NCBI GenBank assembly: GCA_040879765.1
Contig: JBBDJQ010000001.1
Coordinates: 348,023 to 412,022, forward strand
DNA length: 64,000 bases
Reading direction: 5' to 3'
DNA from: Candidatus Pacearchaeota archaeon
GTDB lineage: Archaea > Nanobdellota > Nanobdellia > Pacearchaeales > GW2011-AR1
Shown: positions 1 to 64,000 of the stretch, piece by piece
How the letters are laid out: each line of letters starts with the position of its first letter
Numbering within the stretch: position 1 is the stretch's first letter
Translations under genes and position numbers: made by a program
The notes under the pieces: model-generated
Databases searched by the model: none
What the model saw: only the letters and a program-made list of their open reading frames with translations
What the model was told of the DNA's origin: nothing

Positions 1-109
1 AATTGAATTGAAAGTTATAAAATAAAAAATTCGTTTCCCTCCCAAAATACAATCGCTACTTCTCCGATTTTCTTTGAAAATCTCGATTTTTTCTCAAAGA
101 GAAAAAGGA

Positions 110-238
110 TTTAACAGGGGATAAAGAGTTCCGCCTTCACTCTGCCGTTCGGCTCCACCCAAATTCTTCTTCCAGCTCGAGCCTGTGAGGTTCCGCTCCA
201 GTCTCGAGGTCAGAAGAACTTTCCTTATCCCCGATGTT
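110..238 (+). repeat. attC-like structured hairpin element A1
   Basis: 5' TTTAACAGGGGATAAAGAG pairs with 3' CTTTCCTTATCCCCGATGTTAG. Central motif CACCCAAATTCTTCTTCC. Confidence 0.6.
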
Positions 239-265
239 AGTTTCAATTAAATCGGACTTTGAAAT

Positions 266-337
266 CCCCCGACCACCCGCCCCTAAAGAGGAGGATTCGC
301 CGTCGTCCTTCGGACATATAGTCTGCTTCGCAGAAAG
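266..337 (+). repeat. CCCCGACCACCCGCCCC module plus CGTCCTTCGGACATATAGTCT module
   Basis: CCCCCGACCACCCGCCCC recurs at 12284-12303. The second part recurs at 11345-11376. Confidence 0.55.
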
Positions 338-522
338 TAAAAACAGAAAAATACTTCTTTTATCGGACCGAAAAAACACCAACGAAATTTTAAGAAAATT
401 TCGCCTAACAAACGATAAAAGGTTTCACTTCGTTACACCCAAATATTTTTCAGTTTTTTATTGGGGCACTCTCAAAACCGAAAGCAAAACTTTTTATACG
501 AGTTTTCTTTTGTTAATTTATT

Positions 523-975
523 ATGGCTAAAGAAAATTGGATTAAAAAACACCCTGTTTGGTCAGGAGTTATCGGAGTTCTTTTATTGTTTATTTTGATT
601 GGAATGTTTAGTGGTGGAGATAATTCTTCTACAACAAATAAGCAATATACCGATGATACTAAAACAGCTGTTGAAAAAATGACTGCTCTTGAACAAATGG
701 AAATCGCTTTTGTTGGAGGTTACTCATATGATGAAATTAAAAATCGTATTGACTCAGTTATGCAACAATACGGATTATCAATGACTAACGAGAATTATAG
801 TCGGTTCGGAAGTGCTTTAGTTGCTGTTCGTAAAGAAACTGGGGCATCAGAAATGGATATACTCACATGCATGAAATCATTAGATTACAGAAATACGATT
901 GGTTGGGATAAAATAACTGCCGAAAAAGCTGTTCCAGATGCTGTAGGACTTTGTGGAGCCACTCTTAGTTCTTAA
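523..975 (+). CDS. Hypothetical membrane-anchored protein (N-terminal TM helix, soluble C-terminal domain)
   Basis: 150-aa ORF. Hydrophobic segment at residues 13-30. No recognisable catalytic motif. Lies between two attC-like hairpins. Confidence 0.5.
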   Translation: MAKENWIKKHPVWSGVIGVLLLFILIGMFSGGDNSSTTNKQYTDDTKTAVEKMTALEQMEIAFVGGYSYDEIKNRIDSVMQQYGLSMTNENYSRFGSALVAVRKETGASEMDILTCMKSLDYRNTIGWDKITAEKAVPDAVGLCGATLSS

Positions 976-976
976 A

Positions 977-1498
977 ATGGCAATTTTAATTTCCGTTAAA
1001 GTTTACAATCTTCAAACAACAGATTTTCATAATTTAATTTATGAAAAATTTAGAGAACTAATAAATAAAATTAAAGAAAATAAAACCCTTCATTCTTTTC
1101 ATTGGTTAATGGGTTCAGATGAAAGCTACGGAAATCAAATAAATCTTCACCTTAAAATTGAAGAAAATCAATCTCAGGAAATCAAAGATATAATCAACGA
1201 AATATTAAAAGATTATAAAATAAAAACTTCCGAAACCTCTGAAAAAGAAAATGCTGGAGATACAGAAACCTTAGGTCCAAATTGCAAATTTTTATTATCA
1301 GAATTCTTACATTCATGTTGTAAATTAGCTTTAGAAAGAACTAATCCAGAAAATAAAGAATACTTTTCTAAAGATTTAACCATTGAAAAATTTCTTCATT
1401 GTTTTCTAAATTCTCAAGGAATGACTTATCAGGAAGAAATTGTTTTTTGCACTAATTATGCAAATGCAATTCATAAAATGCTCTATGATTCAAAATAA
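977..1498 (+). CDS. Hypothetical protein
   Basis: The ATG at 977 lies 1 nt after the upstream stop, giving a tight pair with the 523-975 ORF. The ORF track starts this ORF at 953. No recognised domain. Confidence 0.45.
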   Translation: MAILISVKVYNLQTTDFHNLIYEKFRELINKIKENKTLHSFHWLMGSDESYGNQINLHLKIEENQSQEIKDIINEILKDYKIKTSETSEKENAGDTETLGPNCKFLLSEFLHSCCKLALERTNPENKEYFSKDLTIEKFLHCFLNSQGMTYQEEIVFCTNYANAIHKMLYDSK

Positions 1499-1515
1499 TA
1501 ACGAGAGGACCCTAT

Positions 1516-1641
1516 CTTCTTTTTGAAAAAAAGAAGCAAAAAGACGGCGAATCCTCTAATACATGAAAACCGATGGTTCCCACCATCCCAAAGTCCGATT
1601 TAACTTTACATTTTTGCCTTCGGCATCGTTGCACTAAAATG
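1516..1641 (+). repeat. Composite intergenic repeat: A/T palindrome (TTCTTTTTGAAAAAAAGAA) + CTCTAATACAT + CCCACCATCCCAAA...GCCTTCGGCATCGTTGCACTAAAA module
   Basis: The same three-part module recurs at 15216-15360. The palindrome part recurs at 1826-1863, 11261-11331 and 34397-34450. Confidence 0.6.
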
Positions 1642-1663
1642 TAATCCCTGCAAGTATTCGGGA

Positions 1664-1793
1664 GAAACTAACAGCAGATTAAGCGGTTCCAAAACCTTGC
1701 AGGTTTTTCCACCCATATTTTTGCTTCGCAAAAACACTCGGGGTCGTTTCACTCCGCCCGAGCCCTACGGGTCGCTTAATCGCGATGTTATAC
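1664..1793 (+). repeat. attC-like structured hairpin element A2
   Basis: 5' AACAGCAGATTAAGCGG pairs with 3' CGCTTAATCGCGATGTTAT. Internal CCTTGCAGG and CCACCCATATTTTTGCTTCG. Confidence 0.6.
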
Positions 1794-1982
1794 GCAATTA
1801 AATTTTCACTCTTTCTAAATATCATTCTTCTTTTAGAAAAAGAAGCAAAAGAGGGGGAGTCCAGGTGCTACGCACATTTACACTCACAACTTCGTTGTTC
1901 GAAATTTATTAGAGGGGGCTTTTAGTCCTTCGGACATTTTCACTCCCTTCGGTCGATATTTTTATAGGTGGGGCGAGAATGT

Positions 1983-2795
1983 TTAATGTTCCCAAGGAAA
2001 GAATCCAAGAACAGAATTATTTAATTCGTCTCTAAGTTGAGGCCATTGAGGTAAATGAGAATCCATCAAATTGAAAAATTTATCTGTATGATTTTTTTCT
2101 TTAAAATGAATCATTTCATGTAATAAAACATATTCTAAGCATCTAAGTGGATTTTTTGCAAGTTCCAAATTCAACCATATTCTTTTATCTTCAGCGTTAC
2201 AAGTTCCCCATTTTGTTTTCATCTTTTTAATAATAACTTCATTAACTTTAACTCCTGAATTCTTTTCCCATCTTTCTATAAGTTCAGGAATCTGTTTTTT
2301 AAGTTCTGCTCGATAAAAACTTTCAAGCATTTTCTCTTTTTGTTCTCTTGACATATTAGGCTTAACATACAAATCAATATGAGTTTTCTTTTTTATTTCA
2401 ACTCTAGGCTTATTTTCTGTATCAATTACATTCAATCTATACCTATTGCCTAAAAAATAATGACTTTCTCCAGAAATAAATTCTCTTTTAGTTTGTCTTT
2501 TTTGTCTCTCAAATTTCGCTTTTTGTTTTTTAATCCATGGAATTTTAGAAATTATGAATAATCTAATAGATTCATCATTCATCTTTTTTGGAGCTGCGAC
2601 CCTTATTCTACCTTGAGGAGGATAAACTCCCAAGTGCATATTTTTGATATTCTTCTTTACAGTTTGCACTTGTAAACCGCAAATCTGCATATTATCAAGA
2701 CTGGTACTCACTTTGAGCCTCCGCAATTTTGAAGACTTTCTCAACATTTTCGTCATCATCAATATCATATTTTGAAAGAGCTTTCTTAATCCCAA
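1983..2795 (-). CDS. M48/DUF45 (YgjP/WLM-like) zinc metallohydrolase
   Basis: HEMIH (HExxH) motif and the 'WI.KQ' N-terminal region typical of DUF45. An alternative ATG at 2690 would give a 4-nt overlap with the hsdR stop. This family is often found adjacent to hsdR. Confidence 0.75.
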   Translation of the reverse strand: MGLRKLFQNMILMMTKMLRKSSKLRRLKVSTSLDNMQICGLQVQTVKKNIKNMHLGVYPPQGRIRVAAPKKMNDESIRLFIISKIPWIKKQKAKFERQKRQTKREFISGESHYFLGNRYRLNVIDTENKPRVEIKKKTHIDLYVKPNMSREQKEKMLESFYRAELKKQIPELIERWEKNSGVKVNEVIIKKMKTKWGTCNAEDKRIWLNLELAKNPLRCLEYVLLHEMIHFKEKNHTDKFFNLMDSHLPQWPQLRDELNNSVLGFFPWEH

Positions 2796-5772
2796 TTCGG
2801 ATTTTTTTCTCTTTCATTTTATTGCCTTTCCAACTATCTTGTTTTGATTTTAAAATATTTTTATGGATAGAAACCGCAATATTTTCATCATTATCTAAAT
2901 TATCATATAAAGAACGCATTGCATTTGTTTCAATTGAGTCGGGATATTTTGTTTTCCCTGTATCTCTTACTCTCTTTATAAGTTCAGCAATTTTCTTTAA
3001 ATAATTAGCATAATCAATCGCTTTCTTTTTTCTATCAATTATTAATTCATCTAATAAGAAAGACATCCTTTCATAATATTTTGGATTAGTTGGTTTTTCT
3101 TCAATAATCAATCTACGAACATTATTTTCAATTGCTTCTGCTACTGCTTGTTTATTCTTTTTAATATTATCAGGCAAATCATTAACTGCATCTATTCCTT
3201 TTCTAATTATTAAATCAACAAGAGTCATATCTTCAAATGCTGAGATTGTTTTGCTTTCTTCAGCATCAATATATGAATCAATTAAATGCCTCATTGCTGG
3301 CTCATAAGCTTTCAAGTCAATATAATCTCCGCTAGCAAGCTTTACTTCTAGTCTTACCCCTTCATAATATTTTACTTCTTTTTTTATTTTTTCAATTTCT
3401 TGTTTAGTATATCCTGCCTTTGCCATTTCGTTTGCAAGATTTGAAAATGATCTTACTAACTTTGAAGTAAGTTTGTATAATGCAATTCTCTTTTGTTCGT
3501 TATTTTTCAAATCATCAGGATTTTCTGTATCCCCACAGAAGAATTCTATAAAAGCAAGTGTATCTTTTGGAGGTTTAACTGGTTCGCACAATACTTTGAT
3601 TGCCTCTCTTGAATCTTCAAGTTTTTCTTTTGATTTTTCAAGTCTGTCTTTAAGTAAACCTGCAACATCATCTTTATCAAATCCTTCAAATGCTTCAGAA
3701 GTATAATCAGTTACTGCCTTGTTTAAACTCTTGAATAAATCTTTATAATCAATTATATATCCATAATCTTTATCTTCAGAATCAAGCCTGTTTACTCTAC
3801 AAATTGCTTGAAATAATCCATGATCTTGCATACTTTTATCAATATAAAGATATGTTGCTGGTGGAGCATCAAAACCAGTCAATAGTTTATCAACCACAAT
3901 AAGAAGTTTCATCTGGTGTGGTTCTTTAATGAATTTATCTTTTATGATTCTTTCAAAAGTTTCTGCATCCTTAATATCTGAATAAATAGTTTTATAGAAT
4001 TTTATCATGTCTTGATATATTTGATATTTCTGAATGTTTTCTGTATCTTCATCCATATCAACAGTTTCTCCTTTAACAGAACTGATATCTCCCCCGTATG
4101 ATGAGATAATTGCACATTTTTTTAATCCATTTTTTTGAAATAATTCATAATATTTGCAAGCTTGATAAATGCTTCCTGCGACAAGAATTGCGTTTCCTCT
4201 TCCGCTGATTAATCTGTCTTTTGTTTCCATATCAAGCATAATATCTGCAACAATTCTGTTTAATCTCGCTTGAGAACTCAAAACTTTTCTCATTGTTCCC
4301 CATTTCTTTTTTAGCTCAACTTTAGCAAAATCATTTAATCCTCTAGTTTTTGCTTCAAACCATTGATCAATCTTATTTTGAGAATTTATTTTTTGGTCAA
4401 TTTCTCTTGCTTCGTATTGCAAATCAAGAACAACTTCATCTTCAACTGCTTCATCATATTTGTAAGTATGAATATATCTTCCAAATGTTTCTATACTTCT
4501 TTTTTTCTCGCTTTTTAGAAGTGGTGTTCCTGTAAAACCAATAAAGGTTGCATCAGGCAATATTTCAGTCATTGCTTCGTGCAATTTCCCAGATTGTGTT
4601 CTATGACATTCATCTACAAAAACATAAATATCTCCTTTTGCTTTAAAGTTTTGAGGGAGACTTATCTTAATCTCTTCAAGATATTTTTCAAAATCTGTTT
4701 CTGTGCTTCTACCAAATTTATGAACTAAAGAACACATAAGCCATGGTAATGTATTGTTTAATTTATTGATTAAGTCTCTCCCACTTTTAGTTCTATAAAT
4801 TTCTTCATTTACTCCCATAAAGAATTTTTCAATCTGACCGTCTAATTCTTCCCTGTCTGTTATGATTAGAACCCTTGAGTTTGTGATGTTTTCTCTTATC
4901 CATTTAGCAAGCCAAATCATGGTTAAGCTTTTTCCAGAGCCTTGGGTATGCCAAATTATTCCGCCTTCTTTTTTCTTGAGGTGTTTTTGTGCTGCTTTTA
5001 CTCCAAAATATTGATTATGTCTGCAAATCTTTTTGATTCCTGCATCAAAGACTATAAAATTGTGGATTAGTTCAAGAATTCTTTCTTTTTCGCAAATGGA
5101 GAGGAGATATTTATCTAATTTATTCTTTATGTTTTTGTTTTCTTTCCAGTTCAGATAATATTTTTCAGGAGTGAGAATTGTTGCATATCTTAATCCTTCT
5201 GTATCATTTCCAGCCATAACTAATTGGATTGTGCTAAAGAAATTTTGAATAAATGTGTTTTTTTGATTGTCCAAGTTTTGTCTTATACCTTCTGTAATTG
5301 AAACAGTGCTTCGTTTTAATTCTAAAACTCCAACAGCAATTCCGTTGATGTAGATGACAACATCAGGTCTCTTATTATGTTCTCCTTTGATTGTGACTTC
5401 TTCAGCTATTGCAAAATGGTTTTTCTTTATATTTGTCCAATCAATTAAATGAACAGTCTTTTTATTTTCTCCAACATTTTCTCTGACCTGGATTCCATAT
5501 CTAAGCATTTCATAGACTTCTTTATTGAGATCATAAAGCCCTTTGTTCTGTGCTTTTGCCGCCTTATTTAATTCATATAATGCTTTTTTGATTAAGTTTT
5601 CAGAATATTTCTGTTTTTTGAGGAATTTGATTAAAAGTTCTTCTTCAATATTTGAGTTTGTTCTTTCTTCCCAGTTTCCTAAATAATCATAATCCAGCTT
5701 ATCTTTATCAGTAAATAGCTTTATGACTCTGTCTTGAGTCTTTCTTTCAATTTGTGCGACATTCATTTCCAT
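2695..5772 (-). CDS. hsdR: Type I restriction enzyme R subunit (HsdR)
   Basis: 1025 aa. N-terminal PD-(D/E)xK nuclease region (DVVIYINGIAVGVLELK). Helicase motif I HTQGSGKSLTM, motif II VDECHR, and a TGTP motif. 10-nt overlap with the hsdS 3' end. Confidence 0.9.
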   Translation of the reverse strand: MEMNVAQIERKTQDRVIKLFTDKDKLDYDYLGNWEERTNSNIEEELLIKFLKKQKYSENLIKKALYELNKAAKAQNKGLYDLNKEVYEMLRYGIQVRENVGENKKTVHLIDWTNIKKNHFAIAEEVTIKGEHNKRPDVVIYINGIAVGVLELKRSTVSITEGIRQNLDNQKNTFIQNFFSTIQLVMAGNDTEGLRYATILTPEKYYLNWKENKNIKNKLDKYLLSICEKERILELIHNFIVFDAGIKKICRHNQYFGVKAAQKHLKKKEGGIIWHTQGSGKSLTMIWLAKWIRENITNSRVLIITDREELDGQIEKFFMGVNEEIYRTKSGRDLINKLNNTLPWLMCSLVHKFGRSTETDFEKYLEEIKISLPQNFKAKGDIYVFVDECHRTQSGKLHEAMTEILPDATFIGFTGTPLLKSEKKRSIETFGRYIHTYKYDEAVEDEVVLDLQYEAREIDQKINSQNKIDQWFEAKTRGLNDFAKVELKKKWGTMRKVLSSQARLNRIVADIMLDMETKDRLISGRGNAILVAGSIYQACKYYELFQKNGLKKCAIISSYGGDISSVKGETVDMDEDTENIQKYQIYQDMIKFYKTIYSDIKDAETFERIIKDKFIKEPHQMKLLIVVDKLLTGFDAPPATYLYIDKSMQDHGLFQAICRVNRLDSEDKDYGYIIDYKDLFKSLNKAVTDYTSEAFEGFDKDDVAGLLKDRLEKSKEKLEDSREAIKVLCEPVKPPKDTLAFIEFFCGDTENPDDLKNNEQKRIALYKLTSKLVRSFSNLANEMAKAGYTKQEIEKIKKEVKYYEGVRLEVKLASGDYIDLKAYEPAMRHLIDSYIDAEESKTISAFEDMTLVDLIIRKGIDAVNDLPDNIKKNKQAVAEAIENNVRRLIIEEKPTNPKYYERMSFLLDELIIDRKKKAIDYANYLKKIAELIKRVRDTGKTKYPDSIETNAMRSLYDNLDNDENIAVSIHKNILKSKQDSWKGNKMKEKKIRIGIKKALSKYDIDDDENVEKVFKIAEAQSEYQS

Positions 5773-6983
5773 TTTAATCTTATCCTGCCTGTTAATAATT
5801 GTTGCATCATACCTTCTTTAATCATTTGGTATTTATTACGCTTTTGTTCTAATTGTTCGATTTCAGAGTCCATATCTGAGAGGATTGAAGCGATTGCGGA
5901 TTGTTCCTTTTGATCATTTGGGATTTTTAACTCAAATTCTTGAAATGTGGGTAACCTCAAAGAATCAACTGTTGCTTTAACAGAGTTTTTTGTTGCCTGT
6001 TTATGAAAATCATAAAGCATATAGTAATAAATGAATTTCCCAGAAATTTCTCTGCCAAAATTACTTATTTTATACACTCTTTGATGATAGTCGAATTTTC
6101 CATTAATATAATGGAATATGCTACCAACTCCACCTTCTCCAGGCACAAGTATTGCTTCACCATCAAATGAATAAGAATTTATTCTCTCGACATTTTGTGA
6201 CCTTACAAAGAAAGGATATGAAGCTTCTTCAATTTTATCTTCATTATTTTTCTTGCCAGTTTTAATGTCAGTAAAATCTCCCAACTTCTTCTCTTCCCAT
6301 TCTCCACTAAACCCTGGCAGTCTTTTCTTTCCTGTCAAGAGTTCCTGCATTGCTCCTTTTTTGATGTCTTTCTTTTTTGAGATGAGTTTGTTGAGGTGTT
6401 GGATTAATTCATCAGTTTGTGAGAGGGCGGTTGCGATTGCTGATTGTTCTTGTTTTGACTTTGGGAGGGCAACTTTTGTTTTTCTGAATACATCCATCCC
6501 TACAAGATTTTTCATAGCTCCTCCTTGAGTGCTATCAATTATTTTATCCTGAAATTTTTCCCAATCAAAATATTGAAAGAAATAATCTTTATCAATAATG
6601 GACGAGTTTAACCTAATAATCAAAAGAGCTTGATTAATTATTCCTTGTGGGGCATTTTTAGGTATTAAATATATTCTTCCAATCGTGCCTGAACAACTCA
6701 CTATAAAATCTCCAGATTTGACTTCAAATCTTTTTAATTCCATAAATTTATTTTGATCAATATAATAGTCTCCAAGTTCTATGTCTCTGTAAATTGCATT
6801 TTTTTGTTCATAAACTTTTAGACCTCTTTTTACAAAAAACTCTTTTTTAAGTGAACCACCAAAAGGTCCTCTAATTAATCCATCAGATTCTGTTAGTTCT
6901 GAAAGAGTACCATCTTCCCAATCTTCAGGTATAACTCCTATTTCAGTTTGCTTGTATCCTTGTGGAATTGTTTCAGTCGTCAT
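5763..6983 (-). CDS. hsdS: Type I R-M specificity subunit (HsdS)
   Basis: 406 aa with two target-recognition domains. The conserved repeats AMQELLTGKKRL and MMQQLLTGRIRL are typical of HsdS. Confidence 0.85.
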   Translation of the reverse strand: MTTETIPQGYKQTEIGVIPEDWEDGTLSELTESDGLIRGPFGGSLKKEFFVKRGLKVYEQKNAIYRDIELGDYYIDQNKFMELKRFEVKSGDFIVSCSGTIGRIYLIPKNAPQGIINQALLIIRLNSSIIDKDYFFQYFDWEKFQDKIIDSTQGGAMKNLVGMDVFRKTKVALPKSKQEQSAIATALSQTDELIQHLNKLISKKKDIKKGAMQELLTGKKRLPGFSGEWEEKKLGDFTDIKTGKKNNEDKIEEASYPFFVRSQNVERINSYSFDGEAILVPGEGGVGSIFHYINGKFDYHQRVYKISNFGREISGKFIYYYMLYDFHKQATKNSVKATVDSLRLPTFQEFELKIPNDQKEQSAIASILSDMDSEIEQLEQKRNKYQMIKEGMMQQLLTGRIRLKWK

Positions 6984-6984
6984 A

Positions 6985-8631
6985 TTAGTCTACCTTCGTT
7001 AAAAAGACAAATAACAAATTGCCTTCTTTGTATTTAATTGGATGGATATTAACTAATATTTTATCTTGTTTTAACTCGTTATTAGCAGTTGTTTCAATTG
7101 TTACTGCCATATCACTTTTAAAATTGTAAACTGGATTTATAGTCTGGTCATCTTCAATCCCGTAAATAATACAATGTCTTGTTAACTTATCGACATCAAT
7201 ATATTTCTTAATAGTAGGAACTAAAGTATTCTTAGCAAATTCTGTGGGTTTAGGATTGTAAGCACTCGCTGATTTAAATTCTAAAATATCCTCATTAGTA
7301 GTCAATCCATCTGTTTTTTGAAATTCATATTCAATATCTGGCAGAAACGAATCTAATAGATATTCAAAAATATAATTAAAATGTTTGGATTTTATACAAG
7401 ATTGCATTAGATGGCAAAAAGAAACTTTTAGACTTAGTTTTAATTTTGCACTTTGAGCATCTTGGATTTTATTGATGAAATTAGATGTTAATTCCTCGAA
7501 GTTATGACATAAATTCAGATTATTATATATAATTAAATTTCCTATTCTAAAACTCTCCTTGCTTGCATCTTCTCCTGCATGATATACTTCGTATCTTGTA
7601 TTATTGAATATTGCATCGTTGATTTTTATTAATAAAGTCTGCTTTGGTTTTATGACTGGAGAATATTTAGTTGAAAATAAGATGTTATACCTTGGATGTG
7701 TTTTCCTTATTATTACCTCTTCTTCGTTTCCTTTAAATTCAGAAACAGAGTTTTCATCTTCAACATAACGATACTTATCATCTTTCATAAATTTACTTAA
7801 TCCTTCGGTGCTTGGAATCAATAAGTTAAATCTCTTCTTGTACTCATCTAGTTTTTCTGTTTCAGTTACAAAAAAATCATAAAATTTAGGATAATCTAAG
7901 GCTTTTCCATAAACGAATACTTTTGAGATTGTCCCTTCCTCTTTTCCTAAAATAATTTTTCCAGAGTGACTTATTTTACGCTCATCAATCATGCTTTTAA
8001 GTTGATCATTATCCAAGTTAATCTGCACAGGAATACTAATTGCATCTAATTCTATGTTTAAACAAATATTGCCTAAAGATTCCCAACCAATGTCTTCAAT
8101 CTCAATGCCCCAGAATTTAGCATGACCTTTGCTGAATTTTCTGCTTTGCTCATAAGCCAATAATTTTAAAATACCCTCTTCCTTTTTGATTATATCTGCT
8201 CGCACTATATTTTTTGAATGTAGTATTGTTTGTACAGATACAACTTTATCTTCAACCTCTGCCAGAGAAGGTCCTTTTTTACAATGAACAATAACAAACA
8301 CATCATTTAATTGTAAAACTGCAAGAATGAACTTTTCTTTCTCCCTTGATCTTGAATTTAAGACAGCCCTATATTCATTTATTATATCTTCAACTTCTGA
8401 TTCTTTCTTATCTGGATAGCTTGAAAAAACTAGGTTTAACCATTTCTTAACAGATGGATTTTCGGGAGATAAATCTTGTAGATTTCGTTTTTTCCCAATT
8501 ATTTTATCCTCCAGACTTCTGATTAATTCTCTAATACTTTTATCTTCTTCCACTTCATTAGAAAGTAAAATATCCTCTGCTTCTTTCTCTGGTTGATTTG
8601 CAAGTTTTTCCCAAAAGTATATCTTTGCCAT
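6985..8631 (-). CDS. Uncharacterised 548-aa protein embedded in the type I R-M operon (no P-loop, no recognised nuclease motif)
   Basis: The ATG at 8631 lies 1 nt after the hsdM stop. Its own stop lies 1 nt before the hsdS ATG. I recognise no signature domain. The ORF track extends the ORF to a TTG at 8643. Confidence 0.6.
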   Translation of the reverse strand: MAKIYFWEKLANQPEKEAEDILLSNEVEEDKSIRELIRSLEDKIIGKKRNLQDLSPENPSVKKWLNLVFSSYPDKKESEVEDIINEYRAVLNSRSREKEKFILAVLQLNDVFVIVHCKKGPSLAEVEDKVVSVQTILHSKNIVRADIIKKEEGILKLLAYEQSRKFSKGHAKFWGIEIEDIGWESLGNICLNIELDAISIPVQINLDNDQLKSMIDERKISHSGKIILGKEEGTISKVFVYGKALDYPKFYDFFVTETEKLDEYKKRFNLLIPSTEGLSKFMKDDKYRYVEDENSVSEFKGNEEEVIIRKTHPRYNILFSTKYSPVIKPKQTLLIKINDAIFNNTRYEVYHAGEDASKESFRIGNLIIYNNLNLCHNFEELTSNFINKIQDAQSAKLKLSLKVSFCHLMQSCIKSKHFNYIFEYLLDSFLPDIEYEFQKTDGLTTNEDILEFKSASAYNPKPTEFAKNTLVPTIKKYIDVDKLTRHCIIYGIEDDQTINPVYNFKSDMAVTIETTANNELKQDKILVNIHPIKYKEGNLLFVFLTKVD

Positions 8632-8632
8632 C

Positions 8633-11041
8633 CTACAACTCAAACCCCATATTCTTCAAATGACCTTCGACCTTCTTGCTCAATTCTTCAACTTCTTTTG
8701 TGAGTTCAGGAAGTGGTGCTTCATATCTTTCAGCTAACTCCTTAATTCTACCAGCTAATTTCTGCGAAATTCGTTCCATCTCGCTTTTAACTGCATTCCG
8801 AAGTGTTGTCATCCATTTATCATCAACAACTAAAACCTTAATCTCTTCTTCAGTCAAAGTATTATATTTCTTTAATAACTGCCTATCAAGAGTTTCTTCT
8901 GCTTCTTTGATTTGTTTCTTCAATACACTTTCCTTCTCAATCAAATCAAGATATTCTTGAAGAATTTTTAATTCGTCCAAATACTCAGAATCTCCTTTAA
9001 TTTCTTTGATTCTTTTGTTCAAATCGTTTTTAGTGATTTTTCCTGCATCACTTCGAGCATCAGCAAATAAGTCATCTTCTCCTGAATGTTCTTCTTCCAA
9101 ACTTTCTTTATTCTGAGAAACTTCTTCAAGCTCATTTTTTAGATTATCAATATTTTCTTGTTCAGCAGAAAAATATCTTTTTATAACAATCTCTTTAGGA
9201 ATTAAATCACAATCCCAGCCTGTTTCTTTTCCTTTCTTATTTTTTAGAATATTAATTTCAACTTTCCAACCACCAAAGACAACCATATAAGCATCATCCT
9301 GCATGGTTTCAGCCCAATAATTCATCAAATGCTGATAAACTTCATACTTATCAATCAAATCAAGTTTAGCAAACGAATTCAAAATATCTTCTGATATAGT
9401 AAAAATTAATTCTTTAGGTTTATCTGCTATCTTCAAAGCTTTCAAAACTTTAACATTTCTGTTCTCCCATTCATCAAATACTAACTCGATTTTTTTAGAA
9501 TATGCAATAAACTCAGGATGAGCAAATATGGAAGATTTAACCTTTTCATGTTCTATTTTAATCTTTACATATCCATCTCTTGAAGTAGCAAACAGTTCAT
9601 TTTGAAGAGTAGGATACACTTTCCAATATTCTCCTAAAGCTTCAACATCTTTTTTAGGAATGTCTCCTTTCAAATGCGCGTCAATATCTTGCATGTCTTC
9701 TTCTTCTTGGCTGTCAATATATCGAGGAATATTTAGATTATAATCGTTTTTCTCATTGCATATTTCAGTATGTGCAACCATCCTTGAATATTTTGGAAGT
9801 TCAAGCTGTTTGTTAAATACATCAACAATCTTATGAATATCTCTTGAACGTAAACGGTTTTTATTTCCGTCTTTATAGTATCCTTTGCTTGCATCTATCA
9901 TAAAAATACCTTTTCTATTTTCAGCATTTTCTTTATCTATAATTATTATACAAGCAGGAATTCCAGTTCCAAAAAACAAGTTAGCAGGAAGTCCAATAAT
10001 TCCTTTAATGTATCCTCTTTTGATTATGTTCTTTCTTATCTGTCCTTCAGCATTTCCTCTAAATAATACGCCATGCGGCAATATTACTGCTGCTTTTCCA
10101 GTACTCTTAAGAGACCTAATCATATGCAACAAGAAAGCATAATCCCCATTTTTCTTTGGAGGAATTCCAAAACCTTCAAATCTTCCGAATTCATCATTAT
10201 CTGCATCTAATCCATTACTCCAATTTTTACTGGAAAATGGAGGATTAGCTACTAAATAATCAAATGTCTTTAAGCCACCATCTGGATTTTTAAAATGAGG
10301 AGCAGAAAGAGTATTTCCCCTCCAAATATCAGCAGTAGGATTATTATGTAAAATCATATTCATCTTAGCCAAACCACGAGTTGCAACATCATTTTCTTGA
10401 CCGTAAATAGTAATTCCATGTTTTGTTTCAGAAGCTGCTTTCAACAATAATGAACCTGAACCACAAGTTGGATCATAAACTGTTTTTGCCTGACTATCTG
10501 CTTTTTCTATTTCAATAACTTTTGCCATGATTCTTGAAACTTCAGCAGGAGTATAAAATTGACCTTTACTTTTTCCTGATTCTGTTGCAAAATGTCTCAT
10601 TAGATATTCATAAGCATCTCCAAGCAAATCATCATCTTCTGCTCTATTCTTACTAAAATCTAAAGCAGGATTTTCAAAAATTGCAACAAGATTTGAAAGC
10701 CTATTCTGCATATCTTTTCCACTTCCAAGTTTGTCTGAATCATTAAAATCTGCAACATCAATAACTCCTTTTAATTCATTAGATTCTGCAAGTTTAGAAA
10801 TAATTTTATTCATTCCATCGCCGATTTCAGCTTTTCCTTTCAACTTTATCATATCATCAAAGCTTCCACCATTAGGAACATCAATTAAAAATTCTTGATC
10901 GGATTTTGCTTTATCAGAAACATATTTTACGAATAAAAGAACTAAGACATAATCTTTATACTGTGAGGCATCCATACCACCTCTTAATTCATCGCAACTT
11001 TTCCAAAGAGAGCTGTATAATTCACTTTTTTTTACTGCCAT
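8633..11041 (-). CDS. hsdM: Type I R-M N6-adenine DNA methyltransferase (HsdM) with ~300-aa C-terminal coiled-coil extension
   Basis: Motif I DPTCGSGSLL and motif IV NPPF. 802 aa. The C-terminal third is charged and coiled-coil-like. Confidence 0.9.
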   Translation of the reverse strand: MAVKKSELYSSLWKSCDELRGGMDASQYKDYVLVLLFVKYVSDKAKSDQEFLIDVPNGGSFDDMIKLKGKAEIGDGMNKIISKLAESNELKGVIDVADFNDSDKLGSGKDMQNRLSNLVAIFENPALDFSKNRAEDDDLLGDAYEYLMRHFATESGKSKGQFYTPAEVSRIMAKVIEIEKADSQAKTVYDPTCGSGSLLLKAASETKHGITIYGQENDVATRGLAKMNMILHNNPTADIWRGNTLSAPHFKNPDGGLKTFDYLVANPPFSSKNWSNGLDADNDEFGRFEGFGIPPKKNGDYAFLLHMIRSLKSTGKAAVILPHGVLFRGNAEGQIRKNIIKRGYIKGIIGLPANLFFGTGIPACIIIIDKENAENRKGIFMIDASKGYYKDGNKNRLRSRDIHKIVDVFNKQLELPKYSRMVAHTEICNEKNDYNLNIPRYIDSQEEEDMQDIDAHLKGDIPKKDVEALGEYWKVYPTLQNELFATSRDGYVKIKIEHEKVKSSIFAHPEFIAYSKKIELVFDEWENRNVKVLKALKIADKPKELIFTISEDILNSFAKLDLIDKYEVYQHLMNYWAETMQDDAYMVVFGGWKVEINILKNKKGKETGWDCDLIPKEIVIKRYFSAEQENIDNLKNELEEVSQNKESLEEEHSGEDDLFADARSDAGKITKNDLNKRIKEIKGDSEYLDELKILQEYLDLIEKESVLKKQIKEAEETLDRQLLKKYNTLTEEEIKVLVVDDKWMTTLRNAVKSEMERISQKLAGRIKELAERYEAPLPELTKEVEELSKKVEGHLKNMGFEL

Positions 11042-11042
11042 A

Positions 11043-11189
11043 TTATTCTCGCCCCCTCTTCTTTAGTTCTTCTTCCATACACTTTTCAAATTGACGAGAT
11101 ACAATCCAACCCTCATGTTTACAGAGTTCTCTATATTTATCATATAATTTCGTATTAACTTTCAATGTGATATTTTTACTTTCTTCCAT
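11043..11189 (-). CDS. Small ribbon-helix-helix (CopG-like) protein, putative operon regulator
   Basis: 48-aa ORF, MEESKNITLKVNTKLYDKYRELCKHEGWIVSRQFEKCMEEELKKRGRE, absent from the ORF track because it is below the length cut-off. It has a beta-strand followed by two helices. Its stop TAA lies 1 nt before the hsdM ATG. It is preceded by a GAGGGGGCGAGAATG SD-like motif. Confidence 0.5.
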   Translation of the reverse strand: MEESKNITLKVNTKLYDKYRELCKHEGWIVSRQFEKCMEEELKKRGRE

Positions 11190-11260
11190 TCTCGCCCCCT
11201 CTGATGATTAGACTAAATATAAATAACCGCACATATTTATAAATATTGCTATAATACAAT

Positions 11261-11376
11261 GTTCTTTTAGAAAAAGAACCAAAAGTAAAAGCCCCCTCTT
11301 TTTTCTTTTTTAAAAAAAGAAACAAAAAATCTGGACTCCCCCTCGTCCTTCGGACATATAGTCTCCTACGGAGAAA
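11261..11376 (+). repeat. Two A/T palindromes plus a 'CGTCCTTCGGACATATAGTCT' module in the divergent hsdM/hydrolase intergenic region
   Basis: GTTCTTTTAGAAAAAGAAC and TTTTTTCTTTTTTAAAAAAAGAAA palindromes. CCTCGTCCTTCGGACATATAGTCTCCTACGGAGAAA matches 298-337 and is partly shared with 1925-1955 and 34318-34340. Confidence 0.55.
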
Positions 11377-11430
11377 TTTATTATCGTGAAAATTTAACTG
11401 AGCCTTCGGCTTTTTTTCTTGCAGAAAAAA

Positions 11431-11513
11431 CGTATAACAGCGATTAAGAGGAAATTTCCTGCTGAAATTTCCCAAATTCGCTTCGCGAACTTCTCTTAAT
11501 CGCGATGTTATGT
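11431..11513 (+). repeat. attC-like structured hairpin element A3
   Basis: 5' ATAACAGCGATTAAGAGG pairs with 3' CTCTTAATCGCGATGTTAT. Loop AAATTTCCTGCTGAAATTTCCCAAATT is identical to that of A4. Confidence 0.65.
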
Positions 11514-11574
11514 GCAATTTTTGGCGGCGGCTAGAAGAAACTTTTATTAATCCTGCTTCCTTTATTTATTAACT

Positions 11575-12132
11575 ATGACCAACATTATTATCATTCATGG
11601 TACTGGCGGAAATCCCAACGGAAACTGGTTTCCTTGGCTTAAATCTGAACTTGAAAAAATAGATTGTAGAGTTTTCGTCCCAAAATTTCCTCTTCAAGAA
11701 AATCAATCGTTAGAAAATTGGCTCAAAGTTTTCAAAGATTATGAGCAATACTTGGACGAAAACTCTATTGTTGTTGGTCATAGTCTCGGACCTGCATTTT
11801 TGTTAAGTGTTCTTGAAAATCTACAACACCCAATCAAAGCAGCATTTTTTGTTGCTGGTTTTACAGGTTTGCTGAATAATCCTGACTTTGATGAACTTAA
11901 TAAAACATTTACTACCAAAAGCTTTGATTGGGATAAAATCAAGAACAATTGCAAGAGATTTTATGTAATCAATTCCGATAATGACCCTTATGTTCCTCTT
12001 GAAAAAGGAAAATCTCTTGCTCAAAATTTAGACACGGAATTGATTACTATCAAAAATGCAGGTCATATTAATGAGGAAGCAGGATTTACTGAATTTGAGT
12101 TTCTTCTTGATAAAATAAAGAATGAATTATAA
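11575..12132 (+). CDS. Alpha/beta-hydrolase fold serine hydrolase (RBBP9/YdeN-like)
   Basis: GHSLG nucleophile elbow, HGTGGNP N-terminal motif, and a C-terminal GH. 185 aa. Confidence 0.75.
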   Translation: MTNIIIIHGTGGNPNGNWFPWLKSELEKIDCRVFVPKFPLQENQSLENWLKVFKDYEQYLDENSIVVGHSLGPAFLLSVLENLQHPIKAAFFVAGFTGLLNNPDFDELNKTFTTKSFDWDKIKNNCKRFYVINSDNDPYVPLEKGKSLAQNLDTELITIKNAGHINEEAGFTEFEFLLDKIKNEL

Positions 12133-12180
12133 CGCCGCCGCCAAAAACTGTCCCTTCGGTCGTTCGCCTTGCAGGCTCAC

Positions 12181-12262
12181 CACATAACAAGGGATAAAAG
12201 GAAATTTCCTGCTGAAATTTCCCAAATTGCCTTCGGCAACTTCTTTTATCCCTAACGTTCAA
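12181..12262 (+). repeat. attC-like structured hairpin element A4
   Basis: 5' ATAACAAGGGATAAAAGG pairs with 3' CTTTTATCCCTAACGTT. Same loop as A3. Confidence 0.65.
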
Positions 12263-12373
12263 GGAAATCACAGATGAGTCTAAAGCCCCCGACCACCCGC
12301 CCCAAAATAGTCAAATCAAAGATTTGAAATTATCATTAGAGACTGCGTGCAAAACAAAAAGTAAGGAGAGGAT

Positions 12374-12691
12374 TCAGTATTCTCTTTCTACAGTCAATAA
12401 AGGATGCAAAGCTTCATATTCTGGAGAACCTTTTTTGTAAACAATTGAATCCTCAATATTTGGAACTTGGGAACCATTTCCATAAGCAAATCTCTTCATA
12501 ACAATTCCATCTATGTAGATTTTATTATCACTATAGTGGGGCTCAATCACTACTTTTTCGGCAGTTGTCACAAAAATTGTTGGTTGTCTTTCGGAATCAC
12601 TTTTTTGCTCGTTATTCGTTTCATGGTTACATCCTGTAAAAGCCATAGCCCCTGCTAAAACAATTGATGCCAGTGTGTTTTTTGTTTTCAT
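12374..12691 (-). CDS. Small secreted lipoprotein-like protein
   Basis: Signal peptide with an AFTGC lipobox-like motif. 105 aa. Confidence 0.45.
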   Translation of the reverse strand: MKTKNTLASIVLAGAMAFTGCNHETNNEQKSDSERQPTIFVTTAEKVVIEPHYSDNKIYIDGIVMKRFAYGNGSQVPNIEDSIVYKKGSPEYEALHPLLTVEREY

Positions 12692-12781
12692 GTTTAATAC
12701 CTCCTTGCAATTATTTTGTAACTTTATAGTAGTGTAGTGTTAGAGTAATATTTAAATATATGTGGTGTTATACAATACCAC

Positions 12782-13537
12782 ATGATGCTTGAAAATCTGA
12801 AAGAACTCGGTCTGAGTGCGGGACAAATTAAAGTATATTCTGCTGTTTTAGAGTTAGGTATATCTACACTTAACAAAATACAAGAAAAAACAGGTATAGA
12901 GCGCAGAAATATATATGACATTTTAAACAAGCTCATAGAAGCAGGGCTTATTTCATACACTATTGAAAAAGGAAAAAGAACATACCAGTGTACGCATCCA
13001 AACAAACTTCTTGAAGAAATTAAAGATAAGGAGAAAAAGTTAAAGAATCTTGAAAGCCAAATTCCTGCTATAAAGGATCTTTTTGATCTCTCCAAACCAG
13101 AAATAAAAGCGGAAGTTTTTAGGGGAACTGAAGCAATTAAATCTCTTTTTGACGAAATACTTGAATACAAAGAATCTTATTGGTTAGGAGGAAATAGCTT
13201 TGAGGAATACAAAGCAGTTCCTGATAGTTTGCAAGTTTGGTTTGGACATTGGATGAATCAGAGAGTTGAAAAAAAACATGTGATGAATGATTTAGTCAGT
13301 CAGGGTACTTTTCTGAAAGGTTTAGAACCCAATAAAATAAGCAAACATAAAATTGCTTATTATAAGTATTGTTCACTACCAAAAGACCTTTATGTGCCGA
13401 TGGTAATAATAATTTTCGGCAATAAAGTTGCACAAATCTTATGGGGAAAACAATCCTTTGCTTTCGTATTAGAATCTGATAAAATAAAGGAAAGCTTTAT
13501 GAGATATTTCAATCATTTCTGGAAAAATCCTTACTAA
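12782..13537 (+). CDS. TrmB-family transcriptional regulator
   Basis: N-terminal wHTH (LGLSAGQIKVYSAVLELG...TLNKIQEKTGIERRNIYDILNKL) followed by a C-terminal effector domain. Confidence 0.7.
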   Translation: MMLENLKELGLSAGQIKVYSAVLELGISTLNKIQEKTGIERRNIYDILNKLIEAGLISYTIEKGKRTYQCTHPNKLLEEIKDKEKKLKNLESQIPAIKDLFDLSKPEIKAEVFRGTEAIKSLFDEILEYKESYWLGGNSFEEYKAVPDSLQVWFGHWMNQRVEKKHVMNDLVSQGTFLKGLEPNKISKHKIAYYKYCSLPKDLYVPMVIIIFGNKVAQILWGKQSFAFVLESDKIKESFMRYFNHFWKNPY

Positions 13538-13647
13538 AAATAAAACAACGCGCGCCGCCCCACCATCCAAAAATTCCAAATTAACTCTGCGGTGCTCACT
13601 TCGTTCCGCTCCTCGCCATGTCTTGCAGACTTTCGCCTTTGGCTCAG

Positions 13648-13736
13648 GACAGATAACAGTGATTATCTGGGATTTTCCTGCAAAAAATCCTCAAATTTCA
13701 CTTCGTGAAACTTCAGATAATCGCGATGTTGCTTGG
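13648..13736 (+). repeat. attC-like structured hairpin element A5
   Basis: 5' GATAACAGTGATTATCTGG pairs with 3' CAGATAATCGCGATGTTG. Loop GATTTTCCTGCAAAAAATCCTCAAATTTCAC. Confidence 0.6.
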
Positions 13737-13788
13737 CTTCGCCCAAAGAAGAAAAATTTATAAGTAACCATTCATCTTTTATTATATT

Positions 13789-14064
13789 ATGAAAAAAGAA
13801 ATTATTATTGGTGTTTTTGTCGGATTAATTTTAGGTTTAGTAATTGGATTTTTTATCTTTTCTCCAAAAACACCTATTGAAAATTTAAAGTTAAAAATTT
13901 GTCCAGATGCATGGTATGATGATCAAATGCCAACAATAATTGGAAGTAATAATCCTCCTTCACAATATTTCATTATAGATGGTGAAAGAAGAGAACTTTC
14001 TGAGTTTGATGTGGATTGGATAAAAGAAAATTGTGAAGTTAATGAACCAACTGTTGTTCAATAA
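13789..14064 (+). CDS. Small membrane-anchored protein
   Basis: 91 aa. One N-terminal TM helix. A CxxxC pair in the soluble part. Confidence 0.4.
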   Translation: MKKEIIIGVFVGLILGLVIGFFIFSPKTPIENLKLKICPDAWYDDQMPTIIGSNNPPSQYFIIDGERRELSEFDVDWIKENCEVNEPTVVQ

Positions 14065-14162
14065 ATCTTTCTTCTTTTCCCACCCTAATTTACTGCACCT
14101 AAAACTCAAAATCCTTTGGATTTTGCCACGCCTTGCAGGCTCTCCTCCTTTCAGTCGTCGGG

Positions 14163-14262
14163 TCACTTAACAAGGATTATACGGTTCAGCCCTCGGCTCG
14201 GGCTTCACCCAAATTTTTCTTCCACTTCGTTACAGAAAAACTTCTTATATCCCTAACGTTAG
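14163..14262 (+). repeat. attC-like structured hairpin element A6
   Basis: 5' CTTAACAAGGATTATACGG pairs with 3' CTTATATCCCTAACGTTAG. Central CACCCAAATTTTTCTTCC as in A1. Confidence 0.55.
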
Positions 14263-14460
14263 TTTCAATTTTTGAGAATGCCTACAAGTTAGAGTTAAAA
14301 CAAAGAAATAGGAAATAATATTTTTTCTCCCACCCAATAGGAGAGACGCGCGCAGTTGCTTCGCAACATTTAGTCTTGACTTCGTCAAGAAATTTTATTT
14401 GGCACTTTTCCAAAAAAGTTTAGATAACTTTTTAAATAAGTTATTCTATTTGTATTTATT

Positions 14461-15207
14461 ATGATAGAGTTTGCAGAATTCAAAAAATTTTTCCTATTTA
14501 ACTTAATTGGAGCGTTAGTTATTTCTGCAATCGTTGCAGTAGTTACTGTTCTTATTGGAGAATTTAATGAAACTGCTGCAAGAGTTTTATTCACTCTATT
14601 GATGGTCATTGTTCATTCGTTAATTGCTCTTGCTTTTATATGGGACGACACGAGACAAAATACTTTTGATAGACTTGCATTTTTTACTAACATCTTATTT
14701 TTAATTATTGTTGTTAGTTTTATTACTTCTATTCTTGGAATTTGGGAAGTACTTCCCGGAGAAATGGTTTGGAATCTATATCAAACTTATTTTGTAGTTG
14801 GATTTGCATCACTACACTCAGATATTTTATCTAAAGCTTTGAAAAGAGAAAAATATCTTGATATGATAGTTTACTTAAACTATGTATTTATTGCAATAGT
14901 TGTTTCGATGTTAATGCCTGTTATTTATATCGATAATGCCTTTAAGGTTCTAGGAGAGGTATATTATCGATTTTTAGGTGCAGCTGGAATTATTGACGGA
15001 ACATTAAGTATTTTGGCAATAATATTCTATAAACTTTATATGCACAAACATCCTGAAGAACAAAATACTTTGGCTGGTGGAGTACAATCAAGAAAAACAC
15101 AAAAGAAAGGACTAAGTATCTGGGTTTGGATTTTAATAGCATATTTACTTCTTCAAGTAGTTTTACCATTACTTTTTTATGGTGGATTTTGGTTATTCAA
15201 TAGATAA
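14461..15207 (+). CDS. Polytopic membrane protein (hypothetical)
   Basis: 248 aa. About six hydrophobic helices. Confidence 0.55.
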   Translation: MIEFAEFKKFFLFNLIGALVISAIVAVVTVLIGEFNETAARVLFTLLMVIVHSLIALAFIWDDTRQNTFDRLAFFTNILFLIIVVSFITSILGIWEVLPGEMVWNLYQTYFVVGFASLHSDILSKALKREKYLDMIVYLNYVFIAIVVSMLMPVIYIDNAFKVLGEVYYRFLGAAGIIDGTLSILAIIFYKLYMHKHPEEQNTLAGGVQSRKTQKKGLSIWVWILIAYLLLQVVLPLLFYGGFWLFNR

Positions 15208-15215
15208 AAGTACCA

Positions 15216-15360
15216 TTTCTTTTTAGAAAAAAAGAAACAAAAAAAGTGCGCGTCTCTCTAATACATTGCCCACCCAAAAAATATTATTTCAAATTAATAC
15301 AAACAGCATTCTCAAAAACTTTGATTTTTTGCCTTCGGCATCGTTGCACTAAAAATCACC
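15216..15360 (+). repeat. Second copy of the palindrome / CTCTAATACAT / GCCTTCGGCATCGTTGCACTAAAA composite module
   Basis: TTTCTTTTTAGAAAAAAAGAAACAAAAAAAG ... CTCTCTAATACATTG ... TTGCCTTCGGCATCGTTGCACTAAAAATCACC. Overlaps the rnhB 3' end by a few nt. Confidence 0.6.
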
Positions 15361-16020
15361 CAACTTTGTTTGGTTGGTTGCCATAATGGCTTGTTTCCAA
15401 GTTGCCCATGACTTTCTAAATATTCCTTTATCATTATGTTTCTTTAGATTTTTAGCAAGGAAAGTTTTTGTCAAAGGGTCTGAAGTATATCCTGAACCTA
15501 TTTCTTCACCATAAATTTCTTTTAACTTTTTCATTTCTTTTTCTCTTGTGTTTTTTGCTAGGATTGATGCGGCAGAAACTGATATGTGGTTTTGGTCTGC
15601 CTTGTGTTGACATAAGATTTCCAAGTTTGAAAGATTGTCTATCTTTGTTTTCAATAAATCTTGCCATTTTATTATGCTTGTTGAAGGACAATCGACAATT
15701 ACTCTTATTTTCCCATAACCTTTGTTTATTTTGTTTATTATTTTTGCACAAGCAATTGCTTCAATTTCGTTTAAATTAGTCCCTTCTTTAATCAATTTAT
15801 CTATTTGCTCGGGTTTCACAATAACTACCTCAAATGCTTCTATTTTTTCCTTAATTTTGTCTACAAGGAACTCCCTTCTTTTTTCTGTTAATTGTTTGCT
15901 ATCTCTTACCCCGAGCTTTCTTAGTCCTGTTGAATGTTTGTTGTCCATTAAAACTCCAGAGAGAATCATTGGGCCTATCACCGGACCTCTGCCTGCATCA
16001 TCAATTCCTAGTTCGAGCAT
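15349..16020 (-). CDS. rnhB: Ribonuclease HII
   Basis: GIDDAGRGPVIGPM N-terminal signature. 223 aa. Confidence 0.9.
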   Translation of the reverse strand: MLELGIDDAGRGPVIGPMILSGVLMDNKHSTGLRKLGVRDSKQLTEKRREFLVDKIKEKIEAFEVVIVKPEQIDKLIKEGTNLNEIEAIACAKIINKINKGYGKIRVIVDCPSTSIIKWQDLLKTKIDNLSNLEILCQHKADQNHISVSAASILAKNTREKEMKKLKEIYGEEIGSGYTSDPLTKTFLAKNLKKHNDKGIFRKSWATWKQAIMATNQTKLGDF

Positions 16021-16039
16021 TAGGTTTCCTGTTTGATAA

Positions 16040-16053
16040 ACTTTATAAATTTA
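16040..16053 (+). promoter_or_regulatory. Archaeal TATA box (CTTTATAAATTT) about 25 nt upstream of the initiator tRNA
   Basis: Matches the TTTATAAA consensus at canonical spacing. A similar CTTTATAAATT sits upstream of rpl7ae at about 35170. Confidence 0.45.
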
Positions 16054-16072
16054 ATTCTGGTGGAGTTCCTAT

Positions 16073-16148
16073 AGCGCGGTGGAGCAGTCTGGAGTGCTCG
16101 CGAGGCCCATAACCTCGAGGTCGCGTGGTTCAAATCCCGCCCGCGCTA
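16073..16148 (+). tRNA. tRNA-Met, initiator type (anticodon CAT, A1:U72)
   Basis: Manual fold. Acceptor AGCGCGG/CCGCGCT, D-stem GAGC/GCTC, anticodon stem CGAGG/CCTCG, loop CCCATAA, T-loop TTCAAAT. Unusual features are C33 and a bulged T in the T-stem 5' strand (GCG-T-GG). Confidence 0.55.
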
Positions 16149-16229
16149 TTTCTCTCTATCAAAAACCTTAAAACCAAATAATTCTACATTTTAAGGAGGG
16201 TTACACGAAGGAAACCTTAGTGTCCTCGT

Positions 16230-16363
16230 GCCTCGGTCGCATAGTGGTTATTGCACCGGATTGCTAAGCAGAACTGTCCAGCGGGGTTCCGCACCTCCAG
16301 CGACCAACTGCAGTGAAGATCCGGGCCCTTCGGGGCTCGCAGGTTCGAATCCTGCCCGAGGCG
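16230..16363 (+). tRNA. tRNA-Ser (anticodon GCT) with an intron of about 52 nt at 37/38
   Basis: Acceptor GCCTCGG/CCGAGGC, anticodon stem CCGGA/TCCGG flanking the intron, long variable arm GCCC-TTCG-GGGC, T-arm GCAGG-TTCGAAT-CCTGC, discriminator G. Confidence 0.65.
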
Positions 16364-16440
16364 TTCCTGATGCCTGCGCGGAGAGGTGCAGCTATGAGCC
16401 CGGGAAGTATGAGGACTTGTTTGAATAAACTGCCCGAGGC

Positions 16441-16447
16441 GTTTTTT
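16441..16447 (+). terminator. Oligo-T tract after the tRNA cluster
   Basis: GTTTTTT immediately after a 12-nt copy of the tRNA-Ser 3' end. Confidence 0.3.
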
Positions 16448-16452
16448 AGAAA

Positions 16453-17001
16453 ATGAAAATCAAAAAAAGAAATCTTTATGCTTTAGCAATATTTTTAATA
16501 GTTTTTATTTTTGCTATAATCATAATGGCAAATTCAACCAATGTAACAAGAGTTAAACTTGAAACAAATCAAGGTGACATAGTTATAGAATTATATTCTC
16601 AAATGCCAATAACTGCGGGAAATTTTCAAAAGTTGGTTGAAGAAGGATTTTATGATGGAATTATTTTCCATAGGGTTATTGATGGATTTATGATTCAGTC
16701 CGGGGATCCGAGAGGGACTGGCTCTGGAGGTCCTGGGTATCAAATTAAGGATGAATTCACAAATTCAAAGTTGGATGAAAACCTAAGAGGCACACTTTCA
16801 ATGGCCAACGCAGGACCAAACACCGGAGGAAGCCAATTCTTCATAAACTTAGTTGATAATAATTTTTTAGATGGTAAACATCCTGTTTTTGGAAAAGTTA
16901 TTGAAGGAATGGAAGTTGTTGATAAGATAGCTAAAGTAGAAACAAATTCTCAAGACAGACCATTAGAAGAAGTCAAAATAATTAGTGCTTCTGTTATTTA
17001 G
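16453..17001 (+). CDS. Cyclophilin-type peptidyl-prolyl cis-trans isomerase with N-terminal signal/TM
   Basis: FHRVIDGFMIQSGDP...GTLSMANAGPNTGGSQFFINL motifs. Confidence 0.9.
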   Translation: MKIKKRNLYALAIFLIVFIFAIIIMANSTNVTRVKLETNQGDIVIELYSQMPITAGNFQKLVEEGFYDGIIFHRVIDGFMIQSGDPRGTGSGGPGYQIKDEFTNSKLDENLRGTLSMANAGPNTGGSQFFINLVDNNFLDGKHPVFGKVIEGMEVVDKIAKVETNSQDRPLEEVKIISASVI

Positions 17002-17200
17002 TTAATATCTATGTAACTAGGAATTTTGGCTCGTTACGTTTACATATTGATTAAAACTGTTAATATAGATTTGTGGATTTTTCTATTATCTTGCCTATCA
17101 ATTGTAAAAAGCTTTTTGGCAAACGCAATATTTCTTGCTTAAGTAGAAGCTATTAGTTAAATTAATTATTTAAACCATTTATCCTTTTGTTTTTCAAGAG

Positions 17201-18844
17201 GTGAAAATGAATTCAATTTGGATTGTTTTAATTGTTGGAATTTGGTTTTTTCTTGGATATAAGATTTACGGAAGTTTTATTGAAAAGAGGCTAAGGATAA
17301 ATAAAAAGAATAGAACTCCTGCGTTTACAAAAAGAGATGATGTTGATTTTTCTCCAGCAAGTAAACCTTTTCTTATTGGGCATCATTTTGCTTCAATTGC
17401 AGGAGCAGGGCCAATCATAGGGCCAATTCTTGCCATAAGTTATTTTGGCTGGCTTCCTGTTGTTCTTTGGATTTCTCTTGGAAGTGTTTTCATAGGGGCA
17501 ATGCATGACTTTACATCTTTGATTGCTTCAACAAGAAACAAAGCTGAGGGAGTTTCAAGTATTGCAAAAAGAAACCTTGGCTCAAACTCTGGGATTTTGG
17601 TCGGAGTAATGATTCTTGTAACTTTGATATTGATAATAACTGTTTTTAGCGTTTCTGCAGCGGAAAGTATAATTTACAAAACCGACTTAATAATTCCTTT
17701 AATCACAATTACAGTTTTAGCAATAATTCTGGGATTTGGGGTTGAAAAATATAAATGGAATTATAAAATCGCTTCTCTCATTTCGCTTTTTTTAATACTT
17801 GCTTCAGTTTGGGTTGGGGTGCAGTTTCCTTTTGACTTTTCCTTTATTGATGAAAATATTTTGAAAAATATATTGATTACTGTAATTATTCTATATGCTG
17901 CTGTGGCTTCTGTAATTCCTGTAGGGATGCTCTTAAGACCTAGGGACTTTTTGAGTGCAATGCAGATGTCGTTAATTCTTATTCTTGGTATCTTAGGAAT
18001 TATTTTTATTCAGCCTGTAATTAATGCCCCAACCTTTATCCCTAATTCAGTGTTTCCTCTATGGCCAATTTTATTCATAACTGTTGCTTGCGGAGCTATT
18101 TCTGGATTCCATGGTTTGGTTGCTACCGGAACTACAAGCAAACAATTGTCAAATGAATCTGATGGAAAAGCTGTGGGTTATGGTTCAATGATTGGAGAAG
18201 CGACTCTTGCAATTCTGGTTACACTGGTTGCTATTGCTGGTTTGACCTGGGGTTCTGGTTCGGGAAGTTTCCAGTTTGAATTAAGCAAGAGCTGGATTGT
18301 TTTATTTTCTTCTGGTTATGGGAATATTATAGGTAGTTTGGGAATCCCTTTTGTTACAATTTCTGTGGCAAGTTTGCTCGGAGCTTTTATGGTGAATCAG
18401 TTCATACTAACTTCTGTAGATACTTCAACAAGGCTAAGCAGATTTTTAATTTCAGAAACCCTTATTCCTAAACTGAGAAAAAATAAAATTTTTGTAACTT
18501 TTTTAATTTTAATTCCTGCCTGGCTTCTCGCTGTTACAAATTCTTATGAAACTCTTTGGAAACTCTTTGGAACTTCAAATCAGCTAATTGCTTCTATAAC
18601 TATGATTACAGTTTCGGCTTATTTTGTTTCTAAAAAAACAAAGGTCAAATTTATTATGATTCCTGCTATTTTTGTTCTTATAACAACTCTGTCGGCTTTA
18701 ATTTATCTTAGCTTTAGGCCGGAAGGATATTTTGCAACAGGAAACTATACTCTGGGGCTGATCTCTCTTGGAATGTTTGTTATTGGATTGCTTGTTGCAA
18801 AAGATGGATTTAAAAGTTTAAGGAAAAGTGTAAGAAAGCGTTAG
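17201..18844 (+). CDS. cstA: Carbon starvation protein CstA family transporter
   Basis: HHFASIAGAGPIIGPILA signature. Polytopic. 547 aa. Confidence 0.85.
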   Translation: MKMNSIWIVLIVGIWFFLGYKIYGSFIEKRLRINKKNRTPAFTKRDDVDFSPASKPFLIGHHFASIAGAGPIIGPILAISYFGWLPVVLWISLGSVFIGAMHDFTSLIASTRNKAEGVSSIAKRNLGSNSGILVGVMILVTLILIITVFSVSAAESIIYKTDLIIPLITITVLAIILGFGVEKYKWNYKIASLISLFLILASVWVGVQFPFDFSFIDENILKNILITVIILYAAVASVIPVGMLLRPRDFLSAMQMSLILILGILGIIFIQPVINAPTFIPNSVFPLWPILFITVACGAISGFHGLVATGTTSKQLSNESDGKAVGYGSMIGEATLAILVTLVAIAGLTWGSGSGSFQFELSKSWIVLFSSGYGNIIGSLGIPFVTISVASLLGAFMVNQFILTSVDTSTRLSRFLISETLIPKLRKNKIFVTFLILIPAWLLAVTNSYETLWKLFGTSNQLIASITMITVSAYFVSKKTKVKFIMIPAIFVLITTLSALIYLSFRPEGYFATGNYTLGLISLGMFVIGLLVAKDGFKSLRKSVRKR

Positions 18845-19061
18845 TTTTAGTTTGAAGGAGAATTATGTTTGAATTAACTCTTTAGTAGTTATAATATGGA
18901 AATATTTATAAATTATCTTTTTCTTGGATTTTTATGAAAAATAAGACATTAAAACAAACAGCATTAGCAGGACGGCATCTTTAGCTTTAGCAGGAAGCCC
19001 TCAGGCTTCAGCTCAAGGGGTTTCAGGAGATATAAGATATCTTAATAACAATAATAGTGAA

Positions 19062-19622
19062 GTGAGCTACCCAGAAGTAGAATTATTCTACAACCTCCAG
19101 AACAAAGCTTCATGTTTTACCTTCGTGGATAGAAATAAGGGGGCAAGTTACTTTGGAGAAACTAACTGCACATTAAACAATGAAATTGGAAATTCAGGAT
19201 TTAAAATAAATGCCCAGGCAGTTCACAGCAATTCAAACGGAGGAGTTTTCTCAGATGTAGGTATTGGTTTGGAAAGAGAACTTCCTTTCTCAGACTCTCT
19301 CCCTTTTTCGGGAGATTTAACATACTACCCCTATTTTTCAGACAATTCGCAACAGTTGGACTGGTTTGTTTCATATGATGGAAAGCTCCCATTTAATGCT
19401 GAGCTAGATTCTTTCGGAACATTTAAATATGAAAATGGAAAATTAAGGGTTGATTATGGAGAAGGTAATTTAAGAATTCCTGTTGGTGGGAAGAATAGTC
19501 CTTTCTTTTTGGGATATAGCCGCGCCTGGTTTTCAGGAGAAGGAGAAAATTTTCTTGATGCTGTTGACCATGAGAATAGATTTCAAATAGGATTTAATTT
19601 TGATTTGGGAAAGAAGCAATAA
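19062..19622 (+). CDS. Secreted hypothetical protein whose signal peptide is encoded out of frame upstream (ATG 18934); probable frameshift
   Basis: The GTG-started ORF has no upstream start in frame. The ATG at 18934 encodes MKNKTLKQTALAGRHL followed by a stop. The body frame continues upstream as SISRTASLALAGSPQASAQG, a textbook signal peptide, across the A-run at 18951-18960. Confidence 0.45.
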   Translation: MSYPEVELFYNLQNKASCFTFVDRNKGASYFGETNCTLNNEIGNSGFKINAQAVHSNSNGGVFSDVGIGLERELPFSDSLPFSGDLTYYPYFSDNSQQLDWFVSYDGKLPFNAELDSFGTFKYENGKLRVDYGEGNLRIPVGGKNSPFFLGYSRAWFSGEGENFLDAVDHENRFQIGFNFDLGKKQ

Positions 19623-19637
19623 AAAGATTTTACTTAA

Positions 19638-20444
19638 TCAATTCCCGATATCTCCTGTCTTCTTCCACTGAATATAATTCTCTTCAAGAATTTTTATTAT
19701 TTCGTTTCTTTGTTCTGTCTTTCCCAAACCCTTCCAATCCAATAAAGCAAAATCAACTTCTTCTTCTGTCTTTTTTACCGCTTCCAAAACCATCTCTTTA
19801 GTTAATGGCAGAGAGTATTGTGGAATTATATGGGAAATTGCAATATTAGAATTTAATTGAATTTTGTTGAACTTTGGACAATAATGCCCTCCACCAATTG
19901 CAACTGCAATTTCATTGTAAGGATTTTCTTTATAGGATTCAATAGTTTCTCTAATTGCTTTTGCAACTACAAATCCTGCCTTCCTATCCTTATATTCTTT
20001 TTCCGTGGAGCCAATTTCTATGAACAAACAAGGCTTGTCTATTAAAGGTCCATGGTGTGTGGCTTCAAAAGTCACATGATAATCTTTCAAACCATGAGAC
20101 TTAGCATTTTTTTCTAAGGATTCAAATAATTTCTTTTGAAATAATGCAGAACTTCTTCCAAACTTTCTTGTTTCACCTCCAAGAGTCGCTTGTCTTGGAT
20201 TCCCAACAGCGTGAATTGTCAAAGCTTTTTCATCTTTTTTTGAAGAATGTCTTGAAGCAAAGATTATGAATTCATATTTGCTTATTTTTTCCAAGTCTAA
20301 ATTTTCTGTGTAAATTATTTCGTCATCAACTAAATAAAAATCGAAAGAACTTCTATTGTTGTGGAATTGGGAAAGTTGCGTAGTTATGTTTGTCCCTGCA
20401 AGGTCCTTTTTGCTTGCCACCACCAAGTATTTTTTATTTTCCAT
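19638..20444 (-). CDS. dtdA: D-aminoacyl-tRNA deacylase, archaeal type (DTD2)
   Basis: ASRHSSK, EATHHGP, IEIGS and GGGHY motifs, collinear with archaeal DtdA. Confidence 0.75.
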   Translation of the reverse strand: MENKKYLVVASKKDLAGTNITTQLSQFHNNRSSFDFYLVDDEIIYTENLDLEKISKYEFIIFASRHSSKKDEKALTIHAVGNPRQATLGGETRKFGRSSALFQKKLFESLEKNAKSHGLKDYHVTFEATHHGPLIDKPCLFIEIGSTEKEYKDRKAGFVVAKAIRETIESYKENPYNEIAVAIGGGHYCPKFNKIQLNSNIAISHIIPQYSLPLTKEMVLEAVKKTEEEVDFALLDWKGLGKTEQRNEIIKILEENYIQWKKTGDIGN

Positions 20445-20494
20445 ATCTGAAATTCATTCGGAAAGATTATAAAGGTTTTTGTTGTTTTTATTCT

Positions 20495-20731
20495 ATGGAA
20501 ACATTTGTTTTGTTTTTTATTGGAATAATCTTTCTTGCAATTGGGTTTCCCATTGGAGACTACTTGGCCAAATCCACAAGAGAGGAATTAAGGAAAGGTA
20601 GGAAATGGTTCAGAATGATTATTTGGGTTAGCGTTTTAGGGGCTTTAATGAGTCTGATATTTCGAATTGACTCTCTCCTTTTTACATTTCTTTTTATTAT
20701 AATTGTCACAAGCAGGAGCTTGAAAAGATAG
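20495..20731 (+). CDS. Small membrane protein (hypothetical)
   Basis: Internal Met start (METFVLFF...). Two TM helices. Weak call. Confidence 0.3.
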   Translation: METFVLFFIGIIFLAIGFPIGDYLAKSTREELRKGRKWFRMIIWVSVLGALMSLIFRIDSLLFTFLFIIIVTSRSLKR

Positions 20732-20761
20732 TTAATTAAATCTGGGAATTATTGGTTTTTT

Positions 20762-21460
20762 ATGTTTAATATAATTGGTTTAGGTTTGAATGAGAAAGGT
20801 TATAGCAGAGAAGCTTATGATGCTATAGTAGCTTCTGATGAGGTTTATATTGATAATTATACTGTTGATTTTCCTTATGATTTTAAGAAATTGGAAAAAC
20901 AATTTCCAAAAAAGAAACTTTTGCAAGCAGATAGAGATTTAGTAGAATCAGATTATCTTGTAAAGAATTCAAAGAATATGAAAATTTCTCTTCTGGTTTA
21001 TGGAAATCCTTTGATGGCAACCACGCATGTTTCCTTGATTGATGATTTAAAGAAAAATAAAGTCAAAGTTAATATTATTCATGGAGCTTCAATTTTGGAT
21101 GCAGTTTCAGAAACTGGTTTGCAAACCTATAAATTTGGAAAAATTGCCTCAATACCAAAGCATGAAGCAGAGAGTTTCAAAAAAATAATAAAAGATAACC
21201 AAAAAATAAAAGCACATAGTTTGGTTTTGGTTGATATAGGGCTTGATTTAAGATCCTCATTAGACAGAGTTTCTGATTTTAAATCTGAAAAAATTATTCT
21301 TTGTTCTCAATTAGGTAATTTAAATAGTCAGATTTTTTATGATAAAATATCTAATTTAAAATCTAAGAAAATTAAATATCCTTATTGTTTTATAATCCCT
21401 GGAGAACTTCATTTTTTTGAAAAGGAGTTATTAGAAAACTTAAAAAAAGGAAAAGATTGA
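20762..21460 (+). CDS. dphB: Diphthine synthase (Dph5/DphB)
   Basis: IIGLGL N-terminus, GNPLMATTH, HGASI, YKFGK and IPGELH motifs of the tetrapyrrole-methylase-fold diphthine synthase. Confidence 0.8.
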   Translation: MFNIIGLGLNEKGYSREAYDAIVASDEVYIDNYTVDFPYDFKKLEKQFPKKKLLQADRDLVESDYLVKNSKNMKISLLVYGNPLMATTHVSLIDDLKKNKVKVNIIHGASILDAVSETGLQTYKFGKIASIPKHEAESFKKIIKDNQKIKAHSLVLVDIGLDLRSSLDRVSDFKSEKIILCSQLGNLNSQIFYDKISNLKSKKIKYPYCFIIPGELHFFEKELLENLKKGKD

Positions 21461-21467
21461 TTTTAAT

Positions 21468-24317
21468 ATGGAAGATATAAATTCAATTGAAGAAAAAATT
21501 TTGGATTTTTGGAAAAGGGACAAGACTTTTGAAAAATCCTTGAAAAAAACAAAAAACAAGAAAGCCTACGTTTTTTATGATGGTCCACCATTTGCGACAG
21601 GAACTCCTCATCCGGGAACTATCTTGAGCTCTGTTTCTAAAGATGTTTTTGGAAGGTTCTGGACCATGAAGGGATTCTATGTTCCCCGGGTTTGGGGATG
21701 GGACTGTCATGGATTACCTATAGAAAACCTAGCAGAGAAAGATTTGGGAATAAATTCTAAGGATGAAATTGAAAAAATAGGTGTCAATAAATTTAATGAT
21801 TTTTGTCGAAATAAAGTTTTGGGTTATGAAACTTATTGGAAAAAAATGATTTCAAGAATTGGGAGATGGGTTGATATGGATGAGCCTTATAAAACCATGG
21901 ATAACGATTATATTGAATCTGTTTGGTGGGCATTTAAGAAGCTTCATGAAAAGGGATTTTTGTATGAAGGGGAAAAAGTTTTGATGTATTGCCCTCGTTG
22001 TTCAACCCCCTTAGCAAAAGCGGAGATTGCGATGGATAATTCTTACAAAAACGTTGAAGAAGAGTCAATTGTTGTAAAATTTAAACTTAAGAATGAGGAT
22101 GCCTATGCTCTTGCTTGGACAACCACTCCTTGGACCTTGCCATCAAACTTGGCGTTATCTGTTAATCCAAATTTAGATTATGTTTATCTCAAGGACAAAT
22201 CTGATGGAAGTGTTTATATTTTGGTTAAAAATTCCATCAAACAATTTTTCAAAAATCCAAATGAATATGAAATTATAAAAAAAGTTAAAGGAAAATCTTT
22301 GGAAGGTAAGAAATATGAGCCTTTGTTTAACTATTTCAAAAATCATGATGCTTTCAAAATAATTCTTGGAGATTTTGTAAGCTCTGAAGAAGGGACGGGA
22401 ATTGTCCATACTGCTCCTGCATTTGGAGAGGAAGATTATGAAGTCTCAAAAAAATATGGAATTGGAATTGTACAACCTGTTGATGAAAAAGGGAAATTCA
22501 CAAAAGAAGTTAAGGATTTTGAAGGAATGTTTGTCCATCATTCAAATAAGAAAATTTTAGAACATTTGAAGGAAAAAGGAAAGGTGGTTGCTGTAAGAAA
22601 AATAAAACATGAATATCCTTTTTGCTATCGTTGTGATACTAAACTAATTTACAGGGCTGTTCCTGCGTGGTTTGTCAACATCCAAAAAATTAAACCAAGA
22701 CTTATTAAACTTTCAAAAAAAATAAACTGGCATCCTGGATTTTTGAAAGAAGGCAGGGTAAAGAATACATTTGAATCTGCTCCTGATTGGAATATTTCTA
22801 GGAATAGGTATTGGGCTTCTGCAATGCCTGTCTGGGTTTCTAAAGATGGAGAGAAATTAATAATCGAAAACATTAGCGAATTGAAAAAATATGCAAAGAA
22901 CCTTAATTCAAAAAGGAAGATTGATTTACACAAGGATTTCTTGGATAAAATAATTCTTGAGAAAGATGGAAAAGAGTTTAGGAGAGTTCCAGAGGTTCTT
23001 GATGTTTGGTTTGATTCAGGGGCTATGACTTTTGCGCAGTTCCATTATCCTTTTGAAAACAAAGCGTTCTTTGAAAAGAATTTTCCAGCACAATTTGTTG
23101 CAGAATATATTGGGCAAATTAGGGCTTGGTTTTATTATATGATTGTACTCTCTGTTATTTTGTTTGATAAGATTCCTTTTGAAAATGTTTTGACAACTGG
23201 AAATTTGCTTTCTGCTGATGGGCAAAAAATAAGCAAGAGCAAGAAAAACTATACCGATCCTTACGAACTTATAGAAAAATATGGAGTTGATGCTTTGAGG
23301 TTTTATCTTATGTCCTGCCCAGTTATGAATGCTGAGGATTTTAATTTTATGGATTCTGGAGTTGAAGAAGTTTATAAAAAAATAATTCTTCTTTCCTACA
23401 ATACTTTAAAATTTTATGAATTGAATAAATCAAATTCTAAAAATTCAAAACCAAAATTCAAAGATTTGACAGATAAATGGATTCTTTCAAGACTTAATGA
23501 AACTGGAATTGCTGTAAATGATTATCTTGAAAAATATGATACAATAAAAACATGTAATGAAATAAAAAGATTCATTGATGATTTATCAACTTGGTATGTT
23601 CGTTTAAATCGAGAAAGAATTTCTGATGAAGATAATGCCAAGAATGTGTTGAAATATGTTTTGAATAATTTTTCAAAAATAATTGCATCTATTTTGCCCT
23701 TTACGGCAGAAAAACTATTTCAAGGCTTAAATGGAGAAAAAAATTCTGTGCATTTAGAAGAATATCCTAAATTTTCAAAGAAAGAAATCAACTCAAAGGT
23801 TTTGAAAGATATGGAATTAATTCGGGAAGTTGTCTCTAAGGGATTGAAAGAAAGAGATAGAGAAAAAATTGGATTGAAATGGCCCTTGCTTGAGGCCATA
23901 ATTTCAGGCAAGCAATTTGGACTTGGAAAAAACGAAAAAGAGATAATTATGGAACAATTAAATGTGAAAAAGGTTTCATACAATAAAAAAGATGTGGAAT
24001 TAGAGGTTAATTTGAATACTCAACAAAACAAGGAATTAGAGGCTGAAGGATATATGAGGGAGTTGAGCAGGCAGGTTCAATCACAGAGAAAAAATCTAGG
24101 CTTGAATAAGGGGGATATCATTGAACTTAAGATTTTTGTCGATGAGGAATTTAAAAAAATGCTCAGATCTCAGGAATCTAGCTTGAAAAATAGAACTAAT
24201 TCTAAAAAACTAGAAATTCTCTTAAGTGGAGAAAAATCTAAGGAAAGTTTTAAAAATAGTATTAACTTCAAAATAAGAAATAAAGAGGGTGAAATGGCCA
24301 TAATTACCAAAAAGTGA
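21468..24317 (+). CDS. ileS: Isoleucyl-tRNA synthetase
   Basis: GWDCHGLP, WTTTPWTLP, WNISRNRYW and KISKS (KMSKS) motifs. The HIGH motif reads HPGT. Confidence 0.85.
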   Translation: MEDINSIEEKILDFWKRDKTFEKSLKKTKNKKAYVFYDGPPFATGTPHPGTILSSVSKDVFGRFWTMKGFYVPRVWGWDCHGLPIENLAEKDLGINSKDEIEKIGVNKFNDFCRNKVLGYETYWKKMISRIGRWVDMDEPYKTMDNDYIESVWWAFKKLHEKGFLYEGEKVLMYCPRCSTPLAKAEIAMDNSYKNVEEESIVVKFKLKNEDAYALAWTTTPWTLPSNLALSVNPNLDYVYLKDKSDGSVYILVKNSIKQFFKNPNEYEIIKKVKGKSLEGKKYEPLFNYFKNHDAFKIILGDFVSSEEGTGIVHTAPAFGEEDYEVSKKYGIGIVQPVDEKGKFTKEVKDFEGMFVHHSNKKILEHLKEKGKVVAVRKIKHEYPFCYRCDTKLIYRAVPAWFVNIQKIKPRLIKLSKKINWHPGFLKEGRVKNTFESAPDWNISRNRYWASAMPVWVSKDGEKLIIENISELKKYAKNLNSKRKIDLHKDFLDKIILEKDGKEFRRVPEVLDVWFDSGAMTFAQFHYPFENKAFFEKNFPAQFVAEYIGQIRAWFYYMIVLSVILFDKIPFENVLTTGNLLSADGQKISKSKKNYTDPYELIEKYGVDALRFYLMSCPVMNAEDFNFMDSGVEEVYKKIILLSYNTLKFYELNKSNSKNSKPKFKDLTDKWILSRLNETGIAVNDYLEKYDTIKTCNEIKRFIDDLSTWYVRLNRERISDEDNAKNVLKYVLNNFSKIIASILPFTAEKLFQGLNGEKNSVHLEEYPKFSKKEINSKVLKDMELIREVVSKGLKERDREKIGLKWPLLEAIISGKQFGLGKNEKEIIMEQLNVKKVSYNKKDVELEVNLNTQQNKELEAEGYMRELSRQVQSQRKNLGLNKGDIIELKIFVDEEFKKMLRSQESSLKNRTNSKKLEILLSGEKSKESFKNSINFKIRNKEGEMAIITKK

Positions 24318-24378
24318 TACTCTAATTTCACTCTTCTATTATAACAATATTTAAAAGTAAAAAACACAAAAAAGATAC

Positions 24379-25182
24379 ATGATAGTTAAGGAAGAATTTT
24401 TAAGTAGATTAAGGAAAATTTTTGATTTGAACTTATATGAAGTCAAGGTTTGGACGGCTTTGCTTTCTCGTGGAACATCGACTGCAGGAGAATTAAGCAG
24501 TATTTCTAATGTTCCTCGTTCCAGAACTTATGATATTCTAGAGAGTTTGGATAGGAAAGGTTTTGTTATAATGAAACTTGGAAAACCCATCAAATTTGTT
24601 GCTCTTAAGCCAGAAGAAGTTATAGAAAGAGTTAAGAGAAATTTGCTTAAACACACTCAGGAAAAAACGAAAAGGCTTGAGACCTTGAAGAATGATGAAG
24701 TTTTGGAGGAATTGAATGGTTTGTTTACACAAGGAATAAAATTTGTTGAGCCAAATGATTTATCTGGAAGTTTAAAGGGAAGACAAAATATTTACAATCA
24801 AATTGACATGATGGTGCGTTCTGCAGAAAAATCTGTTACAATTGTTACAACAAGGGATGGCTTAATCAGAAAGATTGAGGCTTTGTATCCAAGTTTAGAA
24901 AAATGTAAGAAACGGGGTGTGAAAGTTAGGATTGGTGCGCCAATTGATAGTAAGAATATAAAGATTGCAAAAGAGCTGAAGAAAGTAGCAGAAGTTAAGA
25001 ACTTGGATAAGATAAAGGCAAGATTCATAATTGTGGATTCAACTCAAATAATGTTTATGCTTCTTGATGATGAAAAGTTCCATCCAAACTATGATACAGG
25101 AGTTTGGATAAATACCGACTTTTTTGCACAAGCTCTTGAGCAACTATTTGAATTGGCTTGGAAAGGTTTGAAGAGTGTTTAA
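24379..25182 (+). CDS. TrmB-like transcriptional regulator
   Basis: N-terminal wHTH (LYEVKVWTALLSRGTSTAGELSSISNVPRSRTYDILESL) followed by a C-terminal domain. Confidence 0.65.
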   Translation: MIVKEEFLSRLRKIFDLNLYEVKVWTALLSRGTSTAGELSSISNVPRSRTYDILESLDRKGFVIMKLGKPIKFVALKPEEVIERVKRNLLKHTQEKTKRLETLKNDEVLEELNGLFTQGIKFVEPNDLSGSLKGRQNIYNQIDMMVRSAEKSVTIVTTRDGLIRKIEALYPSLEKCKKRGVKVRIGAPIDSKNIKIAKELKKVAEVKNLDKIKARFIIVDSTQIMFMLLDDEKFHPNYDTGVWINTDFFAQALEQLFELAWKGLKSV

Positions 25183-25533
25183 GAATTTTTTTTCTAACCA
25201 ATTTATGAAATCCTGGTCTGAATCACAGAAATCTTTTTTACATGAATACATCTTTTTTTCTCCGAGGTAGAGGTGGTTTTGAACTCCTATGTGTTGGATT
25301 TCAGACAGATTATCACATTCAAATAAGACTGGAATTAAGATGTAAGATTTTCCTTTAACTGAGTAAGGAAATTCTCCGAGAGTTTTTCCAGCTTTTATTG
25401 TTATTCCAAGCTCTTCTTGTAATTCTCTTTCGAGACATTGTTGTTCTGTTTCTTCAAGTTCTAATTTCCCTCCAGGAAATTCTAATTTGCCTGGGAAATT
25501 TTTTGATTGAGGGAAAAGAAGTCTTTGGGTCAC
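25144..25533 (-). CDS. Nudix hydrolase (possible N-terminal frameshift)
   Basis: Nudix box GGKLELEETEQQCLERELQEELGI. The expected N-terminal strand (MEEPRKVVAGVFRREGDY...) is encoded in another frame from an ATG near 25610. Confidence 0.65.
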   Translation of the reverse strand: MTQRLLFPQSKNFPGKLEFPGGKLELEETEQQCLERELQEELGITIKAGKTLGEFPYSVKGKSYILIPVLFECDNLSEIQHIGVQNHLYLGEKKMYSCKKDFCDSDQDFINWLEKKFLNTLQTFPSQFK

Positions 25534-25697
25534 AAGATAAACCTGTATGCAATTCTCCTTCGTGAATGTAATCTCCTTCTCTTCTAAAAACTCCTGCTAC
25601 AACCTTCCGAGGTTCTTCCATATTCTTTTATCCTTCAAGGGTATAAAAGAATTGTTATGAATTAATAAAAATAAAAAAATAAAAAAATTTTGTTGGT

Positions 25698-25907
25698 TTA
25701 TTTGTTCAATACAGCCAAAACAGCAGATGCTATTGTAGTTATAACAACAACCCATCCAACTAATACTGGTAGGAATGTATTTCCTCCAAGCCATACTGGT
25801 AGACCTAGAACTCCATCAACTAAAGCGAATCCTACTGATAGAGAAACTAAAACTCCTGTTAACCATGCAACGAAATTCAAAACCATTGCTTCATTTCCTT
25901 TTGCCAT
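25698..25907 (-). CDS. Small hydrophobic membrane protein
   Basis: 69 aa. Two TM helices. Locally GC-richer codons. The minus frame was preferred over the overlapping plus-strand ORFs. Confidence 0.4.
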   Translation of the reverse strand: MAKGNEAMVLNFVAWLTGVLVSLSVGFALVDGVLGLPVWLGGNTFLPVLVGWVVVITTIASAVLAVLNK

Positions 25908-25976
25908 TTAATCACCTCCTTTCAACTCCAAATTTATTAATGGTTAAAAGAAAAAACCATTTAAATAAGTTTTGTT

Positions 25977-26405
25977 CTACTTTCTTTTTTTCTTAACTGC
26001 TTTTTTCTTTGAAGTCTTTTTTACAGACTTCTTTGCAGCTTTTTTCCTAACACTTTTTTCCTTTTTTCCTACTTTTGAAGTTATTCCTGAAAGTGTTGCT
26101 TTGAAAGTAGCAGGCTTTTGAGCAGAAACCAAACCATCCATGCTTGATCCTAATTTTCTTGTTTGATTTATGTTCTTTGTTATTTCTCTGTCAAGTCTGT
26201 TAATTTCTTTGTTTGTTTTTTTTACTGAAGATTCCAAAGCTCTTTCAGAAATTTTTCCAAAGAAGAACCTTTTTGACTCGCTATCAAACTGATTAAGAAT
26301 AGCCTGTTTTTCATCTTGTCTTGCTCTTATCAATTCTCCTAGAGCATGGAACTCTTTCAGAATTTGAGCAAAAGCAGCTTCATTCATTTTTTTTACTTGA
26401 GCCAT
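25977..26405 (-). CDS. Coiled-coil protein with lysine-rich C-terminal tail (hypothetical nucleic-acid binding)
   Basis: Start taken at MAQVKKM. The C-terminal KKxxKK repeats are histone-H1-like. Confidence 0.45.
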   Translation of the reverse strand: MAQVKKMNEAAFAQILKEFHALGELIRARQDEKQAILNQFDSESKRFFFGKISERALESSVKKTNKEINRLDREITKNINQTRKLGSSMDGLVSAQKPATFKATLSGITSKVGKKEKSVRKKAAKKSVKKTSKKKAVKKKRK

Positions 26406-26452
26406 TTCACACCTCCTTTTCAATACCAGTGTTTTTGCATTTAAAAATTTAT

Positions 26453-28141
26453 TTACATTTCTTCAATTGTTTCTATTCCTAAAAGTTTCAAAGAATTTCT
26501 TGTAACTGTTCTAAATGCTTCAACTAATGCCATTCTAAAGGATTCCTCTTTGGAACCAACAACTTGGCAACTATGATAGAAATCATTAAAGATTTGTGAA
26601 AGTTGATAGACATAATTTGCAATTAAAGAGGGATTTAGATTATTGTAGGAATTTAAAACTATTTTTGGAAATTCTAAAAGTTTTTTTATGAGTTTAACTT
26701 CTTTGTCGTGGAGTTCTTTTATTTCAAACTTTGCATTAGTTTTTGTTTTTTTCATAATGCTTGAAGCTCTTGCATAGGAATAAAGGATGTAGGGCCCAGT
26801 GTCTCCATCAAAAGAAATGAATCTATTTAAATCGAAAACTATGTTGCTAGATTTATTGTTTTTTAAATCTCCGTAGATTATTGCAGCAATGGCAATTTTC
26901 AAAGCCCTTTGTTCTAGCTTCTTTTCAGAGAGTTTTTTATCTCTTTTTCTTATTTCTTTTTTTGCAAGCGAAACTGTTTTATCTAAAACTTCTTGGAATA
27001 AAACTGTTTTTCCTTTTCTTGTTGCGAATTTCTTTTTATGTTTGTCTAAATAAAATCCATGGTCCGAATGTATACAATCCTTTGCCCAGGAATATTCCAT
27101 TAATTCTAAAATTCTAAACACTTGTTTGAAATATAATCTTTGTTCTTGACCAACTTGATAAATTGATCTAAAAAAATCATATTTTTTCTTCCTATCTATG
27201 GCTTCAGCAATATCTCTCAAAGCATAGGTTGTTCCTTCGTTACTTTTTTTGATTATGCAAACTCCTAATCCTTCTGATTTTAAATCCACAATTAAAGCAT
27301 TTTGACTTTTCCTCACAAGTTTTTTTTCTTCAAGCTCTTTCAATGCTTTGTCTGCTTTTTTTACAGAAAAACTTTCTCCAGAATAAACATCAAATTTTAT
27401 TCCAAGAGTCTTGTAAACTTGTTTGAAATGTTCTAAACTTAATTCTCTAAAAACTCTCCAAAGCATTTGGGCTTTTTTATCTCCGTCTTCAAGTTTTTTG
27501 AACCATTCACGAGCTTTTTCATCATATTGTTTTTTATTTGCTTTAACATAAATTTCTAGAAGATGTTTCATGGGATTTTTCTTCAATTTTTCTTCATTTC
27601 CAAATTTTTCATAACCTAAAAGCAGTTTTCCAAACTGGGTGCCCCAATCTCCTAGATAATTTATTCTTTTTACATTAAAACCAAAGAAATCGCAGATGTT
27701 TGCTAGAGAGTTTCCCACTATTGTTGATCTTAGATGGCTTATTCCAAAAGGTTTTGCAATGTTTGGGGCAGAAAAATCTATTATTACTTTTTTGTTTTTT
27801 CCTAAATTAGTTTTTCCGTAATCATCTTTTTTTGTTAGTATATCCCAGACCGCTTTTCTTGCAAGCTCTTTTCTATCTATGAAGAAATTAATGTAAGGGC
27901 CCTGAACTTGTATGTCTTCAAAAATTGTTTGCGGATAATTTCCAATTTTCTCTCTTAATTGTAAGGCGATTTGATGTGGTTCGTCTTTTAATTGTTTTGA
28001 AAGAAAAAAGCAAGGGAATGCATAATCTCCCATATCATGGTTTGGCGGAATTTCCATAATTCTCTCAATCTCATCTCCTTTCAAGTCAATATCAAATTCT
28101 TTCAGGGCTCTTTTTATAATTTTAATAATCTCTTCTTCCAT
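26453..28141 (-). CDS. argS: Arginyl-tRNA synthetase
   Basis: ArgRS N-terminal add-1 domain, ISHLRSTIVGNSL region, and C-terminal anticodon-binding domain ending ...LLGIETIEEM. Confidence 0.9.
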   Translation of the reverse strand: MEEEIIKIIKRALKEFDIDLKGDEIERIMEIPPNHDMGDYAFPCFFLSKQLKDEPHQIALQLREKIGNYPQTIFEDIQVQGPYINFFIDRKELARKAVWDILTKKDDYGKTNLGKNKKVIIDFSAPNIAKPFGISHLRSTIVGNSLANICDFFGFNVKRINYLGDWGTQFGKLLLGYEKFGNEEKLKKNPMKHLLEIYVKANKKQYDEKAREWFKKLEDGDKKAQMLWRVFRELSLEHFKQVYKTLGIKFDVYSGESFSVKKADKALKELEEKKLVRKSQNALIVDLKSEGLGVCIIKKSNEGTTYALRDIAEAIDRKKKYDFFRSIYQVGQEQRLYFKQVFRILELMEYSWAKDCIHSDHGFYLDKHKKKFATRKGKTVLFQEVLDKTVSLAKKEIRKRDKKLSEKKLEQRALKIAIAAIIYGDLKNNKSSNIVFDLNRFISFDGDTGPYILYSYARASSIMKKTKTNAKFEIKELHDKEVKLIKKLLEFPKIVLNSYNNLNPSLIANYVYQLSQIFNDFYHSCQVVGSKEESFRMALVEAFRTVTRNSLKLLGIETIEEM

Positions 28142-28181
28142 TAATTCTTAAACTTTAGGAAGGTTATAAAGTTTTTTAGAA

Positions 28182-28829
28182 CTATCGAGCAGAATCTGCT
28201 TGCTTTTCGGCTTCGTTTTTTTTTCTAACTGCGAAAGCATCGCCGTTGTTTTCAAATGTTTGAACTATTTCTTCTGCCAATGCCTGAGTTATGTTTTTCT
28301 TTTTATTGAACGCCTTGTCTGAAGCTCCATGAATGATGTGTTTCAAAGCAAGATTAACTCTTCTTAATGGGGATACATCAACTGCCTGAGGATATCTTGC
28401 TCCCCCATATTCTATAACTGTTGTTTCGTCTCTTGGAGCGGCGTTTTCAACAGCAGTTACAAGCACTTGGACAGGATTTTGTTTTAGTTTAATTTCAACC
28501 ATCTTCAAAGCTTCTAAAATAATTTTCATGTTTTTTGAATACTTCCCAGTTGCATGCCCAAAAGTTATTCTGTGTTTCTTTCCTCTGTGTCCAGCAACTG
28601 CGAGCTTGTTCATTAATCTTTCAACAATGTTCACCTTTGCTTGTCCAAGTTTTTGGACATTTGTTCCTTGAGATTTTAGAATCAATTTTGGCTCAATATT
28701 AATAACAGATTTCAATCCAGGATCTGCAATTTTAACATCAGATAAATCATATAAATCAAATATTTTGAATTTGGGCATTTCAGATTGAGTTATTTCCTTG
28801 TCCATCATTTTTTTAATACTTACAGCCAT
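28182..28829 (-). CDS. rps7: Ribosomal protein uS7 (S5e/S7)
   Basis: The ATG at 28829 lies 1 nt after the rps12 stop. The C-terminal half is conserved. Confidence 0.9.
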   Translation of the reverse strand: MAVSIKKMMDKEITQSEMPKFKIFDLYDLSDVKIADPGLKSVINIEPKLILKSQGTNVQKLGQAKVNIVERLMNKLAVAGHRGKKHRITFGHATGKYSKNMKIILEALKMVEIKLKQNPVQVLVTAVENAAPRDETTVIEYGGARYPQAVDVSPLRRVNLALKHIIHGASDKAFNKKKNITQALAEEIVQTFENNGDAFAVRKKNEAEKQADSAR

Positions 28830-28830
28830 T

Positions 28831-29268
28831 TTATCTCCTACCTTTCTCAATCTTTCCAGAAACTAATCTTGGCAAAGGTTGGTCATTTACTTTTGTTACT
28901 TTGAATCTTATCCCTGGAATATCTCCCTTACTTCTTCCTTGTTTTCCACCAATTCTTTCAATCATAACTTCATCGTGTTCGTCTATGAATTTTTGTCCAA
29001 GGTTTCCTGGTATGAATGCAGTTACCTGCTTTCCGTTCTTTGTTAGCTGAACCTTGCAACATTTTCTTTTAGCAGAGTTTGGCTGTTTTGCTTCTCTTTC
29101 TTCTTTCTTAAGAACTATCCCTTTTGCCTGGTTTGCTCCTCCTAGTGGATCTGACTTCTTGTAAAGGTTTAGAGTTCTAACTTTGAAAGCTCGGTCCTTC
29201 CATCTAAATTTTCTTCTTGTTTGCTTGTTTTTTAAAGCGCTATTTAAACCCATTATATATTTACTCAA
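28831..29268 (-). CDS. rps12: Ribosomal protein uS12 (S23e/S12)
   Basis: [37 protein letters not shown]. Confidence 0.9.
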
Positions 29269-29328
29269 TAATTAATTTATAAAACTTACTAAAGAAAGAT
29301 TTAAAGATGTCTGAGAGATTGTATTGAA

Positions 29329-30366
29329 ATGAGAAGAGTTTTTCTTTTTGCGAGAGTTTTTGCAGCCTTTTTACTGCTAATTTCTCCTGCTTTTACTATC
29401 TCTGCAGATGTTATTTCGCTAAATGCCGGGGGTGATGAGAATCTTGCGATTACCCCAGATGCTTATTTAGAAGGGTTTTTCTTTTCTGAACAGCCTTCTG
29501 TTCCAGATGATGGTGATGATGCTGGAAGCGGAGGCGGTGGAGGTGCCGAAGGAGGCGGTGGAGTTTCTACGATTCTATTAGATCCTAGTGAGTTAAATAT
29601 AAATTTAGCTGTAAATACAAATATAGAAAGAGAAATTTTAGTTATGAATAGTGGAAATAATTCAGTGAATCTTAGTATCTCTCAGGAAAATTTAGATGGG
29701 CTGGTTTTATTTGAAGATGATTATATTGTTGTAGAGGCTGGACAATCTGTTTCTGTGAGCGTAGTCTTTATTGCTTTAGATGAAACAGGGATATTTACTG
29801 GAAAGATAAAGATTGGAGGTCAGGAGGTTTTAGTTACAATTAATATAAGCACGATTTTACTTTTGTTTGATTCCAACATTGTAGTTTTGAATAGAGATTA
29901 CATTGTTGAACAAGGGGAAGATTTGAGAACTCAAGTTACATTGGTTCCTTTGGGAGAAGACTCAAGACTTGATGTGACTTTGAATTATGAGATAAAAGAT
30001 TTCAATGGAAAGGTATACTTAACGAGGAGCGAAACGGTTTTGATTGAAAATGAGCTCAACTTTAGAAGAAATTTCGACACAGGTAACCTCCCTGTTGGAA
30101 ATTATATAATCGGTTTGGAACTTATCTATCCTAATGGAGTCGCCCCTTCATCTGCAAGTTTCTTAGTTGTTGAAAAAGAACCTATTTCAGTAGGAGATTT
30201 GATATTCTATTTAATCGTCTCTATCTTAATTGTGGGAATATTTATACTTATAATACTGATAATTAGGAGAAGAAGGAAAAGAAAACAACAAGGCTCTGCA
30301 AATCCAACCAATACCTCCAACACAAGCACGGGAGGATTTTCAAGCGTAGTTGGACAACCTTTATAA
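29329..30366 (+). CDS. Secreted surface protein with Gly-rich linker and C-terminal TM anchor plus basic tail
   Basis: Signal peptide, a GGGGGAEGGGG run, a C-terminal hydrophobic helix followed by RRRRKRK, and many N-x-S/T sequons. Confidence 0.55.
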   Translation: MRRVFLFARVFAAFLLLISPAFTISADVISLNAGGDENLAITPDAYLEGFFFSEQPSVPDDGDDAGSGGGGGAEGGGGVSTILLDPSELNINLAVNTNIEREILVMNSGNNSVNLSISQENLDGLVLFEDDYIVVEAGQSVSVSVVFIALDETGIFTGKIKIGGQEVLVTINISTILLLFDSNIVVLNRDYIVEQGEDLRTQVTLVPLGEDSRLDVTLNYEIKDFNGKVYLTRSETVLIENELNFRRNFDTGNLPVGNYIIGLELIYPNGVAPSSASFLVVEKEPISVGDLIFYLIVSILIVGIFILIILIIRRRRKRKQQGSANPTNTSNTSTGGFSSVVGQPL

Positions 30367-30388
30367 AAAAGAAATTTTCTATAGCAAT

Positions 30389-30679
30389 ATGGAAGGAAAA
30401 ATCGAAATCTTTTTTTTGGCTTTCTTGGCTTTTGTTTTTCTGTTTGGAAATATGGTTTTTATTTCTTCAATCCCTGGAGGAATTAGTATAACAGGAAATG
30501 CTGTAAATTATAATACATACACAAAAGCCATATGTGATTCTAAAAATTATTGTGAGGATTTTATAATTTTGTGTAAAGATGGAAAAATTGATCGGGTTTT
30601 ATCTACAGGAAGTTCAATTCAAAACTCGCTTGAATGGGAGGATTCAAGAAGTCAGGAGAGGATAAATAAAATTTGTTAA
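30389..30679 (+). CDS. Small secreted cysteine-containing protein
   Basis: Start at MEGKIEIFF. Signal peptide. Four Cys. Confidence 0.35.
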   Translation: MEGKIEIFFLAFLAFVFLFGNMVFISSIPGGISITGNAVNYNTYTKAICDSKNYCEDFIILCKDGKIDRVLSTGSSIQNSLEWEDSRSQERINKIC

Positions 30680-31861
30680 ATGTTAATAGGATTGGTCGGA
30701 AAACCTTCTGTTGGAAAAAGCACCTTTTTCAAAGCTGCAACCTTATCAGAGGTTGAAATTGCATCTTATCCTTTTACAACTATAAAAGCTAATCATGGTA
30801 TTGGGTATGTTAAGTTAGATTGTATTGATAAGGAATTAAATACTCAATGCACCCCTGCTAAGGGTTTTTGTATAGAACATAATCGCTTTGTTCCTATTGA
30901 AATAATGGATGTTGCTGGATTGGTTCCCGGCTCAAGTCAAGGAAAAGGTTTGGGCAATAAATTCTTGGATGATTTAAGACAAGCCGATGTTTTCATTCAC
31001 ATAATAGATATTTCTGGAGAAACAGATATGGAAGGAAAACCAACAGAAGGTCATAATCCTTTAGAAGATATAAAATTTCTTGAGAAAGAATTGGATTTAT
31101 GGTATCTTGGAATTTTGATGAGGGTTTGGAAGAGTTTTTCTAAAAAAGCTGAAATAGAGGATACGAACTTTGCAGCAGCAGTAACCAAACAATTTTCTGG
31201 TTTGAAAATAAAAGAAGAACAAGTTAAGGAAGTTTTGTCCAAGATGGAAAGTTCTGAAAGGCCAAGTAGATGGGGCGAAGATATCTTGATGGATTTTGCA
31301 TCTGCTTTAAGAAAAAAATCTAAACCAATGATTATTGCTGCGAATAAAATAGATAAGAAAAACTCTGAATCTAATCTTAAAAAAATTAAAGAAGCAATGC
31401 AAGATTTGGAAGTCATTCCCTGCTCTGCAGACTCTGAATTAGCTCTAAGGGAGGCTTCTAAACTTGGATTGATAGATTATCTTCCTGGCTCAGAAAATTT
31501 TGAAATCAAAGCAGAACTTTCTAAAGGGCAAAAAGAAGCCTTGGATAAAATAAAAGCAAATGTTTTGGAAATTTATGGAAATACTGGAATGCAAGAAATT
31601 TTAAATAAGGCGATTTTTGATTTGCTTAGATATATTGCAATTTTTCCAGCAAGTGCAAATCGACTTAAAGATAGTAAGGGCAGAACTTTGCCTGATTGTT
31701 TTCTTTTGCCTAAGGGTTCAACAGCTTTGGATTTTGCCTATTTTTTGCATACTGATTTTGGAAAGAATTTTATAAAAGCAATAGATGCCAAAACGAAGAA
31801 GGCAATTGGCAAGGAACACGAATTGAAACATAGAGATGCTTTGGAGATTGTTTCAAGATAA
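30680..31861 (+). CDS. Obg-family GTPase (YchF/Ygr210-like) with C-terminal TGS domain
   Basis: GLVGKPSVGKST P-loop, DVAGLV G3 motif, C-terminal TGS-like region. Confidence 0.8.
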   Translation: MLIGLVGKPSVGKSTFFKAATLSEVEIASYPFTTIKANHGIGYVKLDCIDKELNTQCTPAKGFCIEHNRFVPIEIMDVAGLVPGSSQGKGLGNKFLDDLRQADVFIHIIDISGETDMEGKPTEGHNPLEDIKFLEKELDLWYLGILMRVWKSFSKKAEIEDTNFAAAVTKQFSGLKIKEEQVKEVLSKMESSERPSRWGEDILMDFASALRKKSKPMIIAANKIDKKNSESNLKKIKEAMQDLEVIPCSADSELALREASKLGLIDYLPGSENFEIKAELSKGQKEALDKIKANVLEIYGNTGMQEILNKAIFDLLRYIAIFPASANRLKDSKGRTLPDCFLLPKGSTALDFAYFLHTDFGKNFIKAIDAKTKKAIGKEHELKHRDALEIVSR

Positions 31862-31892
31862 TATATATAAAGTTTGATTTTTTTATTTTTTT

Positions 31893-32207
31893 ATGAAATC
31901 TTTATCTTTGAAATACCCTTTCGCAGAATTAATTTCTAGTGGGGAAAAAAATATACCTGATTTGGAAAACATTAATAAATTTGGTTTAAAAAATTTAGAA
32001 AATAGATTTATTCTAGGAAAGGCAAGATTAGTTGCAGATAAAAATTATGAAAATGAAGAAGATTTTTTACAGGATAAAAATTTGCAACTGGCTTCTCCTA
32101 AATTTAGGGGCGTTGAGTTTTTTTTTAAAAATATCGAGAGATTCAAAAAATCAATTCCTGCTAAAGAAAATTTAAATTTTTTGGAGTCTGAGAATAATTT
32201 TAAATGA
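31893..32207 (+). CDS. Hypothetical protein
   Basis: 104 aa, no motif. Its stop overlaps the start of the next ORF. Confidence 0.3.
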   Translation: MKSLSLKYPFAELISSGEKNIPDLENINKFGLKNLENRFILGKARLVADKNYENEEDFLQDKNLQLASPKFRGVEFFFKNIERFKKSIPAKENLNFLESENNFK

Positions 32208-32587
32208 AATATGAACACGCTCCAGATTTGCAGAAAGTTGCGGAAGAGATTTCTGTCCTAGTTTTTCCTCATGTAATTCTGGAAAGAGTTAAATGTTTTA
32301 GGTCATATGGCTCTTCAAGCAAATATACAATTGCTCGTTGTCATGCGCTTGGAAAGTTAATGCAAAAAGCTCTTGGAGTTAAAGCACATTATGCCATAGA
32401 ATTTATTCATGAGAATTTTGATAAGTTAGATGAAAAAGAAAAAATTAAAACAATAATTCATGAATTGATGCACATACCTAAGACGTTTGGAGGAGGATTT
32501 AAACATCATGATTTTGTTTGTGATAAAAATATAAATTTTTTCTATGAAAAAGTTCAAAATCTGAGGAAAGATGAAGGTAGATTATAA
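32204..32587 (+). CDS. Small HExxH metallohydrolase (SprT/DUF45-like mini-protein)
   Basis: IIHELMH...HHDF, reminiscent of the M48/DUF45 motif at 1983. Confidence 0.5.
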   Translation: MKYEHAPDLQKVAEEISVLVFPHVILERVKCFRSYGSSSKYTIARCHALGKLMQKALGVKAHYAIEFIHENFDKLDEKEKIKTIIHELMHIPKTFGGGFKHHDFVCDKNINFFYEKVQNLRKDEGRL

Positions 32588-32909
32588 AAATAAAAAATTG
32601 GAAATTCCAGTTCACAAAGTTTCTAGCTTGGGTGAAATTACTGGACTTATGTTTAGGACTAAAAATACAAAAAATTTGGCCTTTATGTTCGGTAAAAAGA
32701 CTAATTTGAAAATACATTCCTTCTTTGTTTTTTTTAATTTTCTGGCGGTTTGGTTAGACGAAAAAAATAAAGTTCTAGATTTTAAAATTGTCAGACCATT
32801 CACCTTCGCTGTTAAATCCAAAAATCCTTTCCAAAAATTGATTGAAATTCCTATGAGTGAGAAAAATTCTAAAATTGTTGATTTCTTCGTCGGAAGAGGA
32901 AAAGTTTAA
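32571..32909 (+). CDS. DUF192-like protein
   Basis: GLMFR...MFG...DF motifs resembling COG1430/DUF192. Confidence 0.5.
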   Translation: MKVDYKNKKLEIPVHKVSSLGEITGLMFRTKNTKNLAFMFGKKTNLKIHSFFVFFNFLAVWLDEKNKVLDFKIVRPFTFAVKSKNPFQKLIEIPMSEKNSKIVDFFVGRGKV

Positions 32910-32961
32910 ATACGGAAAGTGATTGAATAGAAAATAAAAATAATAAAAAGGAGGTTAAAAA

Positions 32962-33162
32962 ATGGGGAGAATCGTTGTTAAGAATGTTATCACAAGAAAG
33001 CCAGGACATCTATACTATGTTGATGGACAAGGTAATGTTTGTGAAGCTGTAATGGCAAGAGGCGGTAAGAGAAAGAAAGTAGCAACAAAGAAGAAGCCAG
33101 TTGCTAAAAAGAAACCCGCTGCTAAGAAGAAGCCAGCTAAGAAAACTACAAAGAAGAAGTGA
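32962..33162 (+). CDS. Small basic protein with lysine-rich (KKKPAAKKK) tail; putative nucleic-acid binding
   Basis: 66 aa. N-terminal beta-rich segment followed by histone-H1-like repeats. Confidence 0.5.
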   Translation: MGRIVVKNVITRKPGHLYYVDGQGNVCEAVMARGGKRKKVATKKKPVAKKKPAAKKKPAKKTTKKK

Positions 33163-33238
33163 TAGTTCACTTCTTTAGTTTTTTAAATTTTTATTATTTT
33201 TAATTAATTTTATATACTAATTCTAGTTTTTGTTTTTC

Positions 33239-34228
<990 letters not shown>

Positions 34229-34445
34229 AGTTTCCGTGTTCCCAGCGTAGATAAATTGACCAAATTTAAAATTTCATTTTTTTGCCCAACTGAGTTTTTC
34301 ATTTAATTTTTTGGGGTTCTTAGTCCTTCGGACAATTTTCTAAAAATTTCAGTTTTAAAATTATATAATAAATTTTTAACCCCCTCAGAAATTTAATCTT
34401 CTTTTTCTAAAAAGAAACAAAAAAGGCAGGCTTTTCTCTCTAATT

Positions 34446-34555
34446 TTTTGGTCGTCGGAATAACCATCTCCCTCCCCTCTGAAATGAAATTTTAAACTCA
34501 CGAGGTCACTTCGTTCAGCTCAAGCTTCCTGAGATGTTCAAGCCTGATTTATCCT
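34446..34555 (+). repeat. Degenerate solo member of the hairpin family (A7)
   Basis: GGAATAACCATCTC pairs with GAGATGTTCAAG. Contains GTCGTCGG and CACTTCGTT modules shared with A5 and A6. Confidence 0.35.
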
Positions 34556-35120
34556 AAAAGAGCCAATTAATTCCATAAATTGAAACTAAGGCTAAAAGTA
34601 ATGTTGCAGTAATGTTTCCAAGCCATAATGGAAGGATTATTTTTTTGTAAGGATATCCTGAATACCCTAATGGAATTGTTAAAAGATCATTAGGCAAAGG
34701 GGTAAAACCAGTAAAAAAATAGACTCCTAAAGGAACTACTCCCTTTGGACTTCTGTTAATCCAATTTACAAATTTTTCTGTCTTATTATAAAACTCTGTG
34801 GAGGAAATACTCCTTCCTTTTTTTCCTAAATAAAAAAATAAACTATCTCCAATGGTTATTCCAGTTCCTCCAATGAATGCTAGAATTAAGGGATCTAATC
34901 CTCCAGCTACTAAAATGGGAATTGCTACATAGTATGATGATGCTGTGAAAGACGAAACTCCTCCAATAGATGCAATTAGGAATAAAATAATATATATGTT
35001 GTTTACTCCCATCCTTGAAATTATTTCTGTGGGGGTAAATAATCTAAGAATAAAAATCCAAAGTGCTACAAAAAATAAAACACCTAGAAAAGCCAGCCAT
35101 TTCTTTGATTTAGCATTCAT
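34554..35120 (-). CDS. DedA/VTT-like membrane protein (tentative)
   Basis: 188 aa. Polytopic. Gly-rich re-entrant-like segments. Confidence 0.45.
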   Translation of the reverse strand: MNAKSKKWLAFLGVLFFVALWIFILRLFTPTEIISRMGVNNIYIILFLIASIGGVSSFTASSYYVAIPILVAGGLDPLILAFIGGTGITIGDSLFFYLGKKGRSISSTEFYNKTEKFVNWINRSPKGVVPLGVYFFTGFTPLPNDLLTIPLGYSGYPYKKIILPLWLGNITATLLLALVSIYGINWLF

Positions 35121-35214
35121 TTAAATTTATTGGATTTTAACTATAAAAGTTTTAAGTTTAAACAAAAAGCTTTATAAATTAATCTTATCATGATAACTTA
35201 TCTTATAGAATAAA

Positions 35215-35520
35215 ATGACAGACGCATACTCGATTATAGAAAAAGCACGAAGAACAGGAAAGATAGAGAAGGGAACAAATGAAGTTACTAAATCTATAGA
35301 AAGAGGCACTGCTAAGTTTGTTGCTTTTGCTTCCGATGTAGAACCTAAAGAAATAGTTCAGCATCTTTCGGTTCTTTGTAAGGAAAAAAATATTCCCTGT
35401 CAAGAAGTGGATAGTAAGCAAAAATTAGGAATCGCAGTTGGAATTCCCGTTTCGGCATCAAGCGTTTCAGTTATTGAAGCAGGAGAAGCCGAATCAGAAA
35501 TTAATTCTTTAAATAAATAA
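35215..35520 (+). CDS. rpl7ae: Ribosomal protein L7Ae
   Basis: [25 protein letters not shown]...GIAVGIP, characteristic of L7Ae/L30e. Confidence 0.85.
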
Positions 35521-35521
35521 A

Positions 35522-35815
35522 ATGGCTAAGACACAGAAGAAGGATCAGAAGCAGCAACAATCATCAAAAGGCTCGGATAGAATTGCTACTGGAGAGGCTG
35601 TTCCTGCAGTTGTTGAAGAGATTATAGGGAGAACAGGATTTAGAGGAGAAATAACTCAAGTTAAGTGTGAGGTTCAAGAAGGGAGAGATCAGGGAAGAGT
35701 TATGAGAAGAAATGTTAAAGGTCCAATAAGAGTTGGAGATTTTTTAATGTTAAGAGAAACTGAAATTGAAGCTAGAAAAATTAGATCTAAAGTTACAAAA
35801 GGAGCGTATAGTTAA
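35522..35815 (+). CDS. rps28e: Ribosomal protein eS28
   Basis: [16 protein letters not shown]...[22 protein letters not shown]. Confidence 0.85.
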
Positions 35816-36048
35816 TGGCTGAAGAAAGTTCAGAGTTAGATTCTGGTGGACTAGATGAATTAATTAGAAAAGAGATAAACTCTTTAAAAAGAAATGATAC
35901 TTTAGAAATTTCTACATCTTCTAAAATTTTTTATAATTTTTTATTTCAAAGATATTCTGAAAAATATGAAATCAATGGTCCCGGAGAATCTCATAAAAAT
36001 GATGGGAGTATAGAATATGTGGTCCATATGAGAAGGAGGCTTGGTTAA
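35815..36048 (+). CDS. Hypothetical acidic protein
   Basis: 77 aa, tightly spaced between rps28e and rpl24e. Confidence 0.35.
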   Translation: MAEESSELDSGGLDELIRKEINSLKRNDTLEISTSSKIFYNFLFQRYSEKYEINGPGESHKNDGSIEYVVHMRRRLG

Positions 36049-36049
36049 A

Positions 36050-36220
36050 ATGCCCAAGTGTGTTTATTGTTCTAAAGATTATGAATTCCCAAAAGGATTA
36101 ACAATAGTTACAAATAAAGGAAATGCTAATCATCTTTGTTCTGCAAAGTGCCGAAAGAATATGGCAATGAAGAGAAGAAAGGTTAGGTGGATTTCTAAAG
36201 AGAAGAAAGTTAAGAAATAA
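36050..36220 (+). CDS. rpl24e: Ribosomal protein eL24
   Basis: 56-aa ORF absent from the track. MPKCVYCSKDYEFPKG...HLCSAKCRKN zinc-ribbon L24e signature. Confidence 0.8.
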   Translation: MPKCVYCSKDYEFPKGLTIVTNKGNANHLCSAKCRKNMAMKRRKVRWISKEKKVKK

Positions 36221-36354
36221 TTTTATCGATGAGATTTTTCTTTTTTATTGAATTTAGCTATTTTAAGCCTAGAAAAGGTTAAATTTGATGGGCAAGGTTT
36301 TTAAATAAAGTTTCATTTTATTAATCATAAAGGATGTTTCTCGTCGGTAATTAA

Positions 36355-38262
<1,908 letters not shown>

Positions 38263-38691
38263 ATGATTGATAAATATTTTATTATAGAAGCATTGGATAA
38301 ATATGGATATGAATTTAATGGAAATACAGAAGAAGATATTGTTCTAAGGCCTTGGGGAGGTTATGCAAACTTAAGCGACAAAAAGGATAATTCTGGAAGG
38401 ATTGTTCAATTGGAAAAACTGATAATGATATCTCCTGGAGAATCTATAAGTTTGCAACATCATAATTTTAGGGAAGAATATTGGAAGATTTTATCTGGTT
38501 CAGGAAGAGTTGAAATAGCAAATAGAACACATCTTGCACTTGTTTCAAGTCGATTTAAAATCCCGATTGGAACAATCCATAGAGCTACTGCTAGTGAAAA
38601 AGGGCTTGATTTTTATGAAGTTCAGAAAGGGGAATCATGTGGTGAAGATGACATAGTTAGACATGAAGACAATTATGGGAGAGTTGCATGA
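38263..38691 (+). CDS. Cupin-domain protein (mannose-6-phosphate isomerase type II-like cupin)
   Basis: WGGY...LQHHNFREEYWKILSGSGRVE. Confidence 0.7.
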   Translation: MIDKYFIIEALDKYGYEFNGNTEEDIVLRPWGGYANLSDKKDNSGRIVQLEKLIMISPGESISLQHHNFREEYWKILSGSGRVEIANRTHLALVSSRFKIPIGTIHRATASEKGLDFYEVQKGESCGEDDIVRHEDNYGRVA

Positions 38692-38843
38692 AAGCTAAAT
38701 TTTGCCCAAGGTGCGAGAACACAGATTTGATTATGGTGGCTGGGGCTGAAATTGGATTGCTTCAATGCAAGGTTTGTGATTTTGAATCGAGTCTTTTTCC
38801 AGAAAGAGAAATTAAATTATCAAATCATAAAAAATTAAAATGA
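38688..38843 (+). CDS. Zinc-ribbon micro-protein
   Basis: 51 aa. CPRC...CKVC. Its start overlaps the cupin stop (ATGA). Confidence 0.45.
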   Translation: MKAKFCPRCENTDLIMVAGAEIGLLQCKVCDFESSLFPEREIKLSNHKKLK

Positions 38844-39082
38844 GAAGAGCAAAAATGCCAAAAACAAAACAAGGAAAATCTAAGGAAAAAACTTTCAAAT
38901 TGAGAAGATGCCCTAAATGTGAAAGCGACGAAGTTGAAGTTGTTATTGGATTAGATAAGAAAGGGGAATGGAAGTGTAGAAAATGCGACTGGACTGGAAA
39001 GGATGTAAAAGAACAAGAATTGAGTGAAGAAGAATTTATGAAATATCTCGATGAGAAAGATGAATTAGAGGAAAAAGAATAA
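38840..39082 (+). CDS. Zinc-ribbon protein with acidic tail
   Basis: CPKC...CRKC. ATGA overlap with the previous ORF. Confidence 0.5.
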   Translation: MRRAKMPKTKQGKSKEKTFKLRRCPKCESDEVEVVIGLDKKGEWKCRKCDWTGKDVKEQELSEEEFMKYLDEKDELEEKE

Positions 39083-39202
39083 TGGAAGAAAAAGAAAATA
39101 AAGCTGAGGAAAATGTTAAAAGAAATCCTAATTGCAAATGTATAAATTGCCGATGTGGAAAGAAAATAAATAAAATAATGGATAAAAATGAAAGCGAATA
39201 AA
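39083..39202 (+). CDS. Cys-rich micro-ORF (CKCINCRC)
   Basis: 39 aa. Starts 1 nt after the previous stop. Weak call. Confidence 0.3.
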
Positions 39203-39239
39203 GAAAAAATCTTCAGACTATGCGTATGCAAAGAAGGAA

Positions 39240-41705
39240 GTGAGTGGAATTACAATGCCTAAAAAGAAAGAAGAAGTGGAAATTGAAAGAGAACCTGAAA
39301 GAGGAATAGTTAATACTGAAATTTCTAATGAAATGAAGAAGGCATATTTAGATTATGCCATGTCTGTTATAGTTTCTCGTGCGATTCCAAGTATTGAAGA
39401 TGGGTTGAAACCAGTCCAGAGAAGAATTCTTTATTCAATGCACCAAATGGGAATTAAGCCTGGAAGTCAGACAAAAAAATCTGCAAGAATTGTGGGGGAT
39501 GTCATAGGTAAATTTCATCCTCACGGGGATGTTGCTATTTATGATGCTTTGGTTAGGATGGCTCAAGATTTTTCCCTAAGATACCCTTTAGTTTATGGGC
39601 AAGGAAATTTTGGAAGTATAGATGGAGATCCTCCTGCAGCCTATAGATACACTGAAGCAAGGATGACCAACATTTCTGAAAATCTTTTACAAGATATAGA
39701 TAAAGAAACTGTAAAATTCATTCCTAATTTTGATAATTCTGTTAAAGAACCGGTTTTACTTCCAGGAAAATTACCAACGCTTTTAATTAATGGAGCAACA
39801 GGAATTGCTGTAGGTATGGCTACCAATATCCCCCCGCATAATCTAACTGAAATTTGTAATGCTGTTATTGCTTACATAAAGAATGAAAATATTTCAATTG
39901 AAGAATTAGCGACAATTGTTACAGGTCCTGATTTTCCTACTGGAGGAATTGTAAATGGGGACATGGTCGAACTTTATAAAACTGGAAGGGGCAAGATGGT
40001 TCTCAGGGGTAAAATAAATAATGAAATTGTAAAAGGAAAAGATTTAGTTGTAATTACAGAGATTCCCTATGTTCTGAATAAAAGCACTTTGATTGAACAG
40101 ATTGCAAAATTGGTTCAGGATAAAAAAATAAAAGATGTTTCTGATTTAAGGGATGAAAGTTCTAAAGGAAAGATAAGGATAGTTTTAGAATTAAAGAAAA
40201 ATGCAAACTCTAAATTTTTAATTAATGCGCTTTTCAAATATACAAGGCTTCAAGATTCATTCAATGTTAATTTTTTGGCCTTAGTAAACGGGCAACCAAA
40301 AGTTTTAGATTTAAGGCAGGCAATTCATGAATATGTTTCCCATAGGAAGATAATTGTTACAAACAGAACTAAGTTTGAACTTAAGAAGGCTCAGGAAAGA
40401 AAGGAAATCGTTGAAGGGATGCTGGTTGCTTTGAAAAACATAGATGAAATTATTGCTTTGATAAAGAAATCTAAGGGAAATGCAGAAGCTTTGGAAAATT
40501 TAATGAAGAAATTTTCTCTTTCCAAAAGGCAGGCTCAAGCAATTCTTGAAACTAAGTTGCAGCAATTGAATTCTCTGGAACAAGATAAACTTAAGAAAGA
40601 GCAAAAAGATTTGGTTGAGAAAATTGCAGAATATACAAAAATTCTTGGAGATATAAAGGAAGTTTTTAAAATAATTGTTAGGGAAATTATTGAGTTGAAA
40701 AATAAGTATGGGGATAATAGGAGGACGCAGGTTATTCAAAATATAAAAGATATTTCTGAAAAAGATTTAGTTCAGAAAAAGGAAGTTGTTGTAACAGTTA
40801 CTGATAAAGGGTATACTAAGAGAATGGATGTTCAATCCTACAAAGAGCAAAGGCGTGGAGGCAGAGGAGTAATTGGAAGCAATCTTTCGACAGGAGATTT
40901 TGTAAAGCAACTTTTGACTTGTTCGACTCATGATTATTTGCTTTTCTTCACTTCTAGGGGAAGAGTTTTATGGCTAAAAGCCCATGATATCCCTGAAGCT
41001 GAAAGATATAGCAAAGGAAAAGCCCTTGTGAATCTTTTAAGTTTGAAAGACGAAACCATAACCAATGTCATTTCAGTCAAGAATTTTGAAGGCTCATTAT
41101 TTATGGCAACAAAGAAGGGAGTTGTAAAGAGAATTGATTTGAGTCATTTTTCAAAACCAAGGGCTTCTGGAATAAAGGCAATTGCTTTGCCTGAAGATGG
41201 TTCAGACTCTTTGATAGGGGTCCATTGTCTTCCTGAAGGGAAAGAAGTTTTACTTGCAACAAAGCAAGGGCAGGCAATTAGATTTGATGCAGATTCTGTG
41301 AGATCTATGGGGAGAACCAGTTACGGAGTTTCAGGAATAAAATTGAACAAAGGAGATGAGGTTGTAAGTTTGGAAATTTTGAATACAGAAGAAATTCTTT
41401 CTATAACTAGGAAAGGTTATGGTAAAAGAACTGCCGTTAAAGATTATAGGAAAACTTCTAGGAGTGGTAAAGGAGTAATAAATTTAAAAATTTCAGATAA
41501 GAATGGAGAGGTCGTGACAACGGTTTCAGTTAATCCTAAAGATTCAATAATAATTACAACTGCTAAAGGAATTGTTATAAGAACTTCTTTGGAAAATATA
41601 AGAGTTATGGGGCGTACAGCTCAAGGAGTAAGGATCGTAAAACTCCAACAAGGAGATCATGTTACAGATTTGATAAGAGTTCAAGACATTGAAGAAGTTC
41701 TTTAG
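39240..41705 (+). CDS. gyrA: DNA gyrase subunit A
   Basis: [20 protein letters not shown], the active-site Tyr region, and C-terminal beta-pinwheel repeats. The true start may be the Met at 39255. Confidence 0.95.
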
Positions 41706-42535
41706 TCTTTTGATTCTTTTAATTTATTAACATATTCTCCAAGAGTTAATTGTTTCTCTGGAGGTTTATTTCCCCAAGCAGGGCAAATGGCTTTATATTC
41801 ACACCAATGACATAAACTTGATTTTTTATAAGGAAATTGTGTTGTATTTTCTATTTCTTTTATTAAATCAATAGTTTCTTTTTTTAATTGTTCTAATTGG
41901 TCATTGGTTCTTTTTGAATCCAGCCTTTTGTTGAAAGAGAGATAATGCCAAACTAAAGCAACCCCCTTATGTTGCTGACCATAAATTTCCTTTATTGCTA
42001 TTGAATACAATGCAAGCTGCCTGTCATTTTTAATTGCTTCATCAGTTGGTAATCTTCCAGAAGTTTTGTAATCATGAACTTCATATTCTTTTGTTTGTAA
42101 ATTATAAACTAATCTATCTATGAAACCACGAATTTTATATTTTCCTTCTTCATCTAGATTAAAGATGATTTCTTTTTCCACGGCTATTGTTTTATCTTGG
42201 AAAGGTTTGTGTTTGGAATAATAATCTATGAGGAATTTTATTCCCTTATTGAAATAATCTTTAACTTGCATATCTCTTCTTACTATTGGAATTTCATCTT
42301 CATAGTTATCTTGCCATTCTTCAGCATATTTTGTAATAACTTCGTCAATTGTTGGAATCCTGGATTTTTCTTTTATCTCAGTATAAAGCCATTCTAAAGC
42401 AGAATGAACTATTGTTCCTAAATGGGATTCTATTGTCTTATCTATATCTGGGACAATTTTATCAATATATCTAAATCTATATTTTAGTTTACACTGCTCA
42501 AAAGTACTTAGCCTAGAATGTGAAAATACCACCAT
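41702..42535 (-). CDS. Cas4/RecB-like PD-(D/E)xK nuclease with C-terminal Cys cluster (standalone)
   Basis: N-terminal [15 protein letters not shown], a D...EVHDYK motif, and a C-terminal [11 protein letters not shown] three-Cys cluster typical of Cas4-family Fe-S nucleases. Confidence 0.65.
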
Positions 42536-42577
42536 GAAGAATATAGAAAAGTTTATACTTATAAATTTTTAGCAAAT

Positions 42578-43468
42578 TTACTGGGTTGTTTCGTTAGAAT
42601 CAATTTCTTCTTCCTCTTCTTCAGTTTCATCACTTGTTTGTTCATTGGTTTGGTCTGAACCTTCTCCAGAAACTAAGAAAGCCCACCAAGGTTTATTGGA
42701 ATTTAAAAGATCTCCTGTTTCAGAATCAATTTGATTTTCTAATCTTACTCTTGTTTTGAATATTCCTAAGAATCTCCCTTCCTTATCTGCTTCAATATGA
42801 TAGACAACTCTTGGAACATTGTTGTGTTCAATTTCTATTAATTCTATTGTGAAATTGTTTGCTCTCAATCTTTCCACAGCTATATCTGAAGCCCTATCTG
42901 GAAGGACTTTTATGTCTGCAAGTCTTCCATTTGAAAGTCTTGCCTTTAGATCAGAATCATTTCCTTTAAATTCTGTTTCTATTTCTAATTCCGTTTCAAC
43001 ATCCATGTCTTCCTTCCCTTCAATATGGATTCTTTTTCTTTCACCATCTTCCTCAATTTTTATTTTTATCTCTCTTTCATTTCCTTCTGCATCAGTGATT
43101 TTTCTTATTATTTCTATTCTTGTTTTTCCATCTTTGATTTCAATTTTTCTTTCAATTTTTACTGTTTGACCAGCTTCATTTATGAATTCTCTTTTGAATT
43201 CAGTTCTTTCCCTATTTTCTTTTCCGCTTCCAGAGTTATCTTCTTCTACTTTGTCTGTTCTGTCTTTATCTGTTTCTTCCAGGGAATCTGAATCATCCGA
43301 GCTTCCTGAGTTAGAGTCACTTTCAGTATCTGAATCATCCGAGCTTCCCGAATTAGAACTATCTATGTCTGGTTCATCAGTTGTATCCTGTGCCAATGTG
43401 ATTGGGGTTGAAAACATCATTCCGAAGAGTAATAGTGAGAAGAAAACAAATACAAATTCTTTTTTCAT
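42578..43468 (-). CDS. Secreted acidic repetitive protein
   Basis: Signal peptide. SSDDSD repeats. Charged KIE/EIK-rich middle region. Confidence 0.5.
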   Translation of the reverse strand: MKKEFVFVFFSLLLFGMMFSTPITLAQDTTDEPDIDSSNSGSSDDSDTESDSNSGSSDDSDSLEETDKDRTDKVEEDNSGSGKENRERTEFKREFINEAGQTVKIERKIEIKDGKTRIEIIRKITDAEGNEREIKIKIEEDGERKRIHIEGKEDMDVETELEIETEFKGNDSDLKARLSNGRLADIKVLPDRASDIAVERLRANNFTIELIEIEHNNVPRVVYHIEADKEGRFLGIFKTRVRLENQIDSETGDLLNSNKPWWAFLVSGEGSDQTNEQTSDETEEEEEEIDSNETTQ

Positions 43469-43498
43469 AACTTGATATGGGATTATTCTTTTATAAAT

Positions 43499-43846
43499 TT
43501 ATCCTCTAAATTGAACTACTTTGGAATCTTTTTTGTTTTGCGAGTTTTCTGGAATTTTATTTTCACAATCTTCTAAAACTTTCATTAAATTTTCTACAAC
43601 GGCTGTATCTTTCCATTCTTCTCTTTCCAGAATTTTAAATATTTCTTCTTTCATTTTAATGTATGAATAACTAATTTCTCTTCTGTCTAAAAACATTATT
43701 CTTCCCTTGTATCTTGGCTCATCTCCCTTCAATTCATCTAAATAATTGATTTCACCTTTGAAGAAATAAGAATTTATTTTTCTGCTTTGAGTGATGCAGT
43801 ATGCAAGGAATTCTTCATCGCTTCCAAATTCTCTTGGTCTTGGCAT
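43499..43846 (-). CDS. Hypothetical protein downstream of aIF2-gamma
   Basis: 115 aa. No motif recognised. Confidence 0.4.
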   Translation of the reverse strand: MPRPREFGSDEEFLAYCITQSRKINSYFFKGEINYLDELKGDEPRYKGRIMFLDRREISYSYIKMKEEIFKILEREEWKDTAVVENLMKVLEDCENKIPENSQNKKDSKVVQFRG

Positions 43847-43847
43847 T

Positions 43848-45065
43848 TTAATCAGAAATTTCTCCCCAGCCGATTAATCTCCAATGTCCGTTAAAGTTTC
43901 TGGCTATTCCAACATTTTCTTTTTTTAAAGCAATTACTGGAATATTTAATTTTAATTCCACTTCTTTTTTTTCTTTATCTATTTTTTCAATCGTCCCAAC
44001 CGTTATTGTTGTGTTTACATTGAGCATGAGCATTTCATTCATCAAAATAGGGTTTATTTCTTCTGCGTCTACATTTCCAAGCACTTTGTCAAAAAGATTA
44101 TATTTTAATTTTGTTGAATAGGTTATTTTGGGAAGGTTTCCTTCTTTGGAAAGTAAGCAGCTTGTAAGGGAGTCTGTCTTTGTTAAGAATGGGTCAAGAG
44201 AGGTTTCTATAGATATACTTGCCCCAGGTCCGACTTCTTTCATGCTTTCTTTTCCTCTATAGAGCGAAAGAATCTTTGTTTTGATTGTTTTGTATTTTAC
44301 TTCGCTTCCTTTTCCAGCTTCTAAAACTAATCCGGGTTTTATTTCAACTTCATCGCCGACTTTTAATTTGCCTTTTTTTAGAACCCCTCCTAAAACTCCT
44401 CCTTTTAGAGAATTTATTTTTGTTCCAGGCTTGTTTATGTCAAAAGATCTTGCAATTAGGAAAATTGGTTCAGAATCTAAATCTCTTTTTGGGATTTCAA
44501 CTTTTGCAAGTTCTTCTATTATTTTTTCCAGATTTATTTCTTGTAAGGTTGAGATGGGAATTATTGGTGAATTTTCAGCTATGGTCCCTTTAACAAAATC
44601 CCTTATTTCATTGTAGCTTTCAAAAGCTCTTTCTTTGCTTACTAAATCTATTTTGTTTTGAACTATTATTATATTCTTTAGATTCTTTGCTTGAAGAACC
44701 ATGAAATGTTCTCTTGTCTGGGGTTTTATTCCTTCATTAGCCGCGATGACTAAAATTGCTGCATCTATTATTGCTGCTCCAGAAAGCATTGTTGCCATAA
44801 GCATTTCATGCCCTGGAGCATCTATGAAAGAAACATATCTTAATGGCTTACACGATTTGTCTTTTATTTCTTTGTTACTAAAACTTCCCTCGCAATCATA
44901 AATAGTCATGTCTGCATAACCTAACTTGATTGTAATCCCCCTTTTCAATTCTTCAGAATGAGTGTCTGTAAATTTTCCAGAAAGCTTACTAAGAAGTGTA
45001 GTTTTTCCATGGTCTATGTGTCCAATTATTCCGACATTTAATTCTGGAATTTTTTCTGAAGCCAT
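43848..45065 (-). CDS. eif2g: Translation initiation factor aIF2 gamma subunit
   Basis: GHIDHGKTTL G1 motif, zinc-knuckle region, domains II and III. Confidence 0.9.
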   Translation of the reverse strand: MASEKIPELNVGIIGHIDHGKTTLLSKLSGKFTDTHSEELKRGITIKLGYADMTIYDCEGSFSNKEIKDKSCKPLRYVSFIDAPGHEMLMATMLSGAAIIDAAILVIAANEGIKPQTREHFMVLQAKNLKNIIIVQNKIDLVSKERAFESYNEIRDFVKGTIAENSPIIPISTLQEINLEKIIEELAKVEIPKRDLDSEPIFLIARSFDINKPGTKINSLKGGVLGGVLKKGKLKVGDEVEIKPGLVLEAGKGSEVKYKTIKTKILSLYRGKESMKEVGPGASISIETSLDPFLTKTDSLTSCLLSKEGNLPKITYSTKLKYNLFDKVLGNVDAEEINPILMNEMLMLNVNTTITVGTIEKIDKEKKEVELKLNIPVIALKKENVGIARNFNGHWRLIGWGEISD

Positions 45066-45133
45066 TAAAATTGGAGAAAAAGTTGCTTAAAAAATCTTTA
45101 GGTGTGTGAAAAATAAGCAATTCATGGGAGAGG

Positions 45134-45568
45134 CTATCTTTCTTTTAAAACTGGAATTTCTATTTCTTGTGAAGAATTTTGTTCGTTCCTTAGAATTGTT
45201 TGTGCTTCGCAAGTATTTCTATTGTAAGCATTTAGGAATTTTGAACAATGGTCTTCTATTGTTCCGTGAGTTGAAACTCTTTCCCATCCAACATTGTCTG
45301 AATTATACCTTATTCTTTCCGAATCATTTTCGCTAATAGATTCCTTAAAATATTCTGAAGTTTTATTGTAAAAATCTGCTAAAGGTGAATTACCTTTGTT
45401 ATAAGAATACAAGGTTGAAAAGGTTCCTAATAAAATTCCTGCACCTAGTGCTACTGCCCTTTTTTTGGAAAATAGTTTCTTTTTATCAGCCATATTTCCC
45501 ATTTTTCTTTTACTCATCTTAAAATCTCTTTCAAAATTTGAAAAATACCTATCTGTAACCATTTTCAT
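45134..45568 (-). CDS. Hypothetical membrane-anchored protein
   Basis: 144 aa. One TM helix. Confidence 0.4.
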   Translation of the reverse strand: MKMVTDRYFSNFERDFKMSKRKMGNMADKKKLFSKKRAVALGAGILLGTFSTLYSYNKGNSPLADFYNKTSEYFKESISENDSERIRYNSDNVGWERVSTHGTIEDHCSKFLNAYNRNTCEAQTILRNEQNSSQEIEIPVLKER

Positions 45569-45678
45569 AAACTCCTCGAACTTCGTTTATTGAATCATAG
45601 TTCTCCTTTCCTCTTATATTAACTTCTCTTGAAACCTCATATGCCCCATCTATTTTTCCATCATCTACTAAACACATT

Positions 45679-45978
45679 TTAATTTAAGTATTGAGACCCT
45701 TCTTTCAAGAAGTCTGAAATTTTAATTATTCCATAACCAACTAAAGACATTCCAGCAAGATACATTCTAATTCCACCATTTTTTTCTTCATCTGAAAACT
45801 CTCCTTTTCTAACTGGGGCTTTGTAAACTCCAGAAGGAGTTCCATCTTCCAATCTTAGTTGATTCATAAAATCTTCTGAATTTCCTTCAACCATGTCAAA
45901 TAACTTAGATAAGCTTTCTTTTTCATTCATTTTCATATACTCTCCTTCTAATTGTTTCTCCCTGAATAAGGGTTTCAT
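45679..45978 (-). CDS. Hypothetical protein (may be the C-terminal part of a frameshifted gene together with 45923-46300)
   Basis: Overlaps the next ORF by 56 nt in a different frame. Confidence 0.3.
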   Translation of the reverse strand: MKPLFREKQLEGEYMKMNEKESLSKLFDMVEGNSEDFMNQLRLEDGTPSGVYKAPVRKGEFSDEEKNGGIRMYLAGMSLVGYGIIKISDFLKEGSQYLN

Positions 45979-46300
45979 AAACCGCTCCTATTCCTTTTTC
46001 TTTTGGCAATGTTCCTAAAACACTCTGCATTGTTTCTTTTAATTCAGAATCCATTATAACTCTTGGGTTTTCTTCAGTTCCAACTTTATAATTTTCCTTC
46101 ATATGAGTTACTCTCTCTAAATCTCCAATAGGTACAAAAGCATTATACATTAAATTAATTCCTTGTGCTATATATGCTAATGCGACAGAAACCAACCCTT
46201 TTCCTTTATGATTGGTTCTTTCAAATTTTTCAGAGTAATCTTTTGCCAAATTGTTTGGATTTTCTTGGATTACATTTGATTCTAAACTTTCTTTTTTCAT
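45923..46300 (-). CDS. Hypothetical protein
   Basis: 125 aa. Divergent from the ATP-grasp gene. Confidence 0.35.
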   Translation of the reverse strand: MKKESLESNVIQENPNNLAKDYSEKFERTNHKGKGLVSVALAYIAQGINLMYNAFVPIGDLERVTHMKENYKVGTEENPRVIMDSELKETMQSVLGTLPKEKGIGAVYETLIQGETIRRRVYENE

Positions 46301-46422
46301 AAAAAATGTAGGATTTTTTACTTTATAAAACTTACTATTATGTTGTTCTTAAGAAGTAATGACAACACAATTATTCTTCAAATAAAAGATATCTTTAATA
46401 AGTCCATTTCTCACTTTTTTCT

Positions 46423-47397
46423 ATGTATAATGAGCTCCAGGGAAGGATGAAGATACTAAGGGAATATTGCGAAAGTAGGAGAATCTCCATAGATAATATT
46501 GACCCTGAATCAAACCTTGTTTGGCAAATGTCTGGAGAAAAGAGGAATTTTATATTTACTCCTGGAAGACTTTATCCTTTGAACAATCCTGCGAGCATAA
46601 GGGTTTCTAAAGATAAAGATTGGACTTATAAGGTTTTAGCACATAATGGTTTCAAAGTTCCTCTTGGAAAAGCTTTTTTTACAGTTGATGATTATTTTGG
46701 GTTTGACACTTCTGGTAGAAGACTTGAACAGGCTCACGAATTTGCAGAATCTCTAGGATATCCTGTTTTTGTAAAACCAAATTCAAAATCCAGAGGAAAA
46801 TTAGCAAACCCAGATAATAACTATGGAGAATTAAGAGAACACTTTCAAGCTATAGGAGAAATAGACCATGTGGCCTTGGTTCAAAAGAAATTTGATGTCC
46901 CTGAATATAGGGTTTTTGTTTTAGGTGATGAAGTAAAATTTGCCTATAAGAAAGTTTCAGGAAAATTAATTGGAGATGGAAAGAGTTCTTTAGATGACTT
47001 GCTAAAAGGTGCCCAGATTCCAGATTCAATTCAGGAAGACATTTATTTTTTGAGGGAACTTGAAAGAAAAAGATATTCTTTAGATTCTGTAATTCCAGAA
47101 GGGCAGGAATTTAATCCCTCTCCAAATAATAATCTCAACTTTGGAGGAAAAATTGAAGATTATGTTGGAGAGGTAAGTGGGGAAGTTCGTGATTGGTCTA
47201 ATAGGGTTATCAGTTCCCTTGGATTGAAAATAGCAGGGATTGATTTGTTTTCAGAAGAAGGATTAAAAAACCCTGAAGATTTTACAATACTGGAAGTCAA
47301 TGGAAATCCTTCAATAAGTAGAATCTATGATTCTGGTAGGAGAGAAAAAATTTTTCAAGTTTTGGATGATGTTTTTTTAGAATATTTTAAAAAATAA
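46423..47397 (+). CDS. ATP-grasp ligase (RimK/LysX/CofF-like)
   Basis: GYPVFVKP, FDVPEYRVFVLGDEV, ILEVNGNPS. Confidence 0.65.
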   Translation: MYNELQGRMKILREYCESRRISIDNIDPESNLVWQMSGEKRNFIFTPGRLYPLNNPASIRVSKDKDWTYKVLAHNGFKVPLGKAFFTVDDYFGFDTSGRRLEQAHEFAESLGYPVFVKPNSKSRGKLANPDNNYGELREHFQAIGEIDHVALVQKKFDVPEYRVFVLGDEVKFAYKKVSGKLIGDGKSSLDDLLKGAQIPDSIQEDIYFLRELERKRYSLDSVIPEGQEFNPSPNNNLNFGGKIEDYVGEVSGEVRDWSNRVISSLGLKIAGIDLFSEEGLKNPEDFTILEVNGNPSISRIYDSGRREKIFQVLDDVFLEYFKK

Positions 47398-47399
47398 AT

Positions 47400-47924
47400 T
47401 TATTCTTTCTTTTCTTCAGCAAGTTTTTCTTCAACTTGAGTTTCTTCCTTAACTTCTTCAGTGGTTTCAACAGGAGTTTCAACTTTTTCTTCGGTAGCTT
47501 CCGGAGCCTTGTTTTGTTCTGGGAAAACCTCAGCTAGTTTCTTGCTGCCTTCCTTGACAAGTTTAAGATTTATCTGAACCATTGATTCGGAGATTGTGTT
47601 CCCTCTTACAGTCTTTCTCAACCTTAATCCTTTTGGGGTATTATCGCTTCTTTTCCTTTTTCCTTCTTTCTTTGGTCTTTTATGCATTCCTTTTTCATAG
47701 GATAAAAGCACTCTTTTTAGCTGAGTTCCCTCCACTCTTTCTAAACTTGGAAAACCAGACTTATCACTTGCTCCAGTTATTTCAAATTCATAACCTTTTA
47801 AATCTCCAGATAATTCCTCTCCATTAAATTTATCATATAATTTCTTTCCAACTAAAGCCTGGGAATCAGATTCTAATTTGAAAGTCTTCCCTGATTTTTC
47901 TGCTATGTTTATTTTGAATACCAT
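47400..47924 (-). CDS. rps6e: Ribosomal protein eS6
   Basis: MVFKINIAE..., ITGASDKSGFP, RKR. Confidence 0.85.
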   Translation of the reverse strand: MVFKINIAEKSGKTFKLESDSQALVGKKLYDKFNGEELSGDLKGYEFEITGASDKSGFPSLERVEGTQLKRVLLSYEKGMHKRPKKEGKRKRSDNTPKGLRLRKTVRGNTISESMVQINLKLVKEGSKKLAEVFPEQNKAPEATEEKVETPVETTEEVKEETQVEEKLAEEKKE

Positions 47925-48284
47925 AGAGTATTGTAAAGAAATTTCCTTAAAAACCTTTTGATATATGTTTTTTGAATGATTATTATTAAATACTTTAATA
48001 TTTTAAAATTTCTGTGATGACTAAACCTTATTTTAGAGATAAAGAAGATTCAGATTTTTTAGAGTCTGGTAAGGTTTGTTGGCGAAGTTCTTTTTCTCTT
48101 TTCCTTTTCTTTGAATCTCTAACTTAAGAAATTCACTAGTCCCCTTATTGGTGATAGGATATTTATTTTTTTAGAGCATTTATAAAACGAAGAGATAGGG
48201 AGCAGACTATTACCTCAATAAGTACAATTTTCGGATTTTAGGACTCTTAATTCTTCTTTCACTTTTAAATTAGGATAATTTAAA

Positions 48285-50048
48285 CTAAGACCTCCCCCAA
48301 TCACTTCTTTCGTTTCTTTTTATTTCAGCGATTTCTTGCAAAAGAGAAATTTCTTTTGACGAAAGTAAATCTTTGTTTTTTCTAAAATCTTTAAAAGCTC
48401 TTTCTGAAATCTCTGAATATAAAAATTCCTTATCTCTTAGTTGTCTTTCAAAATTTACTCCAGGAATTGAAATTGCAACTTCTTGCCCTTCTGAAGCTTC
48501 TAAAACAGATTTATTTTCTGATTGAATATTCTTTATTCTACCAACTTTTTCCCCCTTTTGATTCACTACATTTAATCCAGAAATTAACTTCCCAACTTTG
48601 ATGTTAACTCCAAAGATTGCAGGACTTGTATTTCTAAAAACAAATTTTGGCATAATTTCTAATTTACATAATGCAGACATCTCCATCAATCTTTTCTTTT
48701 CAATTTCTTCAGATTTTTCTTTTCTAAATTCTTCAACATTTTCTATAAGTTTGTAGACAACATCATCAATTATGATTTTTATTTTTTCATCTTTCAAAGA
48801 TTTTGCTTCTTCATCTATTGAAACATTGAATCCAACAACTATGGCATCAAGCTCATTTATATCTAGATTTGCTCTGGCAGAAATTAAATCGGACTTGCTT
48901 ATTTTCCCTATTCCTGCTTTTACAACTGGAATGTTTGATTGTTTTAATAAAACCAAAAGGGCTTCTAAACTCCCTAAAGAATCCGCCTTTGCAATTATTC
49001 CTTGTTTCTCTAAACTCGAAGTCACGGATTGAGATATCTCTTTTTTGAATGATTTTTCTATTTCTTCCTTGTTTCCCTTAATTGCTTGGAAAGGCATTCC
49101 GGGATAAACATCTCCCTTTTCAGAGAATTGAATCCTTAATCCTGTTGCTGCTCTAGCTTCTTCAACCGGCTGGAATTTATTGCTTAGAGGTTTAATTTCT
49201 TCTAAGATTCTTATTTTATTTATTAAGGCATTTCCTCCCATATCTGAAATCGCAATTTCATCGTTTTTATTTAAAATTCCATCGTAAAGAATTGCTTCAG
49301 AATAATTTATTGATTTATCTTTTTTTATTTCAAGTAAAACTCCTTTTGCTTCTTTACTAATTTTTAATTTGTCTTCAAGATATTTTTGACTCAAACCTGA
49401 AAGGACAAAAAGAATTTCTGGAATTCCTTCTTTTGTTTTTGCAGAGCAAGGAACTAATGCGATTTTTTCTGTAAAGTTTGAAATATTGTAAAACAAATCT
49501 GCTTCAAATCCTAAATGACTTAGAGAACCTATTAATGTTAAAGAACGCTCATCAAATGTTTGCCTTGTATTTGTTGATTGAGATTCAATTCTTTCTTTTA
49601 GGCTTTTTGAAGTTTCTTTTTCAGTTCTCCACCCAGAAATATTATCTACTTTATTCAAGGCAATTATGAAGGGAGTTTTGTTGTGTTTTAAAATTTGTAT
49701 AACTTCATTTGTTTGTGGCTTTATTCCTTCGTTTATATCGATTACCAAGATTGCTATGTCTGCCAAAGAGCCTCCACGTTTTCTCAAATTTGTAAATGCT
49801 GCATGTCCAGGAGTATCTATGAAAAGAAAGCCTGGAACTTTCAAATTAATTCCTGATTTTTCAATTAATGAGCAGGCATTCATCAATTGTTCCTTTGGAA
49901 ATAGTGTGAATGAGATTTTTTGAGTGATTCCTCCAGATTCGGAAGCCTGAACAGAGCTTTGTCTAAAAGAATCCAGTATGCTTGTCTTTCCATGGTCTAC
50001 GTGTCCAGCAACTGTTACAATCGCTTTTCTTAATTTTTCGTCTGCCAT
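48285..50048 (-). CDS. infB: Translation initiation factor aIF5B (IF2 homologue)
   Basis: VAGHVDHGKTS, DTPGH, NKVD. Confidence 0.9.
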   Translation of the reverse strand: MADEKLRKAIVTVAGHVDHGKTSILDSFRQSSVQASESGGITQKISFTLFPKEQLMNACSLIEKSGINLKVPGFLFIDTPGHAAFTNLRKRGGSLADIAILVIDINEGIKPQTNEVIQILKHNKTPFIIALNKVDNISGWRTEKETSKSLKERIESQSTNTRQTFDERSLTLIGSLSHLGFEADLFYNISNFTEKIALVPCSAKTKEGIPEILFVLSGLSQKYLEDKLKISKEAKGVLLEIKKDKSINYSEAILYDGILNKNDEIAISDMGGNALINKIRILEEIKPLSNKFQPVEEARAATGLRIQFSEKGDVYPGMPFQAIKGNKEEIEKSFKKEISQSVTSSLEKQGIIAKADSLGSLEALLVLLKQSNIPVVKAGIGKISKSDLISARANLDINELDAIVVGFNVSIDEEAKSLKDEKIKIIIDDVVYKLIENVEEFRKEKSEEIEKKRLMEMSALCKLEIMPKFVFRNTSPAIFGVNIKVGKLISGLNVVNQKGEKVGRIKNIQSENKSVLEASEGQEVAISIPGVNFERQLRDKEFLYSEISERAFKDFRKNKDLLSSKEISLLQEIAEIKRNERSDWGRS

Positions 50049-50140
50049 AATTTAAAGAGAAAAATAGAGGATTAAAAGGTTTTGGATAAGAAAATTTCCA
50101 ACATCAAAATCTTTATAATAATCAATTCTTTTAAAAAAGA

Positions 50141-50584
50141 ATGAAAGAAGAGGTAAAGGTTATGAGGGTGAGACATTCTAGGAAGAAGTATTTTTTTATT
50201 TATTCCATGGTTGTGGTTTTATTTGTCATGCTTTTTTTTGCAAGCATCTCTGGAAAAGAGATTAGTAGCTTTGCATTTAAATCAGTTATAGCTTTTTCAA
50301 TTATTGCTGTTCTTACAATCGAAATCCATAGATTTTCGAGTTTTTTTGAAATAAATCCAAGCTCAATCGTCTTTTCAAATGGAATTATAAACAAAAATAC
50401 AAGAAAGTTTAATCTTGGTTCAATAAGTGATGCTGACTCCGACCAACATATTTTTGGCAGAATATTTAATTATGGGGATGTAAATGTCCATCTTTTTGAG
50501 CATATAAATTCGATAAAAGGAATTGATAATCCCGATAGATTTTTGAACTTCCTTATTTATACAATGAGGGAGCATAAAAAATGA
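50141..50584 (+). CDS. Membrane protein with bacterial-PH (bPH_2/DUF304-like) domain
   Basis: Two TM helices followed by a compact beta domain. Confidence 0.45.
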   Translation: MKEEVKVMRVRHSRKKYFFIYSMVVVLFVMLFFASISGKEISSFAFKSVIAFSIIAVLTIEIHRFSSFFEINPSSIVFSNGIINKNTRKFNLGSISDADSDQHIFGRIFNYGDVNVHLFEHINSIKGIDNPDRFLNFLIYTMREHKK

Positions 50585-51306
50585 CACCAGGAGGAACACC
50601 CGGCATGGTGAAAAAACAGGTTAAGGGACATTGGATTCAAATTGTAGTTGTTGCCGCCTTTGTGTTTTTAGCAACGTTCATTTATTTAACTTCTTTTTCA
50701 AATTTTGACATAACTGGAAAGATAATTGGAGGTGAAGTAGTTTCCCCAGTTCTTGGAGATGAAATCAAAAAAGGCATAGAGATTGAAGCAACTTTCAACA
50801 CTGCTCCAGATTTGAGTCTTGAAGGGGTGTTTGAAGAATTTGAATTATCTGGAAGTTCAAATTCATACTTGCAGGTAGGAAATCAAAAGTTTCCTTTAGA
50901 TAAGGTAAGAAATAATTTTATTGTCCTTGAAGGATTTGATGGAAAAATTTTATTGAATGGTCCTGAAATCACAGATTTAAGTGGAAGGGTTTCTGGAATT
51001 GAAATCAATGGTATTTCTGTAGTTCCTTCTCAAGAATCTGGTTCAACAAAGGTTAGTTTGGGTGGTAGCTTTGTGTATGAATCATTTGAGATTACGGAAG
51101 AAATTGCGATAAAAGAAATTAATTATGTGACCTCTGGAAATATAAATCTTGACTCGGGAAAGCAAAATTTTAAAGTTGAAAATGATGAGATTTTGATAAG
51201 GAGATTCCAAGGGAATCTTGAAGCTAATAAGGGAAATTTTCAGATTAAAGGAATTATTGATAAATTGGAAATTTTTGGAAATTCTAAAGTTAGTATAGGG
51301 AAATAA
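50581..51306 (+). CDS. Signal-anchored beta-rich extracellular protein
   Basis: One TM helix, then a Gly/Ser/Val-rich region. Confidence 0.45.
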   Translation: MTPGGTPGMVKKQVKGHWIQIVVVAAFVFLATFIYLTSFSNFDITGKIIGGEVVSPVLGDEIKKGIEIEATFNTAPDLSLEGVFEEFELSGSSNSYLQVGNQKFPLDKVRNNFIVLEGFDGKILLNGPEITDLSGRVSGIEINGISVVPSQESGSTKVSLGGSFVYESFEITEEIAIKEINYVTSGNINLDSGKQNFKVENDEILIRRFQGNLEANKGNFQIKGIIDKLEIFGNSKVSIGK

Positions 51307-51692
51307 TGAAGAAAGGAATTTTGAAAGAGGTTTCAAGAGATGTTGTTGCTCTTGGAAGTCCGATATTCTTTTTTCTCATTCTTTTAAGAGTTTCCATAAC
51401 TCAAAATTATTTTTATTTGAGTCAGTTTATTTTATCAGGAATCTTATTTTTGCTTTTAATGTTTTTATTTAAGGCAAATATTTATTCCGGGCTTGGATTT
51501 ATCGCCCTGGTTTTTACATCTATATATTATAATTATTTACCATATGCGATTTTTGGAACCTTTGTTTATCTTTCTTTGTTAATGTCACTCAATTATCTTA
51601 ATGTGGATAAATCTGGAATCATGAGAGGATTAGTTTCTGGAATAGTTTCTTCTTTGGTCGGATATTACTTGGTAGAATTTATTTTTTCTTAA
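51306..51692 (+). CDS. Small polytopic membrane protein
   Basis: 128 aa. Three to four helices. Confidence 0.45.
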   Translation: MKKGILKEVSRDVVALGSPIFFFLILLRVSITQNYFYLSQFILSGILFLLLMFLFKANIYSGLGFIALVFTSIYYNYLPYAIFGTFVYLSLLMSLNYLNVDKSGIMRGLVSGIVSSLVGYYLVEFIFS

Positions 51693-52005
51693 AATTAAAT
51701 CTGTATTTTACTAAATCTATTTTGTTTTTATTTATTTTAATGTCTTCGCTTTTTAACATTTTAATTTTTCTTTTGGTTCCATGTGCAAACCCTCCAACCT
51801 CTCCAGAATATTTTATAACTCTATGGCAAGGAACTTGGTTTTTATGAGTTCCCGGATGCGGATTTTTGTTCATCGCCGTTCCTATTGCCCTGCTTGTTAA
51901 TGGTTTGAAGTTCAGAGCTTTAGCCAAATCCCCATAAGTTGTAACTTTTCCTTTAGGAACTTTTTTTAGAATATTATAAACTTGTTCTTGAAATTCAGTT
52001 AGCAT
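51679..52005 (-). CDS. ogt: Short methylated-DNA-protein-cysteine methyltransferase (Ogt DNA-binding/active-site domain only)
   Basis: VPCHRVI (PCHRV) active-site motif. 108 aa. Confidence 0.75.
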   Translation of the reverse strand: MLTEFQEQVYNILKKVPKGKVTTYGDLAKALNFKPLTSRAIGTAMNKNPHPGTHKNQVPCHRVIKYSGEVGGFAHGTKRKIKMLKSEDIKINKNKIDLVKYRFNFKKK

Positions 52006-52015
52006 CTCTCTGAAA

Positions 52016-52342
52016 TTAATAATCTGGAAGTTCTTCTTTTTCTCCAGATTCAGAATCTAAGGTTTCTTGTTCTTTTGGTTTTTCCTGAGGTTCTGAGTTT
52101 TCAGGATTAGCAGAGTTTTCTAAATCTTTTTCGTCTACCGAATTAATCATTGATTTAAATTCTGCAAATTTTTCTGCAGGAATTCTGAGCCCTTTCTTTG
52201 TTGGTCCAGTATACTTCTCACTTGCTGTGAATTCCCTTATATCAACTCCAACTCTGCCATTGTATTCTCTAATTCCTACAACAATATCAGTCACAGTCCC
52301 TTGGAATTCTCCTTTGTTTATTTTCCCTATATCTTTTTCCAT
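52016..52342 (-). CDS. PC4/YdbC-like ssDNA-binding protein
   Basis: GRVGVDIREF...GPTKKGLRIP, matching the PC4 C-terminal domain. Confidence 0.6.
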   Translation of the reverse strand: MEKDIGKINKGEFQGTVTDIVVGIREYNGRVGVDIREFTASEKYTGPTKKGLRIPAEKFAEFKSMINSVDEKDLENSANPENSEPQEKPKEQETLDSESGEKEELPDY

Positions 52343-52387
52343 ATTTAAGTTTAGAAAGAGGTTTATTTAAAGTTTTTGGAGATTTTT

Positions 52388-52551
52388 TGAGAAAAACGCC
52401 CCGACCAGGACTCGAACCTGGATGTCCGTATGGACCAAGATCTTTGGTTCTTCCATCTCGCGTCAGCGACATTTTTAGGAAGGTTGATGGTTGGGGAATT
52501 TGGGTTTCCTTACCTTTCCAATCTTGTGCAGTACCCTTGTGCCATCGGGGC
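52388..52551 (-). tRNA. tRNA-Ser (anticodon GGA) with an intron of about 73 nt
   Basis: Reverse complement gives acceptor GCCCCGA/TCGGGGC, anticodon stem CAAGA/TCTTG, loop TTGGAA plus intron, variable arm GTCC-ATAC-GGAC, T-arm CCAGG-TTCGAGT-CCTGG, discriminator G. Confidence 0.6.
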
Positions 52552-53274
52552 TTACTTTAATATTCGTTCATTCTCTTTTGTAAATCTTTCTATTAGCCTT
52601 CTAAATAAAAAAACTTCTTCTTTCTTCAAATAAAAGTAACCACTCAGTGAAGCAATCAACGCCCCGAAGCTATTAACAATTAAATCCCACATTGTATCTA
52701 TCAAACCTGACTTTTGCATATTGGATCTAAATAATTGGTCTATTGAAAATTCAAATATTTCCCATAATGCACCAATTCCCATTGCAAAAAAGAAAGCGAA
52801 AAATGCTATTATACTTGGGCTTGCTTTAATTTTGTCTCCTTTATGAAGAACATATAGTATGAGGAATCCTATAAATCCAAAAACTATTGCTGAACCAGTG
52901 TGTAAAATAGCATCCCACCACCAAAATTTAACATAATATCCATGAGCTTCTCCTAAAAATAGGGTCGCATAAATAAAAGCAATTATTATAACCTCAAATT
53001 CCAATGGGAGATTTATTTTATATCTTGCTTCAAAGAGTTTTGGTAAAAAAGTTAAGAGGAGAGTTATTATTGCTACAAAAAGAATGGTCCATCTTTGAGT
53101 AAAAATGGAACTTACAATTGCTATTATTAATGAGATTCTTATAAAAAAGAGTATGGAATAGTTTATTTTATCTATTAATTGTGTGTCTTTTTTTAAGGGG
53201 AATATCAATTTCATTTTTATGTAAAAGGAATTAAATTTATAATTTTTTGTAGGGTTTACCGAGTAATCAATCAA
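52552..53274 (-). CDS. Polytopic membrane protein (hypothetical)
   Basis: 240 aa. WEIFEFSIDQLF...DTMWDLIVNSFGAL motif. Confidence 0.45.
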   Translation of the reverse strand: MIDYSVNPTKNYKFNSFYIKMKLIFPLKKDTQLIDKINYSILFFIRISLIIAIVSSIFTQRWTILFVAIITLLLTFLPKLFEARYKINLPLEFEVIIIAFIYATLFLGEAHGYYVKFWWWDAILHTGSAIVFGFIGFLILYVLHKGDKIKASPSIIAFFAFFFAMGIGALWEIFEFSIDQLFRSNMQKSGLIDTMWDLIVNSFGALIASLSGYFYLKKEEVFLFRRLIERFTKENERILK

Positions 53275-53321
53275 TAAACAAGTAAATAAAACTTTTTATA
53301 TGGAGCAATCATTGATGGGCT

Positions 53322-53780
53322 ATGGAAAATAACAAGCAGCTTGGAGTTATTCTAGTTATTTTCTCATTGATTGTTGGAGGAATATTCTTGTATTACATTT
53401 CTAATCTCACAGAAAAATCTGTGGAACTTGGATGTTTTGAAGATGTAAATTGTTTCTCAGTTGAGCGTGGTTTGTCTGTTTCTCATGCAGCAATAGGAAT
53501 TTTCTCTTTCATTCTTGCTCTTGGAGTTTATCTTTTATTATTCAACAGGGAGAAGATAATCAAACAAAAAGAATATGACTTGAGCAAATTAAATAAGGAA
53601 GAGAAAGGAATCTTTTTGTTTATAAAAGAGAATAAAGATAAAGGAGTTTATCAAAGCGAGATAGTTGAAAAATTTAGTTTTCCAAAGTCAAAAATCTCGA
53701 GAATATTGGATAAGTTTGAGAGATTTGATTTAATTGAAAGAAAGAGGAGAGGTATGACAAACCTTATCTTCCTAAAATAG
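53322..53780 (+). CDS. Membrane-anchored winged-helix (MarR/ArsR-like) regulator
   Basis: Two TM helices, then GVYQSEIVEKFSFPKSKISRILDKFERFDLIERKRRG. Confidence 0.55.
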   Translation: MENNKQLGVILVIFSLIVGGIFLYYISNLTEKSVELGCFEDVNCFSVERGLSVSHAAIGIFSFILALGVYLLLFNREKIIKQKEYDLSKLNKEEKGIFLFIKENKDKGVYQSEIVEKFSFPKSKISRILDKFERFDLIERKRRGMTNLIFLK

Positions 53781-53828
53781 GATTTTGGCAATGGAACTAG
53801 TTTCACGTTACTTTTATAAGGTGTTTTT

Positions 53829-54512
53829 ATGACGTTTATAGATAATAGGATGGAAGAAAAAAAGAGGTGCGATATTTGTGACAGAGAATTCAAAAATAGT
53901 GATAGCCTTGCCCATCATAACAAAGCTAAGCATCTGGAAAAAGTTCCTAAAGAAAGAAAAAAATTGTCTGTTAAGAAGCTAAAAAGTTGGGGGATTTTTA
54001 TTGTTTTAGTTATCTTATTGTTTTTTGGGATTTATGGATTGGTTAAAAATAGTGTGGTTGGAGGAGAAGATTTTAGCAAATCAATTCCCATTTTAAGAGA
54101 TGATAGTCACATACAAGTTGGTTCCGAACCTTCGGTTGCATATAATTCAAATCCGCCGACTTCGGGACAACACTATGCAACACCTGCCCGTCCAGGTTTT
54201 CGTGAAAACCCAATTGAAGATGGCTACCTCATACACAGCATGGAGCATGGCCTCATATGGATTTCATATCACCCTCGTATTGGAGAAGAAGCTGATAAAT
54301 TGCGAGAGGTTGTTGGAGCATTTACAGTAATAACTGAGAGAGCAGAAAATGATGAAGACATAGCTATTGCGGCATGGGGGCGATTGGATACTTTTAATCT
54401 TGAAAATGGAATTATTAGTGCTGAAGATTTACAGCGGATTAATGATTTTGTAACTCGTTATACTAACAAAGGTCCAGAGAGAATTTCCCCTGGCCAGCAC
54501 GGAGGAATTTAA
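53829..54512 (+). CDS. C2H2 zinc finger / TM / DUF3105-domain protein
   Basis: CDICDREFKNSDSLAHHNKAKH (C2H2), one TM helix, then NPPTSGQHY...HSMEHG. Confidence 0.6.
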   Translation: MTFIDNRMEEKKRCDICDREFKNSDSLAHHNKAKHLEKVPKERKKLSVKKLKSWGIFIVLVILLFFGIYGLVKNSVVGGEDFSKSIPILRDDSHIQVGSEPSVAYNSNPPTSGQHYATPARPGFRENPIEDGYLIHSMEHGLIWISYHPRIGEEADKLREVVGAFTVITERAENDEDIAIAAWGRLDTFNLENGIISAEDLQRINDFVTRYTNKGPERISPGQHGGI

Positions 54513-54523
54513 AACAAAGAGAT

Positions 54524-55063
54524 ATGGAATTAAAACAAATTTTTACGGCATGGAAAAAAGTTTTCAAAGGTTGGAAATATGTTTCGCTGGCCATCTTCAT
54601 TGCTTTTACTTTTTATTCTTTTAACACAATCATTGGCAATTGGGAAGCACTAACTTCTTTTTATTCTTCCCTAGGATTTTTTAGAACAATTAAGTTGTTC
54701 TTCACATTGTTATTAGGATTTCACAACACCGTCACATTCCCTTCCTTTATTTCGTTGATTATTATCAGTGTGTTATTTGGGCTTCTTTTCAGTCTGATTA
54801 TATACAAAACAATTGAAATAAAAACAGCACTTAAAGGGGGCGGTATTTTTGCTTCTGTTGGAATCTTCCTTGGCGCATTGGCTCCTGGATGTGCTGCATG
54901 TGGAATTGGCCTATTATCTGTCTTTGGATTCAGTGTGGCATTCCTGACATTTCTTCCTTTTGATGGGCTTGAACTATCAATTTTATCGATTGCAATCTTA
55001 TCATTTTCCACTATTAAAATTTCTCAAAAAATTAACGAAGGAATAACATGCAAAATAAATTAA
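54524..55063 (+). CDS. Membrane protein with intramembrane CxxC (GCAAC); putative thiol-disulfide partner
   Basis: About five TM helices. PGCAACGIG lies in a helix. Immediately upstream of the DsbA-like gene. Confidence 0.45.
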   Translation: MELKQIFTAWKKVFKGWKYVSLAIFIAFTFYSFNTIIGNWEALTSFYSSLGFFRTIKLFFTLLLGFHNTVTFPSFISLIIISVLFGLLFSLIIYKTIEIKTALKGGGIFASVGIFLGALAPGCAACGIGLLSVFGFSVAFLTFLPFDGLELSILSIAILSFSTIKISQKINEGITCKIN

Positions 55064-55086
55064 TGGCAATGAAAGAATAAATTCAA

Positions 55087-55797
55087 ATGGTTGAAAGGAG
55101 GTTTATAATGGGCAATAATACAATAACAATAAAGAAAGATGATTTATGGAAATATTCTACTTTTTTACTTCTTGCAGTTGTGGGAATTATGGGGATTGTA
55201 GCATTTACGGGACAAACAATGCAGCAACCAAATCCAGCAGATACTCAGGCGGCTCAAATAGGAAAGATAGTGGTTGACATAGAGGGTGCCGTTTATATGG
55301 GGGATGAAAAAGCTCCTGTGACAATGATAGAATTTTCTGATTTAGAGTGTCCTTTTTGTAAGAAGCACAATGATGAAGCATTTAATCAGATAAAAGAGCA
55401 ATATATTGATACTGGAAAAGTGAAGTACGTGTTTAAGCATTTCACTCCTACGCTTGTAAATCCAAATTATCACCCTGATGCAATTAATGCTGCCCTTTCA
55501 GTGGAATGTGTGAGGGAGCAAGGAGGTAATGAAGCGTTCTGGGAAATGGAATCTAGAGTATTTGCTAATCAAGGAGCTAACAGTGTGAATAATCTTAAAT
55601 TTATGGCTCAGGAATTAGGGTATGATATCTCTGCTTGCCTAGACTCTGAGAAATATCTTGATAAGATCAAAAAAGATTTTTCTGATGGTCAATCGGCAGG
55701 AATTAGGGGAACTCCCGGATTCATAATAAATGGAAATCCTGTAAGCGGAGCGCAACCATTCAGCGTTTTCCAACAAGTTATAGAATCAGAACTCTGA
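55087..55797 (+). CDS. DsbA-like thioredoxin-fold oxidoreductase (CPFC active site), signal-anchored
   Basis: FSDLECPFCKKH. Confidence 0.8.
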   Translation: MVERRFIMGNNTITIKKDDLWKYSTFLLLAVVGIMGIVAFTGQTMQQPNPADTQAAQIGKIVVDIEGAVYMGDEKAPVTMIEFSDLECPFCKKHNDEAFNQIKEQYIDTGKVKYVFKHFTPTLVNPNYHPDAINAALSVECVREQGGNEAFWEMESRVFANQGANSVNNLKFMAQELGYDISACLDSEKYLDKIKKDFSDGQSAGIRGTPGFIINGNPVSGAQPFSVFQQVIESEL

Positions 55798-55894
55798 GAA
55801 TAAAGAAGATTTTTTTATTTATTTTTTTATTTATTTTATTTTAAAACAAAGTGCTTGGGATTAATGCCCCAACTGAACGCAAGACAAAAGTCTC

Positions 55895-56791
55895 TTAGTT
55901 AGGGTTTTTTAAATACCTGCCATATTCGGCTAAGTATCTTCTAAAAAACCATTGAATAAATATATTGTCGTCTTGGTTTACCTGTGATCTTTCTAAGGCA
56001 TTATAATAACTACTTCTTTTTGTGTAATGAATATCTAACATCGGAAACTTGAATTTTTTTAAGACAAAATTCATCATTAATCTTGAAATCCTATCATTAC
56101 CATCTGTGAAAGGGTGAATCGTTACAAATTTTAGATGAAGTAAAGCTGCTAATTCAACGGGGTGCATTTTATTTTTTTCTCTATTATACCAGTCAAAGAA
56201 TTCTTTCAAAAAGGTTTCTAACTCCAAATGCATTGGGGGTTTAAACTTTGATTGAGAAATTGTGATATCGTGATTTCTTGTTTTGCCTGCTATGTCTTTT
56301 GCTGTTTTCTTCATTAGATCCTTATGCCATTTTAATACAATTTGCAAATTCAAATCTTTTTCATAATCAAGCATTTCAAAGAAGACTTCTTTATGTGCCT
56401 CAGCCTCTTTAACATCTCTTAAGGGCTTTGATGCAGGAGTTATTCCGTCTTCCAATAATTTAGCAGTATCTTTTAATGAAAGAGTGCTTCCTTCAATTCT
56501 TTGAGTATTGTAAGTAAATTTAACTGCAAAAGTATCTTTTTCCTTCTTTCTTGCAGAAACAGGCATTGCCTTATACTCTTTATCAAAATTCTTCTGAATC
56601 TTATTTATGTTTCCAAAGAACTTTTCTTTGTAAAATTCCTGCATAAACTCTTTCTTCTTTTCTTTTATATCTTTTGGGATATTCTCTCCTAAATAAAATT
56701 GTTTCTTCTTCACAGATTTGCCTTCTCGGTAGCTATGAACAAGATAAAAATATTTCTTGTTGCCTTTTTGCATTTTTTTAATTTCTACCAT
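55895..56791 (-). CDS. Fic/Doc family protein
   Basis: HPFTDGNDRISR, a variant (GNDR) of the HPFx(D/E)GNGRxxR motif. Confidence 0.8.
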   Translation of the reverse strand: MVEIKKMQKGNKKYFYLVHSYREGKSVKKKQFYLGENIPKDIKEKKKEFMQEFYKEKFFGNINKIQKNFDKEYKAMPVSARKKEKDTFAVKFTYNTQRIEGSTLSLKDTAKLLEDGITPASKPLRDVKEAEAHKEVFFEMLDYEKDLNLQIVLKWHKDLMKKTAKDIAGKTRNHDITISQSKFKPPMHLELETFLKEFFDWYNREKNKMHPVELAALLHLKFVTIHPFTDGNDRISRLMMNFVLKKFKFPMLDIHYTKRSSYYNALERSQVNQDDNIFIQWFFRRYLAEYGRYLKNPN

Positions 56792-56849
56792 AAGAATTCT
56801 TATACCTACATATTTATAAATTTATTGTTTTTGTTAAAATGTAGGTACA

Positions 56850-56922
56850 CGCCCCGACCGGGATTCGAACCCGGGTCACGGCCGTGAAAGGGCCGCATTC
56901 TTGGCCTCTGAACTATCGGGGC
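56850..56922 (-). tRNA. tRNA-Glu (anticodon TTC)
   Basis: Reverse complement gives GCCCCGA..CGGCC-CTTTCAC-GGCCG..CCGGG-TTCGAAT-CCCGG-TCGGGGC-G. No intron. Confidence 0.7.
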
Positions 56923-57244
56923 TAAACTAAGTAAAAGTATAGAAATTAGTTTTTAAAATTACCTAAAGGCTCAATCAGTTTTATAGTGGAAATAAAACTT
57001 TGTTGGCTTTAAAGATACATCAACAATTGCCCAAACCCACACGACTAGTGGAGGGATGAAGAGAATCCAAAAAAGAAAAACACTCAAAATTAGACCAACC
57101 CAGAATTTAGTATGATCATACTTATATGAATAAAGCCCAGGTCCAAAAACTTAAAAAAATTGCCAAAACAAGAGCAACACCCTTGCTTTTTCTAATTACC
57201 ACTTTTTCTCTTTTCATTTCTTAAGTTATTGATAAGAATTTATA

Positions 57245-57374
57245 AATTTTTATAATGAGCCCACACGGATTTGAACCGTGGACCTCTGGCTCTCTTAGAG
57301 TCTAGGAAGACCTCCCAGAGAAATACAATTCTTTGAATTGCACTCATATAAGACCAGCGCTCTGACCAGGCTGA
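57245..57374 (-). tRNA. tRNA-Ile (anticodon TAT) with an intron of about 54 nt
   Basis: Reverse complement gives GAGCCCA..GCTC/GAGC D-arm, anticodon stem CTGGT/GCCAG, loop CTTATA plus intron, T-arm CACGG-TTCAAAT-CCGTG, acceptor TGGGCTC, discriminator A. Confidence 0.55.
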
Positions 57375-57427
57375 GCTATGGGCTCTCGATTATAAATTAT
57401 TTGTTTAATATTTAAAGTTTCTTGAAT

Positions 57428-58036
57428 CTAGAATTCAAAGACAAGCTGTTCAAATTCACTTGCAGAAGATTCTGAATCTTGATTTCTAACCCTTTTAGAT
57501 AAGTCTTTCAACCATTTAATTCTATCTTCTTCTATAACCTTCTCTAGCTCTAGTTTTCCAAGATTTTCAGCATAGTTGAATTCAACCCAATAACCATCAA
57601 TTTCATATTTTATTGCAAAAAAACCAGGCTTTACAAATGACTTCTCAACCTCAATAGACAAATCACCAAACTTATTTTCAAGTGCTTTTCTTTCTTCATA
57701 AGTTAAATCTGGGCTAAAGGATGATCTCTTTTGTATTGTGGAGGTTTCTTCTTTATGTAATGTTGTTTCTTGAGCTTCTAAAAATTCTTCTGCATGAGAG
57801 GATGAAATTGCATTACTGGTTATTCCTCCAAAAGCATAGGTTCCGTATAATGTCCCAATTATGGCAAACATCCCTAAAAAAATTAATAGGAATTTTAGAT
57901 TCTTAAAATTTAAACTTAAACCCAGACCTTTTGAACCCTTATATTCAGAAATAACTTTCCCATCAACTCTTTTACTATGGTATATATAGGGCCCGTAAAT
58001 TTTACCATCTCTTTTTATGTATTTTTTGTAGGCCAT
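57428..58036 (-). CDS. Hypothetical membrane-anchored protein
   Basis: 202 aa. One TM helix. Confidence 0.4.
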   Translation of the reverse strand: MAYKKYIKRDGKIYGPYIYHSKRVDGKVISEYKGSKGLGLSLNFKNLKFLLIFLGMFAIIGTLYGTYAFGGITSNAISSSHAEEFLEAQETTLHKEETSTIQKRSSFSPDLTYEERKALENKFGDLSIEVEKSFVKPGFFAIKYEIDGYWVEFNYAENLGKLELEKVIEEDRIKWLKDLSKRVRNQDSESSASEFEQLVFEF

Positions 58037-58048
58037 TTAAATTTAGTT

Positions 58049-58243
58049 TTATTTTTTTGTTGCAGGAAATAAAACTTTGAGCATCTTTCTTAAGTTATCA
58101 TCTAAAAAACAGACGTCTTCAAGAGCAATCTTTTCAATAAGTTTTGTTAAAGCGCCTCTGCCGTAAAAACCGGTCTCATTTGCTTTTTTCAAAAGCTTTT
58201 TTTTCATTTCTGCATCAAGATATAACTTAACTGGTTCTTTCAT
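58049..58243 (-). CDS. Small RHH-like (CopG/antitoxin-like) protein
   Basis: VKLYLDAEMKKKLLKKANETG, a strand-helix pattern. Confidence 0.4.
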   Translation of the reverse strand: MKEPVKLYLDAEMKKKLLKKANETGFYGRGALTKLIEKIALEDVCFLDDNLRKMLKVLFPATKK

Positions 58244-58459
58244 TTTTCCTCTTTTCTTAAGATATATGGTTTTTCCCTTTTATAAATTTTACTTACGCGT
58301 AGGAAAACAAATTTTTATCGACGGAGAAATAAAAATGATTTTTTACTTACAAGCTAAAAATGTAAGGTAACTGTAAAAATCTCCATAGGCATGAAAGTTT
58401 ATGCTTTCAGGCCTGTTTTATACCCTTAGATTTATCTTTAAAATTATATTAATTTTTAC

Positions 58460-59878
58460 ATGTCTGGAGGTGTATGGTATCTTTCTTTTAGAAATAAAAA
58501 AATAGAATTTAGTAAATTTAATTCTGGTAAAAAAAATTCTAAGAAACCAAAGACAGAAACAAAAAAATCAAGAAAAAATCTCACAGCGAATTTATTTTTA
58601 GGATTCTTTTTTACAATCTTTTTTTCTAGTGTTGTTTTGGCCGTTGCAATAACTGATGATTTGCATTTAAATATTCAAACAACTGATTCAGGTGGAGGAA
58701 TTGTTACAGGGAGTTTTGATTTTGCTTTCAATATCTCAACCGCAGAGAGTTGTTCGGTTGCAAATGTAATTTATTCAAATACTACCTCTCTCACCACAGA
58801 TACGAGAGGGGTCATAAGTTACTATCTACCCAATGTGACTTTGGATTACGATGAGCAATATTGGCTTTGTTATTACAGGGATGGAATTTTGCAAGATGCT
58901 TCTAAGATTTCAAGGACGCCTTATGCTTTCACAGCACAGAATATTACTTTGAGTGGTGTTGATGTAGATACTAATTTTGATGCCACAGGATTTAATGTTA
59001 CGGCAGATAGTGGTTTTTTTATTTTTTTAGGAAACCTTGCAAATAGGGTTACAAATATTTTTTCAAGTGGATTAAATGTTGTTGGAGATGCAAATATAAA
59101 TGGGACCCTTTATGTTAATGGGCAAAATGTTTCAACTGGGATAGGTTATGTACTCAATGATTCTTTCCTATTTAATACAGGAGACACAGGAACAGGGGAA
59201 TTTATTTTTGGAGATATTAATATTTCTGAATCTACTGGAAGGATTGGTGTAGGCACTGCAGCCACTGAAGTTTTGGATGTTGCAGGAAATGTTCAGGCAA
59301 CAGGTGCTTTCCAAACTACTAATAATGAGGTAATTTATGCCGGGAGTACGCTTGGCCAGGTTCGATTTTCTAGACCGGTTTCAACAGATGATATTGCATT
59401 GTATGCAGGGGGTCTTGAGAGAATAAGGATAAACGGAGGCAATGGATTTTTTGGAATAAACACAACAATTCCACAAACATTGCTTCATGTAGCAGGAAAT
59501 GCCTTATTTAATGGAACAATAAACACTGCTTCAAACAAAATAATAAATCTTGCAGATGGGACTTCCGCACAGGATGCTGTGACTTTATTTCAGCTTCAAG
59601 AAGTTAATGCAACGGCAAATCTTACAGGTGGAGGAACTCAAAACAGGATTGCGAGATTCCTAAGCGCAGGATTTTTGGGGGATTCTTCAATAACAGATGA
59701 TGGGATAGTTGTTTCTGTAAATAATGATGATTTGCATATTAATACTACAAGTGGAAATGTTGGAGTCAATACAAACAATCCAGGGTCAAAATTAGAGGTT
59801 GATGGTACATTCGAGGCAAAAAATAACGGAGGTTCAATGAGGGTTGATTCGAATGGAGATATTAAAGTTGGAATTTAA
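58460..59878 (+). CDS. Signal-anchored repetitive surface protein (sequon-rich), paralogous module to the downstream giant ORF
   Basis: Basic N-terminus plus one TM helix. Many N-x-S/T sequons. The segment NKIINLADGTSAQDAVTLFQLQ is shared with 59880+. Confidence 0.6.
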   Translation: MSGGVWYLSFRNKKIEFSKFNSGKKNSKKPKTETKKSRKNLTANLFLGFFFTIFFSSVVLAVAITDDLHLNIQTTDSGGGIVTGSFDFAFNISTAESCSVANVIYSNTTSLTTDTRGVISYYLPNVTLDYDEQYWLCYYRDGILQDASKISRTPYAFTAQNITLSGVDVDTNFDATGFNVTADSGFFIFLGNLANRVTNIFSSGLNVVGDANINGTLYVNGQNVSTGIGYVLNDSFLFNTGDTGTGEFIFGDINISESTGRIGVGTAATEVLDVAGNVQATGAFQTTNNEVIYAGSTLGQVRFSRPVSTDDIALYAGGLERIRINGGNGFFGINTTIPQTLLHVAGNALFNGTINTASNKIINLADGTSAQDAVTLFQLQEVNATANLTGGGTQNRIARFLSAGFLGDSSITDDGIVVSVNNDDLHINTTSGNVGVNTNNPGSKLEVDGTFEAKNNGGSMRVDSNGDIKVGI

Positions 59879-59879
59879 A

Positions 59880-62800
59880 ATGAGAAATAAGAATATTAAT
59901 AATAAAAGAGAAATTGGTGGCTTTAGGGATTCAGCTTTTTCGTTTATTTTTTATTTGATGATTTTTGCTGTGCTAATGATTCCTCCAATAGATGCTCAAA
60001 GTTTTATTGTTCATAATCAAAGTAATGAGTCTCAAAACTACTTTACTGTTAATGGGAGCACTGGCGATACAGAAGTCTTAGAAGATTTGCAGGTTGATGG
60101 AGATGTAACAACAGATGGGAATGTAACTGCTTCTTGGTTTAGGGGGGCATTCAATTGGATTGTTGGAGTTCCATCACAGATTTATTTAACATTTAATGGA
60201 ACTCAACTGGATTTTGATGAGGGCCAACTAAACACAACAATTGACTCAAGAATTTCTGAAGGGCAGGGAGATTTGCATGTAAATATGTCTGACTGGTGGA
60301 ATACAGGAGATAGAGGTACTTTAAGAAACATCTCACAAATCCAAGGTTCTTGGATTACAAATGATTTAGCATGGATAAACTTTACAGACGGAGATGGACG
60401 TTATGTTCTTTTGACAGAAGAATCTAATTTAAATGTGAATAGAAGTGAATGGTGGAGAACTGCTGAAGGAGATTTGAATAATGTTGAAGACATCCTTGGT
60501 TCTTGGCTGACAAATGATTTGGCATGGATAAACTTTACTGAGGGAGATGGAAGATATCTTCTGATTACAGATGAATCCAATTTAAATGTGAATAGTTCTG
60601 ATTTTTGGAGGACTAATGAAGGGATAAAGGAGAATGTTGAAGATATTCTTGGAAGTGAGATAACTAATAATCTAGCATGGATAAATTTTACTCAGGCAGA
60701 CCCAAGATATGTCAATGTTGATGGAGATACTATGACTGGGGATTTGGTTATTGATGCGGATCTAACAGTTGGAACAAATCTTTTATTTGCAAACAGCTCA
60801 GGAAGTCTTGTTGGAATAGGAACAGTAACTCCACAAAACAAGTTAAATGTTGTTGGAGATATAAATGCAACAGAAACAGTTTATGCAGGAGAGTTTTCAG
60901 GAGCAATAAACTGGACTTTCTTACAAAACTATCCTAATGGTTGTCCTGCAGGTCAGGCAGTTCAGGTGATTGGAGATACTTTAACATGTATTGATATAAA
61001 TCCTGTGAATGTTACAAACGGAACTGGGACTGTAGATCAGATTCCAAGATGGATAACAGAGACGACGTTAGGAAATTCAATAATAAAACAGAGCGGAACT
61101 ACAATTGTTGTTGAAGGAGATCTTAATGTTACGGATTTTGTTGCTGCTGGAGATGTAATCGTTCTTGGAAGAGTTAATATTAGCCAGGATTTGCAGGTTG
61201 ATGGAGATGTAACAACAGATGGGAATGTAACTGCTTCTTGGTTTAGGGGGGCATTCAATTGGATTGTTGGAGTTCCATCACAGATTTATTTAACATTTAA
61301 TGGAACTCAACTGGATTTTGATGAGGGCCAACTAAACACAACAATTGACTCAAGAATTTCTGAAGGGCAGGGAGATTTGCATGTAAATATGTCTGATTAT
61401 TGGAACACCGCGGATAGAGGGGCTTTGAGAAATGTTTCGCAAATTCTTGGAAGTTGGATTACAAATGATTTGAGTTGGATAAATTTCACTCAGGCTGATC
61501 CTAGGTATGTGGAAATTACAGGAGATACAATGACTGGGAATTTAGATATTAATGCGAATTTAACTGTAGGAACAAGTGTTTTATTTGTTGATTCTAATGG
61601 AAATGTTGTTGGTATCGGGACTGCAACACCTCAAAATACACTGAATGTCGTTGGTGATGCAAACATTACGGATAATTTGTATGGAGGAATTATTTTTGAG
61701 GACGGGGTTTCATTGATTGACAAGTATGTTCAGTTGACAAGGACTTTAGAGTTTTCGGGAACTTCTAATCAGATTTCAGTAACCCCAACAGGTCCACAGG
61801 ATTTGTCTGATAACAGAACATGGACATTCTCACTTCCTCAAGACATAAATACAACAAGTAGTCCTGAATTTGTGGGATTAAATGTTACTGGAAATGCAAG
61901 TGTTGGAAACAGATTGGATATTGGGGGGGAGTGGTCTGATGGAGGAGTTTCAATTGTTGATGGAGAAGTTTTTGCACAGACGCTTTTTGTTTACAACATT
62001 ACAAGCCTCAATGTTAACACTTTGAATATAAACGGATCTCTTCTTCCCGCAGAAGGATTTTCTGAAACATTTGATATTGGAGCAGACAGTAGGAGATGGA
62101 GAGATTTATTTGTTAGTAGAAATGCAGATGTTGGAGGAAATTTGAATGTTGATGGCGATGCAAATATAACTGGAACTCTCTACTATGGAACTCTTGATGG
62201 TGAAGCAAACCTCAATGTAAACAGCTCTGATTTCTGGGATGGGTTGGATACTCCGGCAGACATTAATGCAGGAGACTTGACAGATGACAACACATATTTG
62301 GAAGTAGCTGGTGATACAGGAACAGGTAATTTTGTTTTTAATCAGAATCTTACAGTTGATACTAACACGTTGTTTGTTGATTCAAGCTCAAATAAAGTTG
62401 GAATCGGGACGGCGAGTCCGGCATATAATTTAGATGTTGCAGGCACAGGACGATTTTCAGGAGATGTAAGATTAGATGCAGGAAAGAATCTCAAATTTTA
62501 TGACCATGATGCAACTTTTCCAACAGCAACAGGGGGTTTTATTTGGGATTTGAATAATGACAATGCAAAGATTTATGCACAACAACCAGCAAGCGACCAG
62601 ATTGATTTTGTGTTCAAAATTGCAGATAACGTCGGTACGACAGATAGATTTGTATATTGGATTGATAGTTATACTGGAGAAACTGATGACGCTTACCCTC
62701 TTTATATGGATGGAACAAAAGCAGTATTTAACTACCCAACAGTTTTTGGAACAGGGGCATCAAAAAATATAGATTTTTATTTAATGGGATTTAATAAAAG

Positions 62801-64000
62801 TTCCTTATCTGATACATATTTTTTTGGTGATGCATCAACAGGAAACGTCGGTATTGGGACGACGGCGCCACAAACAAAACTGCATGTAGCAGGAAACGCA
62901 ATCTTCAACGGGACGATAAACACTGATTCAAATAAAATAATAAACATTGCAAACGGAACCTCAAGTCAGGATGCCGTGGCGCTTTCACAACTTCAGACGG
63001 TTAATACCTCCGCAAATTTCCCAAGAGGAGACATTGTTCAGGGGACTGGATTGAGTTTATCAGGGACTTTAACAGAAAGGCTTGTTGATTCCGGAAGTGT
63101 TACATTCAATCTGGCAAACACTGCAGTAACTCCAGGAACTTATGGAGGAAATATTCAGGTAGGAACTTTCACAGTTGACCAGCAGGGAAGACTAACTTCA
63201 GCATCAAATGTTACAATAAGAGATGCTTCGGCGTCTGTGAGCGGAGTTGTCTCAACAGGAACTCAAACCTTTGCAGGAGCTAAGACATTTAATAATAACT
63301 TAGTTGCAGGTCAGAATCTTACAGTTGATACTAACACGTTGTTTGTTGATTCAAGCTCAAATAAAGTTGGCATCGGGACGGCGAGTCCTAACACATTATT
63401 AACAGTTGGAACGACGGGGTCAAATACTGATTTTGGCGCAATTGCTTCTTTCTATAGTTCAAGCTCCAACAATAATACTGTTAAAATATTAGCCCCAGCT
63501 AATCAAGCAGGAAGCGGTCCTCACTTACACTTAATGGAGAATAATCCAAATCTCTATGGTTATGATTTATGGTATGATACGGGAGCAGATACTCTTGAGT
63601 TAGACCGTTATCAAAACAGCGTTAAAACTCATGTTTTAACTGTTCAGCCAGACGGCGATGTGGGGATAGGAACAACGACACCCCAAAATCCTTTAAATGT
63701 AATAGGCGACATTAATGCTACAGGAACAGTTTATTCCGGAGGAAGTGCTGTTTTGACTTCATTCACTGAATCGGATCCTATATGGTCTGCTAACTATTCT
63801 TCAAGAACAGGAACAGGAAATGTTGTTTATTCAAACTCTCCAACTATAACATCTCCTACGATTTCAACTTCAATAAACCTGCCTTCAGGTGCTGTAGATG
63901 CTGCCGGGGAAATTTCAGATGACATTATAACAAATGCTCATTTTACTCATTCAACAGACTGGGGAGATGTTTCCACTGATGCTTCGGGAAATGTTCAGAT
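59880..64000 (+). CDS. Giant secreted repetitive surface protein (more than 1370 aa, runs off the window); candidate adhesin / fibre-like protein
   Basis: Open reading frame from the ATG at 59880 to the window end with no stop. Missing from the ORF track because it has no stop codon. Signal peptide present. N-x-S/T sequons are extremely dense. VGIGT..P...L.V.G repeats and WINFT repeats recur. Perfect internal DNA repeats are present. Confidence 0.65.
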   Translation, partial: MRNKNINNKREIGGFRDSAFSFIFYLMIFAVLMIPPIDAQSFIVHNQSNESQNYFTVNGSTGDTEVLEDLQVDGDVTTDGNVTASWFRGAFNWIVGVPSQIYLTFNGTQLDFDEGQLNTTIDSRISEGQGDLHVNMSDWWNTGDRGTLRNISQIQGSWITNDLAWINFTDGDGRYVLLTEESNLNVNRSEWWRTAEGDLNNVEDILGSWLTNDLAWINFTEGDGRYLLITDESNLNVNSSDFWRTNEGIKENVEDILGSEITNNLAWINFTQADPRYVNVDGDTMTGDLVIDADLTVGTNLLFANSSGSLVGIGTVTPQNKLNVVGDINATETVYAGEFSGAINWTFLQNYPNGCPAGQAVQVIGDTLTCIDINPVNVTNGTGTVDQIPRWITETTLGNSIIKQSGTTIVVEGDLNVTDFVAAGDVIVLGRVNISQDLQVDGDVTTDGNVTASWFRGAFNWIVGVPSQIYLTFNGTQLDFDEGQLNTTIDSRISEGQGDLHVNMSDYWNTADRGALRNVSQILGSWITNDLSWINFTQADPRYVEITGDTMTGNLDINANLTVGTSVLFVDSNGNVVGIGTATPQNTLNVVGDANITDNLYGGIIFEDGVSLIDKYVQLTRTLEFSGTSNQISVTPTGPQDLSDNRTWTFSLPQDINTTSSPEFVGLNVTGNASVGNRLDIGGEWSDGGVSIVDGEVFAQTLFVYNITSLNVNTLNINGSLLPAEGFSETFDIGADSRRWRDLFVSRNADVGGNLNVDGDANITGTLYYGTLDGEANLNVNSSDFWDGLDTPADINAGDLTDDNTYLEVAGDTGTGNFVFNQNLTVDTNTLFVDSSSNKVGIGTASPAYNLDVAGTGRFSGDVRLDAGKNLKFYDHDATFPTATGGFIWDLNNDNAKIYAQQPASDQIDFVFKIADNVGTTDRFVYWIDSYTGETDDAYPLYMDGTKAVFNYPTVFGTGASKNIDFYLMGFNKSSLSDTYFFGDASTGNVGIGTTAPQTKLHVAGNAIFNGTINTDSNKIINIANGTSSQDAVALSQLQTVNTSANFPRGDIVQGTGLSLSGTLTERLVDSGSVTFNLANTAVTPGTYGGNIQVGTFTVDQQGRLTSASNVTIRDASASVSGVVSTGTQTFAGAKTFNNNLVAGQNLTVDTNTLFVDSSSNKVGIGTASPNTLLTVGTTGSNTDFGAIASFYSSSSNNNTVKILAPANQAGSGPHLHLMENNPNLYGYDLWYDTGADTLELDRYQNSVKTHVLTVQPDGDVGIGTTTPQNPLNVIGDINATGTVYSGGSAVLTSFTESDPIWSANYSSRTGTGNVVYSNSPTITSPTISTSINLPSGAVDAAGEISDDIITNAHFTHSTDWGDVSTDASGNVQ

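What the first reader, a model, noticed from the sequence alone, without database searches (positions are those of the whole stretch)
58460..64000. Giant sequon-rich repetitive surface protein(s) with tail-fibre-like motifs; candidate host-attachment adhesin
Two adjacent secreted proteins are present: 472 aa, and one of more than 1370 aa that runs off the window and is absent from the ORF track only because it has no stop. Both are packed with N-x-S/T sequons (NGT, NVT, NTT, NIS, NFT...). Both carry repeated VGIGT(A/T).P...L.V.G modules and threefold WI(T)NDLAWINFT(D/E)GDGRY repeats. Both contain the segment NKIIN(L/I)A(D/N)GTS.QDAV.L.QLQ.VN, which resembles the conserved (P)xxxDAVNKxQLD motif that opens many phage tail-fibre/tail-spike and other beta-helical fibre proteins. 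For a DPANN-like episymbiont such giant, glycosylated, rapidly evolving fibres are prime candidates for host-cell attachment. They could equally be S-layer-associated or viral-receptor proteins.
Basis: partly seen in the sequence, partly recalled or inferred. Interest (0 to 1): 0.6.

Follow-up and report, generated by a model that had tools for sequence, protein, structure and literature searches.

The report
Phage-tail-fibre-like surface fibres of Pacearchaeota
Two adjacent genes of a tiny symbiotic archaeon (Pacearchaeota, DPANN) encode long, probably sugar-coated surface fibres built from the same kind of modules as phage tail fibres and the prey-recognition fibres of the predatory bacterium Bdellovibrio, which makes them good but untested candidates for how this archaeon grips other cells.

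Summary
ORF A (58460-59878, 472 aa) and ORF B (59880 to the window end, at least 1373 aa, no stop) are adjacent, repetitive and secreted or membrane-anchored. Both are enriched in N-x-S/T sequons. One detail is wrong: the WINFT repeat occurs only in ORF B (3 tandem copies plus 1), not in both.

The genome is Candidatus Pacearchaeota and the context is core chromosome, not a virus.

ORF A has a basic cytoplasmic tail, one membrane helix, and a confidently modelled N-terminal beta-sandwich domain. This domain has no Pfam family but defines 634 protein clusters. It always sits at the N-terminus of proteins 130-5130 aa long.

The shaft carries VGxGTxxPxxxLxVxG loops and a YadA-stalk-like neck. Its closest solved structures are the Bdellovibrio MAT (mosaic adhesive trimer) fibres. 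Its closest viral models are S74-type phage tail fibres.

Segments of ORF B match different relatives at different positions, which is mosaic evolution.

Best reading: N-terminally anchored, N-glycosylated, probably trimeric adhesive fibres, an archaeal counterpart of MAT fibres. Trimer state, glycosylation, the tip of ORF B and any role in host binding are untested. S-layer and provirus readings are disfavoured.

The parts
58460..59878 (+). ORF A, 472-aa fibre protein. Order of parts: cytoplasmic tail, membrane helix, conserved N-terminal domain, short shaft with neck motif. No recognisable tip domain.
   Evidence: ORF coordinates. It is 100% identical to Pacearchaeota WDZ77_02650. AF2 model has mean pLDDT 70.9. 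Foldseek top hits are Bd3182, Bd2133, Bd1334 and Bd2439 MAT fibres.
58460..58579 (+). N-terminal extension of ORF A (aa 1-40): MSGGVWYLSFRNKKIEFSKF followed by a lysine-rich linker. It is predicted to be cytoplasmic.
   Evidence: There is no alternative start in codons 2-59. The same MSGSVWY(L/I)S..KKKIEFKKYP motif is seen in about 20 of 201 family members. AF2 models a beta-hairpin at residues 6-19.
58580..58648 (+). Hydrophobic segment of ORF A (about aa 41-63). It is either a signal-anchor or a signal-peptide core ending ..LAVA|I.
   Evidence: AF2 models a helix at 39-59. The sequence is shown. Family members with short N-termini have a classical signal peptide ending ..SA(A/E)xI at the same place.
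58622..58984 (+). Conserved N-terminal beta-sandwich domain (ORF A aa 55-175). It has two conserved cysteines (C98, C137) and conserved sequons at N91, N107 and N161.
59450..59806 (+). ORF A shaft segment. It contains the two VGxxT..P...L.V.G loop modules (59450-59497 and 59759-59806), with the neck motif lying between them.
   Evidence: Motif positions. phmmer aligns these loops with Bd3182 loops in PDB 8OJN. pLDDT is 81-94 over residues 290-350.
59534..59608 (+). ORF A neck motif NKIINLADGTSAQDAVTLFQLQEVN (aa 359-383).
   Evidence: Pfam YadA_stalk PF05662, E 2.8e-6, 28.0 bits against a cut-off of 28.4. The family is precomputed for the identical protein P0083. pLDDT is below 50 in the monomer model.
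59880..64000 (+). ORF B, a fibre protein of at least 1373 aa. It has its own signal peptide (aa 1-41) and is open at the window end. It lacks the ORF A-type N-terminal domain.
   Evidence: Reading frame. hmmsearch with the N-domain profile finds nothing at E<=10. PHROGs tail-fibre families hit at 1e-14. The ORF B-type N-terminus is shared with P0002 and P0005.
60345..60691 (+). Tandem 153-nt (51-aa) repeat that carries the WITNDLAWINFT..D.RY motif. Motif copies start at 60351, 60504 and 60657. A fourth copy at 61455 lies in the duplicated block.
   Evidence: TRF gives period 153, 2.3 copies, 78% matches. Motif positions. The AF2 model of this region is unreliable, pLDDT below 50.
60084..60383 (+). 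First copy of a 300-nt intragenic duplication. The second copy is at 61188-61487 and is 91% identical.
   Evidence: Repeat family D1. At protein level, aa 62-150 matches 430-518 at 90%. The Logan contig L001 ends inside this copy, at 60113.
60810..63707 (+). Span holding the five strict VGIGT..P...L.V.G modules of ORF B: 60810-60857, 61608-61655, 62397-62444, 62847-62894 and 63660-63707.
   Evidence: Motif positions. The modules match the MAT loop consensus V-G-G/N-pi-x-x-P-x-x-x-L quoted from PMC10769870. phmmer aligns them to Bd3182 in 8OJN.
62424..62864 (+). Globular-looking module (about aa 849-995) shared at 81% nucleotide identity with a fibre gene on a contig binned as Bacteroidota (L002).
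   Evidence: blastn gives 81% over 442 nt and blastp 73% over 183 aa. L002 also carries a T9SS sorting-domain ORF.
62931..63005 (+). ORF B neck motif NKIINIANGTSSQDAVALSQLQTVN (aa 1018-1042).
   Evidence: Pfam YadA_stalk, E 7.1e-6, 26.7 bits. This segment is 71-75% identical to the same segment of ORF A and P0084, and 64% identical to a Minisyncoccales (CPR) protein.
58049..58243 (-). 64-aa ORF transcribed divergently from ORF A. It is a conserved partner of ORF A-type fibre genes and a possible small regulator (that role is an inference).
   Evidence: It is 82.5% identical to the 63-aa ORF in the same position in Pacearchaeota locus L014. It has no Pfam hit.

Best explanation
ORF A and ORF B are cell-surface fibre proteins of a Pacearchaeota (DPANN) archaeon. 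They are built like phage S74-type tail fibres and Bdellovibrio MAT (mosaic adhesive trimer) fibres.

Shown by the sequence and the searches:
- Each has an N-terminal export or anchor signal.
- ORF A carries a lineage-wide conserved N-terminal beta-sandwich domain.
- The shafts are made of repeated VGxGTxxPxxxLxVxG loop modules plus a YadA-stalk-like neck.
- The family is extremely variable in length and is mosaic.
- N-glycosylation sequons are enriched in a directional way.

Inferred:
- The chains form intertwined homotrimers.
- The N-terminus stays at the membrane and envelope, and the variable distal part projects outward.
- The sequons are glycosylated by the archaeal oligosaccharyltransferase.
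- Recombination of modules among paralogues, genomes and even domains of life diversifies binding.
- The fibres bind surface structures of other cells, most plausibly the host of this episymbiont.

The distal tip of ORF B lies beyond the window and is unknown.
For: Organism and context:
- Pacearchaeota identity.
- Chromosomal setting: gyrase, aIF2-gamma, aIF5B, aminoacyl-tRNA synthetases, Kae1, type I restriction-modification, DsbA-like and Fic genes.
- Relatives sit next to ThrRS or toxin-antitoxin genes, with no virion genes.

Fold:
- Foldseek against PDB puts Bd3182 on top (E 1.6e-4, 25-28% identity, about 134 columns), followed by Bd2133, Bd1334 and Bd2439.
- BFVD gives 82 hits at E<=1e-3, including tail-fibre-like, S74 and LbR_YadA-like proteins.

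Sequence:
- PHROGs tail-fibre families.
- YadA_stalk at threshold.
- phmmer aligns the loop motif to 8OJN. That motif equals the MAT consensus in PMC10769870.

Architecture parallel to MAT:
- A conserved beta-rich N-terminal domain follows the signal peptide directly (paper quotes).
- Tips vary. Of 47 N-domain relatives, 5 have Peptidase_S74, 2 the phage Collar domain, 1 an FGE-sulfatase (C-type-lectin-like) domain and 1 GH43.
- One Pacearchaeota member of 5212 aa is named 'tail fiber domain-containing protein' by NCBI.

Mosaicism:
- ORF B segments match different proteins at different offsets at 50-75% identity.

Sequons:
- Observed/expected is 1.7-1.8 here, with a family median of 1.91.
- The two bacterially labelled relatives are near 1.
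- N-x-S/T occurs 6541 times against 3937 for the mirror motif.
- Sequons are conserved in the N-domain.
Against: - No experiment or multimer model shows trimerisation. The neck and much of the shaft have pLDDT below 50 in the monomer model, and the ORF B model is poor.
- TM-scores to MAT and phage fibres are low (0.1-0.4), and sequence E-values to 8OJN are weak (0.04-0.14).
- Homology of the N-terminal domain to the MAT N-terminal domain could not be tested. ORF B lacks that domain altogether.
- No oligosaccharyltransferase gene lies in the window.
- ORF A has no recognisable tip domain, and the tip of ORF B is missing.
- Nothing links the fibres to a host. The host of this lineage is unknown.
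Confidence: 0.6

Rival explanations
1. The genes belong to an integrated or adjacent archaeal virus, or to a tailocin-like particle, and encode its tail fibres or receptor-binding proteins.
For: Similarity to phage tail fibres at sequence and fold level. The genes lie just downstream of two tRNA genes. The far side of the locus is not visible.
Against: - Both proteins start with export or anchor signals, which virion fibres lack.
- Upstream genes are cellular.
- Two scans of IMG/VR, using short exact peptide patterns and therefore sensitive only to close relatives, found no relative.
- The phage collection gave one 60-aa match.
- Orthologous loci in other Pacearchaeota are flanked by ThrRS and TyrRS-type synthetases, or by toxin-antitoxin and GTPase genes, with no virion genes within 10 kb.
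- The N-domain family is found on contigs of 280-480 kb.
Confidence: 0.06
2. They are structural envelope proteins: S-layer subunits, or S-layer-anchored spikes with a housekeeping role rather than adhesins.
Against: - Lengths among N-domain relatives run from 130 to 5130 aa.
- The module order is mosaic.
- Several paralogues occur per locus.
- Tips are variable and phage-like.
- The shaft is a fibre fold, not a lattice-forming one.
Confidence: 0.1
3. They are surface fibres, but with a target other than a host cell. Possibilities are self-aggregation or biofilm formation, binding of particles or polysaccharides (some relatives carry a glycoside hydrolase or LamG), or decoys that soak up viruses.
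For: Relatives carry GH43, LamG and lectin-like tips. Similar modules occur in free-living bacteria such as Planctomycetes, Ignavibacteria and Niveispirillum. MAT-type fibres exist in non-predatory bacteria according to PMC10769870.
Against: Nothing direct. The enrichment of the N-domain family in DPANN-labelled genomes and the analogy with Bdellovibrio favour cell-cell recognition, but they do not exclude these roles.
Confidence: 0.22

Closest known systems
Bdellovibrio bacteriovorus MAT (mosaic adhesive trimer) fibres, e.g. Bd3182, Bd2133, Bd2439 (Caulton et al. 2024, PMC10769870)
   Same: - Order of parts: signal peptide, conserved beta-rich N-terminal domain, long shaft, variable tip.
- The V-G-G/N-pi-x-x-P-x-x-x-L loop motif.
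- Both S74 and non-S74 tips occur within the family.
- Mosaic module swapping.
- Several paralogues per genome.
- The organism lives on other cells.
- These are the best solved-structure matches to the ORF A model.
   Different: - Archaeal, with no outer membrane. ORF A has a membrane helix and a cytoplasmic tail.
- The N-terminal domain is a lineage-specific family with no shown homology to the MAT N-domain.
- Strong enrichment of N-glycosylation sequons.
- ORF B lacks the N-domain.
- Trimer state and ligand are not shown.
Phage tail fibres and tailspikes with a C-terminal Peptidase_S74 intramolecular chaperone (K1F endosialidase, T5 pb1 class)
   Same: Shaft modules and fold class. Some Pacearchaeota and Aenigmatarchaeota relatives end in Peptidase_S74 and are named 'tail fiber domain-containing protein'.
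   Different: These are cellular genes with export signals, not virion genes. No S74 domain is seen in ORF A or in the visible part of ORF B.
Trimeric autotransporter adhesins (YadA, BadA, Hia): the neck and stalk segment, Pfam YadA_stalk PF05662
   Same: The NKIINxAxGTSxQDAVxxxQL segment matches the start of the YadA_stalk profile at threshold. The same Pfam family is found in 5 of 47 N-domain relatives, best E 4e-17. A TAA-like protein has been noted in a nanohaloarchaeon (PMC10266531).
   Different: No C-terminal beta-barrel translocator is possible or present in archaea. Anchoring is N-terminal, so polarity is opposite to that of TAAs. No long coiled-coil stalk is evident.
Giant surface proteins of other DPANN archaea (nanohaloarchaeal SPEARE-type proteins; LamG-domain proteins)
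   Same: Large secreted proteins of DPANN episymbionts that have been proposed to mediate host contact.
   Different: SPEARE-type proteins are described as Ig-like, beta-propeller and VirB4-like ATPase assemblies, not tail-fibre or MAT-like shafts. No similarity was detected here.

Membership tests
MAT (mosaic adhesive trimer) fibre superfamily | N-terminal signal peptide | tested here: met
   Both proteins start with a basic then hydrophobic N-terminus. AF2 models a helix at ORF A 39-59. No dedicated signal-peptide predictor was available.
MAT (mosaic adhesive trimer) fibre superfamily | Conserved beta-rich domain of about 130 aa directly after the signal peptide, homologous among members | tested here: inconclusive
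   ORF A has such a domain: aa 55-175, beta-sandwich, pLDDT above 90, found in 634 clusters. No Bdellovibrio N-domain sequence or structure was available for comparison. ORF B lacks the domain.
MAT (mosaic adhesive trimer) fibre superfamily | Shaft with the V-G-G/N-pi-x-x-P-x-x-x-L capping-loop motif and a beta-helical fold like Bd3182 | tested here: met
MAT (mosaic adhesive trimer) fibre superfamily | Trimerisation along the whole fibre | not testable with these tools
   Only monomer AF2 was available. The low pLDDT of the neck and much of the shaft is compatible with a need for partner chains but proves nothing.
MAT (mosaic adhesive trimer) fibre superfamily | Variable C-terminal adhesive tip (S74, TNF-like, C-type lectin, beta-sandwich) | tested here: inconclusive
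   This holds at family level: S74, Collar, FGE-sulfatase, C1q, BclA_C and LamG occur in relatives. ORF A ends without a recognisable tip, and the tip of ORF B lies outside the window.
Phage S74 tail fibre / tailspike | C-terminal Peptidase_S74 intramolecular chaperone with the SDxxxK motif | tested here: not met
   No PF13884 hit in ORF A or in the visible 1373 aa of ORF B. It is present in 5 of 47 relatives. The C-terminus of ORF B is unknown.
Phage S74 tail fibre / tailspike | Encoded in a virus genome next to virion genes | tested here: not met
   Core chromosomal neighbours. No relative found in IMG/VR by the exact-pattern scans. Related loci have no virion genes.
Trimeric autotransporter adhesin (type Vc secretion) | C-terminal 12-stranded beta-barrel membrane anchor (YadA_anchor) | tested here: not met
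   No YadA_anchor hit. An archaeon has no outer membrane. Anchoring is N-terminal.
Trimeric autotransporter adhesin (type Vc secretion) | Neck / stalk motif (Pfam YadA_stalk) | tested here: inconclusive
   28.0 and 26.7 bits against a gathering score of 28.4. The hit is precomputed as present for the identical protein P0083 under a newer Pfam version.
Archaeal S-layer glycoprotein | Single conserved abundant lattice-forming protein with little variation in length or module order | tested here: not met
   Lengths run from 130 to 5130 aa. Relatives are mosaic. Several paralogues sit in one locus.

The most novel reading that the evidence does not exclude
Pacearchaeota and related DPANN archaea possess their own large superfamily of N-glycosylated, trimeric, tail-fibre-like adhesins. 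It is defined by a lineage-specific N-terminal anchor domain that is absent from Pfam and, in a subset, by a conserved cytoplasmic MSGSVWYLS...KKY extension. These fibres would be the host-recognition organelles of these episymbionts, an archaeal analogue of Bdellovibrio MAT fibres. They would diversify by swapping modules with phages, CPR bacteria and even Bacteroidota, as suggested by the 81% nucleotide identity to L002.
Probability: 0.35. Interest if true: 0.75.

Novelty: new variant of a known kind. Interest (0 to 1): 0.52.

Why it matters
How DPANN archaea such as Pacearchaeota find and hold on to their hosts is unknown, and for this lineage the host itself is unknown. The fibre family described here offers three concrete handles:

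- a conserved anchor domain that can be used to find every member in a genome;
- variable tips that can be expressed and screened against glycans or candidate host envelopes, as was done for Bdellovibrio Bd2439;
- conserved sequons that can be tested by glycoproteomics.

It also extends the phage-tail-fibre / MAT building plan to the archaeal domain. Finally, it shows that such modules move between archaea, bacteria and viruses.

Tried and rejected
1. Extending ORF B.
- The source contig is not in genome contigs.
- The look-up of encoding contigs returned only a 2.8-kb Logan contig that ends inside the 300-nt repeat.
- The homology tool appears to return only proteins of about 0.55-1.75 times the query length. 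I therefore queried ORF B concatenated three times, which timed out.
- ORF B concatenated twice found no 100% match among proteins of 1511-4412 aa.
- So the C-terminus stays unknown. The contig may well end in this gene. This is an inference from the locus-tag number and from relatives L012 and L013, which also break at fibre genes.

2. AF2 of ORF B aa 41-450 had mean pLDDT 52, with the WINFT repeats below 50. It was not used for fold search.

3. The afdb50 fold library was unavailable, so the N-domain could not be compared with AlphaFold models of the Bdellovibrio N-domains.

4. Provirus idea: rejected on context and on the scans.

5. Inversion switch.
- A perfect 19-nt inverted repeat (58068-58086 and 59990-60008) brackets ORF A and the first 37 codons of ORF B. 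It is the longest inverted repeat in the window.
- About 1 in 40 random windows has one.
- It is absent from three related loci, and no recombinase is nearby.
- It is treated as probably chance.

6. ORF A and ORF B as one gene split by a frameshift: rejected. ORF B has its own signal peptide, shared with P0002 and P0005. In L014, by contrast, the fibre region does look fragmented into many ORFs.

7. Literature: no paper links MAT fibres or Peptidase_S74 with DPANN or archaea. One paper mentions a TAA-like protein in a nanohaloarchaeon.


Full report
**What is in the sequence**

ORF A runs from 58460 to 59878 on the + strand and is 472 aa. One base after its stop codon, an ATG at 59880 opens a frame that stays open to the last base of the window. 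That frame is ORF B, 1373 aa with no stop.

ORF A begins with a 40-residue, very basic stretch and then a hydrophobic segment. Codons 2-59 contain no alternative start. ORF B begins with a classical basic then hydrophobic signal-peptide-like N-terminus.

Sequon counts for N-x(not P)-S/T:

| Protein | Observed | Expected from shuffles | z | Mirror motif S/T-x-N |
|---|---|---|---|---|
| ORF A | 15 | 8.9 | 2.3 | 9 |
| ORF B | 46 | 25.8 | 4.7 | 30 |

Density is 3.2-3.3 per 100 aa. No other ORF of 150 aa or more in the window exceeds 1.6.

- The VGIGT..P...L.V.G module occurs five times in ORF B and, in looser form, twice in ORF A. It occurs in no other ORF of the window.
- The NKIIN...QDAV...QLQ.VN segment occurs once in each protein.
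- The WINFT repeat is only in ORF B: three tandem 51-residue units plus a fourth copy inside a duplicated block.

At DNA level ORF B contains a 300-nt duplication at 91% identity, a 153-nt tandem repeat and a 93-nt repeat at 91%.

**Whose genes are they**

The window has tRNA genes with introns. It also has gyrase, aIF2-gamma, aIF5B, Kae1, aminoacyl-tRNA synthetases, a type I restriction-modification system, a DsbA-like thioredoxin and a Fic protein.

ORF A is 100% identical to WDZ77_02650 of a Candidatus Pacearchaeota MAG, on a 457-kb contig. The DPANN assignment is therefore confirmed, and the setting is core chromosome.

Three related loci were examined:
- L012 (Pacearchaeota) lies beside ThrRS and a TyrRS/TrpRS-type synthetase.
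- L014 (Pacearchaeota) lies beside the same synthetases and holds a cluster of ten or more fibre-like ORFs or fragments over 11 kb.
- L013 lies beside toxin-antitoxin genes and a GTPase that also occurs in this window.

None of them has virion genes. Two scans of IMG/VR, using short exact peptide patterns, found no relative. The phage collection gave a single 60-residue match to a Roseobacter phage tail fibre.

**Anatomy of ORF A**

The AF2 model, built with an alignment of 44 relatives, shows these parts:
- a small hairpin at residues 6-19;
- a helix at 39-59;
- a beta-sandwich at about 60-150 with pLDDT above 90;
- a poorly modelled linker;
- a beta-rich shaft at 260-350 with pLDDT 72-94;
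- a disordered-looking neck at 365-399.

The N-terminal domain is highly conserved among relatives: 45-68% identity, invariant C137, nearly invariant C98. Its sequons are conserved too: N91 in 17 of 18 sequences, N107 in 12 and N161 in 13. It has no Pfam or NCBIfam family.

A profile of this domain, searched against 1.84 billion representative proteins, gave:
- 634 clusters at E<=1e-3 and 236 at E<=1e-30;
- the domain always at residues about 15-75 from the start;
- host proteins ranging from 130 to 5130 aa.

One 5212-aa member is named 'tail fiber domain-containing protein [Candidatus Pacearchaeota archaeon]'.

Of the relatives that carry a source name, nearly all are labelled Pacearchaeota, Nanoarchaeota, Woesearchaeota or 'archaeon'. 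The exceptions are one labelled Baldrarchaeia and one labelled Bacteroidia on a 2-kb contig.

**What the shaft resembles**

- Pfam gives only YadA_stalk, at the NKIIN motif: 28.0 and 26.7 bits against a cut-off of 28.4.
- PHROGs gives tail-fibre families for ORF B at about 1e-14, and an unnamed family at 4e-26.
- The best sequence match in the PDB is weak (E 0.04-0.14). It aligns the VGxGT..P...LHV.G loops to 8OJN/8ONB/8ONC. These entries are Bd3182(632-922), an S74-type MAT fibre of Bdellovibrio bacteriovorus.
- Foldseek of the ORF A model against the PDB ranks Bd3182 first (E 1.6e-4, 25-28% identity over about 134 columns). It also lists Bd2133, Bd1334 and Bd2439.
- Against predicted viral structures there are 82 hits at E<=1e-3. 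They include 'phage tail fiber-like', 'Peptidase S74 / intramolecular chaperone' and 'LbR_YadA-like' proteins.

TM-scores are low throughout. That is expected when a monomer model of an extended chain is compared with intertwined trimers, but it also limits the strength of this evidence.

The MAT paper gives the loop consensus V-G-G/N-pi-x-x-P-x-x-x-L. [quoted passage not shown] That domain is thought to sit at the cell surface and present variable C-terminal tips: S74, TNF-like, C-type lectin or novel sandwiches.

The Pacearchaeota family shows the same plan. Among 47 N-domain proteins:
- 5 have Peptidase_S74;
- 5 have YadA_stalk;
- 2 have the phage Collar domain;
- 1 has an FGE-sulfatase (C-type-lectin-like) domain;
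- 1 has GH43.

Relatives of ORF B also carry C1q, BclA_C, LamG and YadA_head domains.

**Mosaicism**

Segments of ORF B match different proteins at different positions at 50-75% identity. Examples:
- ORF B 63-289 matches P0001 963-1189.
- ORF B 67-448 matches P0003 183-572.
- ORF B 775-1012 matches P0004 459-680.
- ORF B 986-1045 matches the neck of ORF A and of P0084.

A 442-nt stretch (62424-62864) is 81% identical to a fibre gene on L002. L002 is a 5.9-kb contig binned as Mariniphaga that also carries a T9SS sorting-domain ORF. The neck module is 64% identical to a protein of a CPR bacterium.

Fibre genes sit at contig ends in L012, L013 and the Logan contig L001. This is what repeats and strain variation do to assemblies.

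**Glycosylation inference**

- Across 201 N-domain proteins the median observed/expected sequon ratio is 1.91.
- Other hits have a median of 1.34 (Mann-Whitney p = 2e-11).
- N-x-S/T outnumbers the mirror motif 6541 to 3937.
- Relatives labelled Pacearchaeota or Nanoarchaeota reach 2-3.4.
- Two bacterially labelled relatives, and two labelled Aenigmatarchaeota, are near or below 1.

This directional, lineage-specific enrichment argues for selection for N-glycosylation rather than a composition effect. No oligosaccharyltransferase gene lies in the window, and occupancy is untested.

**Most likely mechanism**

The fibres are exported by the Sec route. ORF A stays in the membrane through its helix, or is cleaved after ..AVA. 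The conserved N-domain sits at the envelope. Three chains wind into a beta-helical shaft punctuated by the VGxGT loops and a TAA-like neck, and the distal end binds a ligand on another cell. Module exchange supplies diversity.

Shown:
- the export signals;
- the domain family;
- the motif and fold similarity;
- the mosaicism;
- the sequon bias.

Inferred:
- trimerisation;
- glycosylation;
- orientation;
- adhesion to a host.

ORF A has no recognisable tip. It may be a short fibre, or a proximal piece that cooperates with ORF B, since the two genes are separated by one base. That second possibility is speculation.

**Rivals**

- A provirus is unlikely, given the export signals, the context and the empty virus scans.
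- A housekeeping S-layer protein is unlikely, given the length range, the paralogy and the mosaicism.
- A non-host target (aggregation, particle or polysaccharide binding, virus decoy) cannot be excluded.

**Novelty**

Large surface proteins of DPANN archaea have long been suspected of mediating host contact. A TAA-like protein has been noted in a nanohaloarchaeon. NCBI already labels a few DPANN relatives as tail-fibre-domain proteins.

I found no paper that links MAT fibres or S74 fibres with archaea.

The specific points here appear undescribed:
- the lineage-wide N-terminal anchor domain;
- the conserved cytoplasmic extension;
- the sequon enrichment;
- the MAT-like plan.

I therefore rate the finding as a new variant of a known kind, of moderate interest.

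Noticed in passing
window 58460-58579; also P0001, P0006, P0012, P0017, P0035, P0084, P0085, P0088-P0091, P0150, P0151 and others: About 20 of 201 N-domain fibre proteins, ORF A among them, share a conserved N-terminal extension ahead of the hydrophobic signal segment: MSGSVWY(L/I)SFSKKKIEFKKYP plus a lysine-rich linker. The rest have an ordinary short signal peptide. It recalls the extended signal peptide region of large bacterial autotransporters, but there is no sequence similarity and its function is unknown.
   Followed up: partly
window 58068-58086 and 59990-60008: A perfect 19-nt inverted repeat brackets ORF A and the first 37 codons of ORF B. One arm lies in the 3' end of the divergent 64-aa ORF, and the two arms are read in different frames. 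It is the longest inverted repeat in the window. About 1 in 40 Markov-random windows has one. It is absent from L012, L013 and L014, and no recombinase gene is nearby.
   Followed up: yes
window 58049-58243 (-); L014 9590-9781 (-): A 64-aa ORF divergent from ORF A is 82.5% identical to a 63-aa ORF in the same position upstream of the ORF A orthologue in another Pacearchaeota genome. It has no Pfam hit. It may be a small regulator of the fibre genes.
   Followed up: partly
L002 1627-2067 against window 62424-62864: A fibre gene on a 5.9-kb contig binned as Mariniphaga (Bacteroidota) shares 442 nt at 81% identity with ORF B. The same contig carries an ORF that passes the T9SS type A sorting-domain model. 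This is either a cross-domain transfer of a fibre module or a chimeric or mis-binned contig.
   Followed up: partly
L014 10001-21641: In Pacearchaeota KatS3mg001 the ORF A orthologue is followed by ten or more fibre-like ORFs. Several start in mid-fibre. Two begin exactly at the NKIIN neck motif and are 71-76% identical to ORF B 1016-1187. They could be frameshifted pieces of long genes, assembly errors or silent cassettes.
   Followed up: partly
window 57256-57385 (-) and 16230-16363 (+): Two tRNA genes of about 130 nt, presumably intron-containing, are found by Rfam but missed by ARAGORN. A third tRNA gene, tRNA-Glu, lies at 56850-56922, just upstream of the fibre locus.
   Followed up: no
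window 57428-58036 (-): A 202-aa ORF with no family hit. It has an N-terminal MAYKKYIKRDGKIYGPYIYHSKRVDGKV motif followed by a membrane helix, loosely reminiscent of the basic N-terminal extension of ORF A.
   Followed up: no
window 2695-11041 (-): A complete type I restriction-modification operon (HsdR, HsdS, HsdM) with an extra 551-aa ORF of unknown family between hsdS and hsdM.
   Followed up: no
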